A stretch of 64,000 nt of DNA from an uncultured virus (IMG/VR IMGVR_UViG_3300032220_001634) (lineage: Duplodnaviria > Heunggongvirae > Uroviricota > Caudoviricetes). Positions 1 through 64,000 of the stretch are shown one piece after another (positions within the stretch are counted from its first letter, which is position 1; every line of letters starts with the position of its first letter). Location of the stretch: IMG/VR virus record IMGVR_UViG_3300032220_001634. One strand, 5' to 3'. The position numbers and the translations under genes were made by a program. Under the pieces are notes generated by a model that saw only the letters and a program-made list of their open reading frames with translations, was not told where the DNA came from and searched no databases.

Positions 1-2162
1 GATGTTCCAGAAGATCCGCTTGTTCCCGATGATCCAGAGGTTCCAGCAGACCCACTCGTGCCAGATGAACCAGAACTACCTGACGTTCCAGAAGATCCGC
101 TTGTTCCCGATGATCCAGAAGATCCGCTTGTTCCCGATGATCCAGACGTTCCTGAGCTTCCCGACGTACCAGAGCTTCCAGAGCTTCCTGACGATCCAGA
201 AGAACCCGATGTTCCTGAGCTTCCCGAGGATCCTCTGGATCCGCTAGTACCAGAAGATCCGCTAGTACCAGAAGATCCGCTAGTACCAGAAGATCCGTTT
301 GAGCCTGAAGTTCCTGAGGATCCACCAATTCCTGATGTTCCAGATGACCCGGTAACACCACTTGTTCCAGAACTACCAGAAGGTCCTGATGCTCCACCGA
401 GGTTAATATACCAGGAAGAATAAGTTCCAGCACCAACACCACCTGTAACATTAACTTGGAATGCTCCAGTTGACGAGTTATACGAAACAACCTTTCCCCC
501 CATATAATTACTAGAATCATATGAGACTATTATCTCTTGGCCGGGGGTCCAAGATAATCCAGTTCCCCCTGTAAAATTGATAGTTCCGCTTGTAGCTATT
601 GAAAGCGTATCGGATGATGTTGTCGAATATTTGTCTCCCGAAAAACCACTACTTCCACTAGTCCCGCTGCTTCCGCTGCTTCCGCTAGTCCCGCTGCTTC
701 CGGATAAAGTTCCTAGAGGAGTTGTTGCATAAGAGTAGTGTTCAGATCCCTCGGATAATAATGTGAAAGAATATGGAGCTGGAGAGAAGTTGTACGATAT
801 AACTTCTATCTTTATTCTATCGTTTGTGCTTATTCCGGCTGTTCCTCCATAATAAGCATCTGTGATAGACATAGATGCGTTAACTAAACTGTTACCCTGT
901 ACCGGTGTAGGATCTGTGTTAAACAGTAAAACTTCGTTTAAACCAAGAGAGTCAACTTTGTATGCTCTTACTGAAACGCTTAAGTTTGAACTAGAAGATG
1001 ATTTATAACCATGTATGTAGAATTGCCATATACCTTCTGGAATTGCGCTAATTCCAGGATCTCCAGCAGGGGTAACATACGATTTTACCTCCGCAGTACC
1101 CCCAGCAGGAACTAGCACCGTAACTGAGCTCTCTGGTAAATCATCAGGAACTCTACTGAATTCAGAGTCAGTTAATGTTTGAGAAATAGATGTGTTAAGG
1201 TAATAATTAGATCCTCTAGAAATTCCGTCTACACCTGATGTTCCAGAACTACCGCTGCTTCCATCCGAAGATGTAGATCCTCCACCACCTCCTCCTGCTA
1301 ATAGAAGTCCGCTTGTCTGAGATATTTTGACATATATAGGCTTAATCGGGCCGTATGTGGGTTTAACCGGGGTTAGATTGTTGATCCCTGTAGCAGTATC
1401 TAGATATAAAACGTCACCGGTAACTCCAGGGAGATCCGGTAGATCGGTAACGATTCTACCTGAAGGCGTCACAGTTAAATGTCCAGGGTGCGGAAGATTC
1501 GCTCCAGAAACAAAACCAAATAGTTTATCAGTTTCAAATTGTGATAGGGAATCAACCTTTATGAACGTTGAATTGGAAGCCAAATAAACAGGATCCCCGC
1601 CGGTTAATCCGGCTGGATTATTTCCTGGATCTATGTAAAAATATTTCTGATAATAGTTTCTAAATCTAAATCTAGATTCAATATCATTAACCCAGTAAGA
1701 ATAGTCAGGAAGTTGGCTACTTTGTGACTGTATTGGATTTAGTATAGGATTTCCGTTATCATCAAGATTAAAAATAACAACAGACTGATTTTCAGCCGGT
1801 GCGTTATTACCAGTTTGTTCCGGAGCTGTTATTAGGTTTAAAAAATCGGTGTCCTCTATTACAACAATCAGATTCTCATTTCCTACTACAGATACTACCT
1901 CTACTATCTTGTAGGTGTACCCGTTAATCTGACCAATCCACATACCCGGGGTAACGTCATTGGCGTTGTAAATATAGGGGGTTGGTGTATCTGGATTTGA
2001 GTGCTGCTGAGGATATACATTAATGTTTATCTGCCACCTGTAAGGAAAAGAATAATAAGGACTATTAATATCGCTATAAGATTCAACAACAGTGGTGCTT
2101 CCAAATACTGTGTATCCGGATAAGAGTTTAGGGGGAAATATTAACGATCTATCGAAATCCAT
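1..2162 (-). CDS. Large fibre/structural protein with Gly-Ser-Ser/Gly-Thr-Ser collagen-like repeats (3' end runs off the window)
   Basis: Manually translated from ATG at 2162 (MDFDRSLIFPPKLLSG...), open to base 1 and ending in (GSS/GTS)n. Missing from the ORF track because there is no stop in the window. Confidence 0.8.
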   Translation of the reverse strand, partial: MDFDRSLIFPPKLLSGYTVFGSTTVVESYSDINSPYYSFPYRWQININVYPQQHSNPDTPTPYIYNANDVTPGMWIGQINGYTYKIVEVVSVVGNENLIVVIEDTDFLNLITAPEQTGNNAPAENQSVVIFNLDDNGNPILNPIQSQSSQLPDYSYWVNDIESRFRFRNYYQKYFYIDPGNNPAGLTGGDPVYLASNSTFIKVDSLSQFETDKLFGFVSGANLPHPGHLTVTPSGRIVTDLPDLPGVTGDVLYLDTATGINNLTPVKPTYGPIKPIYVKISQTSGLLLAGGGGGGSTSSDGSSGSSGTSGVDGISRGSNYYLNTSISQTLTDSEFSRVPDDLPESSVTVLVPAGGTAEVKSYVTPAGDPGISAIPEGIWQFYIHGYKSSSSSNLSVSVRAYKVDSLGLNEVLLFNTDPTPVQGNSLVNASMSITDAYYGGTAGISTNDRIKIEVISYNFSPAPYSFTLLSEGSEHYSYATTPLGTLSGSSGTSGSSGSSGTSGSSGFSGDKYSTTSSDTLSIATSGTINFTGGTGLSWTPGQEIIVSYDSSNYMGGKVVSYNSSTGAFQVNVTGGVGAGTYSSWYINLGGASGPSGSSGTSGVTGSSGTSGIGGSSGTSGSNGSSGTSGSSGTSGSSGTSGSRGSSGSSGTSGSSGSSGSSGSSGTSGSSGTSGSSGTSGSSGSSGTSGSSGTSGSSGSSGTSGSAGTSGSSGTSGSSGT

Positions 2163-2188
2163 TTTTCTTTTTTATTCAATTACATATA

Positions 2189-2986
2189 TTAAGCGGTCGC
2201 TCCGAAAATCCAAGCTATCTCAACAGTTCCGGATAAATCCGAACCTGTGTTGGATTGGTTTACACCATATACTGTAAATGAATTAGAAGAAAGATCTGTG
2301 GCTAAGGTAAATGCCCCCGTAGATGTTCCGTTTGGACTTTTAACAAAGACGTTAGAATTATTAGTCGCATACGTTGCGAGACTCATTGGTTTACCGCCGG
2401 TGTTATGAGTTACTGTTATATTATTACCAATATTGCTAAGGGTAAAGTTCCAAGGAGCTCCAGTTAAAGGATTTCCGTCTGGTCCTTTTGATGAAGCAAA
2501 AGCCGCAAAGTTAGCACCGCTAAGAAGAATTGTCACAGAGAAATACGATTTATAGGGATCTAATAAACTAATATTAGCCACTTGACCGCTAGTTGTAACT
2601 GTGCCAGGTCTCGCTATAAAATTGAGTCCAGTAGCTCCTGTTAATCCTTCTATTCCATTTTCAAATATATTTATAGACGTTCCGCTCGGAGATGATGCTA
2701 ATCCTATTGTTGCTGTGTATCCACTTCCAGGCACTACTATAAAATCCGTGGAAAAATTAAGATTTGATGTTGGTGATTGTATAGTAACCCCATTTCTCTT
2801 AACCACTAGAGACGCTCCCGTTAATCCCCCTTGCCAGTAAGGTAAACTATTCCAGGGGGTAACACCATCACCTATTTTCATATAGGTAGTGTCGGTTTCG
2901 TATCCAAGTTCTCCCTCAAGAAGAATAGGATTGTTTATTGACCATTTTAAAGCTGTGTCTCGTCTTAGTTGTATTCTGAAAGCCAT
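2189..2986 (-). CDS. Tail-fibre-type protein with Mtd/hyaluronidase-like N-terminal domain
   Basis: N-terminal IQLRRDT..W...NPILLEGELGYETDT..MKIGDGVTPWNSLPY motif. Confidence 0.75.
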   Translation of the reverse strand: MAFRIQLRRDTALKWSINNPILLEGELGYETDTTYMKIGDGVTPWNSLPYWQGGLTGASLVVKRNGVTIQSPTSNLNFSTDFIVVPGSGYTATIGLASSPSGTSINIFENGIEGLTGATGLNFIARPGTVTTSGQVANISLLDPYKSYFSVTILLSGANFAAFASSKGPDGNPLTGAPWNFTLSNIGNNITVTHNTGGKPMSLATYATNNSNVFVKSPNGTSTGAFTLATDLSSNSFTVYGVNQSNTGSDLSGTVEIAWIFGATA

Positions 2987-3004
2987 TTACACTTCTTAAT
3001 TTTT

Positions 3005-3301
3005 TTAAATACCATCTTTAGTGGTTGGGAAAACCCCACCTATAATAGGAGCTATAAACTGGGATGTGCCTCTGCTTGAGTCACCGCCATCTAGAATATC
3101 ACAGAAATTTTTACCTACTGGGTTTGTGTTCTGTGCAAAATTTCCGGACTGTTTAACGTCTATATAAGCTCTGGAATCAGATTTTTTTACATAGTTTTTA
3201 CCAGTCCCAACAAAATAAAGCTGATCGTTGGTCTGGCTATTGCTCCCGTCTATTATTCTAGAGGGGAATCTAACTAAGTCTAATTGGTTGTTTCCTGCCA
3301 C
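3005..3301 (-). CDS. Hypothetical protein
   Basis: 98 aa ORF co-oriented with neighbours, AATATATA motif upstream. Confidence 0.55.
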   Translation of the reverse strand: MAGNNQLDLVRFPSRIIDGSNSQTNDQLYFVGTGKNYVKKSDSRAYIDVKQSGNFAQNTNPVGKNFCDILDGGDSSRGTSQFIAPIIGGVFPTTKDGI

Positions 3302-3368
3302 TTTTAAGGAATTGTTTAGTGTATATATTCAAGCAGCAAAAGATTAAATCAATTAAAAATGACTAATC

Positions 3369-4118
3369 TTATAGAATTTCTCTCTCCGGAAGATCCGACG
3401 TATTTTTACTGATAATTTCCTCCATTTTAATCCCGGCCTGCATTAGATTACCTCTAAATTTCTCAGTCGTTAGGTCTTTTTCTGGGAAATATGTTTCTAC
3501 GACTGCGCTGAACGAAAATTCTATATACTGGGGACTGTTGTTATAAGAAAATTCAAGTTGTTTTTGATACTCATACGTCTCGGGGAATCCTACTTGACAT
3601 GGAATTCTAAATCCTCCATACTCGAAGCTAAACGGATAAGTCTTATAGAATGTCTGAATAACCGCTTGGTAAACTTTAAACGCGTCTAAAAGTGTGTCTA
3701 TTTTTAATTTAATATCAAAATTGATAGTAAGAGGGAGAGAATTTGTAAAAGAAGAGTAAGTTTTCATTTCACCTTCTAAGGACTCCTTAGTATACGACAT
3801 TCTGGTGTACTTGTTTGCTAGACCCTGAGGATCTATCTGTGAAGATTGTATTGTAACAATTCCTCTTGGAATAACATCATAGTTTCCCTCTGCCAGGGTT
3901 TCATCAGTTAAACAATTCTTGTAATGAAGGAAAAAATCCTGAAGAAAAGCCTCATCACCAGTCATTGAATAAAAGAAGGGGATAAAAACTTCAAGTACCT
4001 GTTGTTGGTCGTTTATTTGGATATACTTTACCTTCTCATTTAGAGATCTTAAAAAAGAGGTGATCAATCCTCTTAGGAAGACCTCGTCCGTGTTGTATTT
4101 TTCTAAAAATCCTGACAT
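3369..4118 (-). CDS. T4 gp15-like tail sheath stabiliser/terminator
   Basis: Size and overall pattern (PLTINFDIKL..DTLLDAFKVYQAVIQTF; FSAVVETYFP) resemble gp15-family proteins; T4-like context. Confidence 0.5.
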   Translation of the reverse strand: MSGFLEKYNTDEVFLRGLITSFLRSLNEKVKYIQINDQQQVLEVFIPFFYSMTGDEAFLQDFFLHYKNCLTDETLAEGNYDVIPRGIVTIQSSQIDPQGLANKYTRMSYTKESLEGEMKTYSSFTNSLPLTINFDIKLKIDTLLDAFKVYQAVIQTFYKTYPFSFEYGGFRIPCQVGFPETYEYQKQLEFSYNNSPQYIEFSFSAVVETYFPEKDLTTEKFRGNLMQAGIKMEEIISKNTSDLPEREIL

Positions 4119-4119
4119 G

Positions 4120-5004
4120 TTAAATAACTGTTATTAGGTTTATCTTGGTTTTAGTTGTGGATCCTGTTGCATTCGAAGCAGTAAGGGTAACCGTATACGT
4201 TCCGGTAGTTCCATATGTAACCATGATGTTCTGTGCAGTGCTTCCGGTAGGGGAAGCAGTAGCTCCGAAATTCCAATTCCATCCGGTTGGACCGTATTGA
4301 GGTGGGGTCTTGACAGATGTGTCTCTGAAGTAAACCGTTCCTCCTGCACTTATCGTTATCGAAGAAGCAGTTGATCCATTTGCTGTAAAATCCGTATAAG
4401 GAGCAGATGGTAAAGGGCCAACACTTGTTGTAACTCCATCCGGGGTTGAATCAAAATCCGGATATCCTATAGGAACGTTGTCCAATCTTCCAGGTGTTCT
4501 CTGTCTTAATATTGCTATCTCAGCGTATCTTATTTTTAGAGGATCCCCATTTTCATCAGTATAAGTAGGGTGGGTAAAAGAAGAATCATTGTATTCATCA
4601 TCAGTTATTCCCGTTATGTATTTGGCCTGCATACCCAGCATATTTGCGCACTCTGATTGGGTAATCGGACTTAGTGTTTTAATGACAACAAAAGATCTTA
4701 AAATACCAGCGAACCCTTGTACGTTAGAGTTGCTGTATTCCACAAAGTAATAGTCATATTTCTTTGGGGTCTGATATAAAGAATATCCTTTTTGAGTGGT
4801 TTCTTTAACGTATTCCACCTCAATAGAAGGTCTGGCTTTTATTAACCCAGTACCAAACATACCCATTCCTATGGTATTAGGTTCGAAGTAGTTTGCTGGG
4901 ATATTGTTAAGACCCGGGACGGTAGACTTGGTCTTTATTATCTCAGCTGTTTTCTGCCTAGGTGATAATGGGGATTTCTTTATATCTGACTGTCTCTTTC
5001 TCAA
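4120..5004 (-). CDS. PKD-domain protein
   Basis: C-terminal VYFRDTS...GWNWNFG...STAQN..VTYGTTGTYTVTLTASN PKD signature. Confidence 0.75.
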   Translation of the reverse strand: MRKRQSDIKKSPLSPRQKTAEIIKTKSTVPGLNNIPANYFEPNTIGMGMFGTGLIKARPSIEVEYVKETTQKGYSLYQTPKKYDYYFVEYSNSNVQGFAGILRSFVVIKTLSPITQSECANMLGMQAKYITGITDDEYNDSSFTHPTYTDENGDPLKIRYAEIAILRQRTPGRLDNVPIGYPDFDSTPDGVTTSVGPLPSAPYTDFTANGSTASSITISAGGTVYFRDTSVKTPPQYGPTGWNWNFGATASPTGSTAQNIMVTYGTTGTYTVTLTASNATGSTTKTKINLITVI

Positions 5005-5042
5005 GGTGATTTTTTACTCTATATATTTGAGAAAGCAATGAA

Positions 5043-6707
5043 TTAAAACTTGTCAATGGAAATAGAAGAAAAATTATTAGTTTTAGTGACTTCTAGCTTC
5101 CAATCAAATATTTCATGGGGCATAGGGGCATGATTTATGACAAAAATATTAAGACCCATGTTTTTTGAGTTTTTCTTAAGTATTTTTAGAATTGAGTAAA
5201 CCCCCTCAGGGTCAACGGAACTGAAAAGCTCGTCTAAAAAGAGGAGATTTATCGTGCTGAATTTAAGCTTCATTAATTTCATTATGGCTATCAAAACGAC
5301 AAAATCAACCTTCTTCATCTCTCCTGTACTTAACGACTGAACAGGTATTTCAACGCCCATATGATAAAGGGTTGCTTTAAATTCATCATCGAAAACAACT
5401 TGATATTCAAGATTCATTTCCCTTAAAAGATCAAGGATTTCAGAGTTCAACGAAGGTAATATAGTTTTTATTGCCATTTGTTTAACCCCCTTCTCCCCTA
5501 AAACTTCGTCTAGCTTTTTAAGCCATATGTTTTTCTCTTCAACTTTGAAAATGTCAGATCCTATCTGGATCTTATCATTCTCTAGATTATCTAGAATTCT
5601 CTTTAAAGCAGAAACTTGATTATCACTATCTAAATTCTGTATTTTTCCTATTTCCCTAATTATCTCATTTATTTTAATAGTGATCTTATTTCCCTTATCC
5701 TGAAGATCTGATTTTTTTAGAGACATATCATATTCCTTCTTTCTCGATTCCTTAAGTGACTCCTCACATTCGGTTAGTTTCTGAAGAACCTCTTCTCTAT
5801 TAGAGGTAAGGGATTCTTTTACAGAATTATGAAATTCTGTCGTTAGACTTCCCTCACAGGTTGGGCATTTTTCAGAATCATACAATCTAAGCTTTCTCTC
5901 TATTTCCTGATAATTCGTTCTTGTCTCTATAAGGGCTCTATTAGAGGCCGAAACGAGATCTAAGATTTTAGATTCATCTGATTTAAAATCTAAAATCTTC
6001 TGAGAGTGGATTTTTTGGATCTCCTCAAATTTTATCAAAGACTGGTTCAGAGATTCGAGCTGATTTTTAGATTCCTCGTTTATCTGCTCTAAAAGACTCT
6101 CCATCTCTGAATTAGATTTAAGTATGCTTTTTTCTGTTGCACCTAGACTTCCGGAAAGTCTATCTAGCTCCTCTTTAATTTTTTTATTCTCACCTTTAAG
6201 AACCTCTCTCATTTGATTCAGAATGTGAAATCCGAATATCTTATCAACAATAGCTCTTTTATCCTGTGGACTCATTTTGATAAAAGACTTAAAATCATTT
6301 ATTGAAAGGGAAATAGTGTTGTTAAAAACATAATAAGGAATTCCTATAATATCATCAGTTAGATAATCCTGTACGTTTCTGGTTCCTGCCTGATCGTAAA
6401 GAATACCGTCTATATAAAGATTAAAAAGAGAAGGTTCTAAACCTCTCTCGATTGTTATAACTTTACTTCCACTTTCAAACTCGATCTTTCCCCAAGCATG
6501 TCCGTTTATTCTATTTGGGATATCTCCCAATTTTTTACCTTCTACTTTTCCATAAAGACAAAAAGATATAATTTGGGATATTGTAGTTTTACCAGCTCCA
6601 TTTCCTCCAACCACTTGAAAAAGCCCAGAATCTTCAGGAAATTCTAGGATCTGTTTTCTGTTTCCGTAGGAGGAAAAGTTTTTCCATTCTATTTTTCTTA
6701 TTCTCAT
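5043..6707 (-). CDS. gp46/SbcC/Rad50-like recombination ATPase
   Basis: Walker A GGNGAGKTT, CPTC zinc hook, coiled coil, LSTGE signature, LFLDE Walker B. Confidence 0.95.
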   Translation of the reverse strand: MRIRKIEWKNFSSYGNRKQILEFPEDSGLFQVVGGNGAGKTTISQIISFCLYGKVEGKKLGDIPNRINGHAWGKIEFESGSKVITIERGLEPSLFNLYIDGILYDQAGTRNVQDYLTDDIIGIPYYVFNNTISLSINDFKSFIKMSPQDKRAIVDKIFGFHILNQMREVLKGENKKIKEELDRLSGSLGATEKSILKSNSEMESLLEQINEESKNQLESLNQSLIKFEEIQKIHSQKILDFKSDESKILDLVSASNRALIETRTNYQEIERKLRLYDSEKCPTCEGSLTTEFHNSVKESLTSNREEVLQKLTECEESLKESRKKEYDMSLKKSDLQDKGNKITIKINEIIREIGKIQNLDSDNQVSALKRILDNLENDKIQIGSDIFKVEEKNIWLKKLDEVLGEKGVKQMAIKTILPSLNSEILDLLREMNLEYQVVFDDEFKATLYHMGVEIPVQSLSTGEMKKVDFVVLIAIMKLMKLKFSTINLLFLDELFSSVDPEGVYSILKILKKNSKNMGLNIFVINHAPMPHEIFDWKLEVTKTNNFSSISIDKF

Positions 6708-7807
6708 GATATTCTTTGCTCCTGCTCTTGATTTGTTACCAGTGTATAAAGTTTAGATAAACTTTTTATCATTCTTTCTCTTGTCTCTTCGTCACAATCC
6801 ATATTTTTAACATACTCCTTAACAAAGTCCATTACGTTGAATTGTTTGCCGTCTACGTCCATTATTTGATCCGACAATGGTGTAGCTTGGTTTGGATCGA
6901 AAGGATGAAAATTTAAGCTCCTTTGGGTGTTTAAAATGTCGGTTAGAACGCTTAATGGTGCTCTTAAAGACATTTCAGGATCAATCATGACGTCAACGAA
7001 GTTGTTTCTGAAAACAGGTTCCAACTCCTCTATGGACATCTCTATTATATCGTTGAAATACAGTTTTTTAAATCTAGGGGAATGTGTGTTACTGTAAACA
7101 GTTTCCTCCATTGTTTCCAGATCTAAAAGGGTAATTGATTTAGGGTTGTCCATATCAGATCTAGTCAATTCATAAGGAGAACCCAGCATGTTGATATTTT
7201 TATGTTTCTGTGCATAGTGAATATGTCCGGAATACACCATACCGAATTTAGAAAAAGACTCCACATCAGATCCTTCCTCGTTCTGCGTATATCTATTGAA
7301 TTTCAGTCCTCTTATATCGGTATGACAACAAAGAATATCATGGGGATGAGAAGATTCGAGAAAAGCAGAATCTTCGTCGTGATCCTTTCTCCAAGGCATC
7401 ATTAATATAGATCTTCCCGATGCTTTTACAGAAACTGGATCTTCATATATGTTTATTCCAGGGATCCATTTGATGGACTTTAGTGAATTAACGTCATTGC
7501 TTGTTTTTCCCCATATATCATGATTTCCAACTATAATGTAAACTCCGTCTTTAAAAATATCGGAGCACTCCTCTGCAATTTCAACACCTAGGTTTAAGAC
7601 TCTAAGGTTTAAGCTCTGTCTGGAATCGAAATAATCTCCAAGATGGAAAAGTACATCGCCAGGTCTATAGTTATCCCTAACAAGAGGAAAGAACCAATTA
7701 AAGAAGTAATCTCTAATCAGTTCTATCCATTCGTTTGAGTTATTTCTAACTCCAAGGTGTGTGTCGGTTATAAACCAAATTCTTTTAGCATTTATCTCTT
7801 TCAGCAT
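6704..7807 (-). CDS. gp47/SbcD/Mre11-like nuclease
   Basis: DTHLG, GDYFD, GNHD and SGHIH metallophosphoesterase motifs; adjacent to gp46. Confidence 0.95.
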   Translation of the reverse strand: MLKEINAKRIWFITDTHLGVRNNSNEWIELIRDYFFNWFFPLVRDNYRPGDVLFHLGDYFDSRQSLNLRVLNLGVEIAEECSDIFKDGVYIIVGNHDIWGKTSNDVNSLKSIKWIPGINIYEDPVSVKASGRSILMMPWRKDHDEDSAFLESSHPHDILCCHTDIRGLKFNRYTQNEEGSDVESFSKFGMVYSGHIHYAQKHKNINMLGSPYELTRSDMDNPKSITLLDLETMEETVYSNTHSPRFKKLYFNDIIEMSIEELEPVFRNNFVDVMIDPEMSLRAPLSVLTDILNTQRSLNFHPFDPNQATPLSDQIMDVDGKQFNVMDFVKEYVKNMDCDEETRERMIKSLSKLYTLVTNQEQEQRIS

Positions 7808-8265
7808 TAAAAAAGTCTCTTTATCTTCTTTTTAGATAGTATACTGTACTTTATTTCAAGCTCATTAATTATAATCTCCTTGTATTTTATAGGAGTTATC
7901 TCGTAGGCTTTAGCATAAGGGATTTGTAGGTAATCACAGATAGAGACAAATTTTTCAGAAAAACTATATTCGTTATTTTCTAATTTTTCCAGAACCTCTT
8001 GAAAAATGTGAGGAATTAAATCTTTTGGAATCTTCTTCTTGTAACTGAGAGGAAACCATCTTGATGTTTGGAAAGCTTCGTAAACGAGCTCTTCCAGTCT
8101 TTTTCTATGCAGATACTCCTGCTCATCGTAGGTTTCTTCTACATACTTATTCTGATAATCAACCTCAAAACTTTCTCCATATTCTTGATCTTTAACGGGA
8201 TTATTATGGGCTCCGAATATTTTATCACCTAGCGACCTCTTTTTGTCTTCTTGTTTTTCTTCCAT
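7807..8265 (-). CDS. Hypothetical protein
   Basis: 152 aa ORF in the replication operon. Confidence 0.65.
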   Translation of the reverse strand: MEEKQEDKKRSLGDKIFGAHNNPVKDQEYGESFEVDYQNKYVEETYDEQEYLHRKRLEELVYEAFQTSRWFPLSYKKKIPKDLIPHIFQEVLEKLENNEYSFSEKFVSICDYLQIPYAKAYEITPIKYKEIIINELEIKYSILSKKKIKRLF

Positions 8266-8283
8266 TTGGAGGTATAATTTTTA

Positions 8284-9585
8284 TTACTCAACGTGCATAG
8301 GCACATTGGTGTCCTCCATTATTCTCATGAAACGATAATCGACATTAAATATTTTATGTGCGTTTTTATATCCGTCATCACGATTTGCGAGGATTTTTAG
8401 TTTATACTCCTTATTTGCATACATGATAGGATCCTGAATGATACCAAACATACCATCCACGGTTGCTACAAGTCCTGAAGATTCCGCAGCTGAGTTTATA
8501 CTCAAATCAGAAGCGTCAAAATCACCTTGCTTTGTTTGTGTTGCTGTTACGATAGACCACTCATTGCTCATGGCCATACCTCTTAAATCTTCAGCAATTT
8601 GTTTAATTTTCATGTAGGTGTTTTCAGAGTTGGGATTTCTCCAATTCTTCATAATGTTAATGTAATCCAAAATAATAACCTTAAATTTAATCCCTCTAAT
8701 TTCCTCAACTTTTTTTAAATACCTTTCAATGTCGTTTACAGAAGCTTGTGATGTAGGAAACTCCTTTACAAGCAAATGTCCCGGAACTTTTAAATTATCA
8801 AAAGTGATCGATCCGATTTTTTTCTTTAATAGACTTTCATCGTTTGCTCTATCACTATATTCGGAAATGGGTATACCTAAAATATTAGCACCCATTCTTT
8901 TAATGTATTTTCTGTCACTCATCTCTAAAGAGAGAACCGCAACATTATGTCCATTCTTAACAGCCGCAGCTGCTAGATTTCCAAGCCAAAGTGATTTACC
9001 AACTTTAGGCATTCCCATAAAAACATAGAGAGCCTTAGCAGAAAATCCTCCTCCTAAAACGGTATCAATAAAAGGATATCCACTGGAGAAAGTGCTGGTT
9101 GTTATCTGTTTGTGATTTCCTGGATCAAAGAAGTCTAGACCGGAATCGAAAGAAAAATCTATGTTATTTCTTTCAACGACTATATTCTTAAACGTGTCAA
9201 TCACGCTTTTTATATTTTCAGAAGTAACCGGAGTTGACTGTATGTACTTAACAGCATCAACAGCTGACTTAGTTAAGTTTTTATATTCTATAAAGAATTC
9301 AGTTGTCTCCGTTAACCAGTCTTCATCATATTGAGTTAAGTCAACATCGTAAATAGCTCTAATCTCTCCTTCTTTTACATTCTCACTCTTTCCCTGAATT
9401 TTAAAAGACTCTATAAGCTGATCAGCAGTTGGAACTTCGTGATACTTATCCCAAAATTCTTTAACTGAGGTTAGAATATCCCCCATTGATTCGTTTTTGA
9501 AAAATTGGGGCTTACATGTTTCTAAATAGCTAGGGCTATTAATAACATATCTTAAAATAATATTCTCCGAGTGACTTAAATCCAT
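8284..9585 (-). CDS. gp41/DnaB-like replicative helicase
   Basis: GMPKVGKS Walker A, SLEMS, LDYINIM and TATQT motifs. Confidence 0.93.
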   Translation of the reverse strand: MDLSHSENIILRYVINSPSYLETCKPQFFKNESMGDILTSVKEFWDKYHEVPTADQLIESFKIQGKSENVKEGEIRAIYDVDLTQYDEDWLTETTEFFIEYKNLTKSAVDAVKYIQSTPVTSENIKSVIDTFKNIVVERNNIDFSFDSGLDFFDPGNHKQITTSTFSSGYPFIDTVLGGGFSAKALYVFMGMPKVGKSLWLGNLAAAAVKNGHNVAVLSLEMSDRKYIKRMGANILGIPISEYSDRANDESLLKKKIGSITFDNLKVPGHLLVKEFPTSQASVNDIERYLKKVEEIRGIKFKVIILDYINIMKNWRNPNSENTYMKIKQIAEDLRGMAMSNEWSIVTATQTKQGDFDASDLSINSAAESSGLVATVDGMFGIIQDPIMYANKEYKLKILANRDDGYKNAHKIFNVDYRFMRIMEDTNVPMHVE

Positions 9586-9590
9586 AATGA

Positions 9591-9890
9591 TTAATTTTGA
9601 TAGTATATGTTATTTTTAATACGATACCATTTTTTTGTTTCGCTGCTTTTTGGGGTTTCTTCCATTTCTCCCTCTTTTATCATGGAATTGACGACTAATC
9701 CATGTGCTCCCTTATCCCAGCCAGATCCGAAAATAGATTTGAAAGTCTGAGGAGAAAATTCTCCATTTGGTCTTCCGTCCTTTACGAGATAAGTTGTTAT
9801 CTCGTAAACTATATCCTCTTTTGTTGGATACTGAGGCAAGCTCTTCCATATGTTAAGGAGATACTTGAGCTTAGCCTTATTCCTGTTCAT
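9591..9890 (-). CDS. Hypothetical protein
   Basis: 99 aa ORF between the UvsX and helicase genes. Confidence 0.6.
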   Translation of the reverse strand: MNRNKAKLKYLLNIWKSLPQYPTKEDIVYEITTYLVKDGRPNGEFSPQTFKSIFGSGWDKGAHGLVVNSMIKEGEMEETPKSSETKKWYRIKNNIYYQN

Positions 9891-11055
9891 CTGAAGAATC
9901 TGAGTTTTCTACATCCTCGTCCAAAGAGTCAAGAATATCGGAGTGATCTGTTAAATCAGGAAATTTAAACTTGTCCTTGATCACATTCTTATCGAGTTGT
10001 TCTAAAACTTCTTTCGTGAAAACTTTATCAGTAAATAGCTCTGTAGAAGCAACAGTCTTACCTAGATGCTTAACTCCCCAGCGTGTAGATGTTGCATTCG
10101 GTTTAAATATGCTTTCTTTTTTACCAGTTTCTGGATTCTTTACTTCTTCGAATTTACCTCTTTCTATTCCGCACGCTTCCCATGAAACATAATCTTGAAG
10201 ACCAACATACGGGTTCATACCATGAGAGAATGAGATGTGGAATTTAATTTGCTCTGGAATAGTGAATCTGCTTTTCTTAAGAGTCGAGGTAACAACTATA
10301 CCAGTTTTAGTACCAGATCCATCTTTAAGCTGAGCCTTAGATAGAAATGCCACAACGGACATTGCAAATATAGGGCCATCACCACCAGAGCTTTCTTTTG
10401 TTGGCATATATCCACCCCCTGCATAAACGTGGTTTGTACAGATCAAAGGAATCTTTGCTGCAGTTAAATCGAGCGTAATAACTCGGAATAGCTTTCTAAG
10501 CTCCTTAGCTTTAGCACCCATATCTGCTGCATTATGTCCTTTCATTGCATCTGCTAATTCTTTATCGGTACTTAACATACCAAGAGAATCCAGAACTATA
10601 AGTATCTTTGGATTATCTCCCTTAGATTTAGCTTTTTTAACAAGATCAATAACGTTTGATGCGAATGTTTGGAATTGTGAAACTGTCTGGATTGGTTGAT
10701 ATCTGATATTAGAAGAATCTATACCAAATTTAATAGCACTAGATTTATCAATAGCACCCTCCGTGTCACAATAGATAACATTATATCCAATTTTTTGAGC
10801 TTCCCTAACAACGTTTAAACAAAAGAAAGATTTACCTGTACCGGGATCCCCCATAACTCCGAAAGATCTTGTATTTGGTACACCACCAAATAAAGATCCA
10901 GAGATCTGTGCATTCAATAAATAATTACCGGTTGGTATCCACTCATCAACTTCACTAAATGAATTGTTTTCTAGTAGGGATCCTGTTTCAAACCCAGAAA
11001 TTTTGGAAAGCTCTTTATCCAGAGCTGCAAATGAAAAACCTTCGTTCTTAGCCAT
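9877..11055 (-). CDS. uvsX: UvsX/RecA-like recombinase
   Basis: GDPGTGKS, DTEGA, IVLDSLG and TNHVY motifs. Confidence 0.92.
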   Translation of the reverse strand: MAKNEGFSFAALDKELSKISGFETGSLLENNSFSEVDEWIPTGNYLLNAQISGSLFGGVPNTRSFGVMGDPGTGKSFFCLNVVREAQKIGYNVIYCDTEGAIDKSSAIKFGIDSSNIRYQPIQTVSQFQTFASNVIDLVKKAKSKGDNPKILIVLDSLGMLSTDKELADAMKGHNAADMGAKAKELRKLFRVITLDLTAAKIPLICTNHVYAGGGYMPTKESSGGDGPIFAMSVVAFLSKAQLKDGSGTKTGIVVTSTLKKSRFTIPEQIKFHISFSHGMNPYVGLQDYVSWEACGIERGKFEEVKNPETGKKESIFKPNATSTRWGVKHLGKTVASTELFTDKVFTKEVLEQLDKNVIKDKFKFPDLTDHSDILDSLDEDVENSDSSDEQE

Positions 11056-11264
11056 AATTTAATTAGTTATTTATTAAATCATAGCTGAAAAACGAAGATT
11101 AGTTTCTGACCTTACTTTTTAAGTTTTGGCCCTATCTTAGATTTTTTAAATTAGTTTGGGGTTTTGGGCTCTTTAGATAATATAGTATACTATCAATCCC
11201 GGGGGTAATAAGATATTAATCTTAGCGGTGTTTCCTGGAAAAGTTTCAGAAAATTAGAATTTTT

Positions 11265-13202
11265 TTATTTAACCCCTAATTTTTTCTGTATTTCCTCTCT
11301 ATTATCATGATATAGTCCAAGATCTTTTTGGAAATCCTCGAATGACTCTTCCTGAGTGTTATAAACTTTGCCTGTTACTGTACCTAAAAATTGCATCGCC
11401 CTTCCTGCAGCATCTTTAGTTTTATCGTCATATTGACCGTCCTTAAAATCCCCACCTGACAAATAGGAAAGATTTTTTAATTTATTTTGGAATTCAGTAA
11501 TAGCTTCTTTATCTTTATCTGTTGGATTGGTAGGGAATGTTTTATATTTCTTTTTTCCCTTACCTATAAGACTAGGTAGTTTCTTTTCTTCCTTACTTAC
11601 GCCTCTAAAAGCATCCATAGCTTTTTTTAATTGGGTCGTAGCTTCGTTACCTTTTGCTCTTTTCTGTAGATACTTCCTATCAGTAATAGAAGCTAAAAGC
11701 TCATCTGCTTTCTTCATAAGATCTATACCTTGTGAAAGATTTCCTGCTGCTACCACTGATTCTCTTCCCTTCCCCATCACAGAATCTTTCCACTGAGCAA
11801 GAACACCACCAGGTCTTACTATAACCCCAAGTTTTTTAGAGATTTCATCAAGCTTAGATTTCACCTTTGAGATGGTTCCTGATTTAATCTCATTTTGAAT
11901 ATTCATCAGATATTTAAAAGACTCCCTGGTAAAATCTATGATTTCGGAAGCAGATTCTTTAGCATCTTTTTTAACCCCTTCGCTGCCAGCTTCACCTGTA
12001 ACATTTTCTTGATATCCTATAACATTATCAATCTCACTTGCTAATGCCATTATAGAGCCTTTAAGATTTTCTGCAGCTGTTAACAGTGATCCTGCAGTTA
12101 GTTCGGATTTTTCGTCTTTCCCAAAAACTGTTTGATCTGCTAATCCTTTTATACCAGCACCAACATTGCTTATAAACTCTCTTCCTCTGTTAAGGAAACC
12201 TCCAAAGTTTTCAACGAAAACATCAGATTCTTTTACTCCACCTATTGTCACCTTAGGAGCTTCGCTTTTACCAAGCTTAGATTCTAAATCAGTGTCCTCT
12301 TTTTCCCCCTTCTTTTTATACTTATCTTCCTCTTTTTTTAATCTCTCCTCTGCTTGGTCTTCTGTTGATTTAATTTGTCTTTCTCCTTTAACTATAGATT
12401 CAATAGAGTCAGCTACAACTTCAAAATAATCTCTTTTAAGTTTAGCATCATCGTTCTTCTCGATTCTTTCTAGTTCTTTAATACCACCGGCCTTAAAATT
12501 AGATACCGCTTTATATAAAAGATTAGAAGCCTGTGAATATTGCCCAATATTAACTATTTCCAAACTGTTAGTTGCATCTAATGCTTCCTCTTTTGCTGCG
12601 TTAATTTCTTCTGTATATTCCTCTTGAGTTATCTCTCCTCTGTCAAGTTTTTCTTTAAGATCTTTAGCTATCTCTTTTACTTTCCGTATAACTGGATTTT
12701 CTCCCATTATTTTAGGAGCTTCCTTGTTCATAGAATCCGCAAGTGTTTCTATTTTTTCCCATGCCTCAGTAGCTCCTTCGTAAGAAGGATCAACTTTTAT
12801 ATTTCTAATTATCTTATTGTAATCATTAATAAGATCTTGTTTTTTTACGTCGTTTTGACTTATAGATATAGCTATAGCCAAAAGCTTGTCTAATGCGCTT
12901 AAAGCGTATGTAAAATAAGTTATATGACCAGTTGCAGCATGCTTAGCTGCGTCCATTTTAGGACTGTTCATATTTTCTTTATATTTAACTCCCCCCTTTC
13001 TTTTTGACTGTTTAGGTTCTACCTCTAAATCACCTAGCTCGTCAGAGGCATCCCCTTCGGGTGAGCTCATATCGTCCGATGGGATTTCTTTATCTTTACT
13101 ATCTATGTCACCAAGATCCCCGTCGTCTTCCATTATACTTGGTGAAACGATGGCTCCTTTATTAAAGAAAGATTTGAATTTTAAAACTTTAGATTCCTTC
13201 AT
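11265..13202 (-). CDS. Lys/Glu-rich probable virion protein with C-terminal peptidoglycan-binding-like domain
   Basis: Helical, charged sequence; C-terminal FQNKLKNL...DGQYDDKT. Confidence 0.5.
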   Translation of the reverse strand: MKESKVLKFKSFFNKGAIVSPSIMEDDGDLGDIDSKDKEIPSDDMSSPEGDASDELGDLEVEPKQSKRKGGVKYKENMNSPKMDAAKHAATGHITYFTYALSALDKLLAIAISISQNDVKKQDLINDYNKIIRNIKVDPSYEGATEAWEKIETLADSMNKEAPKIMGENPVIRKVKEIAKDLKEKLDRGEITQEEYTEEINAAKEEALDATNSLEIVNIGQYSQASNLLYKAVSNFKAGGIKELERIEKNDDAKLKRDYFEVVADSIESIVKGERQIKSTEDQAEERLKKEEDKYKKKGEKEDTDLESKLGKSEAPKVTIGGVKESDVFVENFGGFLNRGREFISNVGAGIKGLADQTVFGKDEKSELTAGSLLTAAENLKGSIMALASEIDNVIGYQENVTGEAGSEGVKKDAKESASEIIDFTRESFKYLMNIQNEIKSGTISKVKSKLDEISKKLGVIVRPGGVLAQWKDSVMGKGRESVVAAGNLSQGIDLMKKADELLASITDRKYLQKRAKGNEATTQLKKAMDAFRGVSKEEKKLPSLIGKGKKKYKTFPTNPTDKDKEAITEFQNKLKNLSYLSGGDFKDGQYDDKTKDAAGRAMQFLGTVTGKVYNTQEESFEDFQKDLGLYHDNREEIQKKLGVK

Positions 13203-13229
13203 AATTTAATTATATTCCAATAAAGAATA

Positions 13230-14489
13230 TTATTTGAACATATCAGAGATTTTACCCTTATTCTTATCTAATTTAGATAGGAACTTTTGGAATCCTGCAG
13301 TCATAACTTTACCATCAACTCCTTTAAGTAATTCAGGAGCAAGACTTGAATAAGTATCAGCTATTTTTTTAATAGCTATAGCAGTATTTTTACCGTAAAG
13401 TCCGTCAGCTACTATTTTACTTTTTTCCGGAAGTAAAGAGTTCATTTTTTCTTGAGCCTTCTTTATACCTTCTCTATTTTTTCCTTTTTTAGATTCATTT
13501 TCTCCACCTTGCTTAAAATCTTCGTATGTTTCTTTATCCTCTTCTTCTTTTTCTTCCTTCTTATCTTCACCTTTGTCACCATCTTTAGCATCACCCTCAC
13601 CTGCCTCTTTAGCTATAACCGTTTCTTCCTCTTTATTTAAAACCTCTAGAGCTTTAGCTATCATTTCTGCAACTTCTTGAAGTGCTTTTGTTAACTTTTG
13701 ATCAACTCCGAGTTTGATTAGAGTCTTACTTTGGATTTGGTTTAGTTCTTCTGGTATTTTATTGATCTCGTCAAGAATTCTAGCAAGCTCGTCCTTTCTT
13801 TCTCTTCTCTTCATGTCTTTCCATTTTTCCTCGTCTTTAAGGAGAGCATACATGTCTTTAAGCTTCTTAGCTATCTCTTTACATTTACCTTTAAGCTCAT
13901 CGCTAGGAGAATTATTGAAAAGATTTCTGACGTTACTATAAATTGGAGTGATCTTTTTAACCAACTCTTCTCTTTCATCAGTAAATGTGTTTTTCTCTAA
14001 AAGATAAAAGTGACTTTGTTCTTCCAAATTGAATCCCCTAGATTCTTTCATATCTTCGATCTTTGGAGCTTCAGCAGCAGTTGTTTTAAGAGATTCGATA
14101 TAGCTTAATATCATTTTGTAAATTCTCTTACTGATCTCAGAAAGCTGTTTTTTACCATCCTCTGTTTTAGAAACCTCTGCGTAGATCTCGGATAGTTTTT
14201 TAGCAGCTTGTTGGATTTGGCCGGCAGCGGACTTATATTTAGGATCAACTTTAGCAGCAATCTTGTTTATTACTGCTAGCATTTGTGTGCCCTTATCTGC
14301 TGGATCTGCTTCAGCCACGTCCGTTAAATCTTTAACCGCATCCTTATAATCACCTATTTTTGTAACTAAACTCGTGTATGCTTGGAAAAATAGATTTACT
14401 ATCTGGTCAGCAGTAGTGGAAGCTTTTGTTTCTTCTCCCTCGTTTATACTGTGGTATGATCTAAAATCTAGAACTTTATCAATTTTCAT
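13230..14489 (-). CDS. Lys/Glu-rich probable virion protein with C-terminal peptidoglycan-binding-like domain
   Basis: C-terminal IKKAQEKMN...ADGLYGKNT; GATATATA motif upstream. Confidence 0.5.
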   Translation of the reverse strand: MKIDKVLDFRSYHSINEGEETKASTTADQIVNLFFQAYTSLVTKIGDYKDAVKDLTDVAEADPADKGTQMLAVINKIAAKVDPKYKSAAGQIQQAAKKLSEIYAEVSKTEDGKKQLSEISKRIYKMILSYIESLKTTAAEAPKIEDMKESRGFNLEEQSHFYLLEKNTFTDEREELVKKITPIYSNVRNLFNNSPSDELKGKCKEIAKKLKDMYALLKDEEKWKDMKRRERKDELARILDEINKIPEELNQIQSKTLIKLGVDQKLTKALQEVAEMIAKALEVLNKEEETVIAKEAGEGDAKDGDKGEDKKEEKEEEDKETYEDFKQGGENESKKGKNREGIKKAQEKMNSLLPEKSKIVADGLYGKNTAIAIKKIADTYSSLAPELLKGVDGKVMTAGFQKFLSKLDKNKGKISDMFK

Positions 14490-14573
14490 TGCTAATTTAT
14501 TTTTTCTTTATATATCCACAAAAAATCCGGCTTTTTAAGCCGGATCCGATGAATTAAATAAAGTCCTAAATCA

Positions 14574-15557
14574 TCATTTTTTATAGAAATTTAGCCAGTG
14601 CTCAACCATCTCATCCATCATCGACTCGAAAGTGTATGACGGGATCCATCCGGTTTTACTTCTAAGCTTAGCTGAATCCCCCTTTAAATCCTCAAGTTCC
14701 TCCGGTCTTAGAAATTTGGGATCAGTCTTAACGAATTGTCTCCAGTCCAATTCTAGCTTTCCGAACACATATTCAACAAGATCCTGAACTGAATGAGAAA
14801 CCCCAGTGGAGCAGACATAGTCGTCAGACGATTCCTGCTGAAGAATCATCCACATGGCCTCGACATAATCTTTGGCGTGCCCCCAATCTCGGGTTGCCTT
14901 TAAATTTCCTAACAGAAGCTCTTTTTTGAGACCCAATTTTATTTCAACCGCAGCTTTAGCAACCTTATTGGTTACAAAGTTTGTTCCTCTGCGGGGTGAC
15001 TCGTGATTAAACAAAATCCCGTTGGAGATGTACATACCGTAGGAGTTTCTGTAGTTTCTACATATATTATAAGAGAAAACCTTTGCGCATCCGTAAGGTG
15101 AAACTGGATTCATTGGGGTTGTTTCCCTCTGGTATCCATCTGAATCTATCGAATTACCAAACATTTCTGAAGATGATGCCTGATAGACTTTTACTGAAGG
15201 ATCGTATAATCTTATGGCCTCTAAAAGGTTTAGAGTCCCTATTCCAGTAGCTTGTGCGGTATAAACTGGTTGATCAAAAGAGATTCTAACATGTGACTGT
15301 GCAGCCAGATTGTAAACTTCATGTGGCTTAGCTGTTTTAAGAGCATGAAGCAGAGACGGAACGTCTAAAAGATCAGCATAAATAAGATTACCTTTTATTT
15401 GATCATAAACCGAATCCAGTCTATATGTTTGATTTTCCGAAACAGAATTTCTTTTAACTGTCCCAAAAACTTCATATCCTTTATCTATTAAAAATTCGGC
15501 TAGATAACTTCCGTCTTGTCCGTTTATGCCCGTTATTAAGGCTCTTTTCTTTTCCAT
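14574..15557 (-). CDS. gmd: GDP-mannose 4,6-dehydratase
   Basis: GINGQDGSYL, LAAQSHV, YQASSSEMFG, SPYGCAK, NHESPRRG; likely start MEKKRAL at 15557. Confidence 0.97.
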   Translation of the reverse strand: MEKKRALITGINGQDGSYLAEFLIDKGYEVFGTVKRNSVSENQTYRLDSVYDQIKGNLIYADLLDVPSLLHALKTAKPHEVYNLAAQSHVRISFDQPVYTAQATGIGTLNLLEAIRLYDPSVKVYQASSSEMFGNSIDSDGYQRETTPMNPVSPYGCAKVFSYNICRNYRNSYGMYISNGILFNHESPRRGTNFVTNKVAKAAVEIKLGLKKELLLGNLKATRDWGHAKDYVEAMWMILQQESSDDYVCSTGVSHSVQDLVEYVFGKLELDWRQFVKTDPKFLRPEELEDLKGDSAKLRSKTGWIPSYTFESMMDEMVEHWLNFYKK

Positions 15558-16468
15558 TATTGTCTTACTTTTGGGTAATTTTTTATAAACCAATCGATAG
15601 ATTTCTCCAACCCCTCTCTAATAGGAGTGAATTTAAAATCGGGGTACATATTTTTTATGATTGAATTATCTGATGGCTTTCTAAGTTGGCCGTCAGGTTT
15701 AGTTGTATCGAATATAATATTGTTCTTAAATTCGAAGATGTCAGCTATCGTATTTACAATATCCTTTATGCTTATCTCCTCAGAAGTTGATATAACTACT
15801 GGGGCATCCCCTGTATAGTCATCATAAAGTTTTTGTGTTATAGAAGCAACATCTTCAGAGTAAATAAACTCTCTCAATGGACTTCCTGATCCCCAGACAT
15901 AAAAATCTTCTCCTTTCTCCCTTGCAATAAACATTTTATGAATCAAAGATGGTATCACATGTCCTTCCTCTATGTTATAGAAATCCCCGGGCCCGTAAAT
16001 GTTACAAGGAATAACCGAGAAATAATTAAGCCCGTATTGTTGTCTGTATGCTTGAAGTTGAATTATCCCCATTCTCTTAGCATATGCGTAAGCATAATTC
16101 GAAGGATGCGGAGGTCCTAAATGTATTTTATCTGGTGTGAGTGGGTACTCAACCTTATCAGGGAAAACACAAGTTGAGGAGAATAGAATCAATTTTTCAA
16201 TTCCCTTTTTTCTTGCTTCCTCTATGATAAGTGTGTTCATCATTATATTGTCGTAGTAGTAAGATCCTGGGTTTTTCATATTTCCCATTATACCTCCTAC
16301 TCTAGCAGCGCAGTGGATTATACCGCTGTAATTTGAATTTCCTATAATTCTGGAAACAAACTCTGGGTCTCTAAGATCTCCATGCTTAGTAGATATTCTA
16401 TCAAATTTTGAATCGGTAAAGCATCTACCTACTAGACCAGATCCTCCCGTTATTAATATATTACTCAT
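15557..16468 (-). CDS. fcl: GDP-L-fucose synthase
   Basis: GGSGLVG, AARVGGI, YAYAKR, PCNIYGP, WGSGSPLREF, KPDGQLRK. Confidence 0.95.
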   Translation of the reverse strand: MSNILITGGSGLVGRCFTDSKFDRISTKHGDLRDPEFVSRIIGNSNYSGIIHCAARVGGIMGNMKNPGSYYYDNIMMNTLIIEEARKKGIEKLILFSSTCVFPDKVEYPLTPDKIHLGPPHPSNYAYAYAKRMGIIQLQAYRQQYGLNYFSVIPCNIYGPGDFYNIEEGHVIPSLIHKMFIAREKGEDFYVWGSGSPLREFIYSEDVASITQKLYDDYTGDAPVVISTSEEISIKDIVNTIADIFEFKNNIIFDTTKPDGQLRKPSDNSIIKNMYPDFKFTPIREGLEKSIDWFIKNYPKVRQ

Positions 16469-17288
16469 TTTCTTGGTTGTTTAAAAAGTTTACGTATTCT
16501 CCTATGCCAATTCTTAGGGTATACTGAGGGATCCAGCCTGGCATAAAATTTTGGCTTTTAGTGTGGAATTGATAGCCCTCAGGGATTTGATCCTCCCTAA
16601 AATATTCCCATTTTTCTATTCCAACCTCTTTTAATAGCGATTCGAATGTTTTGGACTCGCCAGATCCAACATCATACCATTTACCCTTTAAAGCTCCATA
16701 ATTCTCCATAGCGAAATGATTTGCTTGTATAACATCTTTTATGTAAACAAAATCTCTTTCCGGCTCTCCTGGGAATAAATTAACGCTATGACCGTTCTTT
16801 TGCTTATTATAGGCCTGAAAAGCAAAAGAGCTCATTTTCCCCTTATGTGACTCCCCAGGTCCGTATACGTTAAAATATCTGAGTCCTATAGCACCGTTTG
16901 AAATAGCATAACCTTCTGCTGCGTACTTGCTCCATCCATATAAATTAGAGGGATATCCATTAACTCCGTAGTTTGCAGCCGATGACGAGTAAATCAATTT
17001 CCTGTCCTTAGACTTACACCAATCTGTTATGATCTTGGTGCACTCATAATTGAGCTCCATCATGTAATTAACCCTTGATTCTAGAGTGTCAGAGCAAGCT
17101 CCCACATGAAAGATCACGTCAGCATTAATCTCATCTAGTGATTTAGATAATTCCTCCTTCCAGTCTTGGTATTTAGGATCGTAGAAATCGTCAATGTCCA
17201 TACAGACCACAGAATGTTCTATCCCAAACGATTCGACTAAATTGGATCCTATAAATCCTCTATCCCCTGTTATTAGTATATTTGCCAT
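16461..17288 (-). CDS. hldD: ADP-L-glycero-D-manno-heptose 6-epimerase-like SDR
   Basis: GFIGSN, FHVGACSDT, SSAANYG, YGWSK, RYFNVYGPGESHKGKMSS, YQFHT. Confidence 0.85.
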   Translation of the reverse strand: MANILITGDRGFIGSNLVESFGIEHSVVCMDIDDFYDPKYQDWKEELSKSLDEINADVIFHVGACSDTLESRVNYMMELNYECTKIITDWCKSKDRKLIYSSSAANYGVNGYPSNLYGWSKYAAEGYAISNGAIGLRYFNVYGPGESHKGKMSSFAFQAYNKQKNGHSVNLFPGEPERDFVYIKDVIQANHFAMENYGALKGKWYDVGSGESKTFESLLKEVGIEKWEYFREDQIPEGYQFHTKSQNFMPGWIPQYTLRIGIGEYVNFLNNQENE

Positions 17289-17293
17289 TTTCT

Positions 17294-18007
17294 TTAATTT
17301 CTAAAAAATTCATGTCCTCCTCTCCTGTTTTTATCCAGGAAAAGAATATGTGTTTTATTTGTAACTATTCCATTTCCCTCACCTACTGCGAAGGGATGTT
17401 CTAACACAGCTTCAGGTGGGTTCACATAAAAAGCCTTATTCAGATGGGATTCATCATGCCATATAGCAACTATGTTTTTAGTAAGATCTGTTTCTATATT
17501 ATTTCTAAGTGTTTCTGAAAATTGAAGGAAAGATGTAGAATCCCCACCAAAAAAACCGCCACAGAAATATCTACTCTGGGCTCCATAAGGAATATATGCT
17601 TTACTTTCGGGATTTCTTTCTGGTGTTCCCGGACCGCTAAATAAACACGGATGTATCGTTCCAATCATGCCAGTATTCGGAAGTATATTACTGCCGACAT
17701 CCTTTATAAAAATAGAATCCACGTCTATATAGAAAGAATAATCGGTTGATTCTATAATATTCTTAGCAGAAAGGAAGTAGTGGAATCTCTTTAATGTTGG
17801 AGCGGGCCATGGCTCGTGTTCTATCGGATTTTTAACAAATCTTATCCGTGAGTATTTATCGAGCTCTTCGGGAAGATCCCTGTTAGTGTGGACAATAGCT
17901 AACACCTCAGAATCTCTAAAGAAAAACTGATCTATACTATTTGCAACTTCGTCCAAAAAGGACACGTACTTATTTGTCGCTATCAGATTTATGGATACTT
18001 TCAACAA
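17294..18007 (-). CDS. GT6 (ABO-type alpha-1,3-Gal/GalNAc transferase family) glycosyltransferase
   Basis: IATNKY, DVD, GGFFGG and WHDESHLN motifs. Confidence 0.9.
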   Translation of the reverse strand: MLKVSINLIATNKYVSFLDEVANSIDQFFFRDSEVLAIVHTNRDLPEELDKYSRIRFVKNPIEHEPWPAPTLKRFHYFLSAKNIIESTDYSFYIDVDSIFIKDVGSNILPNTGMIGTIHPCLFSGPGTPERNPESKAYIPYGAQSRYFCGGFFGGDSTSFLQFSETLRNNIETDLTKNIVAIWHDESHLNKAFYVNPPEAVLEHPFAVGEGNGIVTNKTHILFLDKNRRGGHEFFRN

Positions 18008-18017
18008 AATACTAGAT

Positions 18018-18953
18018 TTATCCTAGCATTATATCGAAAGATTTAAAAATGTTCTCTTTTCTCTCGCTGTGATTCGTATAAGAATCCCAATTCCCACCAG
18101 CCCTGTAATGGAGAAATCCAGGAGGATAAAACTCTGAAAAATATAGACCTCTAGTATTTCTTGGATCCTTTTCTAAAGAGCTTAAAAGAATTTCAGGAAT
18201 CTCTACACCTTGACTTAAAGTCATATCCCTATTCCAAGATCCGGAGTAGAGATGTATAATTTTTTTATAATCCGGGTGTTTTCTAAGGTAGAAAAACATA
18301 AGTCCACCAACATCGGTGTGGACTCCAGAGAATCTAGAAGTTATTTTTAGATCATCAGAAACGTCACACGTATCCCAATAAAACATGGACCAATCTATAT
18401 TCTTAGGTCTGAATGCAAATAGACCGTTCCAAAGATATTCAACGGAGATCAATTCGTTTGTTCTTACTTGAGGAACTCCCAGAAGATTATAGTTCTCCAT
18501 ATGATTCTCTATATCTATAGGTAGTATGGGAAACATATCGCTATCTATATTGAGTATAATGTCACAGTCTGAATAATTTTCTCTGCAATAGTTTACCGCA
18601 TACTGTAAAGAATTTGCGCACCACTCACCAGGATGATCTATTATATAAGATCTATAAGGATGAACACTTCCTGGATTTTCATGAACAGAGACAGGAACCT
18701 CTATTCTCGTGATTCCTAACTCTTCACAGACTGATGCTATGTTTTTCCTTACGTTCGGATCGAAATCATTTATTCCTCGGGAAAGATAGTTTCTGTTATT
18801 GCCGCTATCGTCAAAGACTATAAACTCAAAGGGATTTAGCATGAATTTATCCAATAGCTTTTTTTGATATGTTATAAATCTGGAATCGTTTAAATGTACA
18901 CTTATTACTCTGATCATAGTTCTAATATTTTTTTCCAGCAATTGATATACCAT
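18018..18953 (-). CDS. Probable glycosyltransferase (GT-A fold, DSD)
   Basis: IDSDMF motif within the glycan island; true start may be 18917. Confidence 0.5.
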   Translation of the reverse strand: MVYQLLEKNIRTMIRVISVHLNDSRFITYQKKLLDKFMLNPFEFIVFDDSGNNRNYLSRGINDFDPNVRKNIASVCEELGITRIEVPVSVHENPGSVHPYRSYIIDHPGEWCANSLQYAVNYCRENYSDCDIILNIDSDMFPILPIDIENHMENYNLLGVPQVRTNELISVEYLWNGLFAFRPKNIDWSMFYWDTCDVSDDLKITSRFSGVHTDVGGLMFFYLRKHPDYKKIIHLYSGSWNRDMTLSQGVEIPEILLSSLEKDPRNTRGLYFSEFYPPGFLHYRAGGNWDSYTNHSERKENIFKSFDIMLG

Positions 18954-19744
18954 TCTTCAGTAGCCCATTCTGGTATAGGGTCCGGAAGTATTCTGCTATT
19001 CATTATTTGATTGTATAAATCATCATTTTGATCTATTTCTATAACTCTATTTATAGCTTCGTCTAGATTTTTAAAATCGGAAACGTTTAAAAAAGAAGCG
19101 GGATTGAAATCTTTATTTATTAAGGGATTACCTTTGTATATTGGCAAAGATCCTGACAGGAAGGGATCTATTATTTTTTCAGTAGTGTATCCTTCGGAAT
19201 ACTGATTTTCAAAAGCTATAGTAAACTTGTAATCTGATAGCCATTTATTCTTATCCTGAACACTATGTCCTATATTATTAAATAAAGTCCCTCCCGAATC
19301 TACTTTTTTATACTCAGATAGCTTTTTGAAAAAATCTATCCGATCTTTAACCCCCAACATATTAGTGTTCCCATTACCGTATATGAAATTACAAAACTTT
19401 AATTTTTCTGAAGCCCAGTCTTTCTTTTCTCTTTTTTCTAGAGAATTGTAGTTTGTGTGATGCCAAAGATAGAGAGGAAATCTAAAATTTCGTGGATCAT
19501 CGGAGTATTCGAAGGTGAATGCAAAATCGTATTTATTAAAGTCTGGATCCATTCTCTCTCCAGTAAAGAAAACTTTCTTAAAGGGTTCGCTTCCTAAAGG
19601 ACCTTTACCGAAATAACTGTATACTACAACGTCAGGATTGTCTTGAGTTACTTGTAGATTAAACTTCTCAACAATCCAATTAAAAGCTGAGTGTTGTTTA
19701 TAATCAAAATTTGGCCAAAAATCTCTAAAACATATTTTTTTCAT
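18914..19744 (-). CDS. GT10 alpha-1,3-fucosyltransferase
   Basis: KFCNFIY, YKFTIAFEN...GYTTEKI...GSLPIY. Confidence 0.92.
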   Translation of the reverse strand: MKKICFRDFWPNFDYKQHSAFNWIVEKFNLQVTQDNPDVVVYSYFGKGPLGSEPFKKVFFTGERMDPDFNKYDFAFTFEYSDDPRNFRFPLYLWHHTNYNSLEKREKKDWASEKLKFCNFIYGNGNTNMLGVKDRIDFFKKLSEYKKVDSGGTLFNNIGHSVQDKNKWLSDYKFTIAFENQYSEGYTTEKIIDPFLSGSLPIYKGNPLINKDFNPASFLNVSDFKNLDEAINRVIEIDQNDDLYNQIMNSRILPDPIPEWATEEWYINCWKKILEL

Positions 19745-19819
19745 TATACTCCTTTTTAATAATATGTTATATTAATATCTATATTTTTATTTCGGAAAGA
19801 TGGATTTAAAAAGACGGGG

Positions 19820-20401
19820 TTATATGATTGGTTTTCTGTATATTGAAGTTTGATCTACCGGATTTTTAAAAATAAAACGATCCCAATTTTCAGGAATAGT
19901 AGAGATTGCTTCCCAGTATGCTGGTCTTTCTGAGTTATCTATTATTAGATAACCTCCGGGATTTAGCTTATTGATGGAATTACATATACACATGGATCTA
20001 GCCAAACCGTCTATAGAAATGTAGTCGAAATTGTTTTTAAAATCTAAAATAGTTCCTGCGTATTTTTCATAGTCTCCTCCTCTTTCTTTATCGTATCCCC
20101 ATATTTCAAGCATTTCGCAGGAGGAGTAAATATAATTTATATTTTTAACTTGGGTTTCTTTTATTTTATTTTCAATTAACTCATACCATTCTTTGCAACT
20201 TTCGACTGAAATTATTTTATCAGTAAATTTAGAAAACCAAAAAGTGCTAGAACCCGAACCAAACTCAAATCCCGAATGTGACTTATCGAGTTTGGAAAAT
20301 AAAAAATTAACAGCATCTATATGAAACCAAGGTTGTTGGGGGGTTCCCATTATATCTAAATGACCTTTAGGTCTTTCGCCAATATCAATTCCTGAATACA
20401 T
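19820..20401 (-). CDS. SAM-dependent methyltransferase
   Basis: EFGSGSST, IDG, LNPGGYLIIDNS. Confidence 0.8.
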   Translation of the reverse strand: MYSGIDIGERPKGHLDIMGTPQQPWFHIDAVNFLFSKLDKSHSGFEFGSGSSTFWFSKFTDKIISVESCKEWYELIENKIKETQVKNINYIYSSCEMLEIWGYDKERGGDYEKYAGTILDFKNNFDYISIDGLARSMCICNSINKLNPGGYLIIDNSERPAYWEAISTIPENWDRFIFKNPVDQTSIYRKPII

Positions 20402-20414
20402 TTTTAAAAATTAA

Positions 20415-20969
20415 TTATTTTTGGTGTATCCAACAGTTTTCAGAGGTTGAAAATACAGAACCTCTTATTTGAAAAAACTCGTCTACTGCCTTTACAACTT
20501 GTGTCCATGTTGGGTAATCGTGACCTGAAAAAATTCCACCAGGTTTTACCTTAGGATACCAAGCTTCCATATCTGCTTTAACGTCTTCATATTTATGTGA
20601 AGCGTCCAGGAAAATAAAATCTATGCTCTCATCCTCGTATAATTTAGAAGCTTCTAGAGAAGTAGTTCTTATTGGGTTTATTATGTTTTTTAACGGATCT
20701 ATATTTTTTATGAATTCATTGTAAAGACCATCTTCTTCTAATATACCGTAACCAATATGTTCCTCGGATCCCAGCCAGGTATCTACGCAATCTAAGGATA
20801 TTTTTTTACCTGAGTTAAGAATTTCAACGCCAAGAAAACATGCGCTTCTTCCCCTCCAGCTACCTATTTCTATAAATTTAGAATTTTCACCAAACCTATT
20901 AACAACTGAAGAGTATAGATTTGGATAGGTAAACCAGTCTTCACCTATGTTCATGTAATAATGTTCCAT
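20415..20969 (-). CDS. Class I SAM methyltransferase (Methyltransf_24-like)
   Basis: EIGSWRGRS, FLDASHKY, VKPGGIFSGHDY. Confidence 0.88.
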   Translation of the reverse strand: MEHYYMNIGEDWFTYPNLYSSVVNRFGENSKFIEIGSWRGRSACFLGVEILNSGKKISLDCVDTWLGSEEHIGYGILEEDGLYNEFIKNIDPLKNIINPIRTTSLEASKLYEDESIDFIFLDASHKYEDVKADMEAWYPKVKPGGIFSGHDYPTWTQVVKAVDEFFQIRGSVFSTSENCWIHQK

Positions 20970-21563
20970 TTATAAATTTTTATTTATTTTTTCTATTATA
21001 TCTTCCCAGTATTCTCCATCAGAAGAGAGAGAAGTAAATTTTTCCATATCAAAAAAATTAGGATTTATCCACCAATCCTCATATGGTGTTCCTTCCTTGT
21101 TTTTAACATTTCCAAAAATTAAAAAATATCCTTTTTCCTTTAAAAAATCTCTTTGAGGTTTTCTTTCGGACTCTTCATAACCTAGATGAGAATCATGTTC
21201 TATCGTAATTATTTTATATTCTCTATCTGATTTCCAGCAATTAACTAGAGAAAGATATCTTTCCCCTTCTAATTCTACGTCAACCGATAAATAATCTATA
21301 ATTTTAGGAACTGAGTTTTCTTCAAAAAAAGAGAGAAAATCAAAAGAAGTAGCATCTGCAACAACCAGATTTGTTTTTCTGCATTCCCATGCCTTTCTAT
21401 AGTCTACAATATCGAAAGAAATACCATTCCATCCTATACTTTCTAATAGGAACGTATTATTTATTTCTATCGGTAAATGCCCTCCTAGCTCGATGAAATA
21501 CCCATTATTTCCGATTAATTTTTGAACGAATAGATCTTGTCCTATTTGGGCGTAGCTTTTCAT
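20970..21563 (-). CDS. FkbM-like methyltransferase
   Basis: SYAQIGQD, NNTFLLE..GWNG, IDYLSVD, EDWW. Confidence 0.75.
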   Translation of the reverse strand: MKSYAQIGQDLFVQKLIGNNGYFIELGGHLPIEINNTFLLESIGWNGISFDIVDYRKAWECRKTNLVVADATSFDFLSFFEENSVPKIIDYLSVDVELEGERYLSLVNCWKSDREYKIITIEHDSHLGYEESERKPQRDFLKEKGYFLIFGNVKNKEGTPYEDWWINPNFFDMEKFTSLSSDGEYWEDIIEKINKNL

Positions 21564-21565
21564 AT

Positions 21566-22417
21566 TTATAAAATTTTAGATTTATTTTTTGGGTAATAGG
21601 GATATAAAGGATATGATGTGTTATTGTTTATATATCGGGTAAAAAAACATTCAGGTTGATAAACTAAATTTTTTCTATACCATCCCGCGGTGTAACAAAA
21701 ACTAGAATTCGAACATATTAAATTTTTAGAAAAAAGAAGTATAAGCCAATCCAATTTATAATCGTTTTTTTCTATTATTATGTTATTGCAGTATTTTTTA
21801 AAAATCTGAATTAAAGATTCAGGGTGCTCATCTCCGACAAAAACAATGTTAGAAATTTTATAACTGCTGGAAAAATCTAATATGCACTTTTCATAATACT
21901 CCTCTTTTAATCTAAGATCTCCCCAACCAATGCTATGATCGGAAAAGTCTGTACCTCTATAATGGATAGTTAAGGATTCGGTATCGAGAATGTATTTTTT
22001 TTCAAGAACCTCTTTCTTTAAATCATCTATTATTCTAAATTCTTCAAAAATTGAATCGTCAGGTATAAAGATAGAATTCCAAAACCAGCCTTCCATTTTA
22101 AAATCATTCGGCAGATGTATTTCTTTATTTAATAGTTTTTTGAAAAATTCACAATTCTCAGATTCTTTTTTTATGTGATCTTCTAAAGTTCCCCCGTATT
22201 TTTCGGTATACAGAAGATCCGGATCATTTTTAGATAAACCCTTATATCTAGATAGATCAAAAACATCATCCAAGTTACTATCAGTATCTATTGAAATCTC
22301 TATGTTTAAAGTTTTAGATATCTTCCAGATTGCAAATAGATGGAGCAAATGATTACCAAAAGATTGATTAGGTCCTTTAGTTTTTAGCATTTTGCTATCC
22401 GCGTGTATTATCTTCAT
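21566..22417 (-). CDS. GT11-like alpha-1,2-fucosyltransferase (divergent)
   Basis: FGNHL, IHYRGTDF, ICSNSSF. Confidence 0.65.
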   Translation of the reverse strand: MKIIHADSKMLKTKGPNQSFGNHLLHLFAIWKISKTLNIEISIDTDSNLDDVFDLSRYKGLSKNDPDLLYTEKYGGTLEDHIKKESENCEFFKKLLNKEIHLPNDFKMEGWFWNSIFIPDDSIFEEFRIIDDLKKEVLEKKYILDTESLTIHYRGTDFSDHSIGWGDLRLKEEYYEKCILDFSSSYKISNIVFVGDEHPESLIQIFKKYCNNIIIEKNDYKLDWLILLFSKNLICSNSSFCYTAGWYRKNLVYQPECFFTRYINNNTSYPLYPYYPKNKSKIL

Positions 22418-23724
22418 TTTATATTAAACCCTATTTTTTCCTCTATGAAGGGGTAAGAATTTTTTGACATATACTCATTTAAAGGGGATTTGTAAGATTT
22501 GTTTTTTAAATCAGGAGAGAGATGTAGATACTCCTGTACCAAATTCCTATCTAAAAATGGATATCGAGTCTCAATACCAAGTGATCCTGCGATACATTCC
22601 TCTTTCATTAGATAAGACCATTGAGATCCGTAGAAAAAATTACCCCATGGAAAAATTTCTTTAAGCGAATCTGTAAATCTTTCTGGATTTTTTGTCTTAA
22701 AGCCATAAGTTTGGATATTGTTCATTATTTCATCAGAGCCCTGACCAGATAAAACTATTTTCGTATTGTATTTATTTTTAGCTGAATCTAGAATATGATA
22801 AAGACCTATTGCTCCTGGATCCTCGAATCCAAAATGTGTTATCTCATCAGGATTTGGTCCGTAATAGAAAGGCTGAACATCTTTTTCAAATTTTAATTTT
22901 ATCTCGTTTATTTTTGAATCATCTAAGCATTCTATTATTTCTTTATCTGAGTTTTTGTTTATGCTTATTCTAGAGTTCAATATCGATCTATTTTCTTTAC
23001 CCACTATACTATACGAAACGTAGTCAACATCTAGAATATTCAGACAACAAGATATAGCTCCACTATCATATCCACTACTAAGTGGCAATAATATTCTATG
23101 CTTATCTGAAAAAGCCCTTTTTTTAATGCTTTCCTCAAAGGCTAAGATCCAATCAGAATATTGGTTTTTAAATTGATCCAATTTAAAATCATAAAGCGTA
23201 AACGTGTTTTCTATTGAAAGGTCAGGATATTTTATTACTAAAATTGAGTTCGGTTGACATCTTTTCGAAGATGAAAATCCTAATTTTAAAAGAGCTTCAG
23301 GGTAAGACGAAACCCCTATCTCGTTGTCCTCTATTGAATAATAGAGAGGCTTAGTACCAAAGGTATCTGTGCATAGATATAATCTACTATTTTTTTTATC
23401 GTTTATAAAAATGGAGAACTCGCCATCAAGTTTTTCAAATGCTTTAACTCCAAAATTTGTAAAAAGATCTAAAATACACTCACCATCTGAAGAATAGCTA
23501 CCAAAATCTAAATAATTGTATATTTCCCCGTTATACAGAAGTACAAGATCGTCTTTAAAAATTGGCTGAGGGTTAAAACTTCCTGTTATCGACAATAGAT
23601 TATGAACGTATGTCTTGTCACAGTCTCTCAATATATTGGTTAAATCTGGACCTCTTTTTTTTATTAGATAATTAGCATCCTCTAGATTTATTTTTTCCTT
23701 GTTAGTAAATAAAAAGCTACACAT
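22414..23724 (-). CDS. asnB: Asparagine synthetase-like glutamine amidotransferase
   Basis: N-terminal Cys, RGPD, NGEIYN, LSSGYDS, SGQGSDE, RYPFLD. Confidence 0.88.
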   Translation of the reverse strand: MCSFLFTNKEKINLEDANYLIKKRGPDLTNILRDCDKTYVHNLLSITGSFNPQPIFKDDLVLLYNGEIYNYLDFGSYSSDGECILDLFTNFGVKAFEKLDGEFSIFINDKKNSRLYLCTDTFGTKPLYYSIEDNEIGVSSYPEALLKLGFSSSKRCQPNSILVIKYPDLSIENTFTLYDFKLDQFKNQYSDWILAFEESIKKRAFSDKHRILLPLSSGYDSGAISCCLNILDVDYVSYSIVGKENRSILNSRISINKNSDKEIIECLDDSKINEIKLKFEKDVQPFYYGPNPDEITHFGFEDPGAIGLYHILDSAKNKYNTKIVLSGQGSDEIMNNIQTYGFKTKNPERFTDSLKEIFPWGNFFYGSQWSYLMKEECIAGSLGIETRYPFLDRNLVQEYLHLSPDLKNKSYKSPLNEYMSKNSYPFIEEKIGFNIK

Positions 23725-23728
23725 TTTT

Positions 23729-24325
23729 TTATGTTTTTATTAGGGTAAATTCTCTTTCTAATTTTTCAGATATAATTCTATATCCAGAGGAAGTAAAATA
23801 ATCCAGACATCTCAATGTATCCTCTTTGCTTTTAGATGGTATACAATGGTGATGAAATTCTACACAAATTTGATTAACTCCGTGGCATTCTTTTAAAACA
23901 TCATACTCTGCTCCCTCTATGTCCATTTTTATTAATGCTGGATTATATTTTTCAATCAATGTTTTAAAGGATATACATTCTGCAACATATCTTTCAGTAT
24001 TCTCTGTTGAAGAATGGTCTGAAAAATAGCTTTCGCTTACGTGTTCCGGATTTTTGTTTTTATAAATTTCTATATTCTCAATCCCGTGTTTTGCTATACA
24101 TTTCTTAATAAGTTTAAAATTTTTTAGATCTTTTTTTTCTAAAAATTTATGAGACTTTTCAGTTGGATCTATACCGATTATGTTTATTTTTTTTACTTTT
24201 AGCAATTCATCTAAAAAAGAAACATCTTCTCCTAGACCTGCATCTATTATAAAATCACCGTCTTTTATTGAATCCAGATCTACTGCCCATCCACCATACT
24301 CCGTACCTAAATATTTAATATTCAT
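23729..24325 (-). CDS. FkbM-like methyltransferase
   Basis: GTEYGGW, DAGLGEDVSF, KMDIEGAEY, VEFHH. Confidence 0.85.
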   Translation of the reverse strand: MNIKYLGTEYGGWAVDLDSIKDGDFIIDAGLGEDVSFLDELLKVKKINIIGIDPTEKSHKFLEKKDLKNFKLIKKCIAKHGIENIEIYKNKNPEHVSESYFSDHSSTENTERYVAECISFKTLIEKYNPALIKMDIEGAEYDVLKECHGVNQICVEFHHHCIPSKSKEDTLRCLDYFTSSGYRIISEKLEREFTLIKT

Positions 24326-25139
24326 CGTTTATTATTTTTAAAATTTGATTTGATAGATTTTGGTTTGAAAATCCACTCCAATACGCATCATATATACCCT
24401 CTGAATAATCTTTGAGATTTTTAGAAAGTATTCCTTCAGTGATCTTCCCTTCAATAAACTCTTGAAGATCAGCTTTTATAACAAAATTTTCTAGAACCTC
24501 CGGTAGATCTAAGTTATTAAAAATTAAAGGGATAGATCCTACTGACATAGATTCGAAAAGTCTTAATGTAGATGGACCGGTTCCCCTAGGACATATTGAA
24601 ATTTTAGTATCCTCTAAAATTTTTTTATATGTAATTAAAAGATCTCTTTGGGCTCCTTCGTCGTGGGAAAAAAACCATTTACCTGTTGGTTTTACTAAAC
24701 ACTTAGAGTGATTAAAAAATGATAGTCTTTCCCTATCGGGACTAGTGTTAAAATCTCCCATAAAAGAAAAATCTATCGATCTCTCGTTAATTTTTATTAT
24801 TTCAGGCTTGTGACCGTAAATTGGATTATAATGGGGTATAAAGAAATAAGGATCACCTTTTTCTGTGTGTGGGGTGAAAACTAAATTCCCTCCAAAATCT
24901 ATTCTATTGACAAAAATGTGTTGACAAACAAAAAATTTTTTAAAGGGATGTTTTTTATTTATTTCATTTACTACCTCCTGGGTCTTTTCTAGACCTAGTG
25001 TATTTATAGAATAAGCTAGAGGAAAAGCAACGTAGGGTATTTTAAGATTTTTCTTTACAAGCTGACCGTATATGGTTTCTTCCGTTTTTATTGGATCTGA
25101 AACGTTTTGAAATTTTAATATCTCCGATTCTATTATCAT
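24315..25139 (-). CDS. Exostosin-like (GT47) glycosyltransferase
   Basis: ICPRGTGPSTLRLFESMSVGSIP. Confidence 0.8.
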   Translation of the reverse strand: MIIESEILKFQNVSDPIKTEETIYGQLVKKNLKIPYVAFPLAYSINTLGLEKTQEVVNEINKKHPFKKFFVCQHIFVNRIDFGGNLVFTPHTEKGDPYFFIPHYNPIYGHKPEIIKINERSIDFSFMGDFNTSPDRERLSFFNHSKCLVKPTGKWFFSHDEGAQRDLLITYKKILEDTKISICPRGTGPSTLRLFESMSVGSIPLIFNNLDLPEVLENFVIKADLQEFIEGKITEGILSKNLKDYSEGIYDAYWSGFSNQNLSNQILKIINDEY

Positions 25140-25141
25140 AA

Positions 25142-25765
25142 TTAAAAAATGTTGGATGAAACATACTTTATAATATCTATCTTTTTATCTATTCCTATGA
25201 CCCAGTTAGCGTGTAAAACCATAATTTTAGGATCTACATTGAATTCTTCTCCGTGCCAAACCCCTCTCCTCAATTGTCCGTAGCTAAAAAAAGAAGAAGA
25301 AAGTTTTTTATATCTTATTGGGTGACTGTTTATTAGATGGTTCAATGCATTTTGGTCATGTCCATTAAAAGCTGAAATAGATGATCTTACATCTTCGAAA
25401 AGTTTAGTAATCCTGGGACTTGACTTGCAAATAAAAAAGCCCATGCAAAGACCAGCATCTCCGTCGTCTTGGAAAGCTAAGTCATAATCTCCAAGTTCTT
25501 CCAGTATTTCAGACTCTATATCTTGGAAAAAGATAACATCCGAATCTGAATGTATAAAAATATCTTCAGATTTAGAAGCTTTTATTATTTGATCCATTTT
25601 TCTGGTCATGGTTCTTTCCCATCCTTCCTCCATAAAAATACCGCTTCCCTCCTGTGGTACATTATCAGTTTCTATTTCTAAACTGGGATTTGTTTTTGAA
25701 ACGCTTTCCATAAAAATCTTATATAGATCCTTATGAGATTCGCTGTAAAAAGTATAAATTTTCAT
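25142..25765 (-). CDS. Nucleotide-diphospho-sugar transferase (GT77-like)
   Basis: SDSDVIFF, CMGFF, DQNALN, HANWVIG..KK. Confidence 0.8.
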   Translation of the reverse strand: MKIYTFYSESHKDLYKIFMESVSKTNPSLEIETDNVPQEGSGIFMEEGWERTMTRKMDQIIKASKSEDIFIHSDSDVIFFQDIESEILEELGDYDLAFQDDGDAGLCMGFFICKSSPRITKLFEDVRSSISAFNGHDQNALNHLINSHPIRYKKLSSSFFSYGQLRRGVWHGEEFNVDPKIMVLHANWVIGIDKKIDIIKYVSSNIF

Positions 25766-26424
25766 AAAAATTCTATATTATCTGGTAAAATTTTGTTTTT
25801 GTATTTTTCTAAGCAGTTAAAATAATTTTCACTTTCAGATCTTTCATTTTCAACGAATGCTTTTTTCTCTCCGTGTGCTGTTAATGGTGTGCATTTAATA
25901 TTAAACAGTTTCTTGTGTTTATAATCAAAGCATTTTGCTCTATAGCTCATATCTCCGTCACAGTAGTAGTATTTGTATGAATTATTATACATACCGATCT
26001 CGCGAAATATTTTTTTATTATAAATACCGTAATTTAAAACTAGTTGATTGTCGTATTCATATATGACGTATCTAGAGTTGTTTTCGAACCAAGAAAATAT
26101 ATAAAAATCAAAATCTGGATTTAATTCATTTATTACTTCTTCCCAGGAATTTTCCAGTATAATATCGTCGTTCCACTGGCAGACATAATCGAATTTTGAA
26201 TTCTTTATCCCTATATTCATAAAATCCCAGTAATAGCTTCTACCACCAAGTTCTATGAGATTTATTTTATCGTTGTTTAATCCCTTAACATATTCGATAG
26301 TTCCATCAGTTGATCCTCCATCAACCAGAACTAATTCCACCTTATCGCTAGAGCCTACTGTATTTTCGATCACTTTTTTTAAGAGATCCAATCGGTTAAG
26401 GGTTCCTGTAACTACACTGATCAT
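25762..26424 (-). CDS. GT2 glycosyltransferase
   Basis: MISVV start at 26424, VDGGSTDGT, NDD. Confidence 0.85.
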   Translation of the reverse strand: MISVVTGTLNRLDLLKKVIENTVGSSDKVELVLVDGGSTDGTIEYVKGLNNDKINLIELGGRSYYWDFMNIGIKNSKFDYVCQWNDDIILENSWEEVINELNPDFDFYIFSWFENNSRYVIYEYDNQLVLNYGIYNKKIFREIGMYNNSYKYYYCDGDMSYRAKCFDYKHKKLFNIKCTPLTAHGEKKAFVENERSESENYFNCLEKYKNKILPDNIEFL

Positions 26425-26434
26425 AATATAATAA

Positions 26435-27058
26435 TTAGCTTTTAATGTAAAGCGAGTCTCCCCATTCAAATTCTGTCATCTTTGTTTCCTTCCTCTCAAA
26501 TCCAAAATCTTTTAAATAAGAGTCTATTTCTTCTATTAAAGCACAATTTTTATAAACCGAACTCGTGTTTACCTCAGTGTATATGTATTTTATATCTTCT
26601 AAGAGTTTACCAAATCCCTTTAATGCCAAAAGCTCAGCACCCTGAATATCTAAATTTATGAAATCGTAATCGTTGATATTTATAGAATTTTCATTTATGA
26701 GCGTGTCCATTCTTTTAGACCTAACTTTTATAACCTCAGTAACGTATACATTAGGGTGGTATGTCTTATGTTTATCGAGCTCTAATATTGAAGAAGACTG
26801 CCCGTTGTTTGTGATGTTAAATTCATATTCAAAATCATCCACATCAGATATAGCAAAATTATGAATGGATTCTCCTTCATTCCTATCTATGGCGTTCTTA
26901 ATGTCGTCGAATATCCTAGGATTTGCTTCAGCCCAAATTGTATTTTTTAGTCCGTGCGAAATGTAATTAGGTCTTTCCTCCATTAGATGTGCACCAATAT
27001 GAATAACCCCCTTGGGTCTTCCGTGTCTCTGTATTATTCCGTTAAAATCAATTAGCAT
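26435..27058 (-). CDS. FkbM-like methyltransferase
   Basis: HIGAH, NNGQSSSIL, LDIQGAELLALKG, WGD. Confidence 0.88.
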   Translation of the reverse strand: MLIDFNGIIQRHGRPKGVIHIGAHLMEERPNYISHGLKNTIWAEANPRIFDDIKNAIDRNEGESIHNFAISDVDDFEYEFNITNNGQSSSILELDKHKTYHPNVYVTEVIKVRSKRMDTLINENSININDYDFINLDIQGAELLALKGFGKLLEDIKYIYTEVNTSSVYKNCALIEEIDSYLKDFGFERKETKMTEFEWGDSLYIKS

Positions 27059-27710
27059 CTTTTAGTATTTTATCTAAATTATATTTTTTGGTGTTAAAGT
27101 TACTGTTGCTGTGTAATCTATGTAGAACTAGAATCTCTGGTATATTTATGAATCTCTTATCTGATCTCATTAGTCTCAACCAGAAATCAAAATCCTCAAT
27201 TCCATCTAGATCATCTCTCCACCCCTCGATAGCTAGGGCTTCGCTTTTTCTAAAGATAGCACTAGTGTTTGCCACTTGATTTTGTCCATTGAAGGATTTT
27301 CTAACTATATCCTCATGTTTTAAAGATAGATCTGGTCCGCCCATATAATTACCAAATTCTCCTATGTACAAAATCATACCGCCTATAACATCATATTTAT
27401 CGACGAAATTTAGTTGGGACTCTAGCTTTTTTTCTGTCCAGACGTCATCGTCGTCTTGTATCCCAACCCAGTCGTATTTTGCTTCCTTTAGTAATTTATT
27501 TAATGTTTTAGATTTACCTTTGTCGTTGCCATAATCAAAAACTCTTATTCTGGGATCGGAGTAGTTTTTAACTATCTCTATACTCCCGTCAGTTGTTCCG
27601 TTAAATCCTATCAACAACTCCCATTCTTGAAATGTTTGATTTAAAATGGAATCGATTGACTCTTTTATAAATCTTTCTCCGTTATAAGTAGCTAATAGAA
27701 TTGATATCAC
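27048..27710 (-). CDS. GT2 glycosyltransferase
   Basis: ISILLATYNGE, DDDD, EDFDFWLR. Confidence 0.9.
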   Translation of the reverse strand: MISILLATYNGERFIKESIDSILNQTFQEWELLIGFNGTTDGSIEIVKNYSDPRIRVFDYGNDKGKSKTLNKLLKEAKYDWVGIQDDDDVWTEKKLESQLNFVDKYDVIGGMILYIGEFGNYMGGPDLSLKHEDIVRKSFNGQNQVANTSAIFRKSEALAIEGWRDDLDGIEDFDFWLRLMRSDKRFINIPEILVLHRLHSNSNFNTKKYNLDKILKDAN

Positions 27711-27725
27711 TTTCTTATGTTTTTA

Positions 27726-28532
27726 TTAAATTGAAATCCAATCATGACAGTAAACGTCAGAAGTTTTTTTAGGCAGCATTGGGCCAAACCACTTTAAAGG
27801 AGCTATTGTTTTTTGACTATCAGATAGCCATGAACCCCACCAGCTAAACGAGCTGTTGGCTATTATGTGATTCTTAAACATTGACATAAGGTAAAGATCT
27901 AAATATGGATTGGAAGTCTCCATAAACACAAATCTATCCCCTTTAAAATTTTCTTTACACCATTCTATATCGTCCGAAAATAAACAAAAAATAGAATCAG
28001 AATCGAAATTAGACATAGCCTTTTCATAATACTCCATTCCTTGAGATGGGTGGTGCTCAGGAAGAGCTAGGTAATCTCCTCTCCTAACATGTAACGAAAC
28101 GTAATTCTCCCTTATATCTTTAGCTAAAGATTCTGCTTTTTCTACTATTTCCTCTTTGAACTTAAATATTTTCAATATCTCATCCCTGGAGTCTCTGAAG
28201 TATTTTTCTGTTTGAAAATACCCGTATAAATCACATCCATCGGGTAAATTTTCAACCTGTGGGTTGTATCTAAAATCACCTTCACTATATCTGAATTTAA
28301 CCAGAGTCATAATATTCTCGGATGATTCCAGAAGATATTCTGGTATTTCGAAGCACTCATACAGTTTACATCCACTGTAAGAGTCAGGCGAATCCCCGCC
28401 TTTGTCCAAAATGTTCTCTCTTGGAAATTTAACTTCTTTACCTAGTCTCCTACCTATACCTACGGTAGAGGCCATTTGGAACATTTGATTTCCCAATCTA
28501 CCAAGTCTGCCTATGTTCGTGAAAGTTATCAT
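27726..28532 (-). CDS. GT11 alpha-1,2-fucosyltransferase
   Basis: GRLGNQMFQ, GYFQTEKYF, HVRRGDY, IANSSFSWWG. Confidence 0.93.
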   Translation of the reverse strand: MITFTNIGRLGRLGNQMFQMASTVGIGRRLGKEVKFPRENILDKGGDSPDSYSGCKLYECFEIPEYLLESSENIMTLVKFRYSEGDFRYNPQVENLPDGCDLYGYFQTEKYFRDSRDEILKIFKFKEEIVEKAESLAKDIRENYVSLHVRRGDYLALPEHHPSQGMEYYEKAMSNFDSDSIFCLFSDDIEWCKENFKGDRFVFMETSNPYLDLYLMSMFKNHIIANSSFSWWGSWLSDSQKTIAPLKWFGPMLPKKTSDVYCHDWISI

Positions 28533-28623
28533 TGACTTATATTATTATATAAGATTTCCTCCTTTTAGTTTCTATTTTGGAACCAAATAGATAAACGATA
28601 GTAAAATCAATAAACAAAATAGT

Positions 28624-29283
28624 ATGGAAAGGTTATCGGTTGTTGTCCCTTATAGAAACAGAGAGGAGCATTTAAAGGAGTTCATTCCTTATATGGAAAA
28701 ATACCTATCTGACGAGGAGATTGATTATCAAATACTTATAGTTGAACAGGACGAGAAAAAGCCCTTTAATAGAGCTAAGCTTCTGAATGTTGGATTCAAA
28801 GAATCAGAGGATTTTGATTACTTTGTGTTTCATGATGTCGATATGCTTCCAATGGATTCCGACTATGAGTACCCAGATGGACCAACACATCTAGCATCCA
28901 TGGCAGAACAGTTCGGGTTTAAACTTCCTTATGATGGATATTTCGGAGGAGTCACAATTTTTGATAAAGAGAGCTTTGTCAAGATCAATGGATACTCTAA
29001 CGAATATTGGGGATGGGGAGCAGAGGATGACGACGTTCTACATAGATGTGTTTTAAACGAAATTCCAACTTACAGGAAGGAGTGCAAATACAGATCTCTT
29101 AATCACGAGAGAAAGATAGAACCGGGATTATATGGAAATAATTTAACCAAACTTGGGCAATTTACAAATTCATCTGATGCTATAAAGATGGCTCAGAATG
29201 ACGGGCTTTCAAATCTTAAGTACGAAAAAACGGAGGAGAAAAAGCTCACAGATAAATCTAGACTTATTAAGGTTTCAATCTAA
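28624..29283 (+). CDS. GT7 beta-1,4-galactosyltransferase-like
   Basis: VPYRNREEHL, FNRAKLLNVG, FHDVD, YFGGV, WGWGAEDDD. Confidence 0.93.
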   Translation: MERLSVVVPYRNREEHLKEFIPYMEKYLSDEEIDYQILIVEQDEKKPFNRAKLLNVGFKESEDFDYFVFHDVDMLPMDSDYEYPDGPTHLASMAEQFGFKLPYDGYFGGVTIFDKESFVKINGYSNEYWGWGAEDDDVLHRCVLNEIPTYRKECKYRSLNHERKIEPGLYGNNLTKLGQFTNSSDAIKMAQNDGLSNLKYEKTEEKKLTDKSRLIKVSI

Positions 29284-29287
29284 TGCT

Positions 29288-29842
29288 ATGGAGTATAAAT
29301 TAAAGGACATAAAGAAAGATAGATTAGTAATCTTCGATCTAGATGACACCTTAGTGAAAACTGATGCAAAGGTTAAAATAGTTGGGTTCAAAAGCGGGAA
29401 GATTCTAAGGGAACTCACTCCTGAAGAATTTAACAATTTCGTTAAGACTGAAAAACACGTGCTTAATTTTGATGACTTTGAGGATCCCGAGATCTTAATG
29501 AAAGGTGAGATTATTCAGCACATTTTTTCCAAACTTAGATATTACTACAAAAAGGGGGTACCAGTCTGTATTTTAACTGCCAGGAGTTCTTCCGATCTTG
29601 TTAGAAGATTCTTTTTGGAAAACGGTGTTGATATTCACGAATCTTTAGTGATTGCAATTCACGATCCGATGTATAGTTTTAAGGGAGATAGCATAGCAGA
29701 AAGAAAGGCCGATGCTATAAAAGATCTTATTAACGGAGGATACACAGATCTTGTATTCTTTGATGATAACGATGACAATTTGAGCCTTGCTAAGAGCATG
29801 GAGGGATATAAAAACTGCAAGATAAAGATAGTAAAGGTTTAG
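29288..29842 (+). CDS. HAD-superfamily phosphatase
   Basis: FDLDDTL, ILTAR, FFDD; likely start at 29288. Confidence 0.8.
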   Translation: MEYKLKDIKKDRLVIFDLDDTLVKTDAKVKIVGFKSGKILRELTPEEFNNFVKTEKHVLNFDDFEDPEILMKGEIIQHIFSKLRYYYKKGVPVCILTARSSSDLVRRFFLENGVDIHESLVIAIHDPMYSFKGDSIAERKADAIKDLINGGYTDLVFFDDNDDNLSLAKSMEGYKNCKIKIVKV

Positions 29843-30064
29843 TTATAAACCCTCTTTAAGACCGCTTAAAACACGATTTACAGTGTTTCTCATATGCTCC
29901 AGGTTTCTCTGGAGAGTTTCAGGATCATCATTTTTTAATAAATAACTGAGGGTTTCAAGTGATCCCAAAGAGTATGCTATTTTGCTTTTAAGAAGAGCAT
30001 TCTCCTTTATCAGAATCTTTAGGCTATTGTTCTCAGCTTCTTTTTTGGTCTTTGTCTCCGGCAT
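29843..30064 (-). CDS. Hypothetical protein
   Basis: 73 aa ORF filling an intergenic gap. Confidence 0.45.
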   Translation of the reverse strand: MPETKTKKEAENNSLKILIKENALLKSKIAYSLGSLETLSYLLKNDDPETLQRNLEHMRNTVNRVLSGLKEGL

Positions 30065-30104
30065 TTGATGCTATTTTAAGATATATAACTAAAAAGAGAA
30101 AAAC

Positions 30105-30611
30105 GTGAAAAATTTAGTCCTATTCGAAGAATTTAAGATTCCTGAAATAGTTCATAAAATAGAATGGAAGGAAGCGGATAAAATAGTTCATCCATTTCTT
30201 CCATTTCATATCATTGATGCAGGAAGTGGAAAGTCTTGGATGATGATGAGAACTTCAGGTAAATATCACGCTGATGTGGAACCTATTACTAAGGTGGACA
30301 CTGAAAAAATGTTATCCTGCTTTCAAAAGAGTGATAGCTTCGAAAAATCAATTTATAGACCAGTGATAGTTGAAATCGGGTCAGAAAGATATGCAGCTGC
30401 TCTTATGGGATTCCCTCATGCAGGAAGCAACTCCACTCCGTTCAAGCAGAAGACGAAACATTTGAGCGGGGGATTTAAAAACATGCGTAACTGGGACTAT
30501 AATAGAGATAACGGGGTAGTCGGACATTTTTGCTTGCATTTTCTAGGGAGTATTCGTCACACCGACAAGAAGCCAGATCTAGACGCTCAGAAAGCTATTA
30601 TGAGCTTATAA
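30105..30611 (+). CDS. Hypothetical protein with GHFCLHF motif
   Basis: HADVEP and GHFCLHFLGS motifs; GATATATA upstream. Confidence 0.55.
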   Translation: MKNLVLFEEFKIPEIVHKIEWKEADKIVHPFLPFHIIDAGSGKSWMMMRTSGKYHADVEPITKVDTEKMLSCFQKSDSFEKSIYRPVIVEIGSERYAAALMGFPHAGSNSTPFKQKTKHLSGGFKNMRNWDYNRDNGVVGHFCLHFLGSIRHTDKKPDLDAQKAIMSL

Positions 30612-30632
30612 TTAAATCATTAAAAAAAGGAC

Positions 30633-30824
30633 TTATTCAAGTCCTTTTCTTTTAGATTCTATAAATTTAGCCTTCTTAACGACTGATCTCCTTTCCTCGC
30701 TTTTTTTCTTATATGTCTTGCGATCATTAAGCTCTTTAGCTATTTTACACTTAGAAAATTTTTTCTTAAGGGTTTTTAAAGCCGATTCAATACTGGTCTT
30801 TCCCTCTATGTTAATTATTATCAT
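30633..30824 (-). CDS. rpsU: Ribosomal protein bS21
   Basis: SIESALKTLKKK...I.KEL..RKTYKKKSEERR pattern, 63 aa, basic. Confidence 0.85.
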   Translation of the reverse strand: MIIINIEGKTSIESALKTLKKKFSKCKIAKELNDRKTYKKKSEERRSVVKKAKFIESKRKGLE

Positions 30825-30834
30825 ACTAAATTAA

Positions 30835-32883
30835 TTAGAAATTCTTTTTTTTATTTATCTTATATTTAACTGGAACCTGAAGACCCTGATCTTTTTCAGA
30901 ATCATACATTAGAGTCACTGTGCTTCCTTCTGGTATTTTATTTAGAAGCATAAGATCAGCCAAGGTATCCTCTATGTATTTCTGTACTATCCTCTTAATT
31001 GGTCTAGCTCCATACTTAGGATCGAATCCAGTTTCTGCTATGTTCTCTTTTAGATCGTCAGAAACCTTAACCTTGTAGCCCAAAGTTTCAAGTCTAGGAA
31101 TAACTTTAGAAAGTTCAACGTCTAGAATTTTAATAACATCCTCTTTGTTTAGAGTTCTAAAATAAACTATGTCATCGAGACGGTTAATGAACTCAGGTGA
31201 GAACATCTTTTGAAGCTCTTTCTTAATGACTATCTCATTCTCGGATTCTTCTCTTTCGTTCTTAGAAGAGGTTGTGAATCCAACTCCTGTTCCAAAGTCG
31301 TTAAGTTTTCTTTGTCCGATATTAGAGGTGAGAATAATTAGAGTGTTTTTAAAATTGATCTTTCTACCCAATCCATCTGTGATATGTCCCTCGTCAAGAA
31401 TCTGAAGAAGATGATTAAAGATCTCAGGGTGAGCTTTTTCAACCTCGTCGAATAAAACTATCGAATATGGCTTTCTTCTAACCTTTTCTGTTAGTTGTCC
31501 ACCCTCTTCATGACCAACATATCCCGGAGGAGCACCAGTTAATTTAGTAGCATCAAATTTTTCAGAATACTCGCTCATGTCCACCCTGATGACTGCCTCA
31601 GGATCACCAAACATTATATTGGCAAGTTCTTTGGCTAATTGTGTTTTACCAACACCTGTAGGACCTAAGAACATAAACGATCCTATTGGTTTATTAGGAT
31701 CTTTAAGTCCCATGCGGTTTCTTCTGATTGCTCTAGATATCTTTTCTATAGCATGATTCTGACCAATGACTTTTGATTTAAGATCTGATTCTAAATTTAT
31801 AAGCTTTTCGTTCTCTGCTTGAGAAACCTTAATTAAAGGAACTCCTGACATCATAGAAACAACTTCAGCAACCTTCTCACCATCAACAATTTTCTTTTTC
31901 TCCTTCATCTTTCTTTCCCACTCTTTGGTTTCAACCTCAAGTGACGTCATGATCTTTCTCTCCTGATCTCTGTATTTTGCAGCAGCTTCATAATCTTGTT
32001 TATTAACAGCCACCTGTTTATCCTCTCTGACTTTCTCTAAGTTCTTCTCTAAAGTTTTTATAGACTCTGGGATCTTAACATCGCTTAGCTGTGTTCTACT
32101 TCCTGCTTCATCTAGAGCATCTAGTGCTTTATCTGGGAAATTCCTGTCGGTGATGTATCTCTCTGTGAGACTAACACAGTTCTGAATAGCATCGTCAGTG
32201 AACTTCACATTATGATGTTCCTCGTATTTAGATTTAACATTATTAAGAATAAGCAGGGTCGTTTTAGAATCTGGTGGATTTACCATTACCTTTTGAAATC
32301 TTCTTTCTAGAGCTCCGTCTTTTTCTATATTCTGTCTGTATTCGTTTAACGTGGTTGCACCTATGCAATGGATTTCACCTCTAGCAAGAGCGGGCTTAAA
32401 CATATTGGAAGCATCGAGAGAACCAGAGGCACCTCCTGCTCCAACCATAGTGTGGATCTCGTCAATAAAGATAATGATACCTGGATTGTTTCTAAGTTCT
32501 TCTAGAATTGCTTTTATTCTCTCTTCAAACTGTCCTCTGTATTTAGTTCCAGCCACAATCGAGCCAAGATCTAGAGTGAGAATTCTTTTATTTAGAAGTC
32601 CTCTAGAAACTTTTCTTTGCACTATCTTCAGTGCTAATCCCTCTGCAATGGCTGATTTACCAACTCCAGGTTCTCCAATGAGTACTGGGTTGTTTTTCTT
32701 TCTCCGTGAAAGTATTTGTGAGACCCTATCTATTTCTTCATCTCTTCCTATAATAGGATCTAGTTCTCCTCTAGCCGCCATTTCGGTGAGATCCCTAGAG
32801 AAATTATCTAGCGCTGGCGTTTTGCTAGATCCTTTAGATTGATAATTTTGGAATTCTTCTTCTCTTTCTTCTTTGAATGCCAT
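30835..32883 (-). CDS. clpC: ClpC/ClpA-family AAA+ ATPase lacking the N-terminal Clp repeat domain
   Basis: GEPGVGKS and GPTGVGKT Walker A motifs, YEAAAKYRD middle domain, GVGF ClpP-docking loop, GARP. Confidence 0.93.
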   Translation of the reverse strand: MAFKEEREEEFQNYQSKGSSKTPALDNFSRDLTEMAARGELDPIIGRDEEIDRVSQILSRRKKNNPVLIGEPGVGKSAIAEGLALKIVQRKVSRGLLNKRILTLDLGSIVAGTKYRGQFEERIKAILEELRNNPGIIIFIDEIHTMVGAGGASGSLDASNMFKPALARGEIHCIGATTLNEYRQNIEKDGALERRFQKVMVNPPDSKTTLLILNNVKSKYEEHHNVKFTDDAIQNCVSLTERYITDRNFPDKALDALDEAGSRTQLSDVKIPESIKTLEKNLEKVREDKQVAVNKQDYEAAAKYRDQERKIMTSLEVETKEWERKMKEKKKIVDGEKVAEVVSMMSGVPLIKVSQAENEKLINLESDLKSKVIGQNHAIEKISRAIRRNRMGLKDPNKPIGSFMFLGPTGVGKTQLAKELANIMFGDPEAVIRVDMSEYSEKFDATKLTGAPPGYVGHEEGGQLTEKVRRKPYSIVLFDEVEKAHPEIFNHLLQILDEGHITDGLGRKINFKNTLIILTSNIGQRKLNDFGTGVGFTTSSKNEREESENEIVIKKELQKMFSPEFINRLDDIVYFRTLNKEDVIKILDVELSKVIPRLETLGYKVKVSDDLKENIAETGFDPKYGARPIKRIVQKYIEDTLADLMLLNKIPEGSTVTLMYDSEKDQGLQVPVKYKINKKKNF

Positions 32884-32920
32884 GCTTTTAAATGATTTAC
32901 TTGTGAGTAATAATTCTACC

Positions 32921-32953
32921 GCAAAGATAAGGTAAAATTCCGGTATAAAAAAA
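32921..32953 (-). promoter_or_regulatory. Putative early promoter TTTTTTTA-N3-CG-N11-TAnnTTTG
   Basis: One of six identically spaced copies; the 3' box matches the Bacteroidota -7 element. Confidence 0.7.
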
Positions 32954-32980
32954 TAAGCGAGAGGTTTTTCTCTCGCTTAT
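32954..32980 (-). terminator. Intrinsic terminator
   Basis: AATAAGCGAGA/TCTCGCTTATT inverted repeat followed by a T-run on the minus strand. Confidence 0.7.
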
Positions 32981-32988
32981 TCAATTTA

Positions 32989-35613
32989 TTATTGATAAAG
33001 TGGGATCCAGAATGTTCCCGCTTGCATTATAATCTTACGCCAAGAAACTGGTGTTGTTGTATTAGTTGGAGTTGTACCATCAGATATAACTATCGGAAGT
33101 TCCCCGCTTCCATTTGTCACCTTTGCGTAAACATCACCCGTTAGATTAACTGTATCTGTTCTAAATTGGTAAGTACCATTAGAGAATGACATTTGACCTG
33201 GTCCCGTTGCAGAGGCAGATCTACCTAAAAGAACGACATTATCGTGGGTGTTAAAATATCCGGACTGATATCCAGCAGCTACAACGTTATCCCCCGTGTT
33301 AGACCTTCCTGAATCATATCCCGCCGCTAAAACGTTATCCCCCGTGTTAAGCCTTCCTGAACTAGATCCGAATGCTAAGACATTACTTCCCGAGCCAAAC
33401 GCACCACTATATTGGCCGATTAGTGCGGAGTCTGTGAAAACAGATTCACGGGCAGATCCGAATCCTATAGCAACCACATTATTCCCCGTCCCTCCGTAAT
33501 GTGAGTCTGTTCCTATCGCGTTAACGTTAGATCCGGTTGCACTGTAAAATGAACTTTTTCCAATCGCATTAATATCGTTTCCGTAAGAACTCGAACCAGA
33601 ACCATAACCGATATAGTTAGATTCTTGTCCATAAATAAGATTGCTACCAGAGCCACTACCGATAGTAACTATAGCATTTCCGGTGGAAGAATGGCCGGAA
33701 CCTGATCCAATCATTATGGAATTTTGTGTGTTTGAATACTGTGCAGCATATGTACCGATAGCAACCGCATCCGAGCCGGTTGCTCCTTGGTATGATGCAA
33801 CACCCATAGCATTTACATAATCACCATAACCTGCGTATCCGCTATTGCTTCCTATTAGATTAATCTGTGTCCCTCCTAGATAGCTGTAACCTGCCTGCTG
33901 TCCAATGGCAGCTAGCCAACTTGATTTATTTTGGGTTGCACTGCTTTCTCCAATAGCGATGACCTGATCTCCTTCGTTTAAGGATGCACTAGATGATCCG
34001 ATTGCAACAACTGAATCTCCTTTATTATAACCGGCACTACCGTCACCAATTGCAGAAATGGTATTTCCTATAGAGGATTGTCCTGCCGCGTTTCCTATAA
34101 AATTTAACCCACTTCCGCTCGCTCCCTGACCTGTACTAGTTCCTATAAGATTAGAAAAAGGTGTTCCGTTAGAAGTTGCAAATGCCACCTGTTTACCAGC
34201 GAATTGACCTATGTAATTAGAGCCGTTTCCGCTCGCACCATAACCTGCTTCCTGTCCTATATAATTAGAGCTATTCCCACCTGCATATGTTCCTGCTTGA
34301 ACTCCTATGAGATTTGAATTATTTCCCGTATAACTAAGACCAGTAGTATATCCCATATAGATTGAGTCCGAACCAGATGCTCCTTGTCCAGGCAGGTAAC
34401 CTATAGAAATGCCCCGAGTAACATAAGTAGCTCCTGCAAATGAGTTATATCCCATTGCTATAACACCGGGTCCTTGAAATATCCCACTCCCGGCCATACG
34501 TCCGATTGAAATTACATCATCTTCGCTTACTGCGTAACCTGCTTGATTCCCTATAGACACCGAGTAATCTCCAGTTGAAGCCTGACCAGCTAAATTACCT
34601 ATCGAAATCTTCTCATTTCCTCCCTCGAGATATCCAGCATACTGCCCGATTGAAACTTTACTATTTCCCGATGCCCCGTAATTAGCTTGTTGTCCAATAG
34701 AAACCACACCGCTTCCGGAAGCACCATAAAAAGACTCTCTTCCGATAGAAACGACATTATTCGAGTATGTTGAATACGCGCTAGCATATTGTCCTATAGA
34801 TACTGTATTAGTCGCCTGAATAACCGGCTGATTAAATTCGTTTGCGTATTTACCAACCGAGATGTTGTAAGTCCCGTTTTCGAAGGTGTTTGCATTTTCA
34901 CCTAGAGTTAGGTTGCTCTTATGTTGATCCCAGTAAAAGACACCAGAGTTAAGTATTATTGGATTAGATCCGGTGTTACCTACGTTTAATACGCTGAAAA
35001 GATTCTGAGATGAAGTGATTCCACTTGTCCCAGATGATCCCGTGCTTCCACTAGTTCCTGAAGAGCCATTAGATCCTGATGTTCCGCTGCTACCTGAAGA
35101 GCCAGTGCTTCCACTAGATCCTGAACTTCCGCTAGAGCCCGAAGTCCCAGAGGATCCTGTGCTTCCACTAGTTCCTGAAGATCCATTAGATCCTGATGTT
35201 CCACTGCTACCCGAGGATCCAGTGCTTCCACTAGATCCTGAACTTCCACTAGAACCTGAAGTTCCAGATGATCCCGTGCTTCCGCTGGATCCTGAAGAAC
35301 CATTAGACCCTGAAGTTCCGCTAGAACCAGAGCTTCCACTAGATCCAGATGTGCCTGCTGAGCCTGACGATCCGGAAGATCCGCTGCTACCCGAAGATCC
35401 GTTTGGCGGTCCGGTCGGTCCTATTGGTCCTATTGGTCCTTGTGGACCTGTTATACCTGTGTAGTAATCAAGTGCAGACCATGGACTTTGTCCGTCTCCG
35501 ATCTTTATTCTACCGGTATCGATTTCGTATCCCGGCTCTCCTGACATTAAAACTGGATCGTTATAGTTCCAGTTTAACAGGTAATCTCTTCTGAGTAATA
35601 TTCTATAAGGCAT
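32989..35613 (-). CDS. Tail fibre/adhesin: Mtd-like N-terminus, Gly-Ser-Ser repeats, YadA/Hep-Hag-like ~14-aa beta-roll repeats
   Basis: RILLRRD...GEPGYEIDTGRIKIGDG; (GSS/GTS)n; repeated S/AIGxxAG. Confidence 0.85.
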   Translation of the reverse strand: MPYRILLRRDYLLNWNYNDPVLMSGEPGYEIDTGRIKIGDGQSPWSALDYYTGITGPQGPIGPIGPTGPPNGSSGSSGSSGSSGSAGTSGSSGSSGSSGTSGSNGSSGSSGSTGSSGTSGSSGSSGSSGSTGSSGSSGTSGSNGSSGTSGSTGSSGTSGSSGSSGSSGSTGSSGSSGTSGSNGSSGTSGSTGSSGTSGITSSQNLFSVLNVGNTGSNPIILNSGVFYWDQHKSNLTLGENANTFENGTYNISVGKYANEFNQPVIQATNTVSIGQYASAYSTYSNNVVSIGRESFYGASGSGVVSIGQQANYGASGNSKVSIGQYAGYLEGGNEKISIGNLAGQASTGDYSVSIGNQAGYAVSEDDVISIGRMAGSGIFQGPGVIAMGYNSFAGATYVTRGISIGYLPGQGASGSDSIYMGYTTGLSYTGNNSNLIGVQAGTYAGGNSSNYIGQEAGYGASGNGSNYIGQFAGKQVAFATSNGTPFSNLIGTSTGQGASGSGLNFIGNAAGQSSIGNTISAIGDGSAGYNKGDSVVAIGSSSASLNEGDQVIAIGESSATQNKSSWLAAIGQQAGYSYLGGTQINLIGSNSGYAGYGDYVNAMGVASYQGATGSDAVAIGTYAAQYSNTQNSIMIGSGSGHSSTGNAIVTIGSGSGSNLIYGQESNYIGYGSGSSSYGNDINAIGKSSFYSATGSNVNAIGTDSHYGGTGNNVVAIGFGSARESVFTDSALIGQYSGAFGSGSNVLAFGSSSGRLNTGDNVLAAGYDSGRSNTGDNVVAAGYQSGYFNTHDNVVLLGRSASATGPGQMSFSNGTYQFRTDTVNLTGDVYAKVTNGSGELPIVISDGTTPTNTTTPVSWRKIIMQAGTFWIPLYQ

Positions 35614-35790
35614 CTATATGGGTGATATATTTAGTAGTATATATCTTTATCATTTGACGCTAGATCCCACTAGAAAGAAAGCAATCCCTCCATAAAATTA
35701 ATTCTAAAGCCGTTTATTTGCTAAATTTTAATGTTTACGCCTACTGGAAATACTTTCTTAATCTAACTCTTGGCTCCTCTAAATCGAGAT

Positions 35791-36195
35791 TTATGATATC
35801 CTTATTCTAAGTGCGCCATTATTATGGTAAACACCTCCGGTTGGGACTCCTTTAGCAGATGCAGCAGAATCATTCGCACAATCAAGATAAGCATAATTTG
35901 AGAGAATGAAAAAACTCGTCCCCGTTGGTCCACTAATTGTCTGTGAATCATAGAAAGTATTAGCACCAGTTACAGCATAGTCTGTTGGCATAGGTCCAGT
36001 TGCACCAGCAGGACCAGTTGCTCCCTGAGATCCAGTTGCTCCAGCTGCTCCAGCTGCTCCAGTCGCTCCCTGAGATCCGGTTGCTCCTGTTGTTCCAGCA
36101 ATAGGCGTACCGTTTGCTATAATGTTTCCGGTAATATTGATAGACCCGGTTGCCCCGTTTAAGGACTCTATTGTATTTACTCTTAAAAGACTCAT
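35791..36195 (-). CDS. Small collagen-like fibre protein
   Basis: GAT/GSQ/GAA triplets. Confidence 0.7.
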   Translation of the reverse strand: MSLLRVNTIESLNGATGSINITGNIIANGTPIAGTTGATGSQGATGAAGAAGATGSQGATGPAGATGPMPTDYAVTGANTFYDSQTISGPTGTSFFILSNYAYLDCANDSAASAKGVPTGGVYHNNGALRIRIS

Positions 36196-36217
36196 TTTCT
36201 TTGATTTTTTTATATTT

Positions 36218-36640
36218 TTATAATATGGCCAATACCGAAGATCCTGTTAATCCTATAGATCCAGTTATTGTGATTGGTCCTATTAATGCTGCGTTATATC
36301 CGTCGGGTATAGTGATATTGCCGACGAATATTTGAGGGTTCATAAGAACTCCACCTGTTATGCTAACCATTCCGTTTATAGTCTGATCACCATAAAACTC
36401 GTTAGATCCCGTTGAAGCATATCCAACAGGTAGAGGTCCAGTAGGTCCGGAAGGTCCAACTGGACCAACTGGTCCAGTAGCGCCAATGTAATAATCGAGA
36501 TTCGTCCATAAAGTTACCCCGTCTCCAATCTTGAGTTTACCAGTATCCGTTTCATATCCAGGTTCACCTGAGGCTAAAACCGGATTGTTTTGCTCCCAAT
36601 TAGAGGATGTATCTCGTCTTAATAATATTCTATAAGCCAT
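36218..36640 (-). CDS. Small fibre protein with Mtd-like N-terminus and short collagen stretch
   Basis: RILLRRDTSSNW...GEPGYETDTGKLKIGDG; GPV/GPS/GPT triplets. Confidence 0.75.
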   Translation of the reverse strand: MAYRILLRRDTSSNWEQNNPVLASGEPGYETDTGKLKIGDGVTLWTNLDYYIGATGPVGPVGPSGPTGPLPVGYASTGSNEFYGDQTINGMVSITGGVLMNPQIFVGNITIPDGYNAALIGPITITGSIGLTGSSVLAIL

Positions 36641-36679
36641 TTTTTAAGCTTTATTTCTAGTGTATATATTCAAACTTTG

Positions 36680-37435
36680 CTATTTTTTATAGATGAAAAC
36701 TAAAGAAACTCTGCTATCCGTAGGTTTAATTCCTGGATTAACTCGAGAACCTAATGTAAAGGTCCAAGTTTCGTGTGAAATCCCGACAGATACTGTTTTT
36801 GATATTTTTTTAGAGATCTCAACATAAGTTGTTAAATTTAGATTTTTTCCGTACAAAAAAGAGGATTCGGACCAAATAGCCGGTTGGTATAAAACAACAG
36901 AATTAATCAAGAACCCAGGTAGACTTAATGATAAATTCTCCCTAAAGCTTGCTCTCACGTTTTTAATCTCTCGGTCAGACAATGTTGTTCTGTCATAAAG
37001 AGCAGCTATAGAAGAGCTTGATTTAATTCGTTTACTGGATATGCTTTTCTTTATTCCAACTCCTCCTGCGATTCTAAGATCAATTCTTTTTGAGTAGGAG
37101 TGTTCAATATCACCAAAAGCTATTATGCTATAATTCTTTCTTAATTCTCTCCATCCGAAAAGGTCGCTTCTAAAATCTTCCGATTTCTTAACCATTTTAT
37201 TATCCGTGCTTCCGGTATACAATAAAAAGTAATCTGGTGACAATATAAGCCCATGTTTAGAACTAGATCCTTGGTATGAAATGCTTGACTTTGAAGATAT
37301 CTGAAAACTTGAAGAATTTCCAGTGTTCATGTTACCGCCTAAAGAGATATTGTCTATTTTAAGAGTGTCTTGAGCTTTTAGATGAAATGCTGCAAACAGG
37401 AAGAATAAGATAATTGGGTTTTTCATTTTTTTCAT
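36680..37435 (-). CDS. Secreted outer-membrane beta-barrel (DUF481-like)
   Basis: Signal peptide, GGNMNTGNS, alternating beta-strands, C-terminal aromatic residues. Confidence 0.55.
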   Translation of the reverse strand: MKKMKNPIILFFLFAAFHLKAQDTLKIDNISLGGNMNTGNSSSFQISSKSSISYQGSSSKHGLILSPDYFLLYTGSTDNKMVKKSEDFRSDLFGWRELRKNYSIIAFGDIEHSYSKRIDLRIAGGVGIKKSISSKRIKSSSSIAALYDRTTLSDREIKNVRASFRENLSLSLPGFLINSVVLYQPAIWSESSFLYGKNLNLTTYVEISKKISKTVSVGISHETWTFTLGSRVNPGIKPTDSRVSLVFIYKK

Positions 37436-37441
37436 TTTATA

Positions 37442-39133
37442 TTAGAATGACACCTGGCCAGAATATCCCGGAGATATTAGATAATAATTGGCTGTTCCTC
37501 CGCTTACGGGAGAATTTATTGTTATTGATGAAACACCAGGATATGCGAGTTTAAGATTCGATGACTGATTCTTTATTGTATTATATTGCGTGGTTGTTAA
37601 ATAGATTGAGGTAGGACTACTGATCCAGTTAGAGAAAATCCCCCATCTCTTAAAGTTTAGATAGCTGGCATCTGAAATTCTAACATATCCGTCTCCGTTC
37701 AAATCGTACATATAATAATGAAGTCCATTGAAAGGAGTTCTAGAAAGTAGAACGTCTAATAGACTAATGATATCAGTTGTCCCTAAATTCGATACAGGAG
37801 TTGGAGCATCGAATTGAATATACCATTCAGTTGCTGGATTTGTCGATTGTGAAAAACTATAATATCCCGACGAATTTGTGTAGACGGTTTGAAATAAAAC
37901 CCAAGAGGTATAACCAACAATATAATCAAATTCAATAACATAAGGGAGTGAACTGTTTGCAAGATCGTTCCATTTTCCTCCACTTACGAATTGAGTATAA
38001 TCCTCATTTCCCGAGTTATTAGGTTCACCTGGATTCCAATTAGAATATTGGTTCGCTCTATATCGATAAGCATAAAGATTAAATGTTCTATCGATTTCAT
38101 CAACCGTAATTGCTCTATCAAAAAATTGAATAAGACCTAATCTAAATGACCCGTAGGCACCGGAACCCATGTTTGTAGCATCATTTAAACCAAAAGCAAA
38201 ATGCTGTTGTCCATTACCTCCGTGTAAAAAAGCTGCTTGACGTGAAAAGTTAATACTACCAAAACTTACATTATTAAGATAACCTCTCATTGTAGTACCA
38301 TCATAAGTAACACAAACCATATTCCATGTATTCAGAGTAATTGGGGTACTTAATTGAACAATTCCATTGCTGCTACTCCAAAGTCCAACTCTTAGAGTAT
38401 TACTCCCTGTAATTTCTATGATTGACTCGTGCCAACTGGATGAAGGATTTGGTATATTTAATTCCGAAGCAATAACACCATTACCCGTAGGATAAACCCA
38501 AGCAACTACAGATATTGCGGTTGAAGAAAATTTTGATGCTAGGTTGTTTGTAATTGCATATTGGTTAGACCCATTAAATGCTAGATATTTTCCTCCTGTA
38601 CTAGAATAGGTTGGTGTATTATACAGAGTAGCATTGATACCTGAAGTGATATCAGTTAATGTAGTACCCGATGAATATGAGGATACGTCATAATCAGCGT
38701 CCAATCCGCTAGTAACCTTAGACTCTGTCCATCTATATCCACCCAAAGGCTCCGAATATGTGTATCCTGCAACTTTATCTTGATAATATCCAATCCAGCC
38801 AGAAGGCCAAGTATTAAATAAGAAATTATTTTCTGCTGCATTAGATACTGTGGCCAAGTGTCCGCTCATATTCTCGCATGCAGTTTTTGCATCCGTCCAT
38901 GTCATACTACCAGTGGATCTATAATACGAATGTCCGTTATAATTTGTTTGTGAAGTGAAACCTGTTAAAGTTGGTGTAGTTCTTTTATACAGTTTAACCG
39001 GAACATTTACAGCTCCTGTTCCGTTTGCGTTATAAATGTAACCAGAGTATGTAAAGTTTTGTGCATCTACTATCTCAGCATACACACAGAATATAAGTAA
39101 AAATACAGAAATAAGTTTTTCTCTCATTTTCAA
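37442..39133 (-). CDS. Secreted protein: C-type lectin domain interrupted by a LamG/ConA-like domain, with C-terminal dockerin-like motif
   Basis: YNGHSYY..TWTDAKTAC...WIG, then LamG (WNMVCVTYDG), then WNPGEPNN...WND; DLNGDGYVRISD. Confidence 0.75.
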   Translation of the reverse strand: MKMREKLISVFLLIFCVYAEIVDAQNFTYSGYIYNANGTGAVNVPVKLYKRTTPTLTGFTSQTNYNGHSYYRSTGSMTWTDAKTACENMSGHLATVSNAAENNFLFNTWPSGWIGYYQDKVAGYTYSEPLGGYRWTESKVTSGLDADYDVSSYSSGTTLTDITSGINATLYNTPTYSSTGGKYLAFNGSNQYAITNNLASKFSSTAISVVAWVYPTGNGVIASELNIPNPSSSWHESIIEITGSNTLRVGLWSSSNGIVQLSTPITLNTWNMVCVTYDGTTMRGYLNNVSFGSINFSRQAAFLHGGNGQQHFAFGLNDATNMGSGAYGSFRLGLIQFFDRAITVDEIDRTFNLYAYRYRANQYSNWNPGEPNNSGNEDYTQFVSGGKWNDLANSSLPYVIEFDYIVGYTSWVLFQTVYTNSSGYYSFSQSTNPATEWYIQFDAPTPVSNLGTTDIISLLDVLLSRTPFNGLHYYMYDLNGDGYVRISDASYLNFKRWGIFSNWISSPTSIYLTTTQYNTIKNQSSNLKLAYPGVSSITINSPVSGGTANYYLISPGYSGQVSF

Positions 39134-39136
39134 TTC

Positions 39137-39580
39137 TTACATTTTAGAAACTGCATCAATGATGCTTTTTTTAATCGCACTTGCGAATGTTGTTTTTTCA
39201 AATGGTAAATTCTCATCCTTTAATTCTATCAAAGTTGATTTTACTGTTGATTTAGCTTTACCTTCCCCAACATAATCTATTCCCTCCTTTGTGATTTTAA
39301 CTTTGATAATTGTCTCCTTTTTAATTGCTGTAAATGGGCCAACAGAAACACCGGTCTGAGGAGCTTCTATACTAAGTATTTCTACTGAGATCTGAGATCC
39401 ATTTTTGCAAAGAGAAAATTTCTCTGATAAAACCTCTTCCGTTATTTGTTTTATACCAAATAGAATTCTCTCCTTTTTCATTTCAGGAGCTTCTGCTGAT
39501 GATTTAACAGACACAACTTCATAACAAGGATCTGTAAATGACATTAGAAATAGTGGTAAGATTAAAAATAGTTTTTTCAT
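39137..39580 (-). CDS. Secreted hypothetical protein
   Basis: Signal peptide; C-terminus (VGEGKA...FASAIKKSI) resembles the neighbouring CsgG-like protein. Confidence 0.55.
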   Translation of the reverse strand: MKKLFLILPLFLMSFTDPCYEVVSVKSSAEAPEMKKERILFGIKQITEEVLSEKFSLCKNGSQISVEILSIEAPQTGVSVGPFTAIKKETIIKVKITKEGIDYVGEGKAKSTVKSTLIELKDENLPFEKTTFASAIKKSIIDAVSKM

Positions 39581-39595
39581 TTTATTTTTTATTTT

Positions 39596-41212
39596 TTATA
39601 GCATTAATTTGCCTCCGGTTAAAACCTGGTAATTCAACATGTTTTTCCCAACCTGATAAACCCCGGATAAACTCATATTAAATTTGAATTTTTTAGTTAT
39701 CGAATAATCCCAAGAACTAAAAGGAACAACTAAGAAGTTGCTATCCCACCATCTACCGTCATAAAAACGAGTGAATGGAGAATATACAGTTAAACATAAT
39801 ATAGAACCAGATACTTTGCTATTAATTTTAAAAGAATAGAAACCTCCACCAACAGCAGAGAGGTTGGTAAATTTAGTTTCTCCTAAATTCCCTATGGTAT
39901 AATTCACACCACTCATGATCGTTAATTTTTTCCAATTTCCGCCCTTAAATCTTTTAGATGCTAAGACCGTTGATGTGTTAAAGAAATCTCTGTCGAAATT
40001 AACCATGGATGAATTGGCACCTATCATGGTTATGCTAGACTTAGGAAGAACCCAAGCCCTATACAGGGTGAGATTGCTATTTTTTACTTGAGTTGTGAAA
40101 TTACCAAGTACACCAAAAACTCTTGTTGAGTTAGTGTTTGCTCTAGTTATACTCATTGTAAACCTGAGCTGATTTTTAGCAGATGGATCCTCCGCACTTT
40201 TTAAAACAACCACATCGCCATTTCCTATTAGTGATCCGGTTTTAGATCTGCTGCTTCCCTTGCTCTTTCCATTACCTCCTGAAGAATTATCCTCTGCATT
40301 TGAAATGGAATTAGAGATACCGTTAGAAGCTCCGCCTCCGCTAGATTTTGATTTATCCTCGTCCTGTGTTGTTACTGTGTTTTGCTGTCCGTTCGGTTTT
40401 TCTTGATTGCTTTGAGCAGTTCCACCACTTGATCCCGAACCACCTCCTTGATTACTGCCGTTCTGACCCGAATTAGATGAACCAGAGTTTCCGGTAGATC
40501 CTGCTGTTGAATTCCCTGTGCCTGTAGAGCCAGTGCCAGTAGATCCTCCATTATTTGTTCCGGTTCCCTGTCCCTGAGATTGATTAGGGCTTGCTCCACC
40601 TTGGCCAGTATTTCCGCTACCTGTAGTCTGTCCCTGTGTTGTTGATCCTGGGGTTCCGTTTCCTGCTGTTTGTCCTTGACTTGGTCCACCTTGAGTTCCT
40701 GACTGCACAGATCCTTGATTTCCGTTTGCCCCTGCTTGGCTAGAAGCTCCGTTTCCGTTTGATTTATTTTTTCCATTTTTTACGTTTCCGTTTGATGTAC
40801 CAGATCCGCCATTTTCACTGTTAGTTACGCTGTTGCCCAGACCGGTGCTTAGTGCACTCATTCCCTGAACCATAGATGAGATAGCAGTAACGTTTACCAC
40901 AGTGGAAATCACATTTTGTGTGATGACCATATTAACATTATTGGTCAGAACCGTCGTTATCTCTCCGCACGGTTTGCCAGAATTTACCTGAGCTATTGAA
41001 GACATCCATGAGCTAAAAACACCACTATTGAAGTCATTAGCATTGAAAGAACTAACGTTACCGTAGTAGTTTACTGTTATATTGTTTTGTCCATAAGGTA
41101 TCGTTATGGTCTTGTATTTGCCCGTACAAGGCTCTATGTATGTATATGAGTAGCTCTGGCCTTTTACAGCCATAAATGCAATAGTTAATATAATAGTTAA
41201 GAGAAATCTCAT
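39596..41212 (-). CDS. Secreted protein with G/S/N/Q low-complexity linker and C-terminal beta-barrel-like region
   Basis: Signal peptide; amphipathic beta-strands in the C-terminal ~210 aa. Confidence 0.55.
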   Translation of the reverse strand: MRFLLTIILTIAFMAVKGQSYSYTYIEPCTGKYKTITIPYGQNNITVNYYGNVSSFNANDFNSGVFSSWMSSIAQVNSGKPCGEITTVLTNNVNMVITQNVISTVVNVTAISSMVQGMSALSTGLGNSVTNSENGGSGTSNGNVKNGKNKSNGNGASSQAGANGNQGSVQSGTQGGPSQGQTAGNGTPGSTTQGQTTGSGNTGQGGASPNQSQGQGTGTNNGGSTGTGSTGTGNSTAGSTGNSGSSNSGQNGSNQGGGSGSSGGTAQSNQEKPNGQQNTVTTQDEDKSKSSGGGASNGISNSISNAEDNSSGGNGKSKGSSRSKTGSLIGNGDVVVLKSAEDPSAKNQLRFTMSITRANTNSTRVFGVLGNFTTQVKNSNLTLYRAWVLPKSSITMIGANSSMVNFDRDFFNTSTVLASKRFKGGNWKKLTIMSGVNYTIGNLGETKFTNLSAVGGGFYSFKINSKVSGSILCLTVYSPFTRFYDGRWWDSNFLVVPFSSWDYSITKKFKFNMSLSGVYQVGKNMLNYQVLTGGKLML

Positions 41213-41925
41213 ATTCTAAAAACCCCCTTTTTAATAAGCTTCGAGATTACTCTTGAAGAGGCGGTTTCTAGAGATTTCTTAGTTGAAACTCCTATAGTTG
41301 ATTGATTGAATTTGACATCGTCCATGCCGTCTAAAAGTGATGATTTCTTAACTGTCACCGCTTCCCCGCTTCCCGATCCTGTTATTATTTCTCCTGATTG
41401 TGCATCAACAAATCTAACTTGTAAACCCAAAGTTGTTTTTTGTTTTATCTCGACACCGCCTGTTTGTACTTCTTCATCCTCTGAGACTGAAAAATCATAA
41501 ACCTCAATATAAACAAAATATTTAGCTAATATAACATTTCCCTTAACTTGTATCTTATTCTCGGTAACTCCCGCATCAGATGCCTTTTGTTGTTTGATCA
41601 TTCTTTGCTTGATCTCTTCCTTGTCCTCTGTGAATTTGAATCTATCAGTAGATTCTAGATATTCTAGAACTATATTTGCTACCCCGAGACCGACTCTCTT
41701 GTCCTTTAGCTCTGGGTACATTGCATATACATCTTCGTTAATTCCTATTTGAAGTACTTGTATAGGAATAACTATAGTATCCGTGTAATCTGAAACAACA
41801 GATATTGATTGTTTCTTCTCGAAATCAGCTTGATATGTTTCTGTTTTAGTGCTTCCGATCTTTTGAGCTTTAAGACCAAATGCTGAAGCCCCGAAAATTC
41901 CAATAAGTAAAAATATCTTATTCAT
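41209..41925 (-). CDS. CsgG/HfaB-like envelope protein
   Basis: Signal peptide, LGVANIVLEYLESTDRFKF, VRFVDAQSGEII.GSG. Confidence 0.65.
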   Translation of the reverse strand: MNKIFLLIGIFGASAFGLKAQKIGSTKTETYQADFEKKQSISVVSDYTDTIVIPIQVLQIGINEDVYAMYPELKDKRVGLGVANIVLEYLESTDRFKFTEDKEEIKQRMIKQQKASDAGVTENKIQVKGNVILAKYFVYIEVYDFSVSEDEEVQTGGVEIKQKTTLGLQVRFVDAQSGEIITGSGSGEAVTVKKSSLLDGMDDVKFNQSTIGVSTKKSLETASSRVISKLIKKGVFRI

Positions 41926-41976
41926 TTCTAATACGTTTTTTAAAATAAAAGTGGGATTATTGCCCCACTTTTACTA

Positions 41977-42315
41977 TTACCAAGATTCTTCTTGTTTAGG
42001 CTGAGCTGGTTGAGCTGGTTTCTCAGCAGGAGCTTTCTCTATTGTTTTCTCTTTGATGATGGTTGTTGTTCCTCCACCAGAGCTTTGCTTCTGTTGATTC
42101 GTGTTGTTATTCTCTAGATTAACATTAATAACAGGAGCAGCAGCGGGAGCTGCTTGTTCTGTTTTTGTTTCCTCTTTTGAATCAGAACCTCCGAATAGAT
42201 GAGTTGTCACCCAAGTTCCACCTGCGAGGATTATGGTCGATATACCGCCAATAATTGTTTTCTTTAGACCTGACCAAGTTCCATCGTTGGTCTCTACATT
42301 TTGTTCTTCTGACAT
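41977..42315 (-). CDS. Small membrane-anchored protein
   Basis: Single hydrophobic helix, Pro/Gln-rich tail. Confidence 0.55.
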   Translation of the reverse strand: MSEEQNVETNDGTWSGLKKTIIGGISTIILAGGTWVTTHLFGGSDSKEETKTEQAAPAAAPVINVNLENNNTNQQKQSSGGGTTTIIKEKTIEKAPAEKPAQPAQPKQEESW

Positions 42316-42331
42316 GTGTTATTTGTTTTTT

Positions 42332-42682
42332 TTAATTTGTAGTAAGAGTGGTAGATAGAGAAGTACCGTCTTCCTCATCAACTTTCTGAATTAGCATTTT
42401 ATCTCTGTCTTCAGAGTTAAACCAATAATCAACTACCTTATTTAGATTACCAACGAAAGCCCCTAAAAGGATTAGAAGCATTTCTTTCCAATCTTCTCCG
42501 ATGGTTTTACCAAAGAATACTCCGGCATTAATTCCCATAATGATTAGAAAAAATAATCCTAATACGATTGCAGTGATTTTCCATCTATTGGCTTGCATTT
42601 GCTGAAGCATATAGTAGAATCTGTTCCTATCTTCTACTTTTACGTAGTCTGCTTGCCCTGTAAATAATTTTTTAACGTTCAT
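42332..42682 (-). CDS. Two-TM membrane protein (holin-like)
   Basis: Two hydrophobic helices, LLGAFVGNLNKVVDYWF. Confidence 0.5.
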   Translation of the reverse strand: MNVKKLFTGQADYVKVEDRNRFYYMLQQMQANRWKITAIVLGLFFLIIMGINAGVFFGKTIGEDWKEMLLILLGAFVGNLNKVVDYWFNSEDRDKMLIQKVDEEDGTSLSTTLTTN

Positions 42683-42704
42683 GATTTTTATAGTGTATTA
42701 TGTT

Positions 42705-44609
42705 TTATTGCTTTACTAGCTTTTGAGCTGTCATTTTTAGATTGCTGTCTGTTAAAAGTCCAACAACGTAAGTTCCTGTTGAAAGTGTTCCAAGATCAAC
42801 AGTGTATGAGTATTTTCCCTGTGGAAAGTTTTCCGTTATGACGTCGATTTGTTTTCTTCCGTTTATATCATAAACTCCTAAGCTTGCTCTGGTTCCTTGA
42901 GTAAGAGAGAATGAAAAAGTAACTGGACCATCGGTTGGATTAGGATAAACCAGCAGAGTATTAGGAGAAATTATTGTTGCACCACTTGACATTCTCAATT
43001 GAAGAAATCCTTCTGTAGGTTTGATTCCATAATCTTGAGAAGCTGGTCCACCTGCTGCTTTTCTTGTTACCCAAAGAGGACTAGAGGTCCAGTTTGTTTT
43101 TGGCTCAAGTGCTAAGAACTTAAGCGTGAAAGCAACATCTCCGTTTTTAAGCATATTCTGTCTTCCTGATGGATCGTATCCTCCCCAGTCAACTACGTTG
43201 TTCTCGGGATTAAGATATGTTATCCATTTAGCTACTGATGATGTTTGTTCTATTCCTTTGAATTCTAAAAGAGATTGATCATACCAAACTCCAAATTGCA
43301 TAGAAGCTATTTGGTCACCTGTTGTCGAAAGATATTTAACCGGAACGTTTACTAGATTACCCGTTTGAACGTCATTCAATCTTGGTAGGTTTAATTCTAT
43401 AGTTGGGTTGTTGTTATCAAACTCTATATTTTTATCTATAATATAGTTAAGAGAGTTATTAGGGTTAACGATTTGAACTGGTACCATACGTGCCATGTGA
43501 TAACCTGTACCGTTAGCATCACCCATACCTAAGACATAGAAAGTAACAGAGTCTGGTTGATTCGGTAAAATGTCGAATGTCAGGATTGTAGTACCCGAGA
43601 TCGTTGAAGTGTAATTTGTAGAAGATCCATTAATCGTGTTATATTCTGATTCGGAGAAGAATTTAACATCCTTAACGTTGTTTGGCCAAGCTGAAAGGTT
43701 GCCTGAAATTCTTCCGAAGATCGAGTAAACGTCAGCGATCGTTATGTTATTAGATCCGTTAACATCTGATGTATAGTAATCAAATCCTAGAGGAGTAGCC
43801 GTTCCTAAAACTATATCATTAACTTTTTGAGCATCCGCTGTTGTTATGATATTACCAAATCCGAGTGTGTCGCCTTTTACGTAAAGTCTAGCGTCATAAT
43901 AGGTAGTGTCCACTGATTGGCTGAAAGTAAATCTACCGTTTAAGTCAGTTGTGGTAAATGCAACATCAGACCAAGTCCCACTTGTTTTTGGTTTTCTCTG
44001 TAAAGATAAGGTTAGATTCTTAGCTGGAGTTCCCGTTACGTTAAGGAATTTACCTCTGTAATTAAGTTTTATAGGAGAGATAATACCGCCGTAGTTATGT
44101 AAAGTTAATGTTACATCCATACCAGCTATATCAGAAGCACCGTTAGAAAAAACTGTGGTACCTGTAATGGACATATTCGAAATTGTAGTATATGTCCAGA
44201 AGTTGGCAGAGTGCGATAGTTTTAAATCAAAGAGTTGTCCCTCTGGAATAGTAAAGGTTGTACTGTTACCAGTATAAACTAAAGTGATGGTGATACTTCC
44301 TTCTGTTGTGTTTGTAACATATTGGAGAGATTGGGGAAATGAGGTATTCAAAGAAGTAACCACTGGAGCGGATCCTCCGAAGGCATTCTTATCATACCAA
44401 ACCCTGAATTGAACCCCCGAAATCTTAGTGGAGGTTGAATTTTTAAAACACATTTTAACGTGGGTTTCTCCGGAATTAACCGTTCCGGCTGTGTAAGTTG
44501 TGTCGAAGATTACGTAAGTTCCCGTACCTGGAGTTGGTGGGCAGGTCTGTGAGAATGCAGAAACCGCCGTAAATAACAGCCCTGCTAAGACCGATAGAAA
44601 TTTTTTCAT
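42705..44609 (-). CDS. Secreted cohesin-dockerin-cohesin protein with T9SS C-terminal sorting domain
   Basis: Signal peptide; two cohesin-like repeats (GVQFRVWYD, SMQFGVWYDQSLLEF); DVNGSNNITIAD; VYPNPT...LSTGTYVV...KLVKQ. Confidence 0.75.
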   Translation of the reverse strand: MKKFLSVLAGLLFTAVSAFSQTCPPTPGTGTYVIFDTTYTAGTVNSGETHVKMCFKNSTSTKISGVQFRVWYDKNAFGGSAPVVTSLNTSFPQSLQYVTNTTEGSITITLVYTGNSTTFTIPEGQLFDLKLSHSANFWTYTTISNMSITGTTVFSNGASDIAGMDVTLTLHNYGGIISPIKLNYRGKFLNVTGTPAKNLTLSLQRKPKTSGTWSDVAFTTTDLNGRFTFSQSVDTTYYDARLYVKGDTLGFGNIITTADAQKVNDIVLGTATPLGFDYYTSDVNGSNNITIADVYSIFGRISGNLSAWPNNVKDVKFFSESEYNTINGSSTNYTSTISGTTILTFDILPNQPDSVTFYVLGMGDANGTGYHMARMVPVQIVNPNNSLNYIIDKNIEFDNNNPTIELNLPRLNDVQTGNLVNVPVKYLSTTGDQIASMQFGVWYDQSLLEFKGIEQTSSVAKWITYLNPENNVVDWGGYDPSGRQNMLKNGDVAFTLKFLALEPKTNWTSSPLWVTRKAAGGPASQDYGIKPTEGFLQLRMSSGATIISPNTLLVYPNPTDGPVTFSFSLTQGTRASLGVYDINGRKQIDVITENFPQGKYSYTVDLGTLSTGTYVVGLLTDSNLKMTAQKLVKQ

Positions 44610-44740
44610 CTGTTTGTTTTGGTTTTTTTTGGTTCAATCTATATATTCTTGTTGATCCAAAAATCCCTTTGATGAAAATAAAATCCAATAAAAAAGGCAG
44701 ATTTAATACCTGCCTTTTCGAATTTATTAAAAAAATATAT

Positions 44741-45031
44741 TTATTCTGTGTTATGTGACATCCAATCTTCCATTTCTTTTCCTGTTTTTGGATTAACTTC
44801 TTTCAGATGCTCGAAAGTTATTTCATATCTTCCTAGTGTTACACTAGTTTCAAATGTCACGTCATGTAAGCTGTCAAAAAGAACGTTAAGCTCGTCGTAT
44901 TTTTTCTGAACTTCCTGAAGTTGTACTTCCTTTTCTTCTACCTTTCTGCCCGTTAAAAAAGAACTAACTAACCCTGAAATAAGCGTGGCTACTATGAGCC
45001 AGATCAAAGAAACCTTTTTCATTTTTTTCAT
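44741..45031 (-). CDS. Hypothetical membrane-anchored protein
   Basis: N-terminal TM helix plus coiled coil. Confidence 0.55.
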   Translation of the reverse strand: MKKMKKVSLIWLIVATLISGLVSSFLTGRKVEEKEVQLQEVQKKYDELNVLFDSLHDVTFETSVTLGRYEITFEHLKEVNPKTGKEMEDWMSHNTE

Positions 45032-45041
45032 TTTTATTTAG

Positions 45042-45113
45042 TAGTCTCGCACGGAGTCGAACCGAAATTACCTCCGTGAAAGGGAGGCGTCCTAACCATT
45101 AGACGACGAGACC
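45042..45113 (-). tRNA. tRNA-Glu(TTC)
   Basis: Cloverleaf, CCTCC-CTTTCAC-GGAGG. Confidence 0.9.
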
Positions 45114-45118
45114 AATTG

Positions 45119-45213
45119 CGGGAATAGGGGGAATCGAACCCTCCGTCACGTCCATGTTCCTTGCTATAAAAGCGAAGTACTGAGGATTGCTCTAAACACT
45201 GAGCTACATTCCC
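45119..45213 (-). ncRNA. tRNA-like RNA with enlarged anticodon arm
   Basis: Normal acceptor, D and T arms; ~38-nt anticodon domain. Confidence 0.65.
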
Positions 45214-45216
45214 TAG

Positions 45217-45303
45217 CGGAGGCTCAGGGATTCGAACCCCGGTTACGGTTTCCCGTAAAGCGGTTTTCAAGACCGCCGCATTCGACCGCTCTGCCAAACC
45301 TCC
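45217..45303 (-). tRNA. tRNA-Ser(TGA)
   Basis: GCGGT-CTTGAAA-ACCGC, long variable arm. Confidence 0.93.
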
Positions 45304-45500
45304 GATTGACACCCTGTTTTATCCAACTACAGATGTCGTGGTTGTCCCTGACAATTGCCAGGTTAGGAATAGCCATTTGTCCTCACGAGGTCGGGCTGAC
45401 TTGCCCTGACGTTCTCCCTATACGTCAATGTACGTTCCCATACGGTCATCACTCCGTTTCTTATCATATTGGGCATATTATTCGGGGATAAGCCGAAACG
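45304..45500 (-). ncRNA. Candidate structured ncRNA (~197 nt)
   Basis: GC-rich spacer with at least six hairpins, between tRNA-Asp and tRNA-Ser. Confidence 0.5.
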
Positions 45501-45502
45501 TG

Positions 45503-45576
45503 CGGTCCCTGCGGGATTCGAACCCGCGACCTCCGCCGTGACAGGGCGGCGTTGTGACCAACTCTACTAAGAGACC
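45503..45576 (-). tRNA. tRNA-Asp(GTC)
   Basis: CCGCC-CTGTCAC-GGCGG. Confidence 0.93.
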
Positions 45577-45580
45577 TCTG

Positions 45581-45653
45581 AGCGGGAGACCGGGCTCGAA
45601 CCGGCCACCTATAGCTTGGAAGGCTATCGCTCTACCAAATGAGCTACTCCCGC
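45581..45653 (-). tRNA. tRNA-Gly(TCC)
   Basis: ATAGC-CTTCCAA-GCTAT. Confidence 0.93.
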
Positions 45654-45657
45654 TTGA

Positions 45658-45796
45658 AAGATAATGTCGGAGTACCCGTCTCGCTCCAATCTTAACAGCT
45701 TCATCAGAGTTTTCTCTGGGCCCAGGCTGAGGGTGCTGAACTTTTTGGCTCCCGTTGGAATTGTCGACATTCACAACGGGAAAGAACCATTATCTT
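45658..45796 (-). ncRNA. Candidate structured ncRNA (139 nt)
   Basis: Perfect 9-bp terminal stem AAGATAATG/CATTATCTT enclosing several hairpins. Confidence 0.5.
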
Positions 45797-45797
45797 A

Positions 45798-45893
45798 GCT
45801 GACTAAAGGGAATTGAACCCAGTCCTCCGGCCCTGATTTCAGCTGTGAGGCTTACTTTCCGGGGCCAGTGTGCCGCCTTTACACTATAGCCAA
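45798..45893 (-). ncRNA. tRNA-like RNA with branched insertion in the anticodon arm
   Basis: Acceptor TTGGCTA/TAGTCAG, D arm, GGGTTCAATTCCC T arm, CTGGCCC/GGGCCGG stem enclosing 28 nt. Confidence 0.6.
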
Positions 45894-45942
45894 TCGGACG
45901 TTTCGAACCGTCCAGACTCAGGGTAATTAGTCATGAGTCCTG

Positions 45943-46015
45943 TTGCGAGGGAGGGATTCGAACCCCCGACCTCCGGGTTATGAGCCCGGCCAGATACCGC
46001 TTCTAACACCTCGCA
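45943..46015 (-). tRNA. tRNA-Met(CAT), initiator type
   Basis: CCGGG-CTCATAA-CCCGG with three G-C pairs next to the loop. Confidence 0.88.
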
Positions 46016-46017
46016 AT

Positions 46018-46566
46018 CTATATTTTAATGTGACTCCATCTTTTTTCAGACTTTATCATCGCTACTGTTGTTTTCGTAACATTTTCAAAAAGATTAGCTA
46101 TTTTTTGATAGCTTAATTTTCCCTCTTTTAGATGTCTTTTAATCTCAATAACAGTATTCTCTGTTATCTTACTTCTTCCGTTTTTCTCTCCCGTTAATCT
46201 AATCCCAACTCTACCTTCTGCCCTTTTACTTAATATTTTTTTTGTTTCCTCAGAATGAGATTTCCCCTTAAATCCGTTACTTCCCTCTCCTCCTGCAGTA
46301 CCATTTAGAATATTAAATCCCCAAGACTTTAATTGTGATATCCAATATGATTCTCTAAAAGACCAATCGGATTCATCTACAGTTTCTAATATTTCCATCT
46401 TTGGCATTTGTCCAGATTTCAAAAGATCGTGTATCCATATTTCCTTTTGGGTTCTTCTTTTTTTAGATTCCTTAAGGTGTATTTTAAATCTTTTTTCCGG
46501 GTTATTAGATTTTCCAACGTATCTAATCCCTTCCGAGTCAGATAAAATATAAATATAAGTTTCCAT
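46018..46566 (-). mobile_element. Free-standing GIY-YIG homing endonuclease with NUMOD3 motif
   Basis: YIYIL...RYVGKS..PEKRF..H, E..WI, NGTAGGEG, GKSHSEETKK. Confidence 0.88.
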
Positions 46567-46657
46567 ATATTATATATCAAATTAGACTTCTGAAACCAAT
46601 GAGCTAACACTTTTGATTTTATCTATACTTTCAAAGAGCTTTTGTTTTTATTACTCA

Positions 46658-46690
46658 GCAAATATATTATTGTTTCACGGAGTAAAAAAA
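46658..46690 (-). promoter_or_regulatory. Putative early promoter (repeat copy)
   Basis: TTTTTTTA-N3-CG-N11-TATATTTGC. Confidence 0.65.
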
Positions 46691-47680
46691 TTATTCTTCT
46701 GATTTTTTCAAACTTTCTTGAATAACACCGATTATTCTATAAGGATCAGCGTTAGCAGCAGGTCTACGATCTTCCAAATAACCTTTTTTAGTTTCCATTG
46801 TGGATTGAGGAATTCTAATAGAAGCTCCTCGATCAGAAACGCCATAAGAGAATTTATCGATGTGTTGGGTTTCATGAAGACCTGTCAGTCTTTTATCATT
46901 GTCAGACCCGTAACATTCCATGTGCTCTTTGTGTCTCTTTTCAAAAGCGTCAAAGATTTTTTCGAACGTCGTCCAATCACCCAAGCTTCTCATTTTCTCA
47001 GTTGAGAAATTTGTATGAAGTCCGGATCCATTCCAATCACCAGATAGTGGTTTAGGTAAATAGTTTACTTGAACATCAAATTTCTCTGCCACTCTATCCA
47101 AAAGATATCTTGCTACCCAAAGCTGATCTGCTGCATCAGTTCCTTGTCCAAAGATCTGAAATTCCCACTGTCCCAAAAGTACCTCCGCGTTTATTCCTGT
47201 TATTCCTAATCCTGCATGGAGACAACAATCTAAATGTGCCTCTACTATTTCTCTTCCTGATACACTTTTCGATCCAACACCGCAGTAGTACTTTCCTTGA
47301 GGATCTTGATTTTCCAGATTTCCGAATCCTAACGGAAGCCCGTTTTTGAATAAAACATACTCCTGTTCAAATCCCCACCAGTTGTCTTTTATATACTCAA
47401 CAGAACTTCTCATGTTTGTCTCATGAGGTGTACCGTCTGGATTTAGAACTTCACAAAGCACCAAGAAAGAATTTTCTCTCTGCGGATCAGGAAGCAACTT
47501 TACCGGTTGCAAGACGCAATCAGATTTTTTCCCTTCCGCTTGCATAGTTGAAGATCCATCAAAATTCCATCTAGGTAAATCCCCAACACTAACAACTTGA
47601 TTTATAATTTTAGTCTTAGATCTTAAATTTGGTTCTGGTTTATACCCGTCTAGCCAAATGTATTCGTACTTATACTTCAT
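46691..47680 (-). CDS. glnA: Glutamine synthetase (GSII type)
   Basis: EYIWLDG..NLRSKT, WNFDGSST, PQGKYYCG, NAEV..GQWEFQ, DWNGSGLHTNFS, RLTGLHET, GYLEDRRP. Confidence 0.95.
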   Translation of the reverse strand: MKYKYEYIWLDGYKPEPNLRSKTKIINQVVSVGDLPRWNFDGSSTMQAEGKKSDCVLQPVKLLPDPQRENSFLVLCEVLNPDGTPHETNMRSSVEYIKDNWWGFEQEYVLFKNGLPLGFGNLENQDPQGKYYCGVGSKSVSGREIVEAHLDCCLHAGLGITGINAEVLLGQWEFQIFGQGTDAADQLWVARYLLDRVAEKFDVQVNYLPKPLSGDWNGSGLHTNFSTEKMRSLGDWTTFEKIFDAFEKRHKEHMECYGSDNDKRLTGLHETQHIDKFSYGVSDRGASIRIPQSTMETKKGYLEDRRPAANADPYRIIGVIQESLKKSEE

Positions 47681-47749
47681 AGATTTACTTTAATTGTTAT
47701 ACACCTAAGGATTAAAAATGATTCATCTTACAGCTTATTTTTTTATCTG

Positions 47750-47835
47750 CGGAGAGCGGAGGAATCGAACCTCATGCAGTTACCCGCACGTCGCGCTTAG
47801 CAGGCGGACCTACTCACCGTTGTAGGTCGCTCTCC
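47750..47835 (-). tRNA. tRNA-Ser(GCT)
   Basis: CTGCTAA loop, long variable arm. Confidence 0.85.
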
Positions 47836-47840
47836 ATTAG

Positions 47841-47927
47841 TACCTCGGGTCGGGGTCGAACCGACACGGACCTTTCGGTCCACAAGATTTTAAGTCTTGC
47901 ATGTGCTACCAATTTCATCACCGAGGC
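47841..47927 (-). tRNA. tRNA-Leu(TAA)
   Basis: CAAGA-CTTAAAA-TCTTG, long variable arm. Confidence 0.92.
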
Positions 47928-47930
47928 ATA

Positions 47931-48005
47931 GGTTGACCGACCGGGTTCGAACCGGCGACGACAGGTGCCACAAACCTGTGCTCTACCAACTGAGCTACAG
48001 CCAAC
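47931..48005 (-). tRNA. tRNA-His(GTG)
   Basis: CAGGT-TTGTGGC-ACCTG. Confidence 0.9.
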
Positions 48006-48012
48006 ATGAAAA

Positions 48013-48453
48013 TTAAATCTCTTTTGTTTTCTCGAACTCTTCAGGGTCTACCTCTTTAATCGGGACAAACAAAGCGTATCCATCATCGTCTTCGAAATGA
48101 TTGCAAACATCTAAGAATACACCAAATTTATGTCTCCAGTATTCAAAGACATTTTTTTCTGCGTTCCATCTTGCCACCGTGCAATTTCTATGATTTCCTA
48201 AATAGCAATTTCCATGAACGAGATCTTTCTTAGGTATAGCTCCTGCCTTAATGAGTTTAGGAACATAGAATTCTCTATACTCATTTTTTTCAACCCTAGG
48301 TATTGCGGGGACATCATATGGATTCTCGAACTTTCCTAGAGTTTCCCAATGTTCTCTTATTCTAGCTTCTCTTTCATCATGAAGCCTTTTTCTCTCCTTC
48401 TCAAATTTAAGACGGAGTAGATCTTTGTTTTCCTGTTCCATTTCTTTTTTCAT
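48013..48453 (-). CDS. Hypothetical protein inside tRNA operon
   Basis: 146 aa ORF between tRNA-Cys and tRNA-His. Confidence 0.65.
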   Translation of the reverse strand: MKKEMEQENKDLLRLKFEKERKRLHDEREARIREHWETLGKFENPYDVPAIPRVEKNEYREFYVPKLIKAGAIPKKDLVHGNCYLGNHRNCTVARWNAEKNVFEYWRHKFGVFLDVCNHFEDDDGYALFVPIKEVDPEEFEKTKEI

Positions 48454-48468
48454 AATTTATTTTTTTAG

Positions 48469-48543
48469 AGACGCCGGTCAGATTCGAACTGACGGTTATA
48501 CAATTTTGCAGACCGTTGCTTTGGGCCACTCAGCCACAGCGTC
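48469..48543 (-). tRNA. tRNA-Cys(GCA)
   Basis: CTGCAAA loop, U discriminator. Confidence 0.9.
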
Positions 48544-48552
48544 TTATTTTAG

Positions 48553-48625
48553 AGGACAGTGTCGGATTCGAACCAACTTCCCGTGATTACAAATCACGTA
48601 TTCTAACCAGTTGAACTAACCGTCC
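48553..48625 (-). tRNA. tRNA-Thr(TGT)
   Basis: CGTGA-TTTGTAA-TCACG. Confidence 0.9.
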
Positions 48626-48660
48626 TTTTTAGCTTACATTATGCCAAAGATCACTACAAA

Positions 48661-48699
48661 GAAAAAGGTCTCTTAGTTTTTGACTAAGAGACCTTTTTT
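48661..48699 (-). terminator. Attenuator terminator of tRNA operon 2
   Basis: AAAAAGGTCTCTTAGT-CAAAA-ACTAAGAGACCTTTTT. Confidence 0.85.
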
Positions 48700-48718
48700 A
48701 TATGACTTTATTAAAATC

Positions 48719-48805
48719 TTATTTATCCCTTAGTACAGTGCAAGTTTCCCCGTCACATAACGTTGATGTGTGGCTACTCGATTCTGTATGGAATAAATTT
48801 TTCAT
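48719..48805 (-). CDS. Putative leader peptide 2, MKNLFHTESSSHTSTLCDGETCTVLRDK
   Basis: 28-codon ORF between promoters and terminator; its 3' end is complementary to the terminator 5' arm. Confidence 0.8.
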   Translation of the reverse strand: MKNLFHTESSSHTSTLCDGETCTVLRDK

Positions 48806-48842
48806 TTGCTTTTTATATATCTTTTCGATTTCTTAATTTTAC

Positions 48843-48875
48843 CCAAAGATAAAAAAAAGTTTCGAAATAAAAAAA
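48843..48875 (-). promoter_or_regulatory. Putative early promoter of tRNA operon 2 (GATATATA motif also at 48814-48821)
   Basis: TTTTTTTA-N3-CG-N11-TATCTTTGG. Confidence 0.7.
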
Positions 48876-48989
48876 TATTACATAGGGTTTTTATGTTGGT
48901 ATTCCTACCTATAGTCAGTGACCCGTTAAATCATAATTTTTTGTCCACTGTAATAATTTCTCCTCTATATATAAAAATAAAAAAAAGTT

Positions 48990-49553
48990 ATGAGAAAGAT
49001 TTTACTGGCATTAGCCTTATTAATTCCCGTTTTGAGTCAAGCGCAGGAATTCACCTTTAATTCCTACGTCGATCAGGAAGTTTCTTGTTTTGGAAACAAT
49101 GATGGAACTATTCAATCCGAAGCATCCCCTGTAGGAAATTACGTGTACTCAATATCAAGAGGAACGACATTTAAAGATTCGAACAATTCAGGTACATTTT
49201 ATAAGTTAGAACCCGGAACCTATAAATCTTGCGGCAGTAACGGAAAGATTAAAAAATGTGTTACTTTAAAAGTTACACAGCCTAAAAAACTAGATATTAA
49301 TTTTATAGTAAATAAATACCCAACTATAAATGACAATAATGGAATATTGGCGGTTGAACTTAAAGGTGGAACTACAGAGATTCAGCCTTATTTAGTTACA
49401 TGGAAAAATAGCAGCTGTAAAATAATGAATAGCGAAGATCAGATGTATCCTATGGAAATGGATAAATTGCCCGCTGATTCTTATATTGTTACTATCGAAG
49501 ATGACAGAGGATGTTTTCTGACAAGATCCTACGATTTATTGCTGAAGAAATAA
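48990..49553 (+). CDS. Secreted SprB-repeat-like protein
   Basis: Signal peptide, VSCFGNNDGTI, GGT...PY..TW, Y.VTIEDDRGC. Confidence 0.7.
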   Translation: MRKILLALALLIPVLSQAQEFTFNSYVDQEVSCFGNNDGTIQSEASPVGNYVYSISRGTTFKDSNNSGTFYKLEPGTYKSCGSNGKIKKCVTLKVTQPKKLDINFIVNKYPTINDNNGILAVELKGGTTEIQPYLVTWKNSSCKIMNSEDQMYPMEMDKLPADSYIVTIEDDRGCFLTRSYDLLLKK

Positions 49554-49554
49554 G

Positions 49555-49626
49555 CAGTCCCAAAAGGATTCGAACCCTTACCGCTTGATCCGTAGTCAAG
49601 AATGCTATCCATTACACCATAGGACT
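49555..49626 (-). tRNA. tRNA-Arg(ACG)
   Basis: CTTGA-CTACGGA-TCAAG. Confidence 0.9.
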
Positions 49627-49632
49627 AGTTTG

Positions 49633-49706
49633 TGGACCCGACAGGACTTGAACCTGTGACCCTCTGATTATGAGTCAGACGCTCTAACCAACTGAGCTAC
49701 GGGTCC
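49633..49706 (-). tRNA. tRNA-CAT (Ile2 or elongator Met)
   Basis: TCTGA-CTCATAA-TCAGA; GGACCC acceptor resembles Ile2. Confidence 0.85.
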
Positions 49707-49761
49707 TTTGAGATTTGACTCTATTTATACCATTTTGCTAGAATAAATTTCTCAGTTTATC

Positions 49762-50157
49762 TTAGATAGATTTCTCACCGTCAGAGCCAGCAAAGAATCC
49801 CAAAAGAGATCTGATATTTCTCTGCTCGTTACCAAGAGCTTCTATTTTAATTCGATCAGAATTTATTGCTCTCTGAACTAAAGCCAAATCAGCTTTCTTT
49901 TCATTGAGAACGTCATGAGAAGATGCTTGATCGATAAAAGCAGATTCGCGGGATTCTGCATTGCTGTAAACTTTTTTCCCGTTCTCGTCCATCGCTGCAC
50001 TGATGCTTGACTTTATGGTTGATTCAATCTGTGAGATCTCATCGGAGATAGATTGGGATTTTTCATTCAGATCCAGGATGGATGTTTGGTGCGAATAGAT
50101 CATGTCAGGAATAGACAAAAGCTTTTCTGCTAATTGGGTCAATCTTTCTTTATTCAT
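49762..50157 (-). CDS. Hypothetical coiled-coil protein
   Basis: 131 aa helical ORF. Confidence 0.6.
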   Translation of the reverse strand: MNKERLTQLAEKLLSIPDMIYSHQTSILDLNEKSQSISDEISQIESTIKSSISAAMDENGKKVYSNAESRESAFIDQASSHDVLNEKKADLALVQRAINSDRIKIEALGNEQRNIRSLLGFFAGSDGEKSI

Positions 50158-50173
50158 ATTTTTTATTTTTTAG

Positions 50174-50255
50174 TGGGAGTAGGTGGACTCGAACCACCGA
50201 ACTCGAAAGAGGAGGGATTTACAGTCCCTTGCAATTGCCGCTATGCGATACTCCC
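50174..50255 (-). tRNA. tRNA-Tyr(GTA)
   Basis: AGGGA-CTGTAAA-TCCCT, long variable arm. Confidence 0.92.
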
Positions 50256-50266
50256 TTTTATATTCG

Positions 50267-50340
50267 TAGTCTCTATAGGATTCGAACCTATGACCCTCTG
50301 GATGTAAGCCAGATGCTCTAACCAACTGAGCTAAGAGACT
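50267..50340 (-). tRNA. tRNA-Val(TAC)
   Basis: TCTGG-CTTACAT-CCAGA. Confidence 0.92.
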
Positions 50341-50384
50341 GTAAAGATAAAACAAAATTACGAGATAAAAAAATATTTAACCGA

Positions 50385-50606
50385 TTATTTCCATTTTGTT
50401 TTTCTATTGTACTTCCATGTTTTGTACTCACATACTTTTTGCCATGAAATTCTTTTATTGGGATTTTTATAACCTCTTTTATAATAAGGATAGAAATTCA
50501 ATCCCTCATCCCAGTAAAGTGGATACCATTCATTTAAAGAGATTAAGTGGTAATCCCTACCACATTCTGCTTTTCCAAGCTTTGCTCTGTTTCTGTGTTT
50601 TGACAT
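50385..50606 (-). CDS. Small basic hypothetical protein
   Basis: 73 aa Lys/Tyr/Trp-rich ORF ending in YKTWKYNRKTKWK. Confidence 0.55.
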   Translation of the reverse strand: MSKHRNRAKLGKAECGRDYHLISLNEWYPLYWDEGLNFYPYYKRGYKNPNKRISWQKVCEYKTWKYNRKTKWK

Positions 50607-50671
50607 GTTTATTAGGTTTTGTTACCTAATAAAAATCATTTGCTTTTTTCATATTCATTTATTTTTTTTAG

Positions 50672-50743
50672 TAGCGAGTGAGAGTTCCGAGATCCCGTCC
50701 TTCCGGATATGAGCCGGATGCTCTTCCTCTGAGCTAACTCGCT
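50672..50743 (-). tRNA. tRNA-Met(CAT), atypical T-loop
   Basis: TCCGG-CTCATAT-CCGGA; T arm GGGATCTCGGAACTCTC. Confidence 0.8.
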
Positions 50744-50744
50744 A

Positions 50745-50820
50745 TGGAGCGGATGTCGAGAATCGGACTCGCATCTCCAGTTTGGAAGACTGGAGTAATA
50801 AGCCATTATACGACATCCGC
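50745..50820 (-). tRNA. tRNA-Gly(TCC), encoded CCA
   Basis: CCAGT-CTTCCAA-ACTGG. Confidence 0.9.
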
Positions 50821-50826
50821 TTATTG

Positions 50827-50898
50827 CTGTGACGGAGAATTACGATATCTCGACCCCCTGATTAACAGTCAGGTGCTCTGCCTCTGAGCTACGTCACA
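50827..50898 (-). tRNA. tRNA-Asn(GTT), atypical T-loop
   Basis: CCTGA-CTGTTAA-TCAGG; T arm GAGATATCGTAATTCTC. Confidence 0.87.
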
Positions 50899-50903
50899 AT
50901 GTT

Positions 50904-50983
50904 TGGTTGGCAGAATGGGATTCGAACCCATATGTAACCAGTTAACCTTTCTACCACGTATCAGGCGGAGGGTATATCTGCCA
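50904..50983 (-). tRNA. Non-canonical D-armless tRNA-Ile(GAT)-like RNA with encoded CCA
   Basis: TGGCAGA/TCTGCCA-A-CCA acceptor, ATGGG-TTCGAAT-CCCAT T arm, CCGC-CTGATAC-GTGG arm, no D arm. Confidence 0.65.
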
Positions 50984-51036
50984 ATGTGCTTTGCATATTG
51001 TGAGCATTACACTTTGCAAATTTCAAAGAACTTTAG

Positions 51037-51107
51037 TTGTCCCTGGAGGATTCGAACCTCCACAATCAGAATCAAAATCTGACGTCCTGCCATTAGACGA
51101 AGGGACA
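51037..51107 (-). tRNA. tRNA-Gln(TTG)
   Basis: TCAGA-TTTTGAT-TCTGA. Confidence 0.9.
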
Positions 51108-51117
51108 ATTTAATTTG

Positions 51118-51190
51118 CACGCCTGGATGGGTTCGAACCACCGACACCTGGTTTTGGAGACCAGTGCTCTACCAACTGAGCTACAGACGT
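51118..51190 (-). tRNA. tRNA-Trp(CCA)
   Basis: CTGGT-CTCCAAA-ACCAG. Confidence 0.93.
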
Positions 51191-51196
51191 ATTTTG

Positions 51197-51270
51197 TGGA
51201 GGATATCGGGCCCGAACCGATGACCCCTTGCGTGCAAGGCAAGTGCTCTAGCCAACTGAGCTAATCCCCC
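51197..51270 (-). tRNA. tRNA-Ala(TGC)
   Basis: CTTGC-CTTGCAC-GCAAG, G3-U70 pair. Confidence 0.93.
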
Positions 51271-51271
51271 G

Positions 51272-51349
51272 TGGTCGGGGTGGCCGGACTCGAACCGACA
51301 CGATATCCTCATCCCAAATGAGGAGGCTTACCAATTAGCCCACACCCCG
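51272..51349 (-). tRNA. tRNA-Pro(TGG), encoded CCA
   Basis: CCTCA-TTTGGGA-TGAGG. Confidence 0.92.
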
Positions 51350-51394
51350 TTAATATTAATTACCAATATGTCAATGAACTTTTACTTTCTTTAG

Positions 51395-51467
51395 TGACCC
51401 CGGCGAGAATCGAACTCGCGACCCCCTGGTTAAAAGCCAGGTGCTCTACCTACTAAGCTACGAAGTC
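51395..51467 (-). tRNA. tRNA-Lys(TTT)
   Basis: CCTGG-CTTTTAA-CCAGG. Confidence 0.92.
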
Positions 51468-51566
51468 ATTATTTTCTTAGACGACCGTAACCTATTAGAT
51501 CAGAGGGCCGTTACCGTTTTCGTTTCATTTTTAATTTCTTTTTCATTTTAATTCCTAATTCTTTTG

Positions 51567-51639
51567 TGGAGGTGCCTGGTTACGCTCCAGGTCCTTCAGA
51601 TTTTCAGTCTGACGCTTCTACTAAGTTAGCTTCACCTCC
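51567..51639 (-). tRNA. tRNA-Phe(GAA), atypical T-loop
   Basis: TCAGA-CTGAAAA-TCTGA; T arm CCTGG-AGCGTAA-CCAGG. Confidence 0.87.
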
Positions 51640-51643
51640 GGGT

Positions 51644-51679
51644 AAAAAAAAACTCCGAATCTTTCGATCCGGAGTTTTT
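51644..51679 (-). terminator. Attenuator terminator of tRNA operon 1
   Basis: AAAAACTCCGGATC-GAAA-GATTCGGAG followed by T9, ending 4 nt before tRNA-Phe. Confidence 0.88.
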
Positions 51680-51700
51680 ATATGTTTAGAATTATATTAT

Positions 51701-51823
51701 CTAGCCATGATTTATATCTCCGGATTTATTTTCAATATTATACCATTTAGCATTACCCACCTGGATAGCCGGGAAGCCTGCTGGCATAAATTGTTTAGCG
51801 ATATTTCCGAAGTTTTTCTTCAT
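51701..51823 (-). CDS. Putative leader peptide 1, MKKNFGNIAKQFMPAGFPAIQVGNAKWYNIENKSGDINHG
   Basis: 40-codon ORF after GATATATA (51844-51851); contains ATCCGGAG, complementary to the terminator 5' arm. Confidence 0.82.
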   Translation of the reverse strand: MKKNFGNIAKQFMPAGFPAIQVGNAKWYNIENKSGDINHG

Positions 51824-51897
51824 TTTTATTTAATTGTGGATATTATATATCATTTCTCTTTTTTGTTTCTCTGAATAATAAGATATATTTTAATCTA

Positions 51898-52950
51898 TTA
51901 TTTTTTATATTTCCACCTAGCCCTAGTGCAATTTTCAGGTTTTCTATTTTTCTTAAGGTATAGATTTATATAGCCAATCATATTACCGGCTCCTATAGGG
52001 TTAGCAGAATGCACGTAACACTGGGGTAAGTCAGTGCTGGATTTTTCAGAATGATCAGTCAACCATCTGACAACGTCCATTCCTGTCTTTTCCTTTATCT
52101 GCGTGTAATCAACCTCATAATTACTCTTCACGTGAGAATAATAGTGTGCAGTAGCGCTTTCGTCTAAATCGTGATCTAGAGAAATTATGTCTATATTTGA
52201 TAATCCGATTTCAGTAACTTTATTAACAAACTCATCGAAGTTCTTAACTACTATCCAATCATTTCCTTTAGGATGTTCCAGAGGTATTCTAAAGTCATCT
52301 AAATATATTGAAACCTTAGGTTCTTTCTTAACAAACCATGTACCGAGCCATTCCTGGGTGATTCCTAAATCGTATCCATGTGCTTGACAAAATTCATCCA
52401 CAGCAGGATTGACTCCAAAAACACCACCATAAGAAGACTCTCCGGTTGGTGAAGTTAAATAGATGTGCTTATCTTTACCATTTTCAGCAAAGGGTGGTTC
52501 TTCCCAATTCAAATCAAGATAGTCGTGTCCGCATAAACATCCACCTCTTTTAACTTTTCTATACCATAAGTTTATATCTTGCTTTACATAGTCATAAGCA
52601 TGATTTGCGTCAATATAAACAAAGTCTAATGAATTATCTTGAAAGAGATCTGCAGCAATCTCGGAAGTTGCTCTGATCATTATTCCCCTATCTTCTAATC
52701 CTGAGGTGTTTCTCATTGCTTCTCCGTAAACTCCATTTTCAAAATTTCCGTGATTCGAAGAGTCAACATACTCATCTCCGAGCGGTCTCCACACATCGAC
52801 CATATAAAGTTTCCCTTCCCAGATTTCCAAAATCTTTTTAGAAAATTCCCCTTTGAATGTACCAACCTCAACTCCTTTCCCCTGTGGGAATTCCAAGCCA
52901 ATCTCTCTGATAAGATCAATCCTGTCTATATTTCTTTTATTTACTCTCAT
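51898..52950 (-). CDS. Methyltransferase fused to a cyclic-phosphate-processing receiver-like domain
   Basis: EVGTFKG, YIDANHAY, GHDY; C-terminal IYLDDFRIP...ISLDHDL...TGMD...VHSANPIGA. Confidence 0.75.
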   Translation of the reverse strand: MRVNKRNIDRIDLIREIGLEFPQGKGVEVGTFKGEFSKKILEIWEGKLYMVDVWRPLGDEYVDSSNHGNFENGVYGEAMRNTSGLEDRGIMIRATSEIAADLFQDNSLDFVYIDANHAYDYVKQDINLWYRKVKRGGCLCGHDYLDLNWEEPPFAENGKDKHIYLTSPTGESSYGGVFGVNPAVDEFCQAHGYDLGITQEWLGTWFVKKEPKVSIYLDDFRIPLEHPKGNDWIVVKNFDEFVNKVTEIGLSNIDIISLDHDLDESATAHYYSHVKSNYEVDYTQIKEKTGMDVVRWLTDHSEKSSTDLPQCYVHSANPIGAGNMIGYINLYLKKNRKPENCTRARWKYKK

Positions 52951-53764
52951 TTATTTTTGTTGTTTTATAAAAATAATCCATCATTTTTTCTAATTCCTCT
53001 TTATCCTTTATACCGTGATAGAATTTAACGTTCGCAGAGTTTTCGCACTTCTGAAGATCGTTTCCAAAAACATCTTCGCTTACTATATTATCGTTATTTT
53101 CTACGTGCTGAACAACATCCGCATATCCCGTGTTTACAAAAATTCTCCCGTAATTCTGGTTTGCTCCTCTTTTCCATAGAATCACATTAATTGGAGTCTC
53201 GTCAGAAAAGGGGAAATACTCAGGACCGAACTGATTTAGATATTCATTCTCTGTGATGGACTTTGCTTCAAGCATGAATTGTTCACACTTTGAATTCATA
53301 CTCATTAGACAGCTATAAACGTAATTCATCGTTCTGCCTCTTACTCCTAAATAATCACAGAGTTTAGATTCACTGTATACTATCTTATTTCCTTGTCCAT
53401 CTATTTCATAATAAAATGGAAAGTCCCAGTTACCGACTGAGCATAGAGGATAGTCGAAATCGTGAACGAAGAATTCCGGATCGAATCTTTTTCCCACTAA
53501 GATATCGGTGTCCATAAAAAGTATGTCTCCACCGAATGATCTAATCGCATCCAGACAGATGCCAGGCTTGTAATTGTTAAATCTTTTTATTCTTGGATCT
53601 AATGGCCAAACTTTTTTGACCATATTGGGATAGTTAAGATCTGACTCAAATCCCAGGGTGTAATAGAGGAAGGTTAGATTACCATGTCCATTTAGGAGGA
53701 GCGATTTATATAATGACTCTACTTGGTACTCATAGTTTTTATCAGAGTATGCTAATATTACCAC
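52937..53764 (-). CDS. Probable glycosyltransferase (DTD motif)
   Basis: LFMDTD, DETPINVILWK, FYHG. Confidence 0.5.
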   Translation of the reverse strand: MVILAYSDKNYEYQVESLYKSLLLNGHGNLTFLYYTLGFESDLNYPNMVKKVWPLDPRIKRFNNYKPGICLDAIRSFGGDILFMDTDILVGKRFDPEFFVHDFDYPLCSVGNWDFPFYYEIDGQGNKIVYSESKLCDYLGVRGRTMNYVYSCLMSMNSKCEQFMLEAKSITENEYLNQFGPEYFPFSDETPINVILWKRGANQNYGRIFVNTGYADVVQHVENNDNIVSEDVFGNDLQKCENSANVKFYHGIKDKEELEKMMDYFYKTTKINESK

Positions 53765-53783
53765 TGGCTTAAATTATTTTTTG

Positions 53784-53865
53784 TGCCCAATGAGGGACTC
53801 GAACCCCCACGTCGTGAAACACTAGATCCTAAGTCTAGCGCGGCTACCAATTACGCCAATTGGGC
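53784..53865 (-). tRNA. tRNA-Leu(TAG)
   Basis: CTAGA-CTTAGGA-TCTAG. Confidence 0.92.
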
Positions 53866-53937
53866 ATTTTATTCTCTTTATATCTAGATAGAGAGAAAAG
53901 ATTTCAAATATAATTTAAAACCAGTGGCTAATATTTG

Positions 53938-54053
53938 TACAAGAGGAAGGATTTGCACCTCCACGGTTTAGTTACCTATCAACCAACCTCTGTAACGAGG
54001 TAACGTCTATCTATGGTTACGTTGGCCACCGCAACACTTTCCGCCACTCTTGT
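53938..54053 (-). ncRNA. Leu-type tRNA-like RNA with ~30-nt D-loop insertion and 6-nt anticodon loop
   Basis: ACAAGAG/CTCTTGT-A acceptor, TGGCGGAA...AGACG, ACCTC-GTTACA-GAGGT, long variable arm, GGAGG-TGCAAAT-CCTTC. Confidence 0.65.
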
Positions 54054-54059
54054 ATTTTG

Positions 54060-54143
54060 TGACCTGGGAGAGATTCGAACTCTCACGCCATTTCTAGCAC
54101 CACCCCCTCAAGATGGCGTGTCTACCAATTCCACCACCAAGCC
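54060..54143 (-). tRNA. tRNA-Leu(GAG)
   Basis: CCATC-TTGAGGG-GGTGG, long variable arm. Confidence 0.9.
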
Positions 54144-54165
54144 ATTATTTAAAAGATCAATTTAG

Positions 54166-54237
54166 TACTCCCGATAGGAATCGAACCTATATCTACTGCT
54201 TAGAAGGCAGTTGCTCTATCCATTGAGCTACGGGAGC
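54166..54237 (-). tRNA. tRNA-Arg(TCT)
   Basis: ACTGC-CTTCTAA-GCAGT. Confidence 0.92.
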
Positions 54238-54264
54238 AGGTTTTTTTACTTCATATTCTATTTT

Positions 54265-54297
54265 GTAAAGATAGAATTATTTCTCGATATAAAAAAA
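54265..54297 (-). promoter_or_regulatory. Putative early promoter of the Arg/Leu tRNA cluster
   Basis: TTTTTTTA-N3-CG-N11-TATCTTTAC. Confidence 0.7.
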
Positions 54298-54422
54298 TTT
54301 TATGGTATTTTTTTCCAAATATTTCTTATAGAGCTTTAAACTTTTCTTGAATATGCTATGACTAACTAATAATCATGATCGAATGGGGAAGTGCTATGAT
54401 ATTCTGATCCCGTGAGACAAAA

Positions 54423-54450
54423 AAAAAGCTTAGGTAATCCTAAGCTTTTT
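54423..54450 (-). terminator. Intrinsic terminator
   Basis: AAAAAGCTTAGG/CCTAAGCTTTTT. Confidence 0.7.
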
Positions 54451-54468
54451 CATTTTCTTTCTTTCTGA

Positions 54469-54672
54469 TTAGTCTGAACACTTGTCTGAACACTCTGTAG
54501 AATCTACAGAAACGTGAGTTGAGTCGCTTAGAAGAGATCCTGTTGAATCTACTTTTGAAGTGCTGTCAGCTACAGTTGTGCTGTCGGTAGAAGTTGCTTC
54601 AGTAGAAGCTCCACCGCTGCAAGAAGTTAAGGCTAAAATTGCTACAAAACTGATTAAAAATACTTTTTTCAT
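54469..54672 (-). CDS. Small Ser/Thr-rich lipoprotein
   Basis: Lipobox LALTSC, repeated DS/DST. Confidence 0.75.
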   Translation of the reverse strand: MKKVFLISFVAILALTSCSGGASTEATSTDSTTVADSTSKVDSTGSLLSDSTHVSVDSTECSDKCSD

Positions 54673-54742
54673 AATTCTATTTTTTTTAAATTTACCTGGT
54701 TTATAGCCAGATTTTTGGATTTGTTCCGGTTTATATATCTTT

Positions 54743-55192
54743 TTATTTACAAAGTGCGTCGGCTACCGATATGGCCCAGGGTGACATACTTTTATATCTA
54801 GCCTCTATTCCTAGGGAATGGATTAAACCCACAGCAGCTCTGAGAAGTGAGTTAGACTGATATTTAGGATCAGGATTTAGATCTATATCTATGTAATCCG
54901 GCTGTATATTATGATCCATGACATACTGGGCAGCTTCCACACTTAGCTCCACCTCCTTCCAAAGTCTTTCATAACTAGACTGAATTCTAGGGGTTTGTAT
55001 TCTTTTATATAGAACGTGACCTCCCCTCCCGCTGTTATGTAGTACTATAACAACAGCAAAGGTTGTTTTAGTTGATGTGTTGTGAGAATCACATCCTATG
55101 TAAATCTTATTCCCTGGATTTTCAGATAACCATTTAGGTAAATACTCATCCAGAATAACAGGGTCTCCATTGGATAATTTACGCCAGTTCAT
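54743..55192 (-). CDS. RNase H-like YkuK (DUF458) family protein
   Basis: IYIGCDS, GRGGH, RLWKEVELS, IDIDLN, VAD; likely start MNWRK at 55192. Confidence 0.8.
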   Translation of the reverse strand: MNWRKLSNGDPVILDEYLPKWLSENPGNKIYIGCDSHNTSTKTTFAVVIVLHNSGRGGHVLYKRIQTPRIQSSYERLWKEVELSVEAAQYVMDHNIQPDYIDIDLNPDPKYQSNSLLRAAVGLIHSLGIEARYKSMSPWAISVADALCK

Positions 55193-55246
55193 AATGAAAT
55201 ATTTTCTTTGATTCAATCTATATATTAGATTAAAGTTTCGGCTAGA

Positions 55247-55672
55247 ATGGGATTTTCTAAAAATAAAGAAAAAATAATTTGGACTAATGGCTGTTTTGAC
55301 ATCCTCCATTTGGGGCACGTCAGAATGCTAGAGTTTGCCAAATCTTTGGGAGATAGGCTAGTTGTCGGAATTGACACTGACGAAAGGGTTAAAGTAAACA
55401 AGGGAAAGAATCGTCCGATAAACAAACAGGAATATCGGGCAGAAATGCTCAGATCGTTAAAATTTGTTAACGAAGTTGTCTTTTTTGATTCAGTTGACTC
55501 TTTAAAGCAAAGAATTTTAGAAAGCGGTGCAGAGTTGATCGTCGTGGGTAGAGAATACGAAAAAACCGGGGTGATAGGTTCCGATTTGGTCCCTGTCGTT
55601 TTCTTCGATAGAATTCTCGGAATTTCCTCATCATTAATTATAGAAAACATAAATACCGATAGAGATATATAG
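55247..55672 (+). CDS. HldE/RfaE domain II-like sugar-phosphate nucleotidyltransferase
   Basis: TNGCFDILHLGH, LVVGIDTD..V..NKG.NRP, SSS. Confidence 0.85.
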   Translation: MGFSKNKEKIIWTNGCFDILHLGHVRMLEFAKSLGDRLVVGIDTDERVKVNKGKNRPINKQEYRAEMLRSLKFVNEVVFFDSVDSLKQRILESGAELIVVGREYEKTGVIGSDLVPVVFFDRILGISSSLIIENINTDRDI

Positions 55673-55693
55673 TAGAAATTGCTTTTTAAGGTA

Positions 55694-56179
55694 ATGGATA
55701 GAATATTAAACCTCAGTGCATTCGGAGACGTTATAGAAAAACCTAAGGGTATAGCAGCGGGACCAGTCCCAGCTCCTGTTAAGAAAGAGACCTCTCATTA
55801 TAATAAGGTCTTTTCTAAGATTCTTCAAAACATGGCTCAAACAAAACTTCTACACTGGCAAAGTGCTATGTATGGACAGCATAAGGCATTAGATGGTCTT
55901 TTCGAGGGAATTATAGAACTTGGAGATAAACTAGCAGAAACTGTGATGGGCAAATACGGTAGACCGGTTTTAAGTGACGATGAGCTATGTTTAAAAATGA
56001 AAAACTTCGAGAATGCAGAAAGGGGAGACCTATCTGAATTTATGACACATTTGTATCAATGCTACTCTGTAGACTGCAGAACAATTTTTGAGAAGAATGA
56101 GGATTCGGAAATTATAAATATCCTAGATGAAATACTCTCACTGGTAGATCAAACTAAATATCTTCTTTCTTTAAGATAA
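55694..56179 (+). CDS. Ferritin/Dps-like protein (DUF5856-like)
   Basis: KLLHWQ...QHKALD..FE....D..AE..MG.YGR...NILDE....KYLL. Confidence 0.7.
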   Translation: MDRILNLSAFGDVIEKPKGIAAGPVPAPVKKETSHYNKVFSKILQNMAQTKLLHWQSAMYGQHKALDGLFEGIIELGDKLAETVMGKYGRPVLSDDELCLKMKNFENAERGDLSEFMTHLYQCYSVDCRTIFEKNEDSEIINILDEILSLVDQTKYLLSLR

Positions 56180-56185
56180 AAATAT

Positions 56186-56212
56186 AAACCCTTCAAATAT
56201 GAAGGGTTTTTT
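56186..56212. terminator. Bidirectional terminator between convergent genes
   Basis: AAACCCTTCA/TGAAGGGTTT. Confidence 0.65.
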
Positions 56213-56882
56213 ATTGCCCCTGTGTGAAAACGGTGCAGTTTACAACAAAAAATTCATATTTCCATTCTTTAGATACTGGGTCATAGGACTCCGAGATCAA
56301 ACCCATTGTTGCAGTTCCGTACTTTCCATACCCATGACTGAGTATAATTGAATTATGAGATGAAGACCCCTTATATCCATCTATAATATAGTTTCTCCCG
56401 TGTGCTCTTTCCATCTTATCCATTGCTATTTGGGATATCTTTTCGTCGCTTAGCTCGTTCTGTGAGATTTTGGTTGTCATTGATTCCTGGAGTATTTCTG
56501 CTTTTATCTCTATGTTTTTAACGCTCCCTAGAGATTCAGGGTAAATAGTTCCTGGAGACTCCTTAAAGAATTCAGGCAATCCAAAGTATCTAGAATGTGC
56601 AATTTCACTGTGAGGTATCTTATAATAGAGATCCAGCATATCAGTCTCTCTTGACCCAAACTTCATAAGCCCGAGATAATACAGGGCTCTTCGTCTAGCC
56701 ATGCTATCCAGATCCCCGTGATTTCTGAGGGTGTGCGAAACCGTCAGGGTATATGCTTTTAACGAGCTATCGAATCTGGATGAGACACCCTTTAAGTTAA
56801 CAATCCCGTAACTTTTAGGGGATTGGCCCTTTACAAAAAAAGAGGCCAATAAAAGTACTAAGGTTATTATTTTGATCTTCAT
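56211..56882 (-). CDS. Secreted hypothetical protein
   Basis: Signal peptide from MKIKII (56882); TATATTTGC box upstream. Confidence 0.55.
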   Translation of the reverse strand: MKIKIITLVLLLASFFVKGQSPKSYGIVNLKGVSSRFDSSLKAYTLTVSHTLRNHGDLDSMARRRALYYLGLMKFGSRETDMLDLYYKIPHSEIAHSRYFGLPEFFKESPGTIYPESLGSVKNIEIKAEILQESMTTKISQNELSDEKISQIAMDKMERAHGRNYIIDGYKGSSSHNSIILSHGYGKYGTATMGLISESYDPVSKEWKYEFFVVNCTVFTQGQ

Positions 56883-56999
56883 GGTGCAAATATATACTAA
56901 TATCTCAGACAAACCCCGATTTTTTATCGGTTTTTTTTAGTCCGGTTTAAAAAATTAATAATTTGAAAGGATATATAGACTATAAAAAAAATTAAAAAC

Positions 57000-58493
57000 A
57001 TGACTAATAAAATGCTATCGTTCGTAGAATTCGAACAAATGTACGAGTCTTACGGATTTGTTTTCGAGGCAGACGCTGCAGTCCCTCCGGTGACAATCCC
57101 TGCAGACCAAGCGGTTACCACGAGTGGTGATGCCATGACAGGAGCGGATATTTTCGGTATCTTTAAGGATCTTGAAGCTTCTGACGATGCTACTTCTAAA
57201 GTTTCTGAAGCAGTTGTTAAGGGTAAAAAAGCTAGTGTGGTTTCAGTTAACCCATTTAAGTTAATTAAACCAGGGGAAGAAAGTGATAGAGTTAAGATCC
57301 TTCAAAAATCTATCGGTACAGAAGAAACTGGGATTTATGATAAAGAAACGGTAAAAGCGGTAAAAGCTTTCCAGAAGGAAAATAAACTACGCATAGATGG
57401 AATAGTAGGTCCTCAAACTTACACTAAGATCCTAGAAATCAAAGATAAACTTACTCAGGATGAAATCGCAAAGAGAATGGAAGAATTCAAAAAGCTTTCA
57501 ATCAATCTGATTAACGATCCTAGATTTTATCTAATATTTGAATCAATCACAACGGTTAACGTAAAGGGAGTTGTCTATATTATCTGCATACCAAAAGCTG
57601 ATGCTAAAGAGAAAGTTGAATCTCTTAAGAAAGAGGGAGCGATCACTTCAGGATTTGAATGGTTAGAAAAAGCAGTAGACGCAATAGGTAAAGCTATCGT
57701 TTATACAGCAGTAGGTGGCGTTCTAGTTACTTTGGCTCTCGCAAAAGCAATTATCTCTGGCGCTATCAGTGTAGTTAAATACGTGGCAGCAGGAGCTTTA
57801 TACTGTGCTGCTAGTTTAGTTCATGGATTAGGTCAGGTTGCTTCTTGGGTTAATAAAGGAATTAAATCTGGTGCCGAAACAGTTTACAATACGCTTAAAT
57901 CAAGCGGCGAAGAATTATGGAAAGGTTTTGTTACCGTTACCAGTGTAATTATAAAAAGTGCTGAAAATGCAGGAGAAGCAATATCTTCATTCTTCTCTGG
58001 CGTTGGTTCATACCTTAAATCTGTTGCTAAATCAGGGGTTAAAGTTATCGAGGCAATAGGAAATATGGCAGTACAAATTTTAAGTCCAGTTGCAAAAGCG
58101 ATAGGAATAACTATCTCAGCAGGTGCAACTATCTTGAAAGCTGCAGGTGATGCAGTAGCATGGGTGGCTAAGAAAACCTCACAAGCAGCAACAGCAATTG
58201 CTAAAACAATAGGTGGCGCTATCTCTTCAGGAGCTCAGGCAATCTGGACCGGTACAAAGGCAGTTGCAAATGCAGCATGGCAGGGTGTTAAAGGTGTAGC
58301 CTCTGGTGTTAAAACAGTAGTTGGAGCGGCAGTAAAAGCAGGCGGAGATCTAATAGCCGGAATAGGAAATGCTATGTCAGATTTCGGAAGTTGGTTACTT
58401 AAAGAGTCTTTCTCTGGAACAGGTGAATATCTTTTAGAAAGTCTTACTTTTGAATCTATCGTTCTAGACTATTCAGGTTTAGATTTCGAATAA
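57000..58493 (+). CDS. Peptidoglycan-binding-domain protein with Ala/Gly/Val-rich helical repeats (probable virion protein)
   Basis: AVKAFQKENKLRIDGIVGPQT; tape-measure-like amphipathic repeats. Confidence 0.7.
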   Translation: MTNKMLSFVEFEQMYESYGFVFEADAAVPPVTIPADQAVTTSGDAMTGADIFGIFKDLEASDDATSKVSEAVVKGKKASVVSVNPFKLIKPGEESDRVKILQKSIGTEETGIYDKETVKAVKAFQKENKLRIDGIVGPQTYTKILEIKDKLTQDEIAKRMEEFKKLSINLINDPRFYLIFESITTVNVKGVVYIICIPKADAKEKVESLKKEGAITSGFEWLEKAVDAIGKAIVYTAVGGVLVTLALAKAIISGAISVVKYVAAGALYCAASLVHGLGQVASWVNKGIKSGAETVYNTLKSSGEELWKGFVTVTSVIIKSAENAGEAISSFFSGVGSYLKSVAKSGVKVIEAIGNMAVQILSPVAKAIGITISAGATILKAAGDAVAWVAKKTSQAATAIAKTIGGAISSGAQAIWTGTKAVANAAWQGVKGVASGVKTVVGAAVKAGGDLIAGIGNAMSDFGSWLLKESFSGTGEYLLESLTFESIVLDYSGLDFE

Positions 58494-58515
58494 GAATAAT
58501 AACTATAATAAAAAG

Positions 58516-58546
58516 AAAAGAGCCTAAGAAATTAGGCTCTTTTTTA
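58516..58546. terminator. Bidirectional terminator
   Basis: AAAAGAGCCTAA/TTAGGCTCTTTT. Confidence 0.7.
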
Positions 58547-58563
58547 TTTGTGTGAGATTTTTT

Positions 58564-59130
58564 TTATTGTGCTATTCTAGTTGAAATCCATTTAGGAAGG
58601 TATTTCTCTAAGTTAGCTGTTTTTAAAGAAAGATACCCCAAAATAACTCCTAAAAGATGAATCACATGAGCTGTCTTGTCTTCTGCTGTGTTTCCAACAT
58701 TTACCAATTCAATTAAAGCGAGAAATAGGATGATGCCCTTACCAACTAATGGCTTCTTTTGCCAAGAGAAGAAGTATCTAGACATAAGGAAATAACATGT
58801 TCCTGATATTCCTATGGCTGGCTCTGTGATGCCTAATATTGAAACAGGGAGATATAAAACGGAAAGAAAAAATGTTACCCAGAAGATCTTTACTATATTG
58901 TAGGTTTGGTTTATAGTTGAAAGTAATGCCAAAAACAATAGTATCATGTTAAGACTGAAGTGTACAAATCCTGCATGTAAAAATCCGCTGATAATAGGAT
59001 CTAGCATTAGGATGTGAGATGAGTTCTCTCCGAAAATTGCTATCTGTATCCCAAGTACTACAAATGAAGACAGACAAAGAAGAATTACTAAACCTGTGGT
59101 TTTTGCTGAGAATTTTAAATTGTTATTCAT
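58564..59130 (-). CDS. Rhomboid-family intramembrane serine protease
   Basis: FLHAGFVHFSLN, IGISG, AHVIHLLG, multiple TM helices. Confidence 0.8.
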   Translation of the reverse strand: MNNNLKFSAKTTGLVILLCLSSFVVLGIQIAIFGENSSHILMLDPIISGFLHAGFVHFSLNMILLFLALLSTINQTYNIVKIFWVTFFLSVLYLPVSILGITEPAIGISGTCYFLMSRYFFSWQKKPLVGKGIILFLALIELVNVGNTAEDKTAHVIHLLGVILGYLSLKTANLEKYLPKWISTRIAQ

Positions 59131-59151
59131 TTCGATTTTTTTTGTTACAGT

Positions 59152-59184
59152 GTAAAGGTATGATATAAAATCGAAATAAAAAAA
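59152..59184 (-). promoter_or_regulatory. Putative early promoter (repeat copy)
   Basis: TTTTTTTA-N3-CG-N11-TACCTTTAC. Confidence 0.65.
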
Positions 59185-59189
59185 TATTT

Positions 59190-60032
59190 TTAGAGATTTT
59201 TTATTCTTTCTAAAAATTTACTGAAAGATTCCACTCTAGAGACTGATTCGTTTGCGGGGGCTTCTGAACTTAGCTTTTCTGACTCCTTTTTCTCCCAGCG
59301 GAATAAAGGCATATTCCATGTTTGCTCAAAAACTTCTGGTGCATTTTTGTAAGAGTTTGGAGACTCGTCCATCATATCCCTTGTGTATTGCCACCCCATA
59401 AATAGAGGCTCTGATACTTTAAACCCAAAAAATTCTAGTACGCTTCTTTGAAGTTCTAGGCTTTCCTTAACCCTCCAATTTTGTCCTATTAGAACTAAGC
59501 CTGCTTGAATGTCTTTTATAGAATTATCCTCACCTAGTGTGGTGTGCATATTCTCCATCCAATCAAGTCTCTCTATAATTTTCTGATAAATTGCATTTAC
59601 ACTTCCCCATCTTTGAGACCCGAAAAATATAACGGCCTGACTTTCGTAGATAGATTTGGATATTTTCCAAAGCTCGTCATCCTCGTAATCATGGGAAGCC
59701 CAGCATCTCAAAAGTCCGTTTGGGTTCTTTTCTTTATCCTTGAGGTTAGCTTCTTTAGCTCCGCAATGATTTCCGTGCATTTCGCTAACGCATCCTAAGC
59801 AATTGTGAATATTGAGTTTGGCACCATCTAACAACTCCACTTCAACACCTCTTCTTTCTAGTGCTTCTGCCAGATGCTTTGCCAACTGAGAAGATTTTGG
59901 GGTCTCTCCCTGTTTTTCTATATACTCACTTCTAGAGGATGTCGTTACGAAAGTAACCTTTTTATGCGAAGAAAGAGTCTCAAGAAATGACTCTACATTC
60001 TCAATCTCCATTCCGTATTTAACGTCTATCAT
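59190..60032 (-). CDS. Flavodoxin-like/NADPH-dependent FMN reductase family protein with Cys cluster
   Basis: TTSSR...PKSSQLA, IHNCLGCVS, RCWAS, IERL; likely start 60032. Confidence 0.75.
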   Translation of the reverse strand: MIDVKYGMEIENVESFLETLSSHKKVTFVTTSSRSEYIEKQGETPKSSQLAKHLAEALERRGVEVELLDGAKLNIHNCLGCVSEMHGNHCGAKEANLKDKEKNPNGLLRCWASHDYEDDELWKISKSIYESQAVIFFGSQRWGSVNAIYQKIIERLDWMENMHTTLGEDNSIKDIQAGLVLIGQNWRVKESLELQRSVLEFFGFKVSEPLFMGWQYTRDMMDESPNSYKNAPEVFEQTWNMPLFRWEKKESEKLSSEAPANESVSRVESFSKFLERIKNL

Positions 60033-60122
60033 TGGATAAAAATAATTTCCCACTATATATCTTAAAAAATAAGCTTTATTGACACCCTCCAAAATATATA
60101 CACTAAAAAACCAAGCACTCCG

Positions 60123-60296
60123 ATGAAAAAGCAAGCTCCTAAAACCAAATTGGGATCAAAAACAAAGCTATCAGAAAAGATCAAGTTAATGCTAAAGAAG
60201 AAAAATACTAGGGCTAAAAAACAAGAACCTATCTTCGAAAGGCCTGATATTCTAGATGATTGGTGTGAATGGCATCCCGACGTTCCTGTTGGTTAA
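60123..60296 (+). CDS. Small Lys-rich hypothetical protein (57 aa, below the ORF-track cutoff)
   Basis: MKKQAPKTKL...HPDVPVG, preceded by AATATATA at 60093. Confidence 0.45.
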   Translation: MKKQAPKTKLGSKTKLSEKIKLMLKKKNTRAKKQEPIFERPDILDDWCEWHPDVPVG

Positions 60297-60772
60297 ACAC
60301 CGAAGGAAACCATTTCTTCTGATCTCTGATATATCCTTTTTAACCTTTTATTTTTTCTAAGGTAGGATCCCCAATTATCATCAGATACCTCTGACAGAAG
60401 AACTGTCCACATATCCTCGGATTTATTAGCTTCTATTTCATATGGGTTCTTATCGTATTCGTACATTTTCTGGTATCTATAATACCAAGGAGAATATTGA
60501 AGATAATGGGTATATTCATGTAGGAGAGTTTTAGTCATCTCCTTGAAATCTGAGTGTGGCTTTAACCAGATCCTTATTTCATTCTCTTCGTTCCCGTATT
60601 CACCTATAACTCTTCCGTTTACATCCGGTAGTAAAACAAGTTTTGGTAGGTCCTTCTTGTATTTGGACTTACCTCTATGGAAAGCTGTTAAGCTCCAAAT
60701 TCTTAAAACCTTGTCCTTGTTTACTCTTTCCAAGGGTGTGGGGATGTTTTTTGGGATTTGGACTAAGTCCAT
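60293..60772 (-). CDS. Zincin-like metallopeptidase
   Basis: LLHEYTHYLQ and NPYEIEA. Confidence 0.75.
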   Translation of the reverse strand: MDLVQIPKNIPTPLERVNKDKVLRIWSLTAFHRGKSKYKKDLPKLVLLPDVNGRVIGEYGNEENEIRIWLKPHSDFKEMTKTLLHEYTHYLQYSPWYYRYQKMYEYDKNPYEIEANKSEDMWTVLLSEVSDDNWGSYLRKNKRLKRIYQRSEEMVSFGV

Positions 60773-60798
60773 CCTATATATCCAGCAGGCCCCCGTTT

Positions 60799-62568
60799 CT
60801 AGTGAAAAACTATGTAATTCCTAACTTCATCTTTTGATTGGGTGTACAACAACTCTTCATTCTCAAAGACCTCTATAAAGGAGAAGTTTTCTGGAACCTT
60901 TATGTTTGACCAGCAGCCCTTTCCCTCCAATTTATGGTTAAACGCAAGCTTGTCTCCGTTATCTAAATGTAGTATTATTATTCGGTCAACCTTCCGGTCT
61001 GAGTAGTTCTCAGAGTGTAAAAGAACCCCCGTCTTGTTTTCATTGCTATATTCACCTCTATATTCATAGTAGATTTCGCTAACGCATCCTCTATAACACT
61101 CCTTCATATTACTGCTAGAGGTAACTGTATTCCAGATCGTGTCCTTAAAATCTTCTTTAATATACTCACCTTCCTTTAGTATTATCTCTTGGTTTAAATC
61201 CTCTAGAAGAATTGACTCGCATAAGAAATTTTCTACTATTCTAAAATCAAGGCCCCCGCTGATGTCAATTAGGAATTTTTGATAGTCCTCCTCTGATTGT
61301 ATGTCGGGTATAACTTTAAGGAAATAGTCTATCTCGCAGTAGAAGTAGTGGAATGAAACGTCTCTAGGATTATTAAAGGGATTGAAATAGAAAAGACCTC
61401 TTTTACCTAATGTCTCTACATAATCGGGGACTTTAGATATCCAATCCATTGACTCCTCTCCAAAAAGATCATCAGTCTCGAATCTCTGAAAATGGGTGTA
61501 TCCAAGTCTTTTACAGTAATGTAAAGCATTGAACAGATTTATTAAAACAGATAGGCCGTGTCTCTGAACTCCCGACTTTACAGTGTATACTGTGAATTGA
61601 CCCTTTGATACCCGAAATCTAACTTCGGGAACATTTGTATATTCGCCTTTAAAGAGCTGATTTCTTCTATCGTAGAAATAACAATCAGAAAGCTTTAAAG
61701 TTTCTGGACTGACCGGGGTATTTGAGATCAGAAAAACATCATGCTCTCTTCTCTTGAGTCGTTCCAAGCAGGAATGAAGGTTTCTTTGAACAATGCTGTC
61801 ATGTACGAAACAGTCTACGATAGAGATTACTTTCCTTCGGGTTTCCCTATGCTCTTTATATCTTTTTTTAATAATTTCAGAAACCCTAATTCTTTCACGT
61901 TCCTTCTCTTCTTCGGGAACTTTAGAGAATACACCAGAATCTGATATGCGATAGCATCCACTAGGCCATTCTTCACATCTGATTTTTCCGAAAAAAGAAA
62001 GCTCGATATTAGTTACCCAGTCAAGATAAGGTATGTCAGAATATTCAGGTTTTAAAAGTCCAGGAAAGTTTCTAAAAACCCTACCAAATCCTACCATGTT
62101 TCTTTCAAGCATGTCCTCAGTATTTAGATTTAGAATTGTTGGGAATAACCATCTCCCACCAGTGTCACACGGAGGGATTAATTCATTTTCTTCGTTGACA
62201 TACCTATACCCGGTACTGTGCATAACGTAGTCCGGATTATTCTCCAGGAAATCTACCTGCTTCTGTAGTTTGTTTTCGTCTGTGAAATAATCATCTCCGT
62301 CTATGAAAGAAATATATTTTCCTGAGGCATTTTCCAGCAATATTCTGAAGTTATGATAAACCCCCACATTTTCGGTACTTTCCAGTATTCTGACTCTTTT
62401 ATCCGAATTAAATTTAGATTTTAGTATTTCATTGGTTCTGTCCATAGAGAAATCATCCCTTATTAAAACCTCAAAATCAAAATTAGTCTTCTGAGATAGA
62501 ATAGAGTTTATACATTGTTCTATGTACTTCTCAAACTTATATGATGTTACAATTACACTTAATAGCAT
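60799..62568 (-). CDS. GT2 glycosyltransferase with C-terminal extension
   Basis: SVIVTSY, DDFSMDRT, IDGDDYF..KLQKQ. Confidence 0.85.
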   Translation of the reverse strand: MLLSVIVTSYKFEKYIEQCINSILSQKTNFDFEVLIRDDFSMDRTNEILKSKFNSDKRVRILESTENVGVYHNFRILLENASGKYISFIDGDDYFTDENKLQKQVDFLENNPDYVMHSTGYRYVNEENELIPPCDTGGRWLFPTILNLNTEDMLERNMVGFGRVFRNFPGLLKPEYSDIPYLDWVTNIELSFFGKIRCEEWPSGCYRISDSGVFSKVPEEEKERERIRVSEIIKKRYKEHRETRRKVISIVDCFVHDSIVQRNLHSCLERLKRREHDVFLISNTPVSPETLKLSDCYFYDRRNQLFKGEYTNVPEVRFRVSKGQFTVYTVKSGVQRHGLSVLINLFNALHYCKRLGYTHFQRFETDDLFGEESMDWISKVPDYVETLGKRGLFYFNPFNNPRDVSFHYFYCEIDYFLKVIPDIQSEEDYQKFLIDISGGLDFRIVENFLCESILLEDLNQEIILKEGEYIKEDFKDTIWNTVTSSSNMKECYRGCVSEIYYEYRGEYSNENKTGVLLHSENYSDRKVDRIIILHLDNGDKLAFNHKLEGKGCWSNIKVPENFSFIEVFENEELLYTQSKDEVRNYIVFH

Positions 62569-63873
62569 TTACAGTGATTTATAGATATTAGGATCAAAAT
62601 AATGTTCATAGTAATTATTGACCTGTTCTGAGTAGTAGCTTATCCATCTATGTGGTGACATTCCTAACCATAATTCAGCTACTGTTCTATTATCCGGTTT
62701 CTCTAGATGCAGCTTAATTAACGAGGGTAAAGTATTTATGTGTTTTGAACTCGACCACCAAAAATTACCTGAGAAATAGTTGTCGAATTGGTAATGCAGG
62801 AACCTAAACCATTCCACGTAAAGAGCTCCGCAGACCGTGCTCCTATCGTTAATTAAATCGTGGAGACAAACTTTCCATTTTTCTATTACGAAATATTCCA
62901 TACACTCTCTCCACGAATTAATATAATAATCGCTTTCTCTAGACGATCCCTTTGTGTGAAAATATAAAACTGATCCTTTTGGGTTGAGTACACAATAATT
63001 TTGTAGGTTGATTAGAGTATCGAATTCAGCGTTATTTGTGCTGTATTTTACGATCTCTATTTTTAAATCTGGATCCCTTTTTTTAATCATAGAGAAGAAG
63101 ATATCATAGTTGCTTTCTATCGTTGAATAAACGCCGTAGAATATTTTATCTGCTCTTTTATATAATCCCGAGGTGGCCATTTTTTCGATTTGTGAATCTA
63201 CTATAGAATGCCAATTTTTATCAAGATAGTTATGCACAAATACTGAAACCTTATGATTCTCTATTAGTCCTATTCCACCCCAAACACCATAATCCTGATC
63301 TTTCAGTATCTGATGGAATTGGTTATCTCTTCTGTAATTATCTTCTCTCTCTTTTGCTATAAATTCATATTTGTTTTTATATTGGGGTAAAAGCTCTTTC
63401 CATAGCTTGCTTACGAAAATATCATACTCCTCCGTTTCTTTACTTTCTACTATATCATGGAAAGCCATGTATCCATCGTCGGCTAAAAACTGCTTATACT
63501 TTTCATAATCATTTTTTACCCCCTCATATGAATGATCCCCGTCTATAAAGATGAAATCAAATTTGATCCCCAGGTTCTTAATAAAATTTACAGTGTCGTT
63601 GGATCGTGAATCAGATATAATGTAATTATAACTAGGAAATATTTCCTTTATCCTGTCGAAATTCGGATCGTGTTTTATGTCAATTGTCAGTACATTATCA
63701 TAAAGATGACAAAGACCGAATGCTGTACCCCCGTAATTAGATCCGATCTCTAGAGCGTATTTTTTATTCTTTGAATTATTAAGTAAATCTAAGAGAAGTT
63801 TAAATTCCTCTGGCTTTTGCTCGATGTTAAAGTCTAAGCAATTTTCCCATATTTGATTAAAATTATATTCCAT
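62569..63873 (-). CDS. Methyltransferase fused to a glycosyltransferase-like domain
   Basis: EIGSNYGG, FIDGDHSYEGV, FHDI; C-terminal YFHTKG, SGNFWW. Confidence 0.8.
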   Translation of the reverse strand: MEYNFNQIWENCLDFNIEQKPEEFKLLLDLLNNSKNKKYALEIGSNYGGTAFGLCHLYDNVLTIDIKHDPNFDRIKEIFPSYNYIISDSRSNDTVNFIKNLGIKFDFIFIDGDHSYEGVKNDYEKYKQFLADDGYMAFHDIVESKETEEYDIFVSKLWKELLPQYKNKYEFIAKEREDNYRRDNQFHQILKDQDYGVWGGIGLIENHKVSVFVHNYLDKNWHSIVDSQIEKMATSGLYKRADKIFYGVYSTIESNYDIFFSMIKKRDPDLKIEIVKYSTNNAEFDTLINLQNYCVLNPKGSVLYFHTKGSSRESDYYINSWRECMEYFVIEKWKVCLHDLINDRSTVCGALYVEWFRFLHYQFDNYFSGNFWWSSSKHINTLPSLIKLHLEKPDNRTVAELWLGMSPHRWISYYSEQVNNYYEHYFDPNIYKSL

Positions 63874-64000
63874 TTAGTGTGAATTGTTTAATGTGTAAGA
63901 ACTGGTAGATGGTTCAAAGCCTAAATTTATTACATGAAATCTCTTATGACATAGCGACTTATATTTTTTGGACCATCTAATGGCAAAATCTAATTCCTCC

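Follow-up and report, generated by a model that had tools for sequence, protein, structure and literature searches.

The DNA analysed here is a 64,000-nt stretch from a freshwater phage (the window), which carries on its minus strand a leader, a terminator and a group of tRNA genes. A conserved promoter of the Bacteroidota type is followed by a 28-codon open reading frame (ORF), a 16-bp terminator and ten tRNA genes, and the genes that the leader would control also include a 146-aa ORF, a glnA-like gene and a homing-endonuclease gene. An earlier reading, made from the letters alone (the sequence-only reading), had interpreted this arrangement as a transcription attenuator. The tRNA genes were called with ARAGORN and protein domains were assigned by Pfam. 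The features are as follows:

48844..48875 (-): promoter with T-run, CGAAAC and Bacteroidota-type -7 box TAtcTTTG; motif search, predicted start
48813..48821 (-): conserved GATATATAA box, 7 nt upstream of the ATG; candidate translation-initiation region or -10-like element
48719..48805 (-): leader ORF, 28 codons, MKNLFHTESSSHTSTLCDGETCTVLRDK, with ATG at 48805 and TAA at 48719-48721; ORF list
48784..48798 (-): region 1 (ORF nt 8-22, AUUUAUUCC..UACAG), predicted partner of region 2 without a ribosome; minimum-free-energy folds
48737..48790 (-): core, codons 6-23 (HTESSSHTSTLCDGETCT), putative regulatory codons; codon-tRNA match
48754..48770 (-): small conserved hairpin inside the core (CACAU / AUGUG); RNAalifold consensus, alignment A2
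48721..48738 (-): region 2 with antiterminator ACTAAGGGAT (48725-48734); complementarity to the terminator 5' arm
48662..48698 (-): intrinsic terminator (regions 3 and 4), 16-bp stem, loop of 5, U-run; hairpin prediction
48552..48625 (-): tRNA-Thr(UGU), first gene, 36 nt after the terminator; ARAGORN
48468..48543 (-): tRNA-Cys(GCA); ARAGORN
48013..48453 (-): 146-aa ORF, a conserved component of tRNA arrays of this kind; phrog_18490 (family of unknown function)
47749..48004 (-): tRNA-His(GUG), tRNA-Leu(UAA) and tRNA-Ser(GCU); ARAGORN
46691..47680 (-): short glutamine-synthetase-like gene (glnA), 329 aa; Pfam Gln-synt_N and Gln-synt_C
46659..46690 (-): second promoter of the same type, leaderless, serving the distal tRNA block; motif search
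46018..46566 (-): GIY-YIG homing-endonuclease gene, 182 aa, between the distal promoter and tRNA-fMet; Pfam GIY-YIG
45041..46015 (-): distal tRNAs, initiator-like Met(CAU), Gly(UCC), Asp(GUC), Ser(UGA) and Glu(UUC); ARAGORN
44691..44719 (-): next strong terminator, likely end of the unit, after a 96-aa ORF (44741-45031)

Promoters and gene content of the unit

The sequence-only reading had located the ORF at 48719-48805, a terminator at 48661-48699 and an upstream promoter at 48843-48875, and all three were recovered, the latter two as a hairpin of 16 pairs at 48662-48698 and a composite motif at 48844-48875; the element it gave at 48814-48821 is present as the GATATATAA box. As in an attenuator, the short ORF sits between the promoter motif and the first tRNA gene (48625). 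The tRNA list and order given previously, i.e. Thr(TGT), Cys, His, Leu(TAA), Ser(GCT), Met(CAT), Gly(TCC), Asp, Ser(TGA) and Glu, agree with the ARAGORN calls, and the domain matches bear out glnA and the homing endonuclease. The Met gene, previously called fMet, is initiator-like because of a C1xA72 mismatch and three G-C pairs by the anticodon loop, both read by eye.

Bacteroidota housekeeping-type promoters have a -7 box with the consensus TAnnTTTG, and such a box (TATCTTTG, 48844-48851) lies at a suitable distance, 38 nt 5' of the leader ATG. The composite motif T-run..GAAAC..TAnnTTTG occurs exactly twice in the window (48844-48875 and 46659-46690), with 0.01 occurrences expected. We aligned 12 homologous leaders from related uncultured phages, 10 of them close homologues; the composite motif precedes 11 of the 12, the exception being L050, and the TA and TTG positions of the -7 box are invariant in all 12 (L050 has TAATATTG). 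Most other leader families have a box resembling TAnnTTTG, usually an exact match, ~20-60 nt upstream of the ATG. ATATATAA is likewise invariant in the 12 homologous leaders, and the GATATATAA box is present in 7 copies in the window, where 1.7 are expected and none of 100 shuffles reached 7; copies also precede the operon-1 leader and the homing-endonuclease gene.

The motif search of the window found no other composite promoter between the leader terminator and glnA, and no promoter motif in the 36-nt gap between the hairpin and tRNA-Thr, so that the proximal genes need read-through for their expression. For the distal five tRNAs, on the other hand, the sequence-only reading had cautioned that a promoter at 46658-46690 also serves them, a caveat that proved right and stronger than stated: a promoter of the 46659-46690 type is kept in relatives just upstream of tRNA-Met, at a distance of tens to ~200 nt in six loci and ~800 nt in L019, and the distal tRNAs are therefore at most partly under the attenuator. 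Seven of the eight loci with the distal motif and ORFs listed have no ORF of at least 80 aa between promoter and tRNA-Met, and in the eighth (L069) the only such ORF is one of 92 aa that lies on the minus strand and overlaps the promoter. An odd tRNA lies ~40 nt after a distal-type promoter in L117. Counting against the attenuator, a tRNA directly follows the promoter, without a leader, in relative L008; L063 has the same arrangement as judged from its tRNA order alone.

Codon content of the leaders

As had been claimed, codons 6-23 are drawn solely from H, T, E, S, L, C, D and G and include both Ser boxes (AGT/AGC and TCG/TCA) and TTA. All nine non-Met tRNAs of the unit are represented in the core (9/9), and the putative regulatory codons correspond to what the operon supplies. 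Fifteen consecutive core codons are strictly cognate, or 18 with four-box reading by U34, on which the two ACT codons of the leader depend. Over the whole leader, 18/27 codons are strictly cognate to downstream tRNAs (expected fraction 0.361, p = 1.2e-3); that the strict count stops at 18 and that the ACT codons require four-box reading both count against the attenuator. Under strict wobble, no run among the 24,652 in the six frames of the window exceeds the 15-codon run from 48790, and the next longest has 9 codons; under relaxed four-box reading, longer runs of 62, 38, 38, 23, 21 and 20 codons occur elsewhere, versus 18 in the leader. At least 18 cognate codons together with all nine non-Met tRNAs are reached by 9 of 34,749 stop-free 27-codon segments, 8 of which are the leader itself. 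Distal tRNAs alone read GAA (present twice), TCG, TCA, GAC and GGG, which make up six of the 18 codons in the core. As each tRNA is sampled by only 1-3 leader codons, sensitivity per tRNA species may be low.

The codon sets of the two leaders of the window had been described as complementary, and the counts agree: 18/27 codons of the operon-2 leader studied here are cognate on its own unit and 6/27 on unit 1, and for the operon-1 leader the values are 25/39 on its own unit and 6/39 on unit 2.

The sequence-only reading had also made its interpretation depend on conservation of the codon bias in relatives. We found 74 hairpin/ORF/tRNA units, 66 of them distinct, whose leader peptides fall into 19 clusters with a common layout. 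Across 16 units picked by a blind rule, the leaders contain 271 codons cognate to their own arrays, compared with 160.6 +/- 15.6 when the arrays were permuted (maximum 235; 0/500,000 permutations reached 271). The own array was ranked first of the 16 by 14 leaders, the mismatched ones being L075 (4th) and L073:2337 (7th), and the match stands far beyond permutation across the 19 clusters, with z of 6.1-8.4 over 300 random picks of one member per cluster. Furthermore, 138 of the 187 codons informative at the synonymous level are cognate, versus 97.1 expected from synonymous usage (z 6.4); the leaders match their arrays at the codon level, beyond the amino-acid level.

Within the family of 12 homologues alone, the support for attenuation is modest (tRNA-versus-codon table 54/4 vs 24/9, Fisher p = 0.01), and in some members the unit lacks a tRNA for certain leader codons, or the leader lacks codons for one of the tRNAs. 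Their ORFs have 28-33 codons, and the leader ATG aligns in the 10 close homologues and lies 14 alignment columns further on in L073 and L124.

Terminator, antiterminator and predicted folds

The terminator hairpin (-21.4 kcal/mol), just upstream of the controlled genes, is followed by TTTTTCTTTG. As the sequence-only reading had described, ACTAAGGGAT (48725-48734) pairs 10/10, with two G-U, with GTCTCTTAGT (48683-48692) of the terminator 5' arm, in a duplex of -12.2 kcal/mol (z -2.2). Region 2 overlaps the last five sense codons and extends into the stop codon, so the antiterminator that would compete for the terminator 5' arm overlaps the ORF end. Conservation of the pairing in relatives, on which the earlier interpretation had likewise been staked, is found for both helices in the 12 homologous leaders. 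For the terminator helix 92.3% of the cells are paired, with 3 compensatory pairs and covariation exceeding 500/500 shuffles; in the antiterminator register 93.6% are paired, versus 37-62% with the partner slid, and covariation within the family is weak (122/500 shuffles reach it). In L064, L065 and L072 a +1 insertion alters the peptide tail and the CTAAGGGATAA nucleotides are kept, which we list as support for an RNA-level constraint that would act on region 2.

In all of the 20 leaders tested, which include other families, the stretch that best complements the terminator 5' arm begins 9-38 nt upstream of the stop codon, and in 14 of them at most 1/20 shuffles bound the arm as well. The distance from stop codon to hairpin is 14-38 nt in these leaders and 20 nt in the leader of the window. 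Another family (FTICSKW) shows compensatory antiterminator variants, GTCTCGA/TCGGGAC versus GTCTCAG/CTGAGAC.

In 22/22 leader folds the antiterminator segment has its pairing partner further upstream in the leader, at the ORF 5' end in 17 and mid-ORF in five. In the window this partner is region 1, of which TTTATTCC is identical in 10/10 close homologues, synonymous sites included, an invariance that leaves no covariation to count for the 1:2 pairing. Before the 3' arm is made, the ribosome-free state is ambiguous (-22.9 kcal/mol for 2:3 versus -21.6 for 1:2); with ORF nt 1-48 masked at the same stage, the minimum-free-energy fold is the 2:3 helix, and with a ribosome footprint modelled over the stop codon only the terminator forms. 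The last codons are complementary to both the terminator 5' arm and the ORF 5' end, giving what would be a 1:2 / 2:3 / 3:4 design of the trp type. The core hairpin at 48754-48770 (8 pairs, 3 with compensatory changes in the RNAalifold consensus of A2, and also in the minimum-free-energy fold of the window leader) is, in our view, a candidate RNA-polymerase pause hairpin.

Proposed mechanism, alternatives and known systems

The attenuator interpretation is supported by these sequence comparisons. The arrangement is best explained, and we consider this likely, by a ribosome-mediated (leader-peptide) transcription attenuator that would gate the phage tRNA transcription unit: a tiny ORF, predicted to be translated, probably lets the phage make this tRNA set only when ribosomes are short of those tRNAs. 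The regulation by the 48719-48805 leader we infer from the sequence and predicted folds; of the six steps proposed, the first two are seen in the sequence and fold predictions, and we infer the other four.

Transcription would begin at the 48844-48875 promoter, seen in the sequence (step 1), and the 28-codon leader, the core of which (codons 6-23) is spelled in codons read by the tRNAs encoded downstream, is predicted to be translated (step 2). When the cognate aminoacyl-tRNAs are plentiful, the ribosome would reach the stop codon and cover region 2 (48721-48738), the 48662-48698 hairpin would then form, and transcription would end 36 nt before tRNA-Thr (step 3). When any cognate tRNA is scarce, the ribosome would stall in the core and hold region 1 (48784-48798) off region 2 (step 4), allowing region 2 to pair with the terminator 5' arm and RNA polymerase to read through (step 5). 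The read-through would span Thr, Cys, the 146-aa ORF, His, Leu, Ser and glnA and, without a strong terminator before 44719, also reach Met, Gly, Asp, Ser and Glu (step 6). The net effect would be that the supply of the very isoacceptors encoded by the cassette is under negative feedback.

More tentatively, each tRNA cassette may be an inducible spare-parts kit for which the leader is the parts list: the core would report depletion of the encoded isoacceptors, which would switch the cassette on. Host anticodon nucleases could cause such depletion, as could phage-driven decay of host tRNA. The core would be an evolvable module, rewritten whenever tRNA genes are gained or lost; in the homologous leaders L055 and L123 the flanks are identical at 65/79 and 95/104 positions and the core at 14/33, and their tRNA arrays are not the same either (Ile Phe Lys Trp Arg Cys His Met Asp versus Pro Asn Trp Gln Thr Asp), a comparison that also speaks for the attenuator. 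If true, this would amount to a viral sensor of tRNA-targeting immunity and to a general rule by which the tRNAs that a phage treats as limiting could be read off.

The same attenuator might instead respond to amino-acid starvation or general translation stress, the phage boosting its tRNAs, glnA and neighbouring genes when charging falls. A ribosome senses aminoacyl-tRNA and cannot tell low charging from a low tRNA level, as is established for trp/his attenuation (see also PMC1183508), and the unit does contain a glutamine-synthetase-like gene. We nevertheless regard starvation as an unlikely signal: it is not relieved by making more tRNA, the leaders follow the anticodons of their own units at synonymous sites, the core is rewritten when the tRNA content changes, as between L055 and L123, and the majority of the 66 distinct units turned up with no glnA in the vicinity.

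Reversed, feed-forward logic, in which smooth leader translation promotes read-through and the array is made only if its tRNAs already suffice, seems very unlikely to us. The ribosome-free fold slightly favours 2:3, which makes a default-ON state conceivable; however, the stop codon precedes the hairpin by 14-38 nt, so that a ribosome terminating there would cover region 2 and leave the terminator arm free, masking of region 2 in the footprint model leaves only the terminator, and the geometry matches trp-type attenuators. Still less credible is a functional small peptide with a terminator of its own, such as the precursor of a Ser/Thr/Cys-rich modified peptide, beside independent tRNAs with an incidental codon match: the window peptide taken alone does resemble a conserved N-terminal leader with an S/T/C-rich core, but the cores of other families (FTICSKWAEV, NNPLSGNGRGIY, LQPRQLQHP, IKKSISVIVKHI) are quite different and each matches its own array, the peptide tail shifts by frameshift with the nucleotides kept, the synonymous sites of codons 3-6 are invariant, and the 36-nt gap before tRNA-Thr is without a promoter motif. 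We find it just as hard to credit an RNA-only switch with an untranslated ORF, in which the leader RNA, strongly structured as it is (-45.1 kcal/mol, z -6.6), would itself bind tRNAs, like a T-box, or a protein, given that no T-box or other Rfam family reaches threshold, that the ATG and frame are kept in ORFs of 28-33 codons in the 12 homologues, that an ATG ORF ends 14-38 nt before the hairpin in 20/20 leaders tested, and that the match is to in-frame codons.

A reason for phages to need extra particular tRNAs only under some conditions is provided by phage tRNAs acting as counter-defence against tRNA-cleaving immunity, as described for PARIS and T5 tRNA-Lys (PMC11464382) and for retron-Eco7/PtuAB and phage tRNA-Tyr (PMC11555353). 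Expression in those systems is described as promoter-driven, with a strong phage tRNA promoter (PMC11555353), and "attenuat" and "leader" are absent from the main text of that paper. We found no published account of this attenuator design for phage tRNA genes in the literature; what is new here we class as a known mechanism, leader-peptide attenuation, that would be applied to phage tRNA genes.

In the Rfam scan, which covered the Trp, His, Leu, Thr and Phe leader families and the T-box, only tRNA passed the gathering score; the best leader-type match was Phe_leader on the opposite strand (25.5 bits, threshold 55), and there was no T-box row. T-box riboswitches bind uncharged tRNA directly via one specifier codon, without a ribosome, and control synthetase, transport or biosynthesis genes. 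The proposed attenuator would likewise read the state of specific tRNAs by codon-anticodon recognition and act through a terminator/antiterminator switch, whereas the phage leader is a predicted translated ORF of many codons. The E. coli pheST operon, in which the pheM leader attenuates phenylalanyl-tRNA synthetase, is similar in that a leader-peptide attenuator acts on the translation apparatus and not on amino-acid synthesis; there one amino acid is sensed and the synthetase is controlled, while in the phage unit the sensed tRNAs would themselves be the product, a direct feedback.

Leader-peptide attenuators of amino-acid operons include those of trp, his, leu and pheA and the multivalent thr and ilvGMEDA attenuators of enterobacteria. 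Like the trp type, the phage unit has a short leader ORF with regulatory codons, an intrinsic terminator before the first gene, a region 2 predicted to pair with either region 1 or the terminator 5' arm, and a stop codon placed so that a terminating ribosome would cover region 2; like the thr and ilv leaders, it would sense several amino acids at once. Unlike these attenuators, it is phage-borne, lies behind a Bacteroidota-type promoter, and precedes tRNA genes, not biosynthetic enzymes; it is related to them neither in sequence nor through an Rfam family. The controlled genes being mainly tRNAs and not amino-acid biosynthesis or synthetase genes, we do not place it in a described leader family. 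Its match reaches anticodon-specific synonymous codons, unlike that of amino-acid-operon leaders. Whereas the latter carry a run of one codon, the window leader lists 8 amino acids with 1-3 codons each, and the cores of its relatives list up to about 16.

Leader 2 and the tRNA genes downstream of it

The sequence-only reading had proposed that a short leader peptide gates tRNA unit 2 (ten tRNA genes) by ribosome-mediated transcription attenuation, and the parts that it had named were recovered at the following positions, listed here with leader 1.

48844-48875, composite promoter motif (T-run, GAAAC, TAnnTTTG)
48719-48805 (-), leader 2, an ORF of 28 codons with ATG at 48805 and TAA at 48719-48721, encoding the peptide as claimed
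48725-48734 and 48683-48692, antiterminator segment and terminator arm, pairing at 10/10 positions with two G-U pairs
48698-48662, terminator hairpin of 16 pairs with a U-run
46659-46690, second copy of the composite promoter motif
51701-51823 (-), leader 1, ahead of tRNA unit 1

The ten tRNA genes, the glutamine-synthetase-like (glnA-like) gene and the GIY-YIG gene of unit 2 were likewise confirmed. The two copies of the composite promoter motif are the only ones in the 64 kb, where 0.01 is expected; a scan for sigma-70 promoters was uninformative (25 sites versus 29.8 expected). No strong terminator was found between 48662 and 44719, and six of the 18 core codons (codons 6-23), namely GAA twice, TCG, TCA, GAC and GGG, are decoded by the distal tRNAs only. 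The caveat that these distal tRNAs have a promoter of their own holds: since the 46659-46690 element is conserved in relatives upstream of an initiator-type tRNA-Met, the distal block is probably transcribed, at least in part, independently. Between this promoter and tRNA-fMet, the window carries the GIY-YIG gene as an insertion.

The codons of leader 2 were scored under strict wobble rules: U34 pairs with A and G, G34 with C and U, and CAT decodes ATG alone. Under these rules, 18 of the 27 post-start codons are cognate to (i.e. read by) the tRNAs of the unit, against an expected fraction of 0.361 (p = 1.2e-3) that was taken from 110,256 codons in long ORFs of related loci and in the tRNA region of the window. 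Codons 6-20 form a cognate run of 15 codons, the longest of 24,652 runs in six frames, the next longest having 9. Furthermore, at least 18 cognate codons with 9/9 non-Met tRNAs represented were found in 9 of 34,749 stop-free windows of 27 codons, and 8 of these 9 are the leader itself. When four-box codons are read in a relaxed manner, the run in leader 2 grows to 18 codons, yet longer runs then appear in G/S/T-rich repeats elsewhere; the strict-wobble measure is the informative one. The proposed complementarity of the two codon sets is borne out, as leader 2 scores 18 on unit 2 versus 6 on unit 1, and leader 1 scores 25/39 on unit 1 versus 6 on unit 2. A third tRNA cluster (54237-53783) follows a lipoprotein-like ORF of 67 aa; with only 2/66 cognate codons, this ORF does not qualify as a leader. 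In addition, the motif GATATATAA occurs seven times in the window versus 1.7 expected (48813-48821, 51843-51851, 46570-46578 and four more sites), and lies 3-22 nt 5' of the ATG in both leaders and in the homing-endonuclease gene.

Leaders and tRNA arrays in related loci

Through the glnA-like protein of the window we reached locus L001, whose counterpart is 69% identical. Its leader, MKNLFHTTTSSSTSTSSCDEDTRALLRDR, is homologous and its hairpin shows compensatory changes; both stand ahead of an array of Ser, Ser, Thr, Cys, His, Thr, Ser, Glu and Asp tRNAs. Among the ten loci scanned around glnA relatives, arrays were found only in L001 and L008, seven loci had no tRNA gene, and L017 had one. 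A degenerate 20-mer for MKNLFHT retrieved 32 stretches from viral contigs, 30 of them chance matches; the other two, both of the L001 lineage, carry a leader-type ORF and a hairpin. A metagenome scan anchored on an alignment of the 146-aa ORF that lies inside the arrays yielded 80 loci, of which 73 have one or more tRNA genes, most often in arrays. A composition-blind rule was applied, which required a hairpin of at least 9 pairs with a U-run, no more than 300 nt upstream of a same-strand tRNA gene, and an ATG ORF of 15-60 codons whose end falls anywhere from 5 nt inside the hairpin to 45 nt ahead of it; it returned 74 units, 66 of them distinct, in 19 peptide clusters. The 735-kb uncultured phage LR756501 (57% match to the 146-aa ORF) was dropped, as ARAGORN found no tRNA gene in its 18-kb region. 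The cultured Flavobacterium phage immuto has a 51-aa ORF before a tRNA-Ser; no terminator hairpin was seen there by eye, and we therefore do not take it as an attenuator or as a cultured model.

The leaders match their own arrays far better than those of other families. With one representative for each of 16 families, two doubtful units included, cognate codons for the own array total 271; when arrays were permuted among leaders the total was 160.6 +/- 15.6 with a maximum of 235, and none of 500,000 permutations reached 271. The own array is ranked first by 14 of the 16 leaders, the exceptions being L075 (rank 4) and L073:2337 (rank 7). When families were formed by automatic clustering and representatives chosen at random 300 times, z ranged from 6.1 to 8.4, and 0/2,000 permutations reached the observed value. 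The match extends to synonymous sites, where 138 of 187 informative codons are cognate versus 97.1 expected (z 6.4; 10/13 versus 7.6 for leader 2 of the window alone).

Leader peptides or cores and the tRNA arrays that follow them
Leader MKTLITLQPRHLQHPQL: Arg, Arg, Pro, His, Gln, Gln, Leu
Leader MTTLVNIKKSISVIVKHI: Lys, Ile, Ile, His, Val
Leader ..SWSYSPCSAYP..: Tyr, Pro, Ser, Trp, Cys
L055, core FTICSKWADER: Ile, Phe, Lys, Trp, Arg, Cys, His, Met, Asp
L123, core FMNPQITWNEQ: Pro, Asn, Trp, Gln, Thr, Asp

The last two rows are homologous leaders (L055:2261-2359 and L123:2624-2722) that have promoter, first codons, tail, spacer and terminator in common. Their flanks are identical at 65/79 and 95/104 positions (82-91%), versus 14/33 (42%) in the 11-codon core, and this core replacement follows the altered content of the arrays. 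Within the leader-2 family (complete or long arrays), cognate leader codons exist for 54 of 58 tRNA classes that are present and for 24 of 33 that are absent (Fisher p = 0.01). Part of the mismatch between leaders and arrays is an annotation gap, because seven relatives (L065:6746-6828, L064, L072, L073, L116, L117 and L119) have, directly behind the terminator, a divergent class-II tRNA of Ser(UGA)-like type that ARAGORN missed. This conserved gene of 83 nt has a TGA anticodon and an unusual T-loop; in L065 it scores 44 bits with the Sec model of the Rfam tRNA clan, whose threshold is 47.

The leader of operon 1 has four Ile codons (ATC twice, ATT and ATA), yet the window has no tRNA-Ile(GAU), which is present in the corresponding unit of the relatives L064 and L065; this suggests a gene loss that the leader has not yet caught up with. 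Unit 1 also has a possible internal promoter, a T-run followed by TAATTTTG at 50353-50385 (-), just 5' of tRNA-Val and tRNA-Tyr.

In uncultured freshwater phages the same layout is found with no fewer than 19 unrelated leader sequences, which implies strong selection and a modular, rewritable sensor.

RNA structure of the leaders

The proposed terminator helix is kept in 12 homologues, where it is 92.3% paired, three pairs are compensatory and the covariation exceeds that of 500/500 shuffles. For the antiterminator, the proposed register stands in these 12 as well (93.6% paired versus 37-62% when slid), and its covariation does not rise above shuffles (122/500). Covariation of antiterminator and arm is seen in the FTICSKW family (GTCTCGA/TCGGGAC versus GTCTCAG/CTGAGAC). 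The best complement to the 5' arm of the terminator begins 9-38 nt before the stop codon in 20/20 leaders tested, and is matched by at most 1/20 shuffles in 14 of them. In L064, L065 and L072, a +1 insertion alters the tail of the peptide (..CDEDNLRYTKG) and CTAAGGGATAA is kept, so this segment is constrained as RNA. That the ORF is a precursor of a modified peptide was rejected, since the cores of other families match their own arrays and the frameshift in the tail keeps the nucleotides.

When the terminator is left out, the antiterminator segment (region 2) pairs with upstream leader bases in 22/22 folds, the partner lying at the 5' end of the ORF (region 1) in 17. In the fold of the window, AUUUAUUCC (ORF nt 8-16) pairs with GGGAUAAAU, and TTTATTCC is invariant in 10/10 homologues, synonymous sites included. 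Such pairing would account for the non-cognate codons at both ends of the leader, the first five and last five being the predicted regions 1 and 2. If ORF nt 1-48 are masked and folding stops short of the 3' arm, the minimum-free-energy structure is the helix of region 2 with the terminator 5' arm (2:3), and with a footprint over the stop codon the terminator alone forms (-21.4 kcal/mol); the ribosome-free state is ambiguous (2:3 -22.9 versus 1:2 -21.6 kcal/mol). These predicted folds agree with classical attenuation logic. From the design and the comparative statistics we infer that the leader would be translated, that the hairpin would terminate transcription, and that read-through would be conditional.

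At the GATATATAA box ahead of the ATG, the segment ATATATAA is invariant across 12 homologous leaders. Between terminator and first tRNA, homologous leaders also have a conserved TCTTTGAC(A) block (columns 289-299 of A2, an alignment of relatives), whose counterpart in the window (48626-48661) reads TCTTTGGCA.

Known attenuators, host and neighbouring genes

The hardware is shared with leader-peptide attenuators of the trp/his/ilv type; unlike in these, the target here is tRNA genes, the leader holds a parts list of many codons, and the match is at the level of anticodons. No Rfam family except tRNA reached threshold. We found no account of attenuators on tRNA genes in the openly accessible, more recent full-text literature, and the strings 'attenuat' and 'leader' do not occur in the main text of two phage-tRNA papers. 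Existing explanations for tRNA genes in phages are codon-usage compensation and, more recently, the replacement of tRNAs destroyed by host immunity; to our knowledge, when and in what way these genes are expressed has received little attention. If the reading is true, a leader listing the codons of its own cassette would put tRNA genes under feedback from the tRNA supply that ribosomes sense, the first such control to be described, and would extend textbook attenuation to a new class of targets. The tRNAs limiting during infection could then be read from sequence and tested with simple reporters, and synthetic biology could reuse the sensor as a codon-specific or tRNA-specific transcription switch.

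In our reading, the window comes from a large uncultured phage whose host is a member of the Bacteroidota. The stretch is AT-rich (G+C ~0.36), carries phage genes for an SbcC-like nuclease, a DnaB-like helicase, a Clp-type ATPase, a collagen-like tail fibre and an endolysin, and has promoters of the Bacteroidota type and a type-IX-secretion sorting tail on one protein; 25/25 of its tRNA genes are on the minus strand. Of the DNA sequencing runs that contain the stretch, the best-matching are labelled metagenome and others freshwater metagenome, and no RNA run is among those listed. A BLASTN search of 45000-49600 against 50,697 phage records found no close cultured relative, the matches listed being of tRNA length or covering at most 5% of the query.

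The 146-aa ORF (48013-48453, -; alignments A1 and A3) lies inside the tRNA arrays of at least 80 metagenome loci, has an invariant CNHFEDD motif and matches phrog_18490, a family of unknown function. Its AlphaFold model is confident (pLDDT 88.1), and comparison with known folds turned up nothing convincing (Foldseek E-value 0.17 at best; VIA Z 4.2 at best, with rmsd 3.4 over 67 residues). Cultured jumbo phages of Erwinia, Serratia, Yersinia and Caulobacter carry the C-terminal half as well. Between units 1 and 2, the opposite strand (48990-49553, +) codes for a secreted protein of 187 aa that has a signal peptide and a weak SprB-repeat match (22.5 bits, under the 28-bit cut-off). Directly upstream of the operon-1 leader, 51898-52950 (-) encodes a 350-aa protein with a methyltransferase domain and a cREC_REC 'cyclic-phosphate processing receiver' domain, which may point to RNA or tRNA repair beside the tRNA arrays.

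Among the relatives, L008 keeps the T-run and CGAAAC part of the promoter (L008:5190-5300), leader and terminator being absent, and has directly after it an odd tRNA that ARAGORN could not type (two-base anticodon call); L063 has the same tRNA order, order alone being compared. Finally, tRNAs with CTA (amber-reading) and TCA (opal-reading) anticodons, called Pyl/SeC by ARAGORN, occur in L017:2352-2427, L094:4030, L109:2981 and L119:1431; they may be suppressor tRNAs or reflect a recoding of stop codons.

What the first reader, a model, noticed from the sequence alone, without database searches (positions are those of the whole stretch)
50174..51851. tRNA operon 1 sits behind a codon-matched leader-peptide attenuator
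Seen, on the minus strand: a promoter motif (51844-51851), a 40-codon ORF (51701-51823), then an intrinsic terminator (51644-51679) ending 4 nt before tRNA-Phe. The first 30 codons (MKKNFGNIAKQFMPAGFPAIQVGNAKWYNI) use exactly 12 amino acids: M,K,N,F,G,I,A,Q,P,V,W,Y. The next 12 tRNA genes are Phe, Lys, Pro, Ala, Trp, Gln, Ile-like, Asn, Gly, Met, Val and Tyr, the same set; S,T,C,H,L,R,D,E are absent from that stretch. Synonymous codons are sampled systematically (AAG/AAA, AAC/AAT, TTC/TTT, CAA/CAG, CCA/CCG, GGA/GGC/GGT, ATC/ATT). The leader's 3' part has ATCCGGAG (51718-51725), complementary to the terminator's 5' arm CTCCGGAT (51667-51674). Established: this is the trp/his-type ribosome-mediated attenuation layout. 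Inference: a ribosome stalled on any listed codon leaves the antiterminator free, so the phage makes these tRNAs only when the host's are uncharged or destroyed (e.g. by anticodon nucleases). That would be a multiplexed tRNA-pool sensor; I do not know of this being described for phage tRNA arrays.
Basis: partly seen in the sequence, partly recalled or inferred. Interest (0 to 1): 0.96.

Follow-up and report, generated by a model that had tools for sequence, protein, structure and literature searches.

The report
Codon-matched leader attenuators before phage tRNAs
A giant freshwater phage puts each of its two main blocks of tRNA genes behind a tiny translated test gene, written mostly in the codons those tRNAs read, and a switchable transcription stop, so it probably makes a tRNA set when ribosomes read its codons slowly.

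Summary
A promoter-like motif, a 40-codon ORF and a strong intrinsic terminator end 4 nt before tRNA-Phe. The first 30 codons use exactly the 12 amino acids of the next 12 tRNA genes; the Ile gene is degenerate.

It is not chance. The element is conserved upstream of tRNA arrays in 36 related loci (28 distinct leader DNAs) from 200-430 kb uncultured phages. The ORF is always open, and a tRNA starts 2-21 nt after the U-tract in 26 of 26 cases.

Two helices show compensatory changes: the terminator, and a long-range helix between codons 4-6 and codons 33-36. The terminator's 5' arm finds its best complement at codons 33-38 in 26 of 28, but covariation for that pairing was not significant.

A second leader (48719-48805), rich in S, T, C, H, L, D and E, precedes the Thr-Cys-His-Leu-Ser-Asp-Glu block. 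Its sequence diverges among relatives while its composition is kept. Shuffling tRNA labels reached the observed leader/block match in 3 of 200,000 trials.

Best reading (about 0.7): ribosome-mediated attenuation that adjusts each tRNA block to how fast its own codons are decoded. Nothing is shown experimentally, and eight literature searches found no description.

The parts
51843..51851 (-). Promoter-like motif GATATATAA, about 20 nt upstream of the leader-1 start codon
   Evidence: Read. There are 7 copies in the window against 1.70 expected, and 0 of 100 shuffles reach 7. It is conserved upstream of leader 1 in relatives and also precedes leader 2 and several ordinary genes.
51701..51823 (-). 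Leader-1 ORF, 40 codons plus TAG. Codons 2-29/30 form the predicted sensing part, written in 12 amino acids.
   Evidence: The ORF is open in all 28 distinct relatives, with synonymous variation at 4-fold sites. Ribosome-mask model.
51806..51812 (-). Segment 1 (CTTCGGA, codons 4-6); pairs with segment 2 as the anti-antiterminator
   Evidence: RNAfold. 90.8% of cells paired, 2 pairs with compensatory changes (25 cells), covariation 0.288 against 0.149 in shuffles, 0 of 500 shuffles as high.
51738..51789 (-). Inner helix: Phe-Met-Pro codons (51789-51782) pair with Trp-Tyr-Asn codons (51745-51738), enclosing a small hairpin
   Evidence: RNAfold. RNAalifold consensus has 7 pairs, all invariant, so they carry no covariation information.
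51718..51725 (-). Segment 2 (ATCCGGAG, codons 33-36); complementary to both segment 1 and the terminator 5' arm
   Evidence: The best duplex of the terminator 5' arm on the ORF falls here (-14.2 kcal/mol), and at the equivalent place in 26 of 28 relatives.
51644..51679 (-). Intrinsic terminator: A5, CTCCGGATC, GAAA loop, GATTCGGAG, T9
   Evidence: 93.7% paired, 3 pairs with compensatory changes, 0 of 500 shuffles reach the covariation score.
50173..51639 (-). tRNA block 1: Phe, Lys, Pro, Ala, Trp, Gln, Ile-like, Asn, Gly, Met, Val, Tyr, with a 73-aa ORF between Met and Val
49554..49706 (-). tRNA-Met(CAU) and tRNA-Arg(ACG), same strand, downstream of block 1 and upstream of leader 2. No terminator detected before them in the window.
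   Evidence: In four relatives (L031, L034, L026, L022) a terminator-like hairpin separates the Arg gene from block 1.
48813..48821 (-). Promoter-like motif GATATATAA of leader 2
48719..48805 (-). Leader-2 ORF, 28 codons plus TAA. Codons 6-23 use only H,T,E,S,L,C,D,G.
48725..48734 (-). Segment 2 of leader 2 (ACTAAGGGAT, last codons of the ORF); complementary to the 5' arm of its terminator
   Evidence: Duplex of -12.2 kcal/mol at ORF nt 71-82 of 87. The own pair is stronger than any cross-subfamily pair in all 6 sequences.
48662..48698 (-). Intrinsic terminator of leader 2 (16-pair stem, then a T-run)
   Evidence: -20.1 kcal/mol.
45041..48625 (-). tRNA block 2: Thr, Cys, His, Leu, Ser, Met, Gly, Asp, Ser, an unassigned tRNA-like gene, and Glu, interspersed with three ORFs

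Best explanation
These are two ribosome-mediated transcription attenuators of the trp/his/ilv type. They gate tRNA genes instead of biosynthetic genes.

Transcription starts at a phage promoter motif (GATATATAA) and runs into a short ORF. The body of the ORF is enclosed by a long-range helix, segment 1 with segment 2. Segment 2 can instead pair with the 5' arm of an intrinsic terminator that lies immediately in front of the first tRNA.

Termination is expected in two situations. With no ribosome on the leader, 1:2 forms and then the terminator. With a ribosome that runs quickly to the end of the ORF, segment 2 is covered and the terminator also forms.

Read-through is expected when a ribosome stalls on a hungry codon in the sensing part: A-site codons 2-29 of leader 1, or 2-21 of leader 2. 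Segment 2 then stays free, pairs with the terminator arm, and RNA polymerase reads into the tRNA block.

Leader 1 is written in F,K,P,A,W,Q,I,N,G,M,V,Y. Leader 2 is written mainly in S,T,C,H,L,D,E,G. These are the amino acids of their own downstream tRNAs. Each block would therefore be switched up when decoding of its own codon set is slow, and switched down again once the tRNAs it encodes are abundant and charged.

Shown by computation: the anatomy, its conservation, covariation of two helices, and the composition match. Inferred: translation of the ORFs, stalling, read-through, and the physiological trigger.
For: Conservation:
- 11 viral-contig loci and 25 metagenome loci carry the leader. 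Together with the window they give 28 distinct leader-plus-terminator DNAs.
- The ORF has 40-45 codons and is open in all 28. Synonymous variation occurs at Pro14, Gly23, Ala25, Gln21 and Lys26.
- A tRNA gene begins 2-21 nt after the T-run in 26 of 26 sequences whose downstream DNA is present; 2 are cut by contig ends. There is no room for a separate promoter.

Structure:
- The terminator and the segment 1:2 helix each have compensatory changes. Their covariation scores are reached by 0 of 500 shuffles and exceed all slid registers.
- The terminator 5' arm has its best complement on the ORF at codons 33-38 in 26 of 28.

Composition:
- In the window, 58 of 68 leader residues fall in the leader's own downstream block. 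Permuting tRNA labels gives mean 36.5, sd 6.0, and 3 of 200,000 reach 58. The swapped assignment gives 19.
- Re-run from stored files: 0-1 of 100,000 for the window, 43 of 100,000 for G001, 452 of 100,000 for G002 and 2,827 of 100,000 for G003.
- Leader 2 differs strongly in sequence between subfamilies but keeps its S/T/L/H/D/C/E-rich core and its place before Ser/Thr/Cys/His/Leu/Asp/Glu genes.
- For leader 2, segment 2 follows the terminator sequence of its own subfamily: own against cross duplex is -12.2 against -6.9, -14.0 against -8.1, and -8.3 against -6.3 kcal/mol.

Sensing window:
- In the ribosome-mask model, leader-1 A-site codons 2-29 leave all 8 segment 2:3 pairs free, codon 30 leaves 6, and codons 31-39 leave none.
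- All four out-of-set residues of the window's leader 1 (E31, S34, D36, H39) lie in the masked part.
- Across the 28 sequences, 765 of 815 sensing-window residues are in the 12-letter set. In the tails it is 191 of 310, which is the background level.
Against: - Covariation for the leader-1 antiterminator in a fixed register was not significant: 79.0% paired against 77.6% in shuffles, with 59 of 500 shuffles as high. Part of this is misalignment of one subfamily.
- In 2 of 28 sequences (L004, L027) the best complement of the terminator arm is not at segment 2 and is weak, at -7.2 kcal/mol.
- Cross-subfamily duplex energies for leader 1 are mixed: A/C pairs are as good as own pairs.
- At equilibrium, 2:3 forms even without a ribosome. 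The no-translation state therefore depends on folding kinetics, which were not modelled.
- With the footprint used, a ribosome at the leader-1 stop codon still leaves 7 of 8 segment 2:3 pairs possible.
- The leader-1 peptide is far more conserved than classical leader peptides (11 invariant columns in 18 sequences). This could mean a functional or arrest peptide, although the invariant codons also form an RNA helix.
- Relatives carry T3, T4, R/S6, S11, S16 or S21 in the sensing part without Thr or Ser tRNAs in block 1. L014's block holds tRNA-Ser(AGA) although its leader head has no Ser.
- The window's tRNA-Ile is marginal (29.4 bits).
- The family members are homologous, so the per-genome tests are not independent.
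- I found leader 2 after adopting the hypothesis.
- There are no expression data and no cultured relative.
Confidence: 0.7

Rival explanations
1. The attenuators are real, but they sense general translation status (any slowing or uncoupling of ribosomes, for instance from host shut-off or ribosome-targeting defences) rather than the supply of particular tRNAs. On this view the alphabets are a by-product.
For: The sensing part holds 12 different amino acids with no runs of one codon, so any global slow-down would derepress it.
Against: Two leaders in one genome have nearly disjoint alphabets, and each matches its own block: 3 of 200,000 permutations reach the match, and the swapped assignment scores 19 against 58. 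Leader 2 keeps its composition while its sequence drifts. A general sensor needs neither property.
Confidence: 0.12
2. The small ORFs encode functional micro-proteins, or in leader 1 a nascent arrest peptide of the TnaC/SecM kind. The hairpins are then ordinary gene-end terminators that leak into the tRNA genes, and the composition match is coincidental.
For: The leader-1 peptide is strongly conserved: FMP and QVG.AKWY are invariant or nearly so. There is a weak sub-threshold Pfam match to the tryptophanase leader (E 0.047, 14.1 bits against a cut-off of 25, 1 of 18 members).
Against: The invariant codons form an RNA helix, which explains their conservation at 2-fold sites. Leader 2 is not conserved as a peptide. 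Neither the segment 1:2 covariation, nor segment 2 copying the terminator's 3' arm, nor the permutation result is expected for a plain small gene. Pfam gave no family above its cut-off and PHROGs no match with an E-value below 0.03.
Confidence: 0.08
3. The leader is a structured RNA switch that binds a factor directly (uncharged tRNA as in T-boxes, a protein or a metabolite), and the open frame is incidental.
For: A compact three-helix fold with invariant stems encloses the region.
Against: The frame is open in all 28 distinct sequences, every copy ends with an in-frame stop after 40-45 codons despite length differences, and 4-fold sites vary freely. No T-box or any other Rfam cis-regulatory family matched at 51640-51835 with E up to 1; the only match was STnc220 at 26 bits against a gathering score of 60.
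Confidence: 0.05

Closest known systems
Multivalent leader-peptide attenuators of enterobacterial amino-acid operons (thr leader with Thr and Ile codons; ilvGMEDA leader with Ile, Leu and Val codons; also trpL, hisL, pheL, leuL). Named from my own knowledge; general logic as described in the passages of PMC3082878 read and the abstract of PMC1183508 listed.
   Same: Promoter, short ORF with regulatory codons, and segments 1:2, 2:3 and 3:4 with an intrinsic terminator just before the regulated genes. The signal is the speed of decoding by charged tRNA.
   Different: The regulated genes are tRNAs, not enzymes. The regulatory codons are spread over 20-30 codons and cover 8-12 amino acids instead of forming runs of one to three. 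Segment 1 sits at codons 4-6, so the 1:2 helix encloses almost the whole ORF. Segment 2 lies inside the ORF, upstream of the stop codon. The elements are carried by a phage that probably infects Bacteroidota.
pheST (pheM leader) attenuation of phenylalanyl-tRNA synthetase in E. coli (recalled, not read here)
   Same: Leader-peptide attenuation applied to a component of the decoding machinery rather than to amino-acid synthesis.
   Different: It uses one amino acid, regulates a protein-coding operon, and is chromosomal.
T-box riboswitches (Rfam RF00230)
   Same: A terminator/antiterminator choice set by the state of a tRNA pool.
   Different: T-boxes bind uncharged tRNA directly through a specifier codon and need no translation. 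No T-box match was found here, and the element has a conserved ORF.
Phage tRNA arrays as counter-defence against tRNA-targeting nucleases (PMC10264068 and PMC11555353; search listing and start of abstracts only)
   Same: They give a reason why a phage would want its tRNAs to be demand-driven.
   Different: Judging by their titles and the start of their abstracts, those papers concern what phage tRNAs do. I did not read their texts for control of phage tRNA transcription.

Membership tests
Ribosome-mediated (leader-peptide) transcription attenuators | A short translated ORF between the promoter and the regulated genes | tested here: met
   ORF of 40-45 codons (leader 1), open in all 28 distinct sequences, with synonymous variation at 4-fold sites. 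Leader 2 has 28-33 codons in 6 sequences. Translation itself is not shown.
Ribosome-mediated (leader-peptide) transcription attenuators | Regulatory codons that correspond to the product of the regulated operon | tested here: met
   58 of 68 residues fall in the leader's own block, reached by 3 of 200,000 label permutations. 765 of 815 sensing-window residues are in the 12-letter set, against 191 of 310 in the tails. The form is altered: many amino acids and no codon runs.
Ribosome-mediated (leader-peptide) transcription attenuators | An intrinsic terminator between the leader and the first regulated gene | tested here: met
   Hairpins of -13.7 to -21 kcal/mol followed by T7-T10. The first tRNA begins 2-21 nt later in 26 of 26. 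Covariation supports the stem.
Ribosome-mediated (leader-peptide) transcription attenuators | An antiterminator (2:3) that is mutually exclusive with the terminator | tested here: inconclusive
   For leader 1, complementarity is at the same place in 26 of 28, at -9.3 to -17.1 kcal/mol. The fixed-register covariation test was not significant, with 59 of 500 shuffles as high. For leader 2, own duplexes are stronger than cross-subfamily duplexes.
Ribosome-mediated (leader-peptide) transcription attenuators | An upstream 1:2 hairpin that sequesters segment 2 when the leader is not being translated | tested here: met
   90.8% paired, 2 pairs with compensatory changes in 25 cells, 0 of 500 shuffles as high. 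However, equilibrium folding prefers 2:3 once segment 3 exists.
Ribosome-mediated (leader-peptide) transcription attenuators | Read-through rises when the cognate charged tRNA is limiting | not testable with these tools
   No RNA run holds the sequence, and GenBank phages hold no relative.
T-box riboswitch | Match to the T-box covariance model (specifier loop and T-box sequence) | tested here: not met
   cmscan of 44000-56000 with E up to 1 found no RF00230 match.
TnaC-type regulatory arrest peptide (Pfam PF08053) | Match to the family profile above its cut-off | tested here: not met
   14.1 bits against a cut-off of 25, E 0.047, in 1 of 18 members.

The most novel reading that the evidence does not exclude
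The phage divides most of the genetic code between two self-sensing tRNA operons. Each operon is headed by a test peptide spelled in its own codon set, so the virus continuously measures, block by block, whether those codons can still be decoded. It then derepresses exactly the tRNA block that is short. This would be a built-in monitor of decoding capacity, serving both as supply homeostasis and as an inducible answer to host tRNA-cleaving defences.
Probability: 0.55. Interest if true: 0.9.

Novelty: new variant of a known kind. Interest (0 to 1): 0.86.

Why it matters
Why phages carry tRNA genes is a long-standing question. Recent work ties phage tRNAs to escape from tRNA-targeting defences (PMC10264068 and PMC11555353; listing and abstract starts only).

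My searches turned up nothing on how such arrays are controlled. A leader-peptide attenuator written in the codons of its own tRNAs would be a form of regulation of tRNA transcription by decoding demand that I could not find described.

It would also extend classical attenuation in three ways: to non-coding products, to a multiplexed set of 8-12 amino acids, and to viruses of Bacteroidota.

It gives a directly testable design. Two leaders in one genome are predicted to respond to complementary sets of amino acids.

It also offers a natural template for synthetic sensors of codon-specific translation stress.

Tried and rejected
**Searches that found nothing useful**
- blastn of the region against GenBank phages found only tRNA-level similarity; 0 records cover 80% or more of the query.
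- tblastn of leader 1 against the same collection gave no match at E up to 1, so there is no cultured relative to propose experiments in.
- An exact 26-nt pattern from the leader gave 0 hits in viral contigs.
- No whole genome is held for the window.
- The genome-contig scan gave 2 loci. One is a 5-kb MAG contig carrying the same phage-type leader. The other is a weak 21-residue match in a Clostridiales MAG that I did not follow up.
- Pfam and PHROGs scans of 18 leader peptides gave one sub-threshold Tna_leader match and weak PHROG matches with E of 0.03 or more.
- Rfam gave no family for the leader.

**Expression and population data**
- No RNA holder is listed among public runs.
- Laying contigs of 4 DNA runs showed near-identical copies, with no informative variation inside either leader.

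**Structure predictions**
- RNAalifold on the 28-sequence alignment recovered the inner helix and the terminator but not the segment 1:2 helix. I tested that helix explicitly instead.
- The fixed-register covariation test of the antiterminator was not significant.

**Other places and ideas checked**
- The third tRNA block (Arg, Leu, Leu; 54237-53783) has no leader. It follows a 67-aa lipoprotein-like gene and a terminator.
- A sigma-70 consensus scan gave no more promoter-like sites than shuffles: 26 against 30.9.
- I considered co-variation between leader alphabet and block content across relatives. The block set is nearly constant in the family, and the few leader exceptions (T, R, S) are not matched by tRNAs. 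That test therefore has no power here, and where it speaks it speaks against strict matching.
- In one search the automatic segment-2 assignment failed for L027. Its row is included in the totals.
Full report
**What is there**

All features below are on the minus strand of the window.

- The motif GATATATAA lies at 51851-51843.
- It is followed by a 40-codon ORF (51823-51701).
- A spacer of 21 nt follows the stop codon.
- A hairpin, CTCCGGATC-GAAA-GATTCGGAG, is flanked by five A and nine T (51679-51644).
- Four bases later comes tRNA-Phe (51639-51566).

The first 30 residues use exactly 12 amino acids.

The next 12 tRNA genes are Phe, Lys, Pro, Ala, Trp, Gln, Ile-like, Asn, Gly, Met, Val and Tyr.

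- ARAGORN finds ten of them.
- The Met-CAU gene (50672-50743, 49.2 bits) is seen only by the Rfam tRNA model.
- The same holds for a D-armless gene with a long extra arm and anticodon GAU (50907-50983, 29.4 bits, at the cut-off).
- ARAGORN calls that second gene tRNA-Ile(gat) only at a lowered threshold.

The 8-nt stretch ATCCGGAG in codons 33-36 is the exact complement of the terminator's 5' arm.

tRNA-Met and tRNA-Arg(ACG) follow tRNA-Tyr on the same strand with no detected terminator between them, and the leader has no Arg codon.

**Where it comes from**

- The window is 36% G+C.
- It encodes a protein with a type IX secretion sorting domain (Por_Secre_tail, E 2.8e-9). This points to a Bacteroidota host.
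- It has no close relative among GenBank phages.
- Relatives are uncultured viral contigs of 208-434 kb, two of them with terminal repeats, and freshwater metagenome contigs.

**The element is a conserved family**

A search with the neighbouring gene led to a 430-kb viral contig. It carries a homologous 42-codon ORF, a terminator and tRNA-Pro.

Searching with the peptide alignment gave three sets of loci:

- 11 loci in viral contigs.
- 25 loci in metagenome contigs.
- 2 loci in 185,579 species genomes: a 5-kb MAG contig with the same phage-type leader, and one weak match.

Of 37 copies, 35 include the whole leader and terminator. They make 28 distinct DNA sequences.

In all 28 the frame is open for 40-45 codons. 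Four-fold sites of invariant residues vary freely: Pro14 is CCA/CCT/CCG, Gly23 uses all four codons, and Ala25 uses all four codons. This is the signature of selection on what is decoded.

A tRNA gene (Phe or Pro) starts 2-21 nt after the T-run in 26 of 26 sequences that reach that far. The tRNAs can therefore only be transcribed through the terminator.

The GATATATAA motif occurs 7 times in the window against 1.70 expected, and 0 of 100 shuffles reach 7. In the relatives it precedes the leaders and many ordinary genes, so it behaves like a promoter class of these phages.

**RNA structure**

RNAfold shows that codons 4-6 (segment 1, CUUCGGA) pair with codons 33-36 (segment 2). This pairing encloses an inner helix made by the Phe-Met-Pro codons and the Trp-Tyr-Asn codons. 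The layout is therefore the classical four-segment one.

Covariation tests on the 28-sequence alignment:

| Helix | Cells paired | Pairs with compensatory changes | Covariation score (observed / shuffled) | Shuffles as high |
|---|---|---|---|---|
| Terminator (3:4) | 93.7% | 3 | 0.220 / 0.100 | 0 of 500 |
| Segment 1:2 | 90.8% | 2 (25 cells) | 0.288 / 0.149 | 0 of 500 |
| Segment 2:3 (antiterminator), fixed register | 79.0% (77.6% in shuffles) | 1 | 0.058 / 0.054 | 59 of 500 for percent paired |

- For the first two helices, all slid registers score far lower.
- The G-to-A and C-to-U changes of one subfamily occur in parallel in segments 1, 2, 3 and 4.
- The antiterminator result is not significant. 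Part of the reason is that one subfamily pairs in a shifted, bulged register.
- An alignment-free test is more favourable. The best duplex of each terminator's 5' arm on its own ORF falls at codons 33-38 in 26 of 28 sequences, at -9.3 to -17.1 kcal/mol. The exceptions are L004 and L027.
- Own-against-cross subfamily energies are mixed for leader 1.

**A second leader with the complementary alphabet**

About 3 kb downstream, the same motif (48821-48813) precedes a 28-codon ORF (48805-48719). Its codons 6-23 use only H,T,E,S,L,C,D,G.

A 16-pair hairpin with a T-run follows (48698-48662). After it come tRNA-Thr, Cys, His, Leu, Ser, Met, Gly, Asp, Ser, an unassigned tRNA-like gene, and Glu.

The last codons of this ORF (ACUAAGGGAU) repeat the 3' arm of the terminator and pair with its 5' arm at -12.2 kcal/mol.

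Equivalent leaders stand at the same place in five other contigs.

- Their peptides differ strongly between subfamilies.
- All keep a core rich in S, T, L, H, D, C and E.
- All are followed by Ser/Thr/Cys/His/Leu/Asp/Glu genes.
- In each, segment 2 follows the terminator of its own subfamily. Own against cross duplex is -14.0 against -8.1 kcal/mol in one case and -8.3 against -6.3 kcal/mol in another.

Composition kept while sequence drifts is what is expected of a regulatory leader peptide. It is not expected of a functional protein.

**Is the match more than chance?**

I defined the blocks by the leaders themselves, so no cut-offs were chosen. On that basis 58 of the 68 residues of the two leaders belong to amino acids of their own downstream block.

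- Shuffling the tRNA labels over the array gives mean 36.5 and sd 6.0. Only 3 of 200,000 shuffles reach 58.
- Swapping the leaders gives 19.
- Of 195 small ATG ORFs in the window, one reaches each leader's score.

The test was repeated from stored files:

| Genome | Shuffles reaching the observed match |
|---|---|
| Window | 0-1 of 100,000 |
| G001 | 43 of 100,000 |
| G002 | 452 of 100,000 |
| G003 | 2,827 of 100,000 |

These genomes are related, so the tests are not independent.

**A structural prediction that fits the composition**

I masked a ribosome footprint (-15 to +12 around the A-site codon) and folded the transcript up to segment 3.

- For leader 1, A-site codons 2-29 leave all 8 segment 2:3 pairs free, codon 30 leaves 6, and codons 31-39 leave none.
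- The four residues of leader 1 outside the 12-letter set (E31, S34, D36, H39) all lie in the masked part.
- For leader 2, the free window is codons 2-21.

Across the 28 leader-1 sequences, 765 of 815 residues of the predicted sensing window are in the 12-letter set. In the tails it is 191 of 310, which is the background level. One row, L027, had a misassigned segment 2 and is included in these totals.

Eight of the 28 sequences have no exception in the sensing window. The exceptions elsewhere are T3, T4, R/S6, S11, S16 and S21. Leu, Asp, Glu, His and Cys never occur there.

**Weak points**

- At equilibrium, 2:3 forms even without a ribosome.
- With the footprint used, a ribosome at the stop codon of leader 1 still leaves 7 of 8 pairs possible. 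The off state must therefore rest on kinetics or on a larger footprint. From memory, the E. coli trp 3:4 hairpin is likewise more stable than 2:3.
- The leader-1 peptide is unusually conserved. The invariant two-fold codons form the inner helix, which gives an RNA-level reason for this.
- Thr, Arg and Ser codons in some relatives are not matched by tRNAs in their block. One relative has a Ser tRNA in the block without a Ser codon in the head.
- There are no expression data and no cultured relative.

**Comparison with what is known**

The mechanism is that of leader-peptide attenuators, most like the multivalent thr and ilv leaders. The differences are:

- The regulated genes are tRNAs.
- The regulatory codons cover 8-12 amino acids without runs.
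- The 1:2 helix encloses the ORF.
- Segment 2 lies inside the ORF.
- The carrier is a phage.

No T-box or other Rfam element matches. A Tna_leader match is below threshold and occurs in 1 of 18 members.

Eight full-text searches found no description of leader-peptide attenuation of tRNA genes or of phage tRNA arrays. I read passages of PMC3082878 and PMC2965389. In the passages shown, neither mentions tRNA genes as attenuated targets.

Notes of this scan describe similar elements in other phage genomes. They are unverified AI notes. I did not test them, and I use them only as a sign that the pattern may be widespread.

**Verdict**

I rate it a new variant of a known kind of regulation, of high interest. 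Experimental proof is lacking.

Noticed in passing
window 51511-51546 (-), and the tRNA-Lys upstream spacers of L004, L009, L015, L026, L028, L034: Between tRNA-Phe and tRNA-Lys lies an 11-codon Lys/Arg-rich mini-ORF followed by a hairpin without a T-run. In 6 of the 8 relatives inspected, the spacer upstream of tRNA-Lys holds a short frame with the same Met-Lys-Arg-Lys core. This may be a second-level Lys-specific element or a processing signal.
   Followed up: partly
window 50907-50983 (-): tRNA-Ile(GAU)-like gene without a D arm and with an 18-nt extra arm (Rfam 29.4 bits). Several relatives have a normal tRNA-Ile(gat) at this position, and others share the odd form (31.2 bits in L004 and L005).
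   Followed up: partly
window 45119-45213 (-): A 95-nt tRNA-like gene between tRNA-Ser(TGA) and tRNA-Glu. The Rfam tRNA model finds it (35.2 bits) but ARAGORN does not. Its anticodon is not assigned, and it may carry an insertion in the anticodon arm.
   Followed up: no
window about 45660-45940 (-): A G+C-rich 280-nt spacer between tRNA-Met and tRNA-Gly holds a T-loop-like GGGTTCAATTCCC and long inverted repeats. It could be a degenerate or interrupted tRNA, or another structured RNA.
   Followed up: no
window 48626-48661 (-), and the same spacer in L026, L031, L041-L043: Between the T-run of leader 2 and the first tRNA lies a 35-45-nt spacer with a conserved box (TCTTTGAC or TCTTTGGC). The box resembles the 5' arm of the terminator. 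Its function is unknown.
   Followed up: no
window 51898-52950 (-): The gene just upstream of leader 1 fuses a methyltransferase domain to a cREC_REC 'cyclic-phosphate processing receiver' domain (E 2.5e-19). By its Pfam description this domain belongs to cyclic-phosphate processing. In relatives the cREC part stands alone, next to the Arg/Leu tRNA block.
   Followed up: partly
window 46018-46566 (-) and 46691-47680 (-); L041, L042, L043: A GIY-YIG endonuclease gene and a glutamine-synthetase-like gene sit inside tRNA block 2. In relatives, several ORFs of about 215-230 aa, each behind a GATATATA motif, are scattered through the tRNA arrays. This may explain why tRNA order is shuffled between relatives.
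   Followed up: no
window 54469-54672 (-) with terminator 54422-54451: A 67-aa lipoprotein-like gene with Asp-Ser-Thr repeats, behind a GATATATAA motif and followed by a terminator, precedes the leaderless Arg/Leu/Leu tRNA block. This arrangement is conserved in relatives.
   Followed up: partly

Follow-up and report, generated by a model that had tools for sequence, protein, structure and literature searches.

The window examined in the current study is a 64,000-nucleotide stretch of an uncultured Caudoviricetes virus (IMG/VR IMGVR_UViG_3300032220_001634), which carries a tRNA array on its minus strand. According to ARAGORN and Rfam, the window encodes tRNAs for 19 amino acids and lacks a canonical tRNA-Ile(GAU), as the initial annotation had noted. 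Three tRNAs with a CAU anticodon were found at 45942–46015, 49632–49706 and 50672–50743, the last by Rfam only. Counted over 25 of the window's long ORFs, AUU and AUC together account for 37.8 of every 1000 codons.

The element under study lies on the minus strand, its RNA reading from 50983 to 50904, in agreement with the coordinates and strand first assigned to it. Its upstream neighbour, across a 52-nt spacer, is a tRNA-Gln(UUG) gene (51036–51107, minus strand), and a tRNA-Asn(GUU) gene (50826–50898, minus strand) begins 5 nt past its CCA. The spacer holds a TTGAAA-18-CACAAT site, but the frequency of such sites was close to that in shuffled sequences (2 found, 1.9 expected).

At its two ends the element resembles an ordinary tRNA. 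The 5′ strand of the acceptor stem (UGGCAGA, RNA positions 1–7, 50977–50983) forms seven of seven Watson-Crick pairs with UCUGCCA (50908–50914), which is followed by a discriminator A (50907) and an encoded CCA (50904–50906), so that the 3′ side of the gene spans 50904–50914. The Rfam alignment places a canonical T arm, AUGGG-UUCGAAU-CCCAU, at 50915–50931. These parts had been described correctly, and so had an anticodon-like hairpin, CCGC-CUGAUAC-GUGG, which starts 8 nt past the acceptor stem and is followed by UAGAAAGG. In the same alignment this hairpin belongs to a segment at 50953–50970, made up of C14 and the anticodon arm (U15 to U31). The stem contains four Watson-Crick or G-U pairs and a U-U closing position, and the 7-nt loop (C-U-GAU-A-C) presents the anticodon GAU (50960–50962) between U33 and the purine A37, as expected of a tRNA. 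The same CUGAUAC loop occurs in the canonical tRNA-Ile of three relatives (L004–L006).

Between these parts the order of segments is unusual. A connector of two bases, U8 and A9 (50975–50976; U8 is so named by analogy with canonical tRNA), is followed by UACC at positions 10–13 (50971–50974), which pairs with GGUU at positions 37–40 (50944–50947). The two strands are equivalent to those of a D stem, UACC corresponding topologically to canonical positions 22–25 and GGUU to positions 10–13, and they lie on either side of the anticodon arm. A linker or bulge, A32 G33 A34 A35 A36 (50948–50952), separates the anticodon stem from GGUU and would comprise analogues of positions 44/45 plus a bridge of three A residues. 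Directly after GGUU comes a D-loop-like segment, A-A-C-U-G-G-U-U-A-C-A (50933–50943), with equivalents of A14, R15, Y16, Y17, G18, G19, U20 and A21. It is followed by U52 (50932), the equivalent of Y48 and partner of A42 (50942), the R15 equivalent.

The statement that the element has no D arm was therefore half right: position 9 is not followed by a local D hairpin ahead of the anticodon arm, while equivalents of the D stem and D loop are present in changed order. A small TAAC-UG-GUUA hairpin proposed for the latter region was not borne out, as its loop would have only 2 nt, no covariation was seen for it in the family alignments, and the segment is D-loop-like.

The Rfam tRNA model (RF00005) scored the element at 29.4 bits, narrowly above the gathering score of 29, and aligned it with 15 D-arm positions deleted and an 18-nt insertion. 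Among the other Rfam tRNA matches in the window, 25 of 27 scored 44–77 bits, and an aberrant site at 45119–45213 scored 35.2. ARAGORN called no tRNA at 50904–50983, and the element folded alone was not significantly stable (z = −1.11).

In public sequencing runs, DNA of the window was found in freshwater metagenomes, and RNA runs contained only 0.05–0.08 of the sampled words. The bin 50933–50969 had a depth of 0 in three RNA runs and likewise in one DNA run. In the DNA run X2, contigs end at 50900 and restart at 50982.

A covarying family in unrelated phages

Direct similarity searches did not recover relatives of the locus. Megablast with 801 nt against 50,697 phage records gave no match, a distant blastn search with 1,101 nt returned scattered tRNA matches and no syntenic relative, and in IMG/VR neither a 38-mer nor a pattern combining the anticodon arm and T arm (exact or near-exact) matched any stretch. 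Relatives of the window were instead reached through proteins encoded within the tRNA array, and a model built from them (R1) comprised the acceptor stem, U-A, N-N-C-C-C-U, the anticodon hairpin, U-N-GAAAGG-N-U-A, the D-loop motif, Y48 and the T arm. This model, of the covariance type that the initial annotation had proposed, gave 92.6 bits at 50907–50983 and 83–96 bits for other members, whereas every canonical tRNA in 17 sources scored 30 bits or less; the match is thus more than chance.

The motif TATACCCT-N15-TAGAAAGG was found in 98 IMG/VR stretches, and a variant scan in which position 11 was not A gave more than 117 stretches among the matches listed. Together, the motif scans of public phage and metagenome DNA recovered more than 200 stretches, which yielded at least 139 unique members when pooled. 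In the first motif scan, 10 of 65 unique matches lacked an acceptor or T arm and were excluded; members with fewer than six acceptor pairs (139-member counts) or fewer than seven were left out before counting. The carriers include freshwater jumbo phages, one uncultured phage of 462 kb, and cultured Streptomyces and Microbacterium phages, among them Jay2Jay (Streptomyces lividans), with its element at about 75237–75316 of NC_029098.1, and A3Wally (Microbacterium foliorum), the latter with an Arg-type element. The expectation that tRNA scanners would miss such elements held for the family: ARAGORN called none of the 139 listed members in their native form, and the site is without any annotation in 38 of 40 Streptomyces phage records.

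In an alignment of 131 unique listed members, 99.0% of the cells in helices were paired (100% in the acceptor stem), and the covariation score was 0.903, compared with 0.210 in shuffles (reached in 0 of 500) and 0.12–0.14 in slid controls. Pairs changed on both sides were found at seven of seven positions in the acceptor stem, four of four in the anticodon stem and four of five in the T stem. The T-arm equivalents of G53, T54, psi55, C56, A58 and C61 were invariant. In the D-loop-like segment the GG was at least 90% conserved, and its last A was invariant although it was free in the scan patterns. The patterns fixed T8, A9, GAAAGG and the first A of the D-loop-like segment, so that the invariance of these bases is by construction and is no evidence; for the same reason invariance in the core motifs is partly by construction, and pairs 12–38 and 13–37 fall outside the covariation test.

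Support for the rewired core came from the positions that were free to vary. The pair 11–39 (U39 in the window element) was Watson-Crick in all 139 listed members, as C-G (73), A-U (57), U-A (8) or G-C (1), and RNAalifold independently predicted the helix 10–13:37–40. It also gave C14-G33 and U15-A32 as alternative pairs; A32 is replaced by U in A3Wally and in LR756500.1. The equivalents of R15 and Y48 covaried as well, with A-U in 90, G-C in 37 and other combinations in 12 of the 139 listed members (A-U 85, G-C 35, U-G 2 and other 9 in the 131-member alignment), and the motif A-R-Y-Y-G-G-N-N..A was kept directly after positions 37–40.

The relationship to the cloverleaf was made explicit by a block transposition in which the sequence from position 37 through the base before Y48 was moved to between positions 9 and 10. 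After this single move, ARAGORN called a tRNA in 139 of the 139 listed members, with the anticodon unchanged, but in only six of 139 after a random block move of the same length. A D stem and a D loop thus exist in these RNAs in block-permuted form, and "D-armless" is the wrong description.

Anticodons, identity elements and position in the arrays

Anticodons of the family were confined to those for Ile, Arg and, rarely, Val, both among the 139 listed members and in further scans. The listed members carried GAU, UAU or CAU and ACG, UCU, UCG or CCU, with UAU in 84 of the 139; the use of several anticodons per amino acid fits codon-specific decoding. With the core motif fixed, a scan of IMG/VR for G or U at anticodon position 35 matched no stretch, and a metagenome scan for AA, AC, CA or CC at positions 35–36 gave 19 stretches, 18 of them chance matches and one a member, Val(UAC); since the core was fixed in these isotype scans, diverged members of other isotypes could escape. 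U33, a purine at position 37 and the 7-nt loop were retained across the family.

Bases outside the anticodon followed its identity. The base after GG (position 20) was U in 117 of 118 Ile-type and A in 19 of 19 Arg-type listed members, and the discriminator was A in 115 of 118 Ile-type and A or G in 17 of 19 Arg-type members. CCA was encoded in 27 of the 139. A20 is the main determinant for bacterial ArgRS and D20 a determinant for Ile (PMC9976931), and on the basis of sequence the patterns at position 20 and at the discriminator appear to match the bacterial Ile and Arg identity sets given there. The same text lists A73, C4-G69, U12-A23, U/D20, C29-G41, G34-A35-U36, A37, A38 and G16 for E. 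coli tRNA-Ile (PMC9976931). When the window element is numbered in permuted order, equivalents are present for A73, C4-G69, U12-A23, U20, C29-G41, G34-A35-U36 and A37, but position 38 is C where the set has A, and position 16 is C where it has G; the IleRS of the host may differ from that of E. coli.

The arrays of relatives indicate that the permuted form stands in for the canonical isoacceptor. At permuted Ile(GAU) loci, canonical Ile(GAU) was present in none of seven contigs (nor in the window) and canonical Arg(ACG) in six of seven, whereas at permuted Arg(ACG) loci canonical Arg(ACG) was present in none of five and canonical Ile(GAU) in four of five; as five of the seven Ile-type contigs share an identical element, these counts are not independent. 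Four relatives without a permuted form had both canonical tRNAs. A complete relative of 373,485 bp with direct terminal repeats (G002) has 33 ARAGORN tRNAs and no Ile(GAU), and carries the permuted element in the same slot between Gln and Asn as in the window; a dubious ARAGORN tRNA-Ile(AAU) lies outside its array. In the closest relative (L003) this slot is occupied by a canonical tRNA-Ile(GAU). Substitution is not universal, since the Streptomyces phage Jay2Jay holds permuted and canonical Ile(GAU) together.

A candidate elongator tRNA with a permuted core

Taken from the sequence comparisons, the reading we favour, with a probability of roughly 0.7, is that the phage encodes here a functional elongator tRNA-Ile(GAU) whose core is block-permuted. 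The initial annotation had suggested a functional tRNA-Ile(GAU) of novel architecture that scanners miss, and this part of it is supported by the covarying family, the identity elements that track the anticodon and the substitution in the arrays; the D-armless label attached to it was not upheld. Aminoacylation, ribosomal decoding, processing and the three-dimensional fold are what we infer from this record.

The RNA would be transcribed together with the minus-strand tRNA array and undergo the same processing as the tRNAs beside it. Its acceptor stem, T arm and anticodon arm are canonical. U8-A9 leads straight into UACC, normally the 3′ half of the D stem, and then into the anticodon arm. From there a UAGAAA linker leads to GGUU, normally the 5′ half of the D stem, which pairs back with UACC. 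Next come the bases of a normal D loop (A14, R15, G18 G19, U20, A21), Y48 as the partner of R15, and the T arm. Because GGUU pairs back with UACC, the D stem can still stack on the anticodon stem; the stacked layers number 4+2+4 in the RNAalifold reading, as against 5+1+4 counted for canonical tRNA. The GG of the D loop can still reach the T loop, so that an L shape is plausible. The IleRS of the host would charge the RNA, which would then read AUU and AUC. Such a gene likely originated when the D/anticodon domain was duplicated in tandem and then trimmed, a course that would result in a circular permutation.

To our knowledge, all tRNAs of bacterial-type translation share one fixed arm order, and we know of no bacterial system where a tRNA of such connectivity serves EF-Tu and the ribosome. 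A search of full-text literature, motif strings included and with subscription journals and supplements outside its scope, found no description of such tRNAs. With canonical tRNA-Ile(GAU) (RF00005) the element shares the 7-bp acceptor stem, A73, the CCA end, the GTUCRA T loop, the CUGAUAC loop, the D elements including GG, and the tRNA-Ile slot of a syntenic array; it differs in having the equivalent of positions 10–21 after the anticodon arm, and in having neither a D hairpin nor an ordinary variable loop.

Working tRNAs with non-cloverleaf genes are described in PMC7609411, such as metazoan mt-tRNA-Ser(AGY) and Ascaris mt-tRNA-Ser(UCU). The D-armless mitochondrial tRNAs treated there have a short connector, have lost their D-loop elements, are flexible and depend on adapted mitochondrial factors (PMC7609411). 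The window family, from bacterial phages, is like them in that no local D hairpin separates the acceptor stem from the anticodon stem, but unlike them has a covarying D-stem equivalent, the full D-loop motif and a full-size T arm; the short unpaired connector without D stem or D-loop/T-loop elements that defines D-armless tRNAs was not found in the element. Selenocysteine and pyrrolysine tRNAs and allo-tRNAs (acceptor/T stems of 8/4 or 9/3) are also active in nature without having the 7/5 cloverleaf, and their annotation is often wrong (PMC7609411); those, however, alter helix lengths and keep the arm order. The text of PMC7609411 mentions no phage-borne or permuted tRNA, "phage" and "permut" having 0 occurrences each.

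Alternative explanations

One explanation for a borderline Rfam score, the silence of ARAGORN and a single fold without significance is a functionless, decayed tRNA-Ile pseudogene, produced by a D-arm deletion and an insertion in the variable region; relatives with canonical Ile(GAU) in the same slot would agree with this. It was rejected, and we consider its chance negligible, since 139 unique listed sequences from unrelated phages share the architecture with compensatory changes in every helix, the R1 score is high and the identity elements track the anticodon. Another proposal keeps the gene permuted but restores the cloverleaf in the mature RNA by cutting and religation. Permuted tRNA genes of Cyanidioschyzon merolae likewise have a segment order that differs from the cloverleaf (PMC3978253). 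In those genes the 3′ half comes first, ahead of the 5′ half, and a circular intermediate gives rise to a canonical tRNA. A single block move does restore the cloverleaf in every listed member, and genes for an RNA ligase and a polynucleotide kinase are present in some carrier phages, as in the Jay2Jay annotation. Unlike in C. merolae, however, each end of the gene carries one acceptor strand, the 3′ end also a CCA or discriminator, and only an internal block is moved. Religation would need three internal breakpoints while both ends are already normally placed. Moreover, no conserved flanking processing motif was seen in the family alignments, and the encoded order already yields a continuous stacked helix with covariation. 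This route is very improbable in our estimate, and the mature RNA probably keeps the permuted order.

A minihelix of acceptor stem and T arm can by itself direct RNase P and CCA-adding enzymes. Such a minihelix could suffice if the element were a tRNA-like structure that served a different purpose, for instance to direct processing of the polycistronic tRNA transcript or as a site of integration, and its position between tRNAs would suit this. The anticodon loops for three amino acids, the tracking of A20/U20, the R15-Y48-type covariation and the covarying anticodon stem would be left unexplained, and we regard this idea as very improbable. Less improbable, though still unlikely, is that IleRS charges the element as a tRNA-shaped RNA which does not decode on the ribosome. 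It could then donate its amino acid in a non-ribosomal reaction or, as a decoy or sink, occupy a host enzyme or defence nuclease whose substrate is tRNA-Ile or tRNA-Arg. Conservation of the anticodon, A20 and discriminator is what recognition by IleRS and ArgRS requires, decoding or not (PMC9976931), and as both enzymes need the anticodon, its conservation is also expected for a charged RNA unused on the ribosome. A general decoding advantage does not account for a family limited to Ile, Arg and, rarely, Val, Jay2Jay retains canonical Ile(GAU) alongside, and tRNA-dependent non-ribosomal chemistry has been published for phages (PMC13219725). Yet there are several anticodons per amino acid, among which the frequent UAU would be a poor choice if charging alone counted, the element fills the place of an absent canonical isoacceptor both in arrays and in the complete genome G002, and U33, purine 37 and the 7-nt loop are maintained. 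These points favour a decoding tRNA-Ile(GAU).

For the family as a whole, we lean slightly towards the view that many phage lineages carry an unrecognised class of tRNA with a circularly permuted D/anticodon domain, which would be L-shaped, receive Ile, Arg or, rarely, Val from class Ia synthetases of the host and decode on bacterial ribosomes. If this is true, the L shape tolerates another path of the backbone, with the core rewired and the residues of the tertiary contacts kept, which would bear on tRNA evolution, on recognition by synthetases, EF-Tu and the ribosome, and on the design of orthogonal tRNAs. The carriers include cultured, non-pathogenic phage-host pairs (Jay2Jay and A3Wally), which makes these predictions testable at the bench. 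Standard tRNA annotation overlooks permuted genes, as the ARAGORN results and the unannotated Streptomyces phage records imply, so that phage tRNA repertoires, and the codon-usage arguments based on them, are incomplete. That only Ile, Arg and Val are represented may be a sign of conflict between host and phage over these tRNAs and, more speculatively, the rewired core may have been selected because it evades an enzyme or defence nuclease of the host which recognises the canonical backbone of D arm and variable loop.

The element and its place in the tRNA array

The tRNA genes of the window (G+C 36.5%) form an array on the minus strand at about 45.0 to 54.2 kb, in which ARAGORN found 25 tRNAs and Rfam three more, all on that strand: a CAU tRNA at 50672-50743 (49.2 bits), an aberrant 95-nt tRNA at 45119-45213 (35.2 bits), and the tRNA-Ile(GAU)-like element at 50907-50983 (29.4 bits; gathering score 29). 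Read from 50983 to 50904, the element has a 7/7 acceptor stem (UGGCAGA/UCUGCCA), U8 and A9, UACC and then C, an anticodon hairpin (U-CCGC-CUGAUAC-GUGG-U), AGAAA followed by GGUU, AACUGGUUACA followed by U, a canonical T arm (AUGGG-UUCGAAU-CCCAU), and a discriminator A with an encoded CCA. In the Rfam tRNA alignment its D arm is deleted and 18 nt are inserted ahead of the T arm, and the layout described in the initial annotation was therefore accurate, except for a proposed TAAC-UG-GUUA hairpin, whose loop would be 2 nt and for which the structure analysis gave no support. The single-sequence fold of the element did not reach significance alone (z = -1.11).

Both ARAGORN and Rfam bore out the earlier observation that the tRNAs of the window serve 19 amino acids and that a canonical Ile(GAU) is lacking. 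AUU plus AUC account for 37.8 per 1000 codons in 25 long ORFs of the window. ATA accounts for 35.3 per 1000 codons in the window, and one of its three CAU genes may be of the AUA-reading Ile2 type. The third CAU gene (50672-50743) has a mismatched, atypical T arm, which the odd T arm of tRNA-Asn (50826-50898) resembles. The 95-nt gene, flanked by tRNA-Glu and tRNA-Ser and not called by ARAGORN, has canonical acceptor, D and T arms, with 39 nt replacing the 17-nt anticodon arm; the extra length could come from an insertion or intron or reflect a longer anticodon arm. An ORF within the array (46018-46566, minus strand) matches homing-endonuclease families (phrog_314, E = 4e-9).

Size and detection of the family

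Members, that is, sequences of the same architecture, were found by scanning IMG/VR with the conserved core. A strict core pattern matched 12 stretches and the pattern TATACCCT-N15-TAGAAAGG matched 98, with 10 of 65 unique hits removed as chance matches, while a non-A requirement at position 11 gave more than 117 stretches among the matches listed. GTDB, represented by one genome per species, contributed 13 stretches, all on MAG contigs; 11 of them could be parsed as members. Pooling the matches listed gave 139 unique members. The patterns fixed the core motifs, which partly explains why these motifs are invariant and means that diverged members, other isotypes among them, may have escaped the scans; two members with UUGAAAGG fall outside the patterns. 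A covariance model built from 55 of the 139 scored members at 83-96 bits (window, 92.6), against at most 30 bits for every canonical tRNA from 17 sources, and found exactly one member per locus in ten carrier loci and none in six relative contigs (L001-L006).

Among deposited phages, blastn placed the element in 40 Streptomyces phage records (Jay2Jay, NootNoot, Peebs, Samisti12 and others); the site is unannotated in 38 of these and labelled tRNA-Leu in two EGole records. Matches were also obtained in three Microbacterium phage records and one 462-kb uncultured phage, and the copies in A3Wally (Arg type, unannotated) and the 462-kb phage (Ile type) are full members by the covariance model (84-87 bits). 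In A3Wally an HNH endonuclease gene adjoins the copy. The unannotated copy of Jay2Jay (NC_029098.1, about 75237-75316) lies in the gap directly after gene 110, annotated as a nucleotidyltransferase, and precedes an FtsK-like gene, apart from most of the 44 annotated tRNAs of this phage.

Structure and order of the D-arm segments

In an alignment of 131 unique members with 7/7 acceptor pairs, standard pairs filled 99.0% of cells, and the covariation score was 0.903 against 0.210 in shuffles (0 of 500 reached 0.903) and 0.12-0.14 when partners were slid by 1-3 columns. Changes on both sides were seen at 7/7 acceptor, 4/4 anticodon-stem and 4/5 T-stem pairs, and the 55-member alignment gave the same picture. 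Residues 11-13 pair with 37-39. The search patterns allowed no variation at pairs 12-38 and 13-37, and covariation in this helix was assessed at pair 11-39, which was Watson-Crick in all 139 members when 39-40 were left free in the scan (C-G 73, A-U 57, U-A 8, G-C 1). RNAalifold independently predicted the helix; it also offered an alternative with C14-G33 and U15-A32 paired and U31 and AAA bulged, giving 4+2+4 stacked layers, where by our count the canonical stack has 5+1+4. Next to the invariant A41, on its 3' side, lies a base that covaries with the one immediately preceding the T stem (A-U 90, G-C 37, other 12; n = 139), the pattern of the R15-Y48 Levitt pair.

The segment 3' of GGUU reads A-R-Y-Y-G-G-U-N..A and matches the D-loop consensus (A14, R15, G18 G19, A21). 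Relative to this segment GGUU has the position of the 5' D-stem strand, and UACC-C enters the anticodon stem like canonical 22-25 and 26. ARAGORN called none of the 139 native sequences, as had been predicted for tRNA scanners. A script then took the block starting at position 37 and ending one base short of the Y48 equivalent and placed it between positions 9 and 10, with no bases added or removed; ARAGORN called all 139 rearranged sequences, each with its original anticodon. Moving a random block of the same length gave 6/139, and shifted boundaries or insertion points gave 3-98; ending the block 3 nt earlier again gave 139/139, with a longer variable loop as the sole effect. Since one block move yields calls throughout, the gene is, as judged from these sequences, a cloverleaf whose segment 10-21 has moved to where the variable loop would lie or, equivalently, one with a circularly permuted D/anticodon domain. 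The initial annotation had described an RNA with no D arm; the D hairpin is indeed absent, but the arm is rewired and not lost.

In yeast tRNA-Phe the folded core places side by side the residues that the three new joins connect (9 to 22, 45 to 10 via three A's, and 21 to 48), so that an L shape is plausible for the permuted RNA. Within the coaxial D/anticodon stack, 10-13 follows the 39-43 strand in space, and in the permuted core the chain would run continuously from one into the other. The permuted order may have arisen by tandem duplication of the D/anticodon domain followed by trimming.

A D-armless tRNA was rejected as a description, as D-stem and D-loop equivalents are present in a new order; in the mitochondrial type, according to the available text of a 2020 review of non-canonical tRNAs (PMC7609411), a replacement connector is present and the D-loop elements are lost. 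The Cyanidioschyzon type of permuted gene was rejected as well: there, in the available text of PMC3978253, the two halves of the gene have exchanged places and the cloverleaf is re-formed by processing, whereas here an internal block is moved. The element has every cloverleaf feature except the D hairpin, for which reason it is not a canonical RF00005-type cloverleaf, and it probably behaves as a standard elongator tRNA. Rfam 15 has no dedicated family for the permuted tRNA, no published description was found in the open full-text literature (motif strings included), and the available text of the 2020 review contains none. We rate the element as a new structural variant of tRNA.

Anticodons, canonical genes and decoding

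The anticodons of the 139 members were UAU (84), GAU (34), ACG (14), UCU (3), and CAU, UCG, CCU and UAC (one each). Targeted IMG/VR scans with the core motif fixed revealed no other isotypes, and since a targeted metagenome scan added only one further Val(UAC) member among 19 stretches, the family appears, as far as the searched core motif reaches, to be limited to Ile, Arg and, rarely, Val. Among Arg-type members, all 19 have A at position 20 (the base after GG) and 17/19 have A or G as discriminator; among Ile-type members, position 20 is U in 117/118 and the discriminator A in 115/118. The available text of PMC9976931 lists A20, C35, U/G36 and A/G73 for bacterial Arg identity, and A73, C4-G69, U12-A23, D20, C29-G41, the anticodon and A37 for Ile; the window element has equivalents of A73, C4-G69, U12-A23, U20, C29-G41, GAU and A37. 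One contig (L022, also L125) carries two permuted tRNAs in tandem, 13 nt apart (462-538 and 552-628): an Ile(GAU) with A-U at pair 11-39 and an Ile(UAU) with C-G.

Phage-family matches of the window proteins were weak throughout, and no close relative was present among 50,697 deposited phage records. Array-encoded proteins led to relatives in IMG/VR, on contigs of 40-435 kb whose tRNA arrays are partly syntenic. In the closest of these relatives (L003, 62% protein identity) a canonical tRNA-Ile(GAU) fills exactly the slot, flanked by tRNA-Gln and tRNA-Asn, that the element occupies in the window. Another (L007) lacks canonical Ile(GAU) and has a copy of the element directly after tRNA-Arg(ACG), whose acceptor and anticodon stems show compensatory changes and whose core is almost identical to that of the window element; L004-L006 have canonical Ile(GAU) in that slot. 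Canonical Ile(GAU) was found in 0/7 contigs with Ile(GAU)-type loci (counts that are not independent, because 5/7 carry an identical element) and is also absent from the window, while canonical Arg(ACG) was found in 6/7. In Arg(ACG)-type loci the figures were 0/5 for Arg(ACG) and 4/5 for Ile(GAU), and four relatives without a permuted gene had both. A complete relative (G002; 373,485 bp, direct terminal repeats, CheckV 100%) has one member, between Gln and Asn as in the window, and 33 ARAGORN tRNAs that cover the other 19 amino acids without Ile(GAU). Its ARAGORN 'tRNA-Ile(AAU)' (303477-303551), 15 kb outside the array, has an anticodon stem mostly of G-U pairs and mismatches and an atypical loop, and is probably not a real Ile decoder. 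From gene content, the permuted gene takes the place of its canonical counterpart in array loci; this is no general rule, because Jay2Jay has it alongside canonical Ile(GAU) and Ile(UAU).

Other unusual RNA genes were seen in these phages. L003 (10942-11014) and L007 (11706-11780) each have a tRNA whose UUA anticodon would decode the stop codon TAA (ARAGORN 'tRNA-Stop'; Rfam 64.7 bits for the L007 copy). L007 also has a 56-nt tRNA-like sequence (12283-12338; Rfam 31.2 bits) with acceptor, D and anticodon (CAU) arms and no T arm, near a weak Y-RNA-like (YrlA) match (12102-12174; 28.2 bits, threshold 69). A gene for a Ro-like RNA-binding protein is present in Jay2Jay, which also has a tmRNA. On the contig of a further relative (L002) a tmRNA gene (tag ANEYAVAA) lies at 8827-9181, just upstream of the Trp-Gln tRNA pair.

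The sequencing runs in which the window occurs are freshwater metagenomes, and four mapped runs (three RNA, one DNA) gave no coverage of the element. It is possible that the RNA is charged by IleRS or ArgRS and not used on the ribosome, and the need of both enzymes for the anticodon would fit with this; however, the variety of anticodons, UAU in particular, and the substitution for canonical genes favour decoding. The element is likely to be functional, with a probability of roughly 0.7, and, apart from the correction on the D arm, the initial inference of a possible working decoder with a novel architecture is substantially right.

The permuted tRNA is widespread in phages and missed by standard annotation, and its presence in cultured Streptomyces and Microbacterium phages makes it directly testable.
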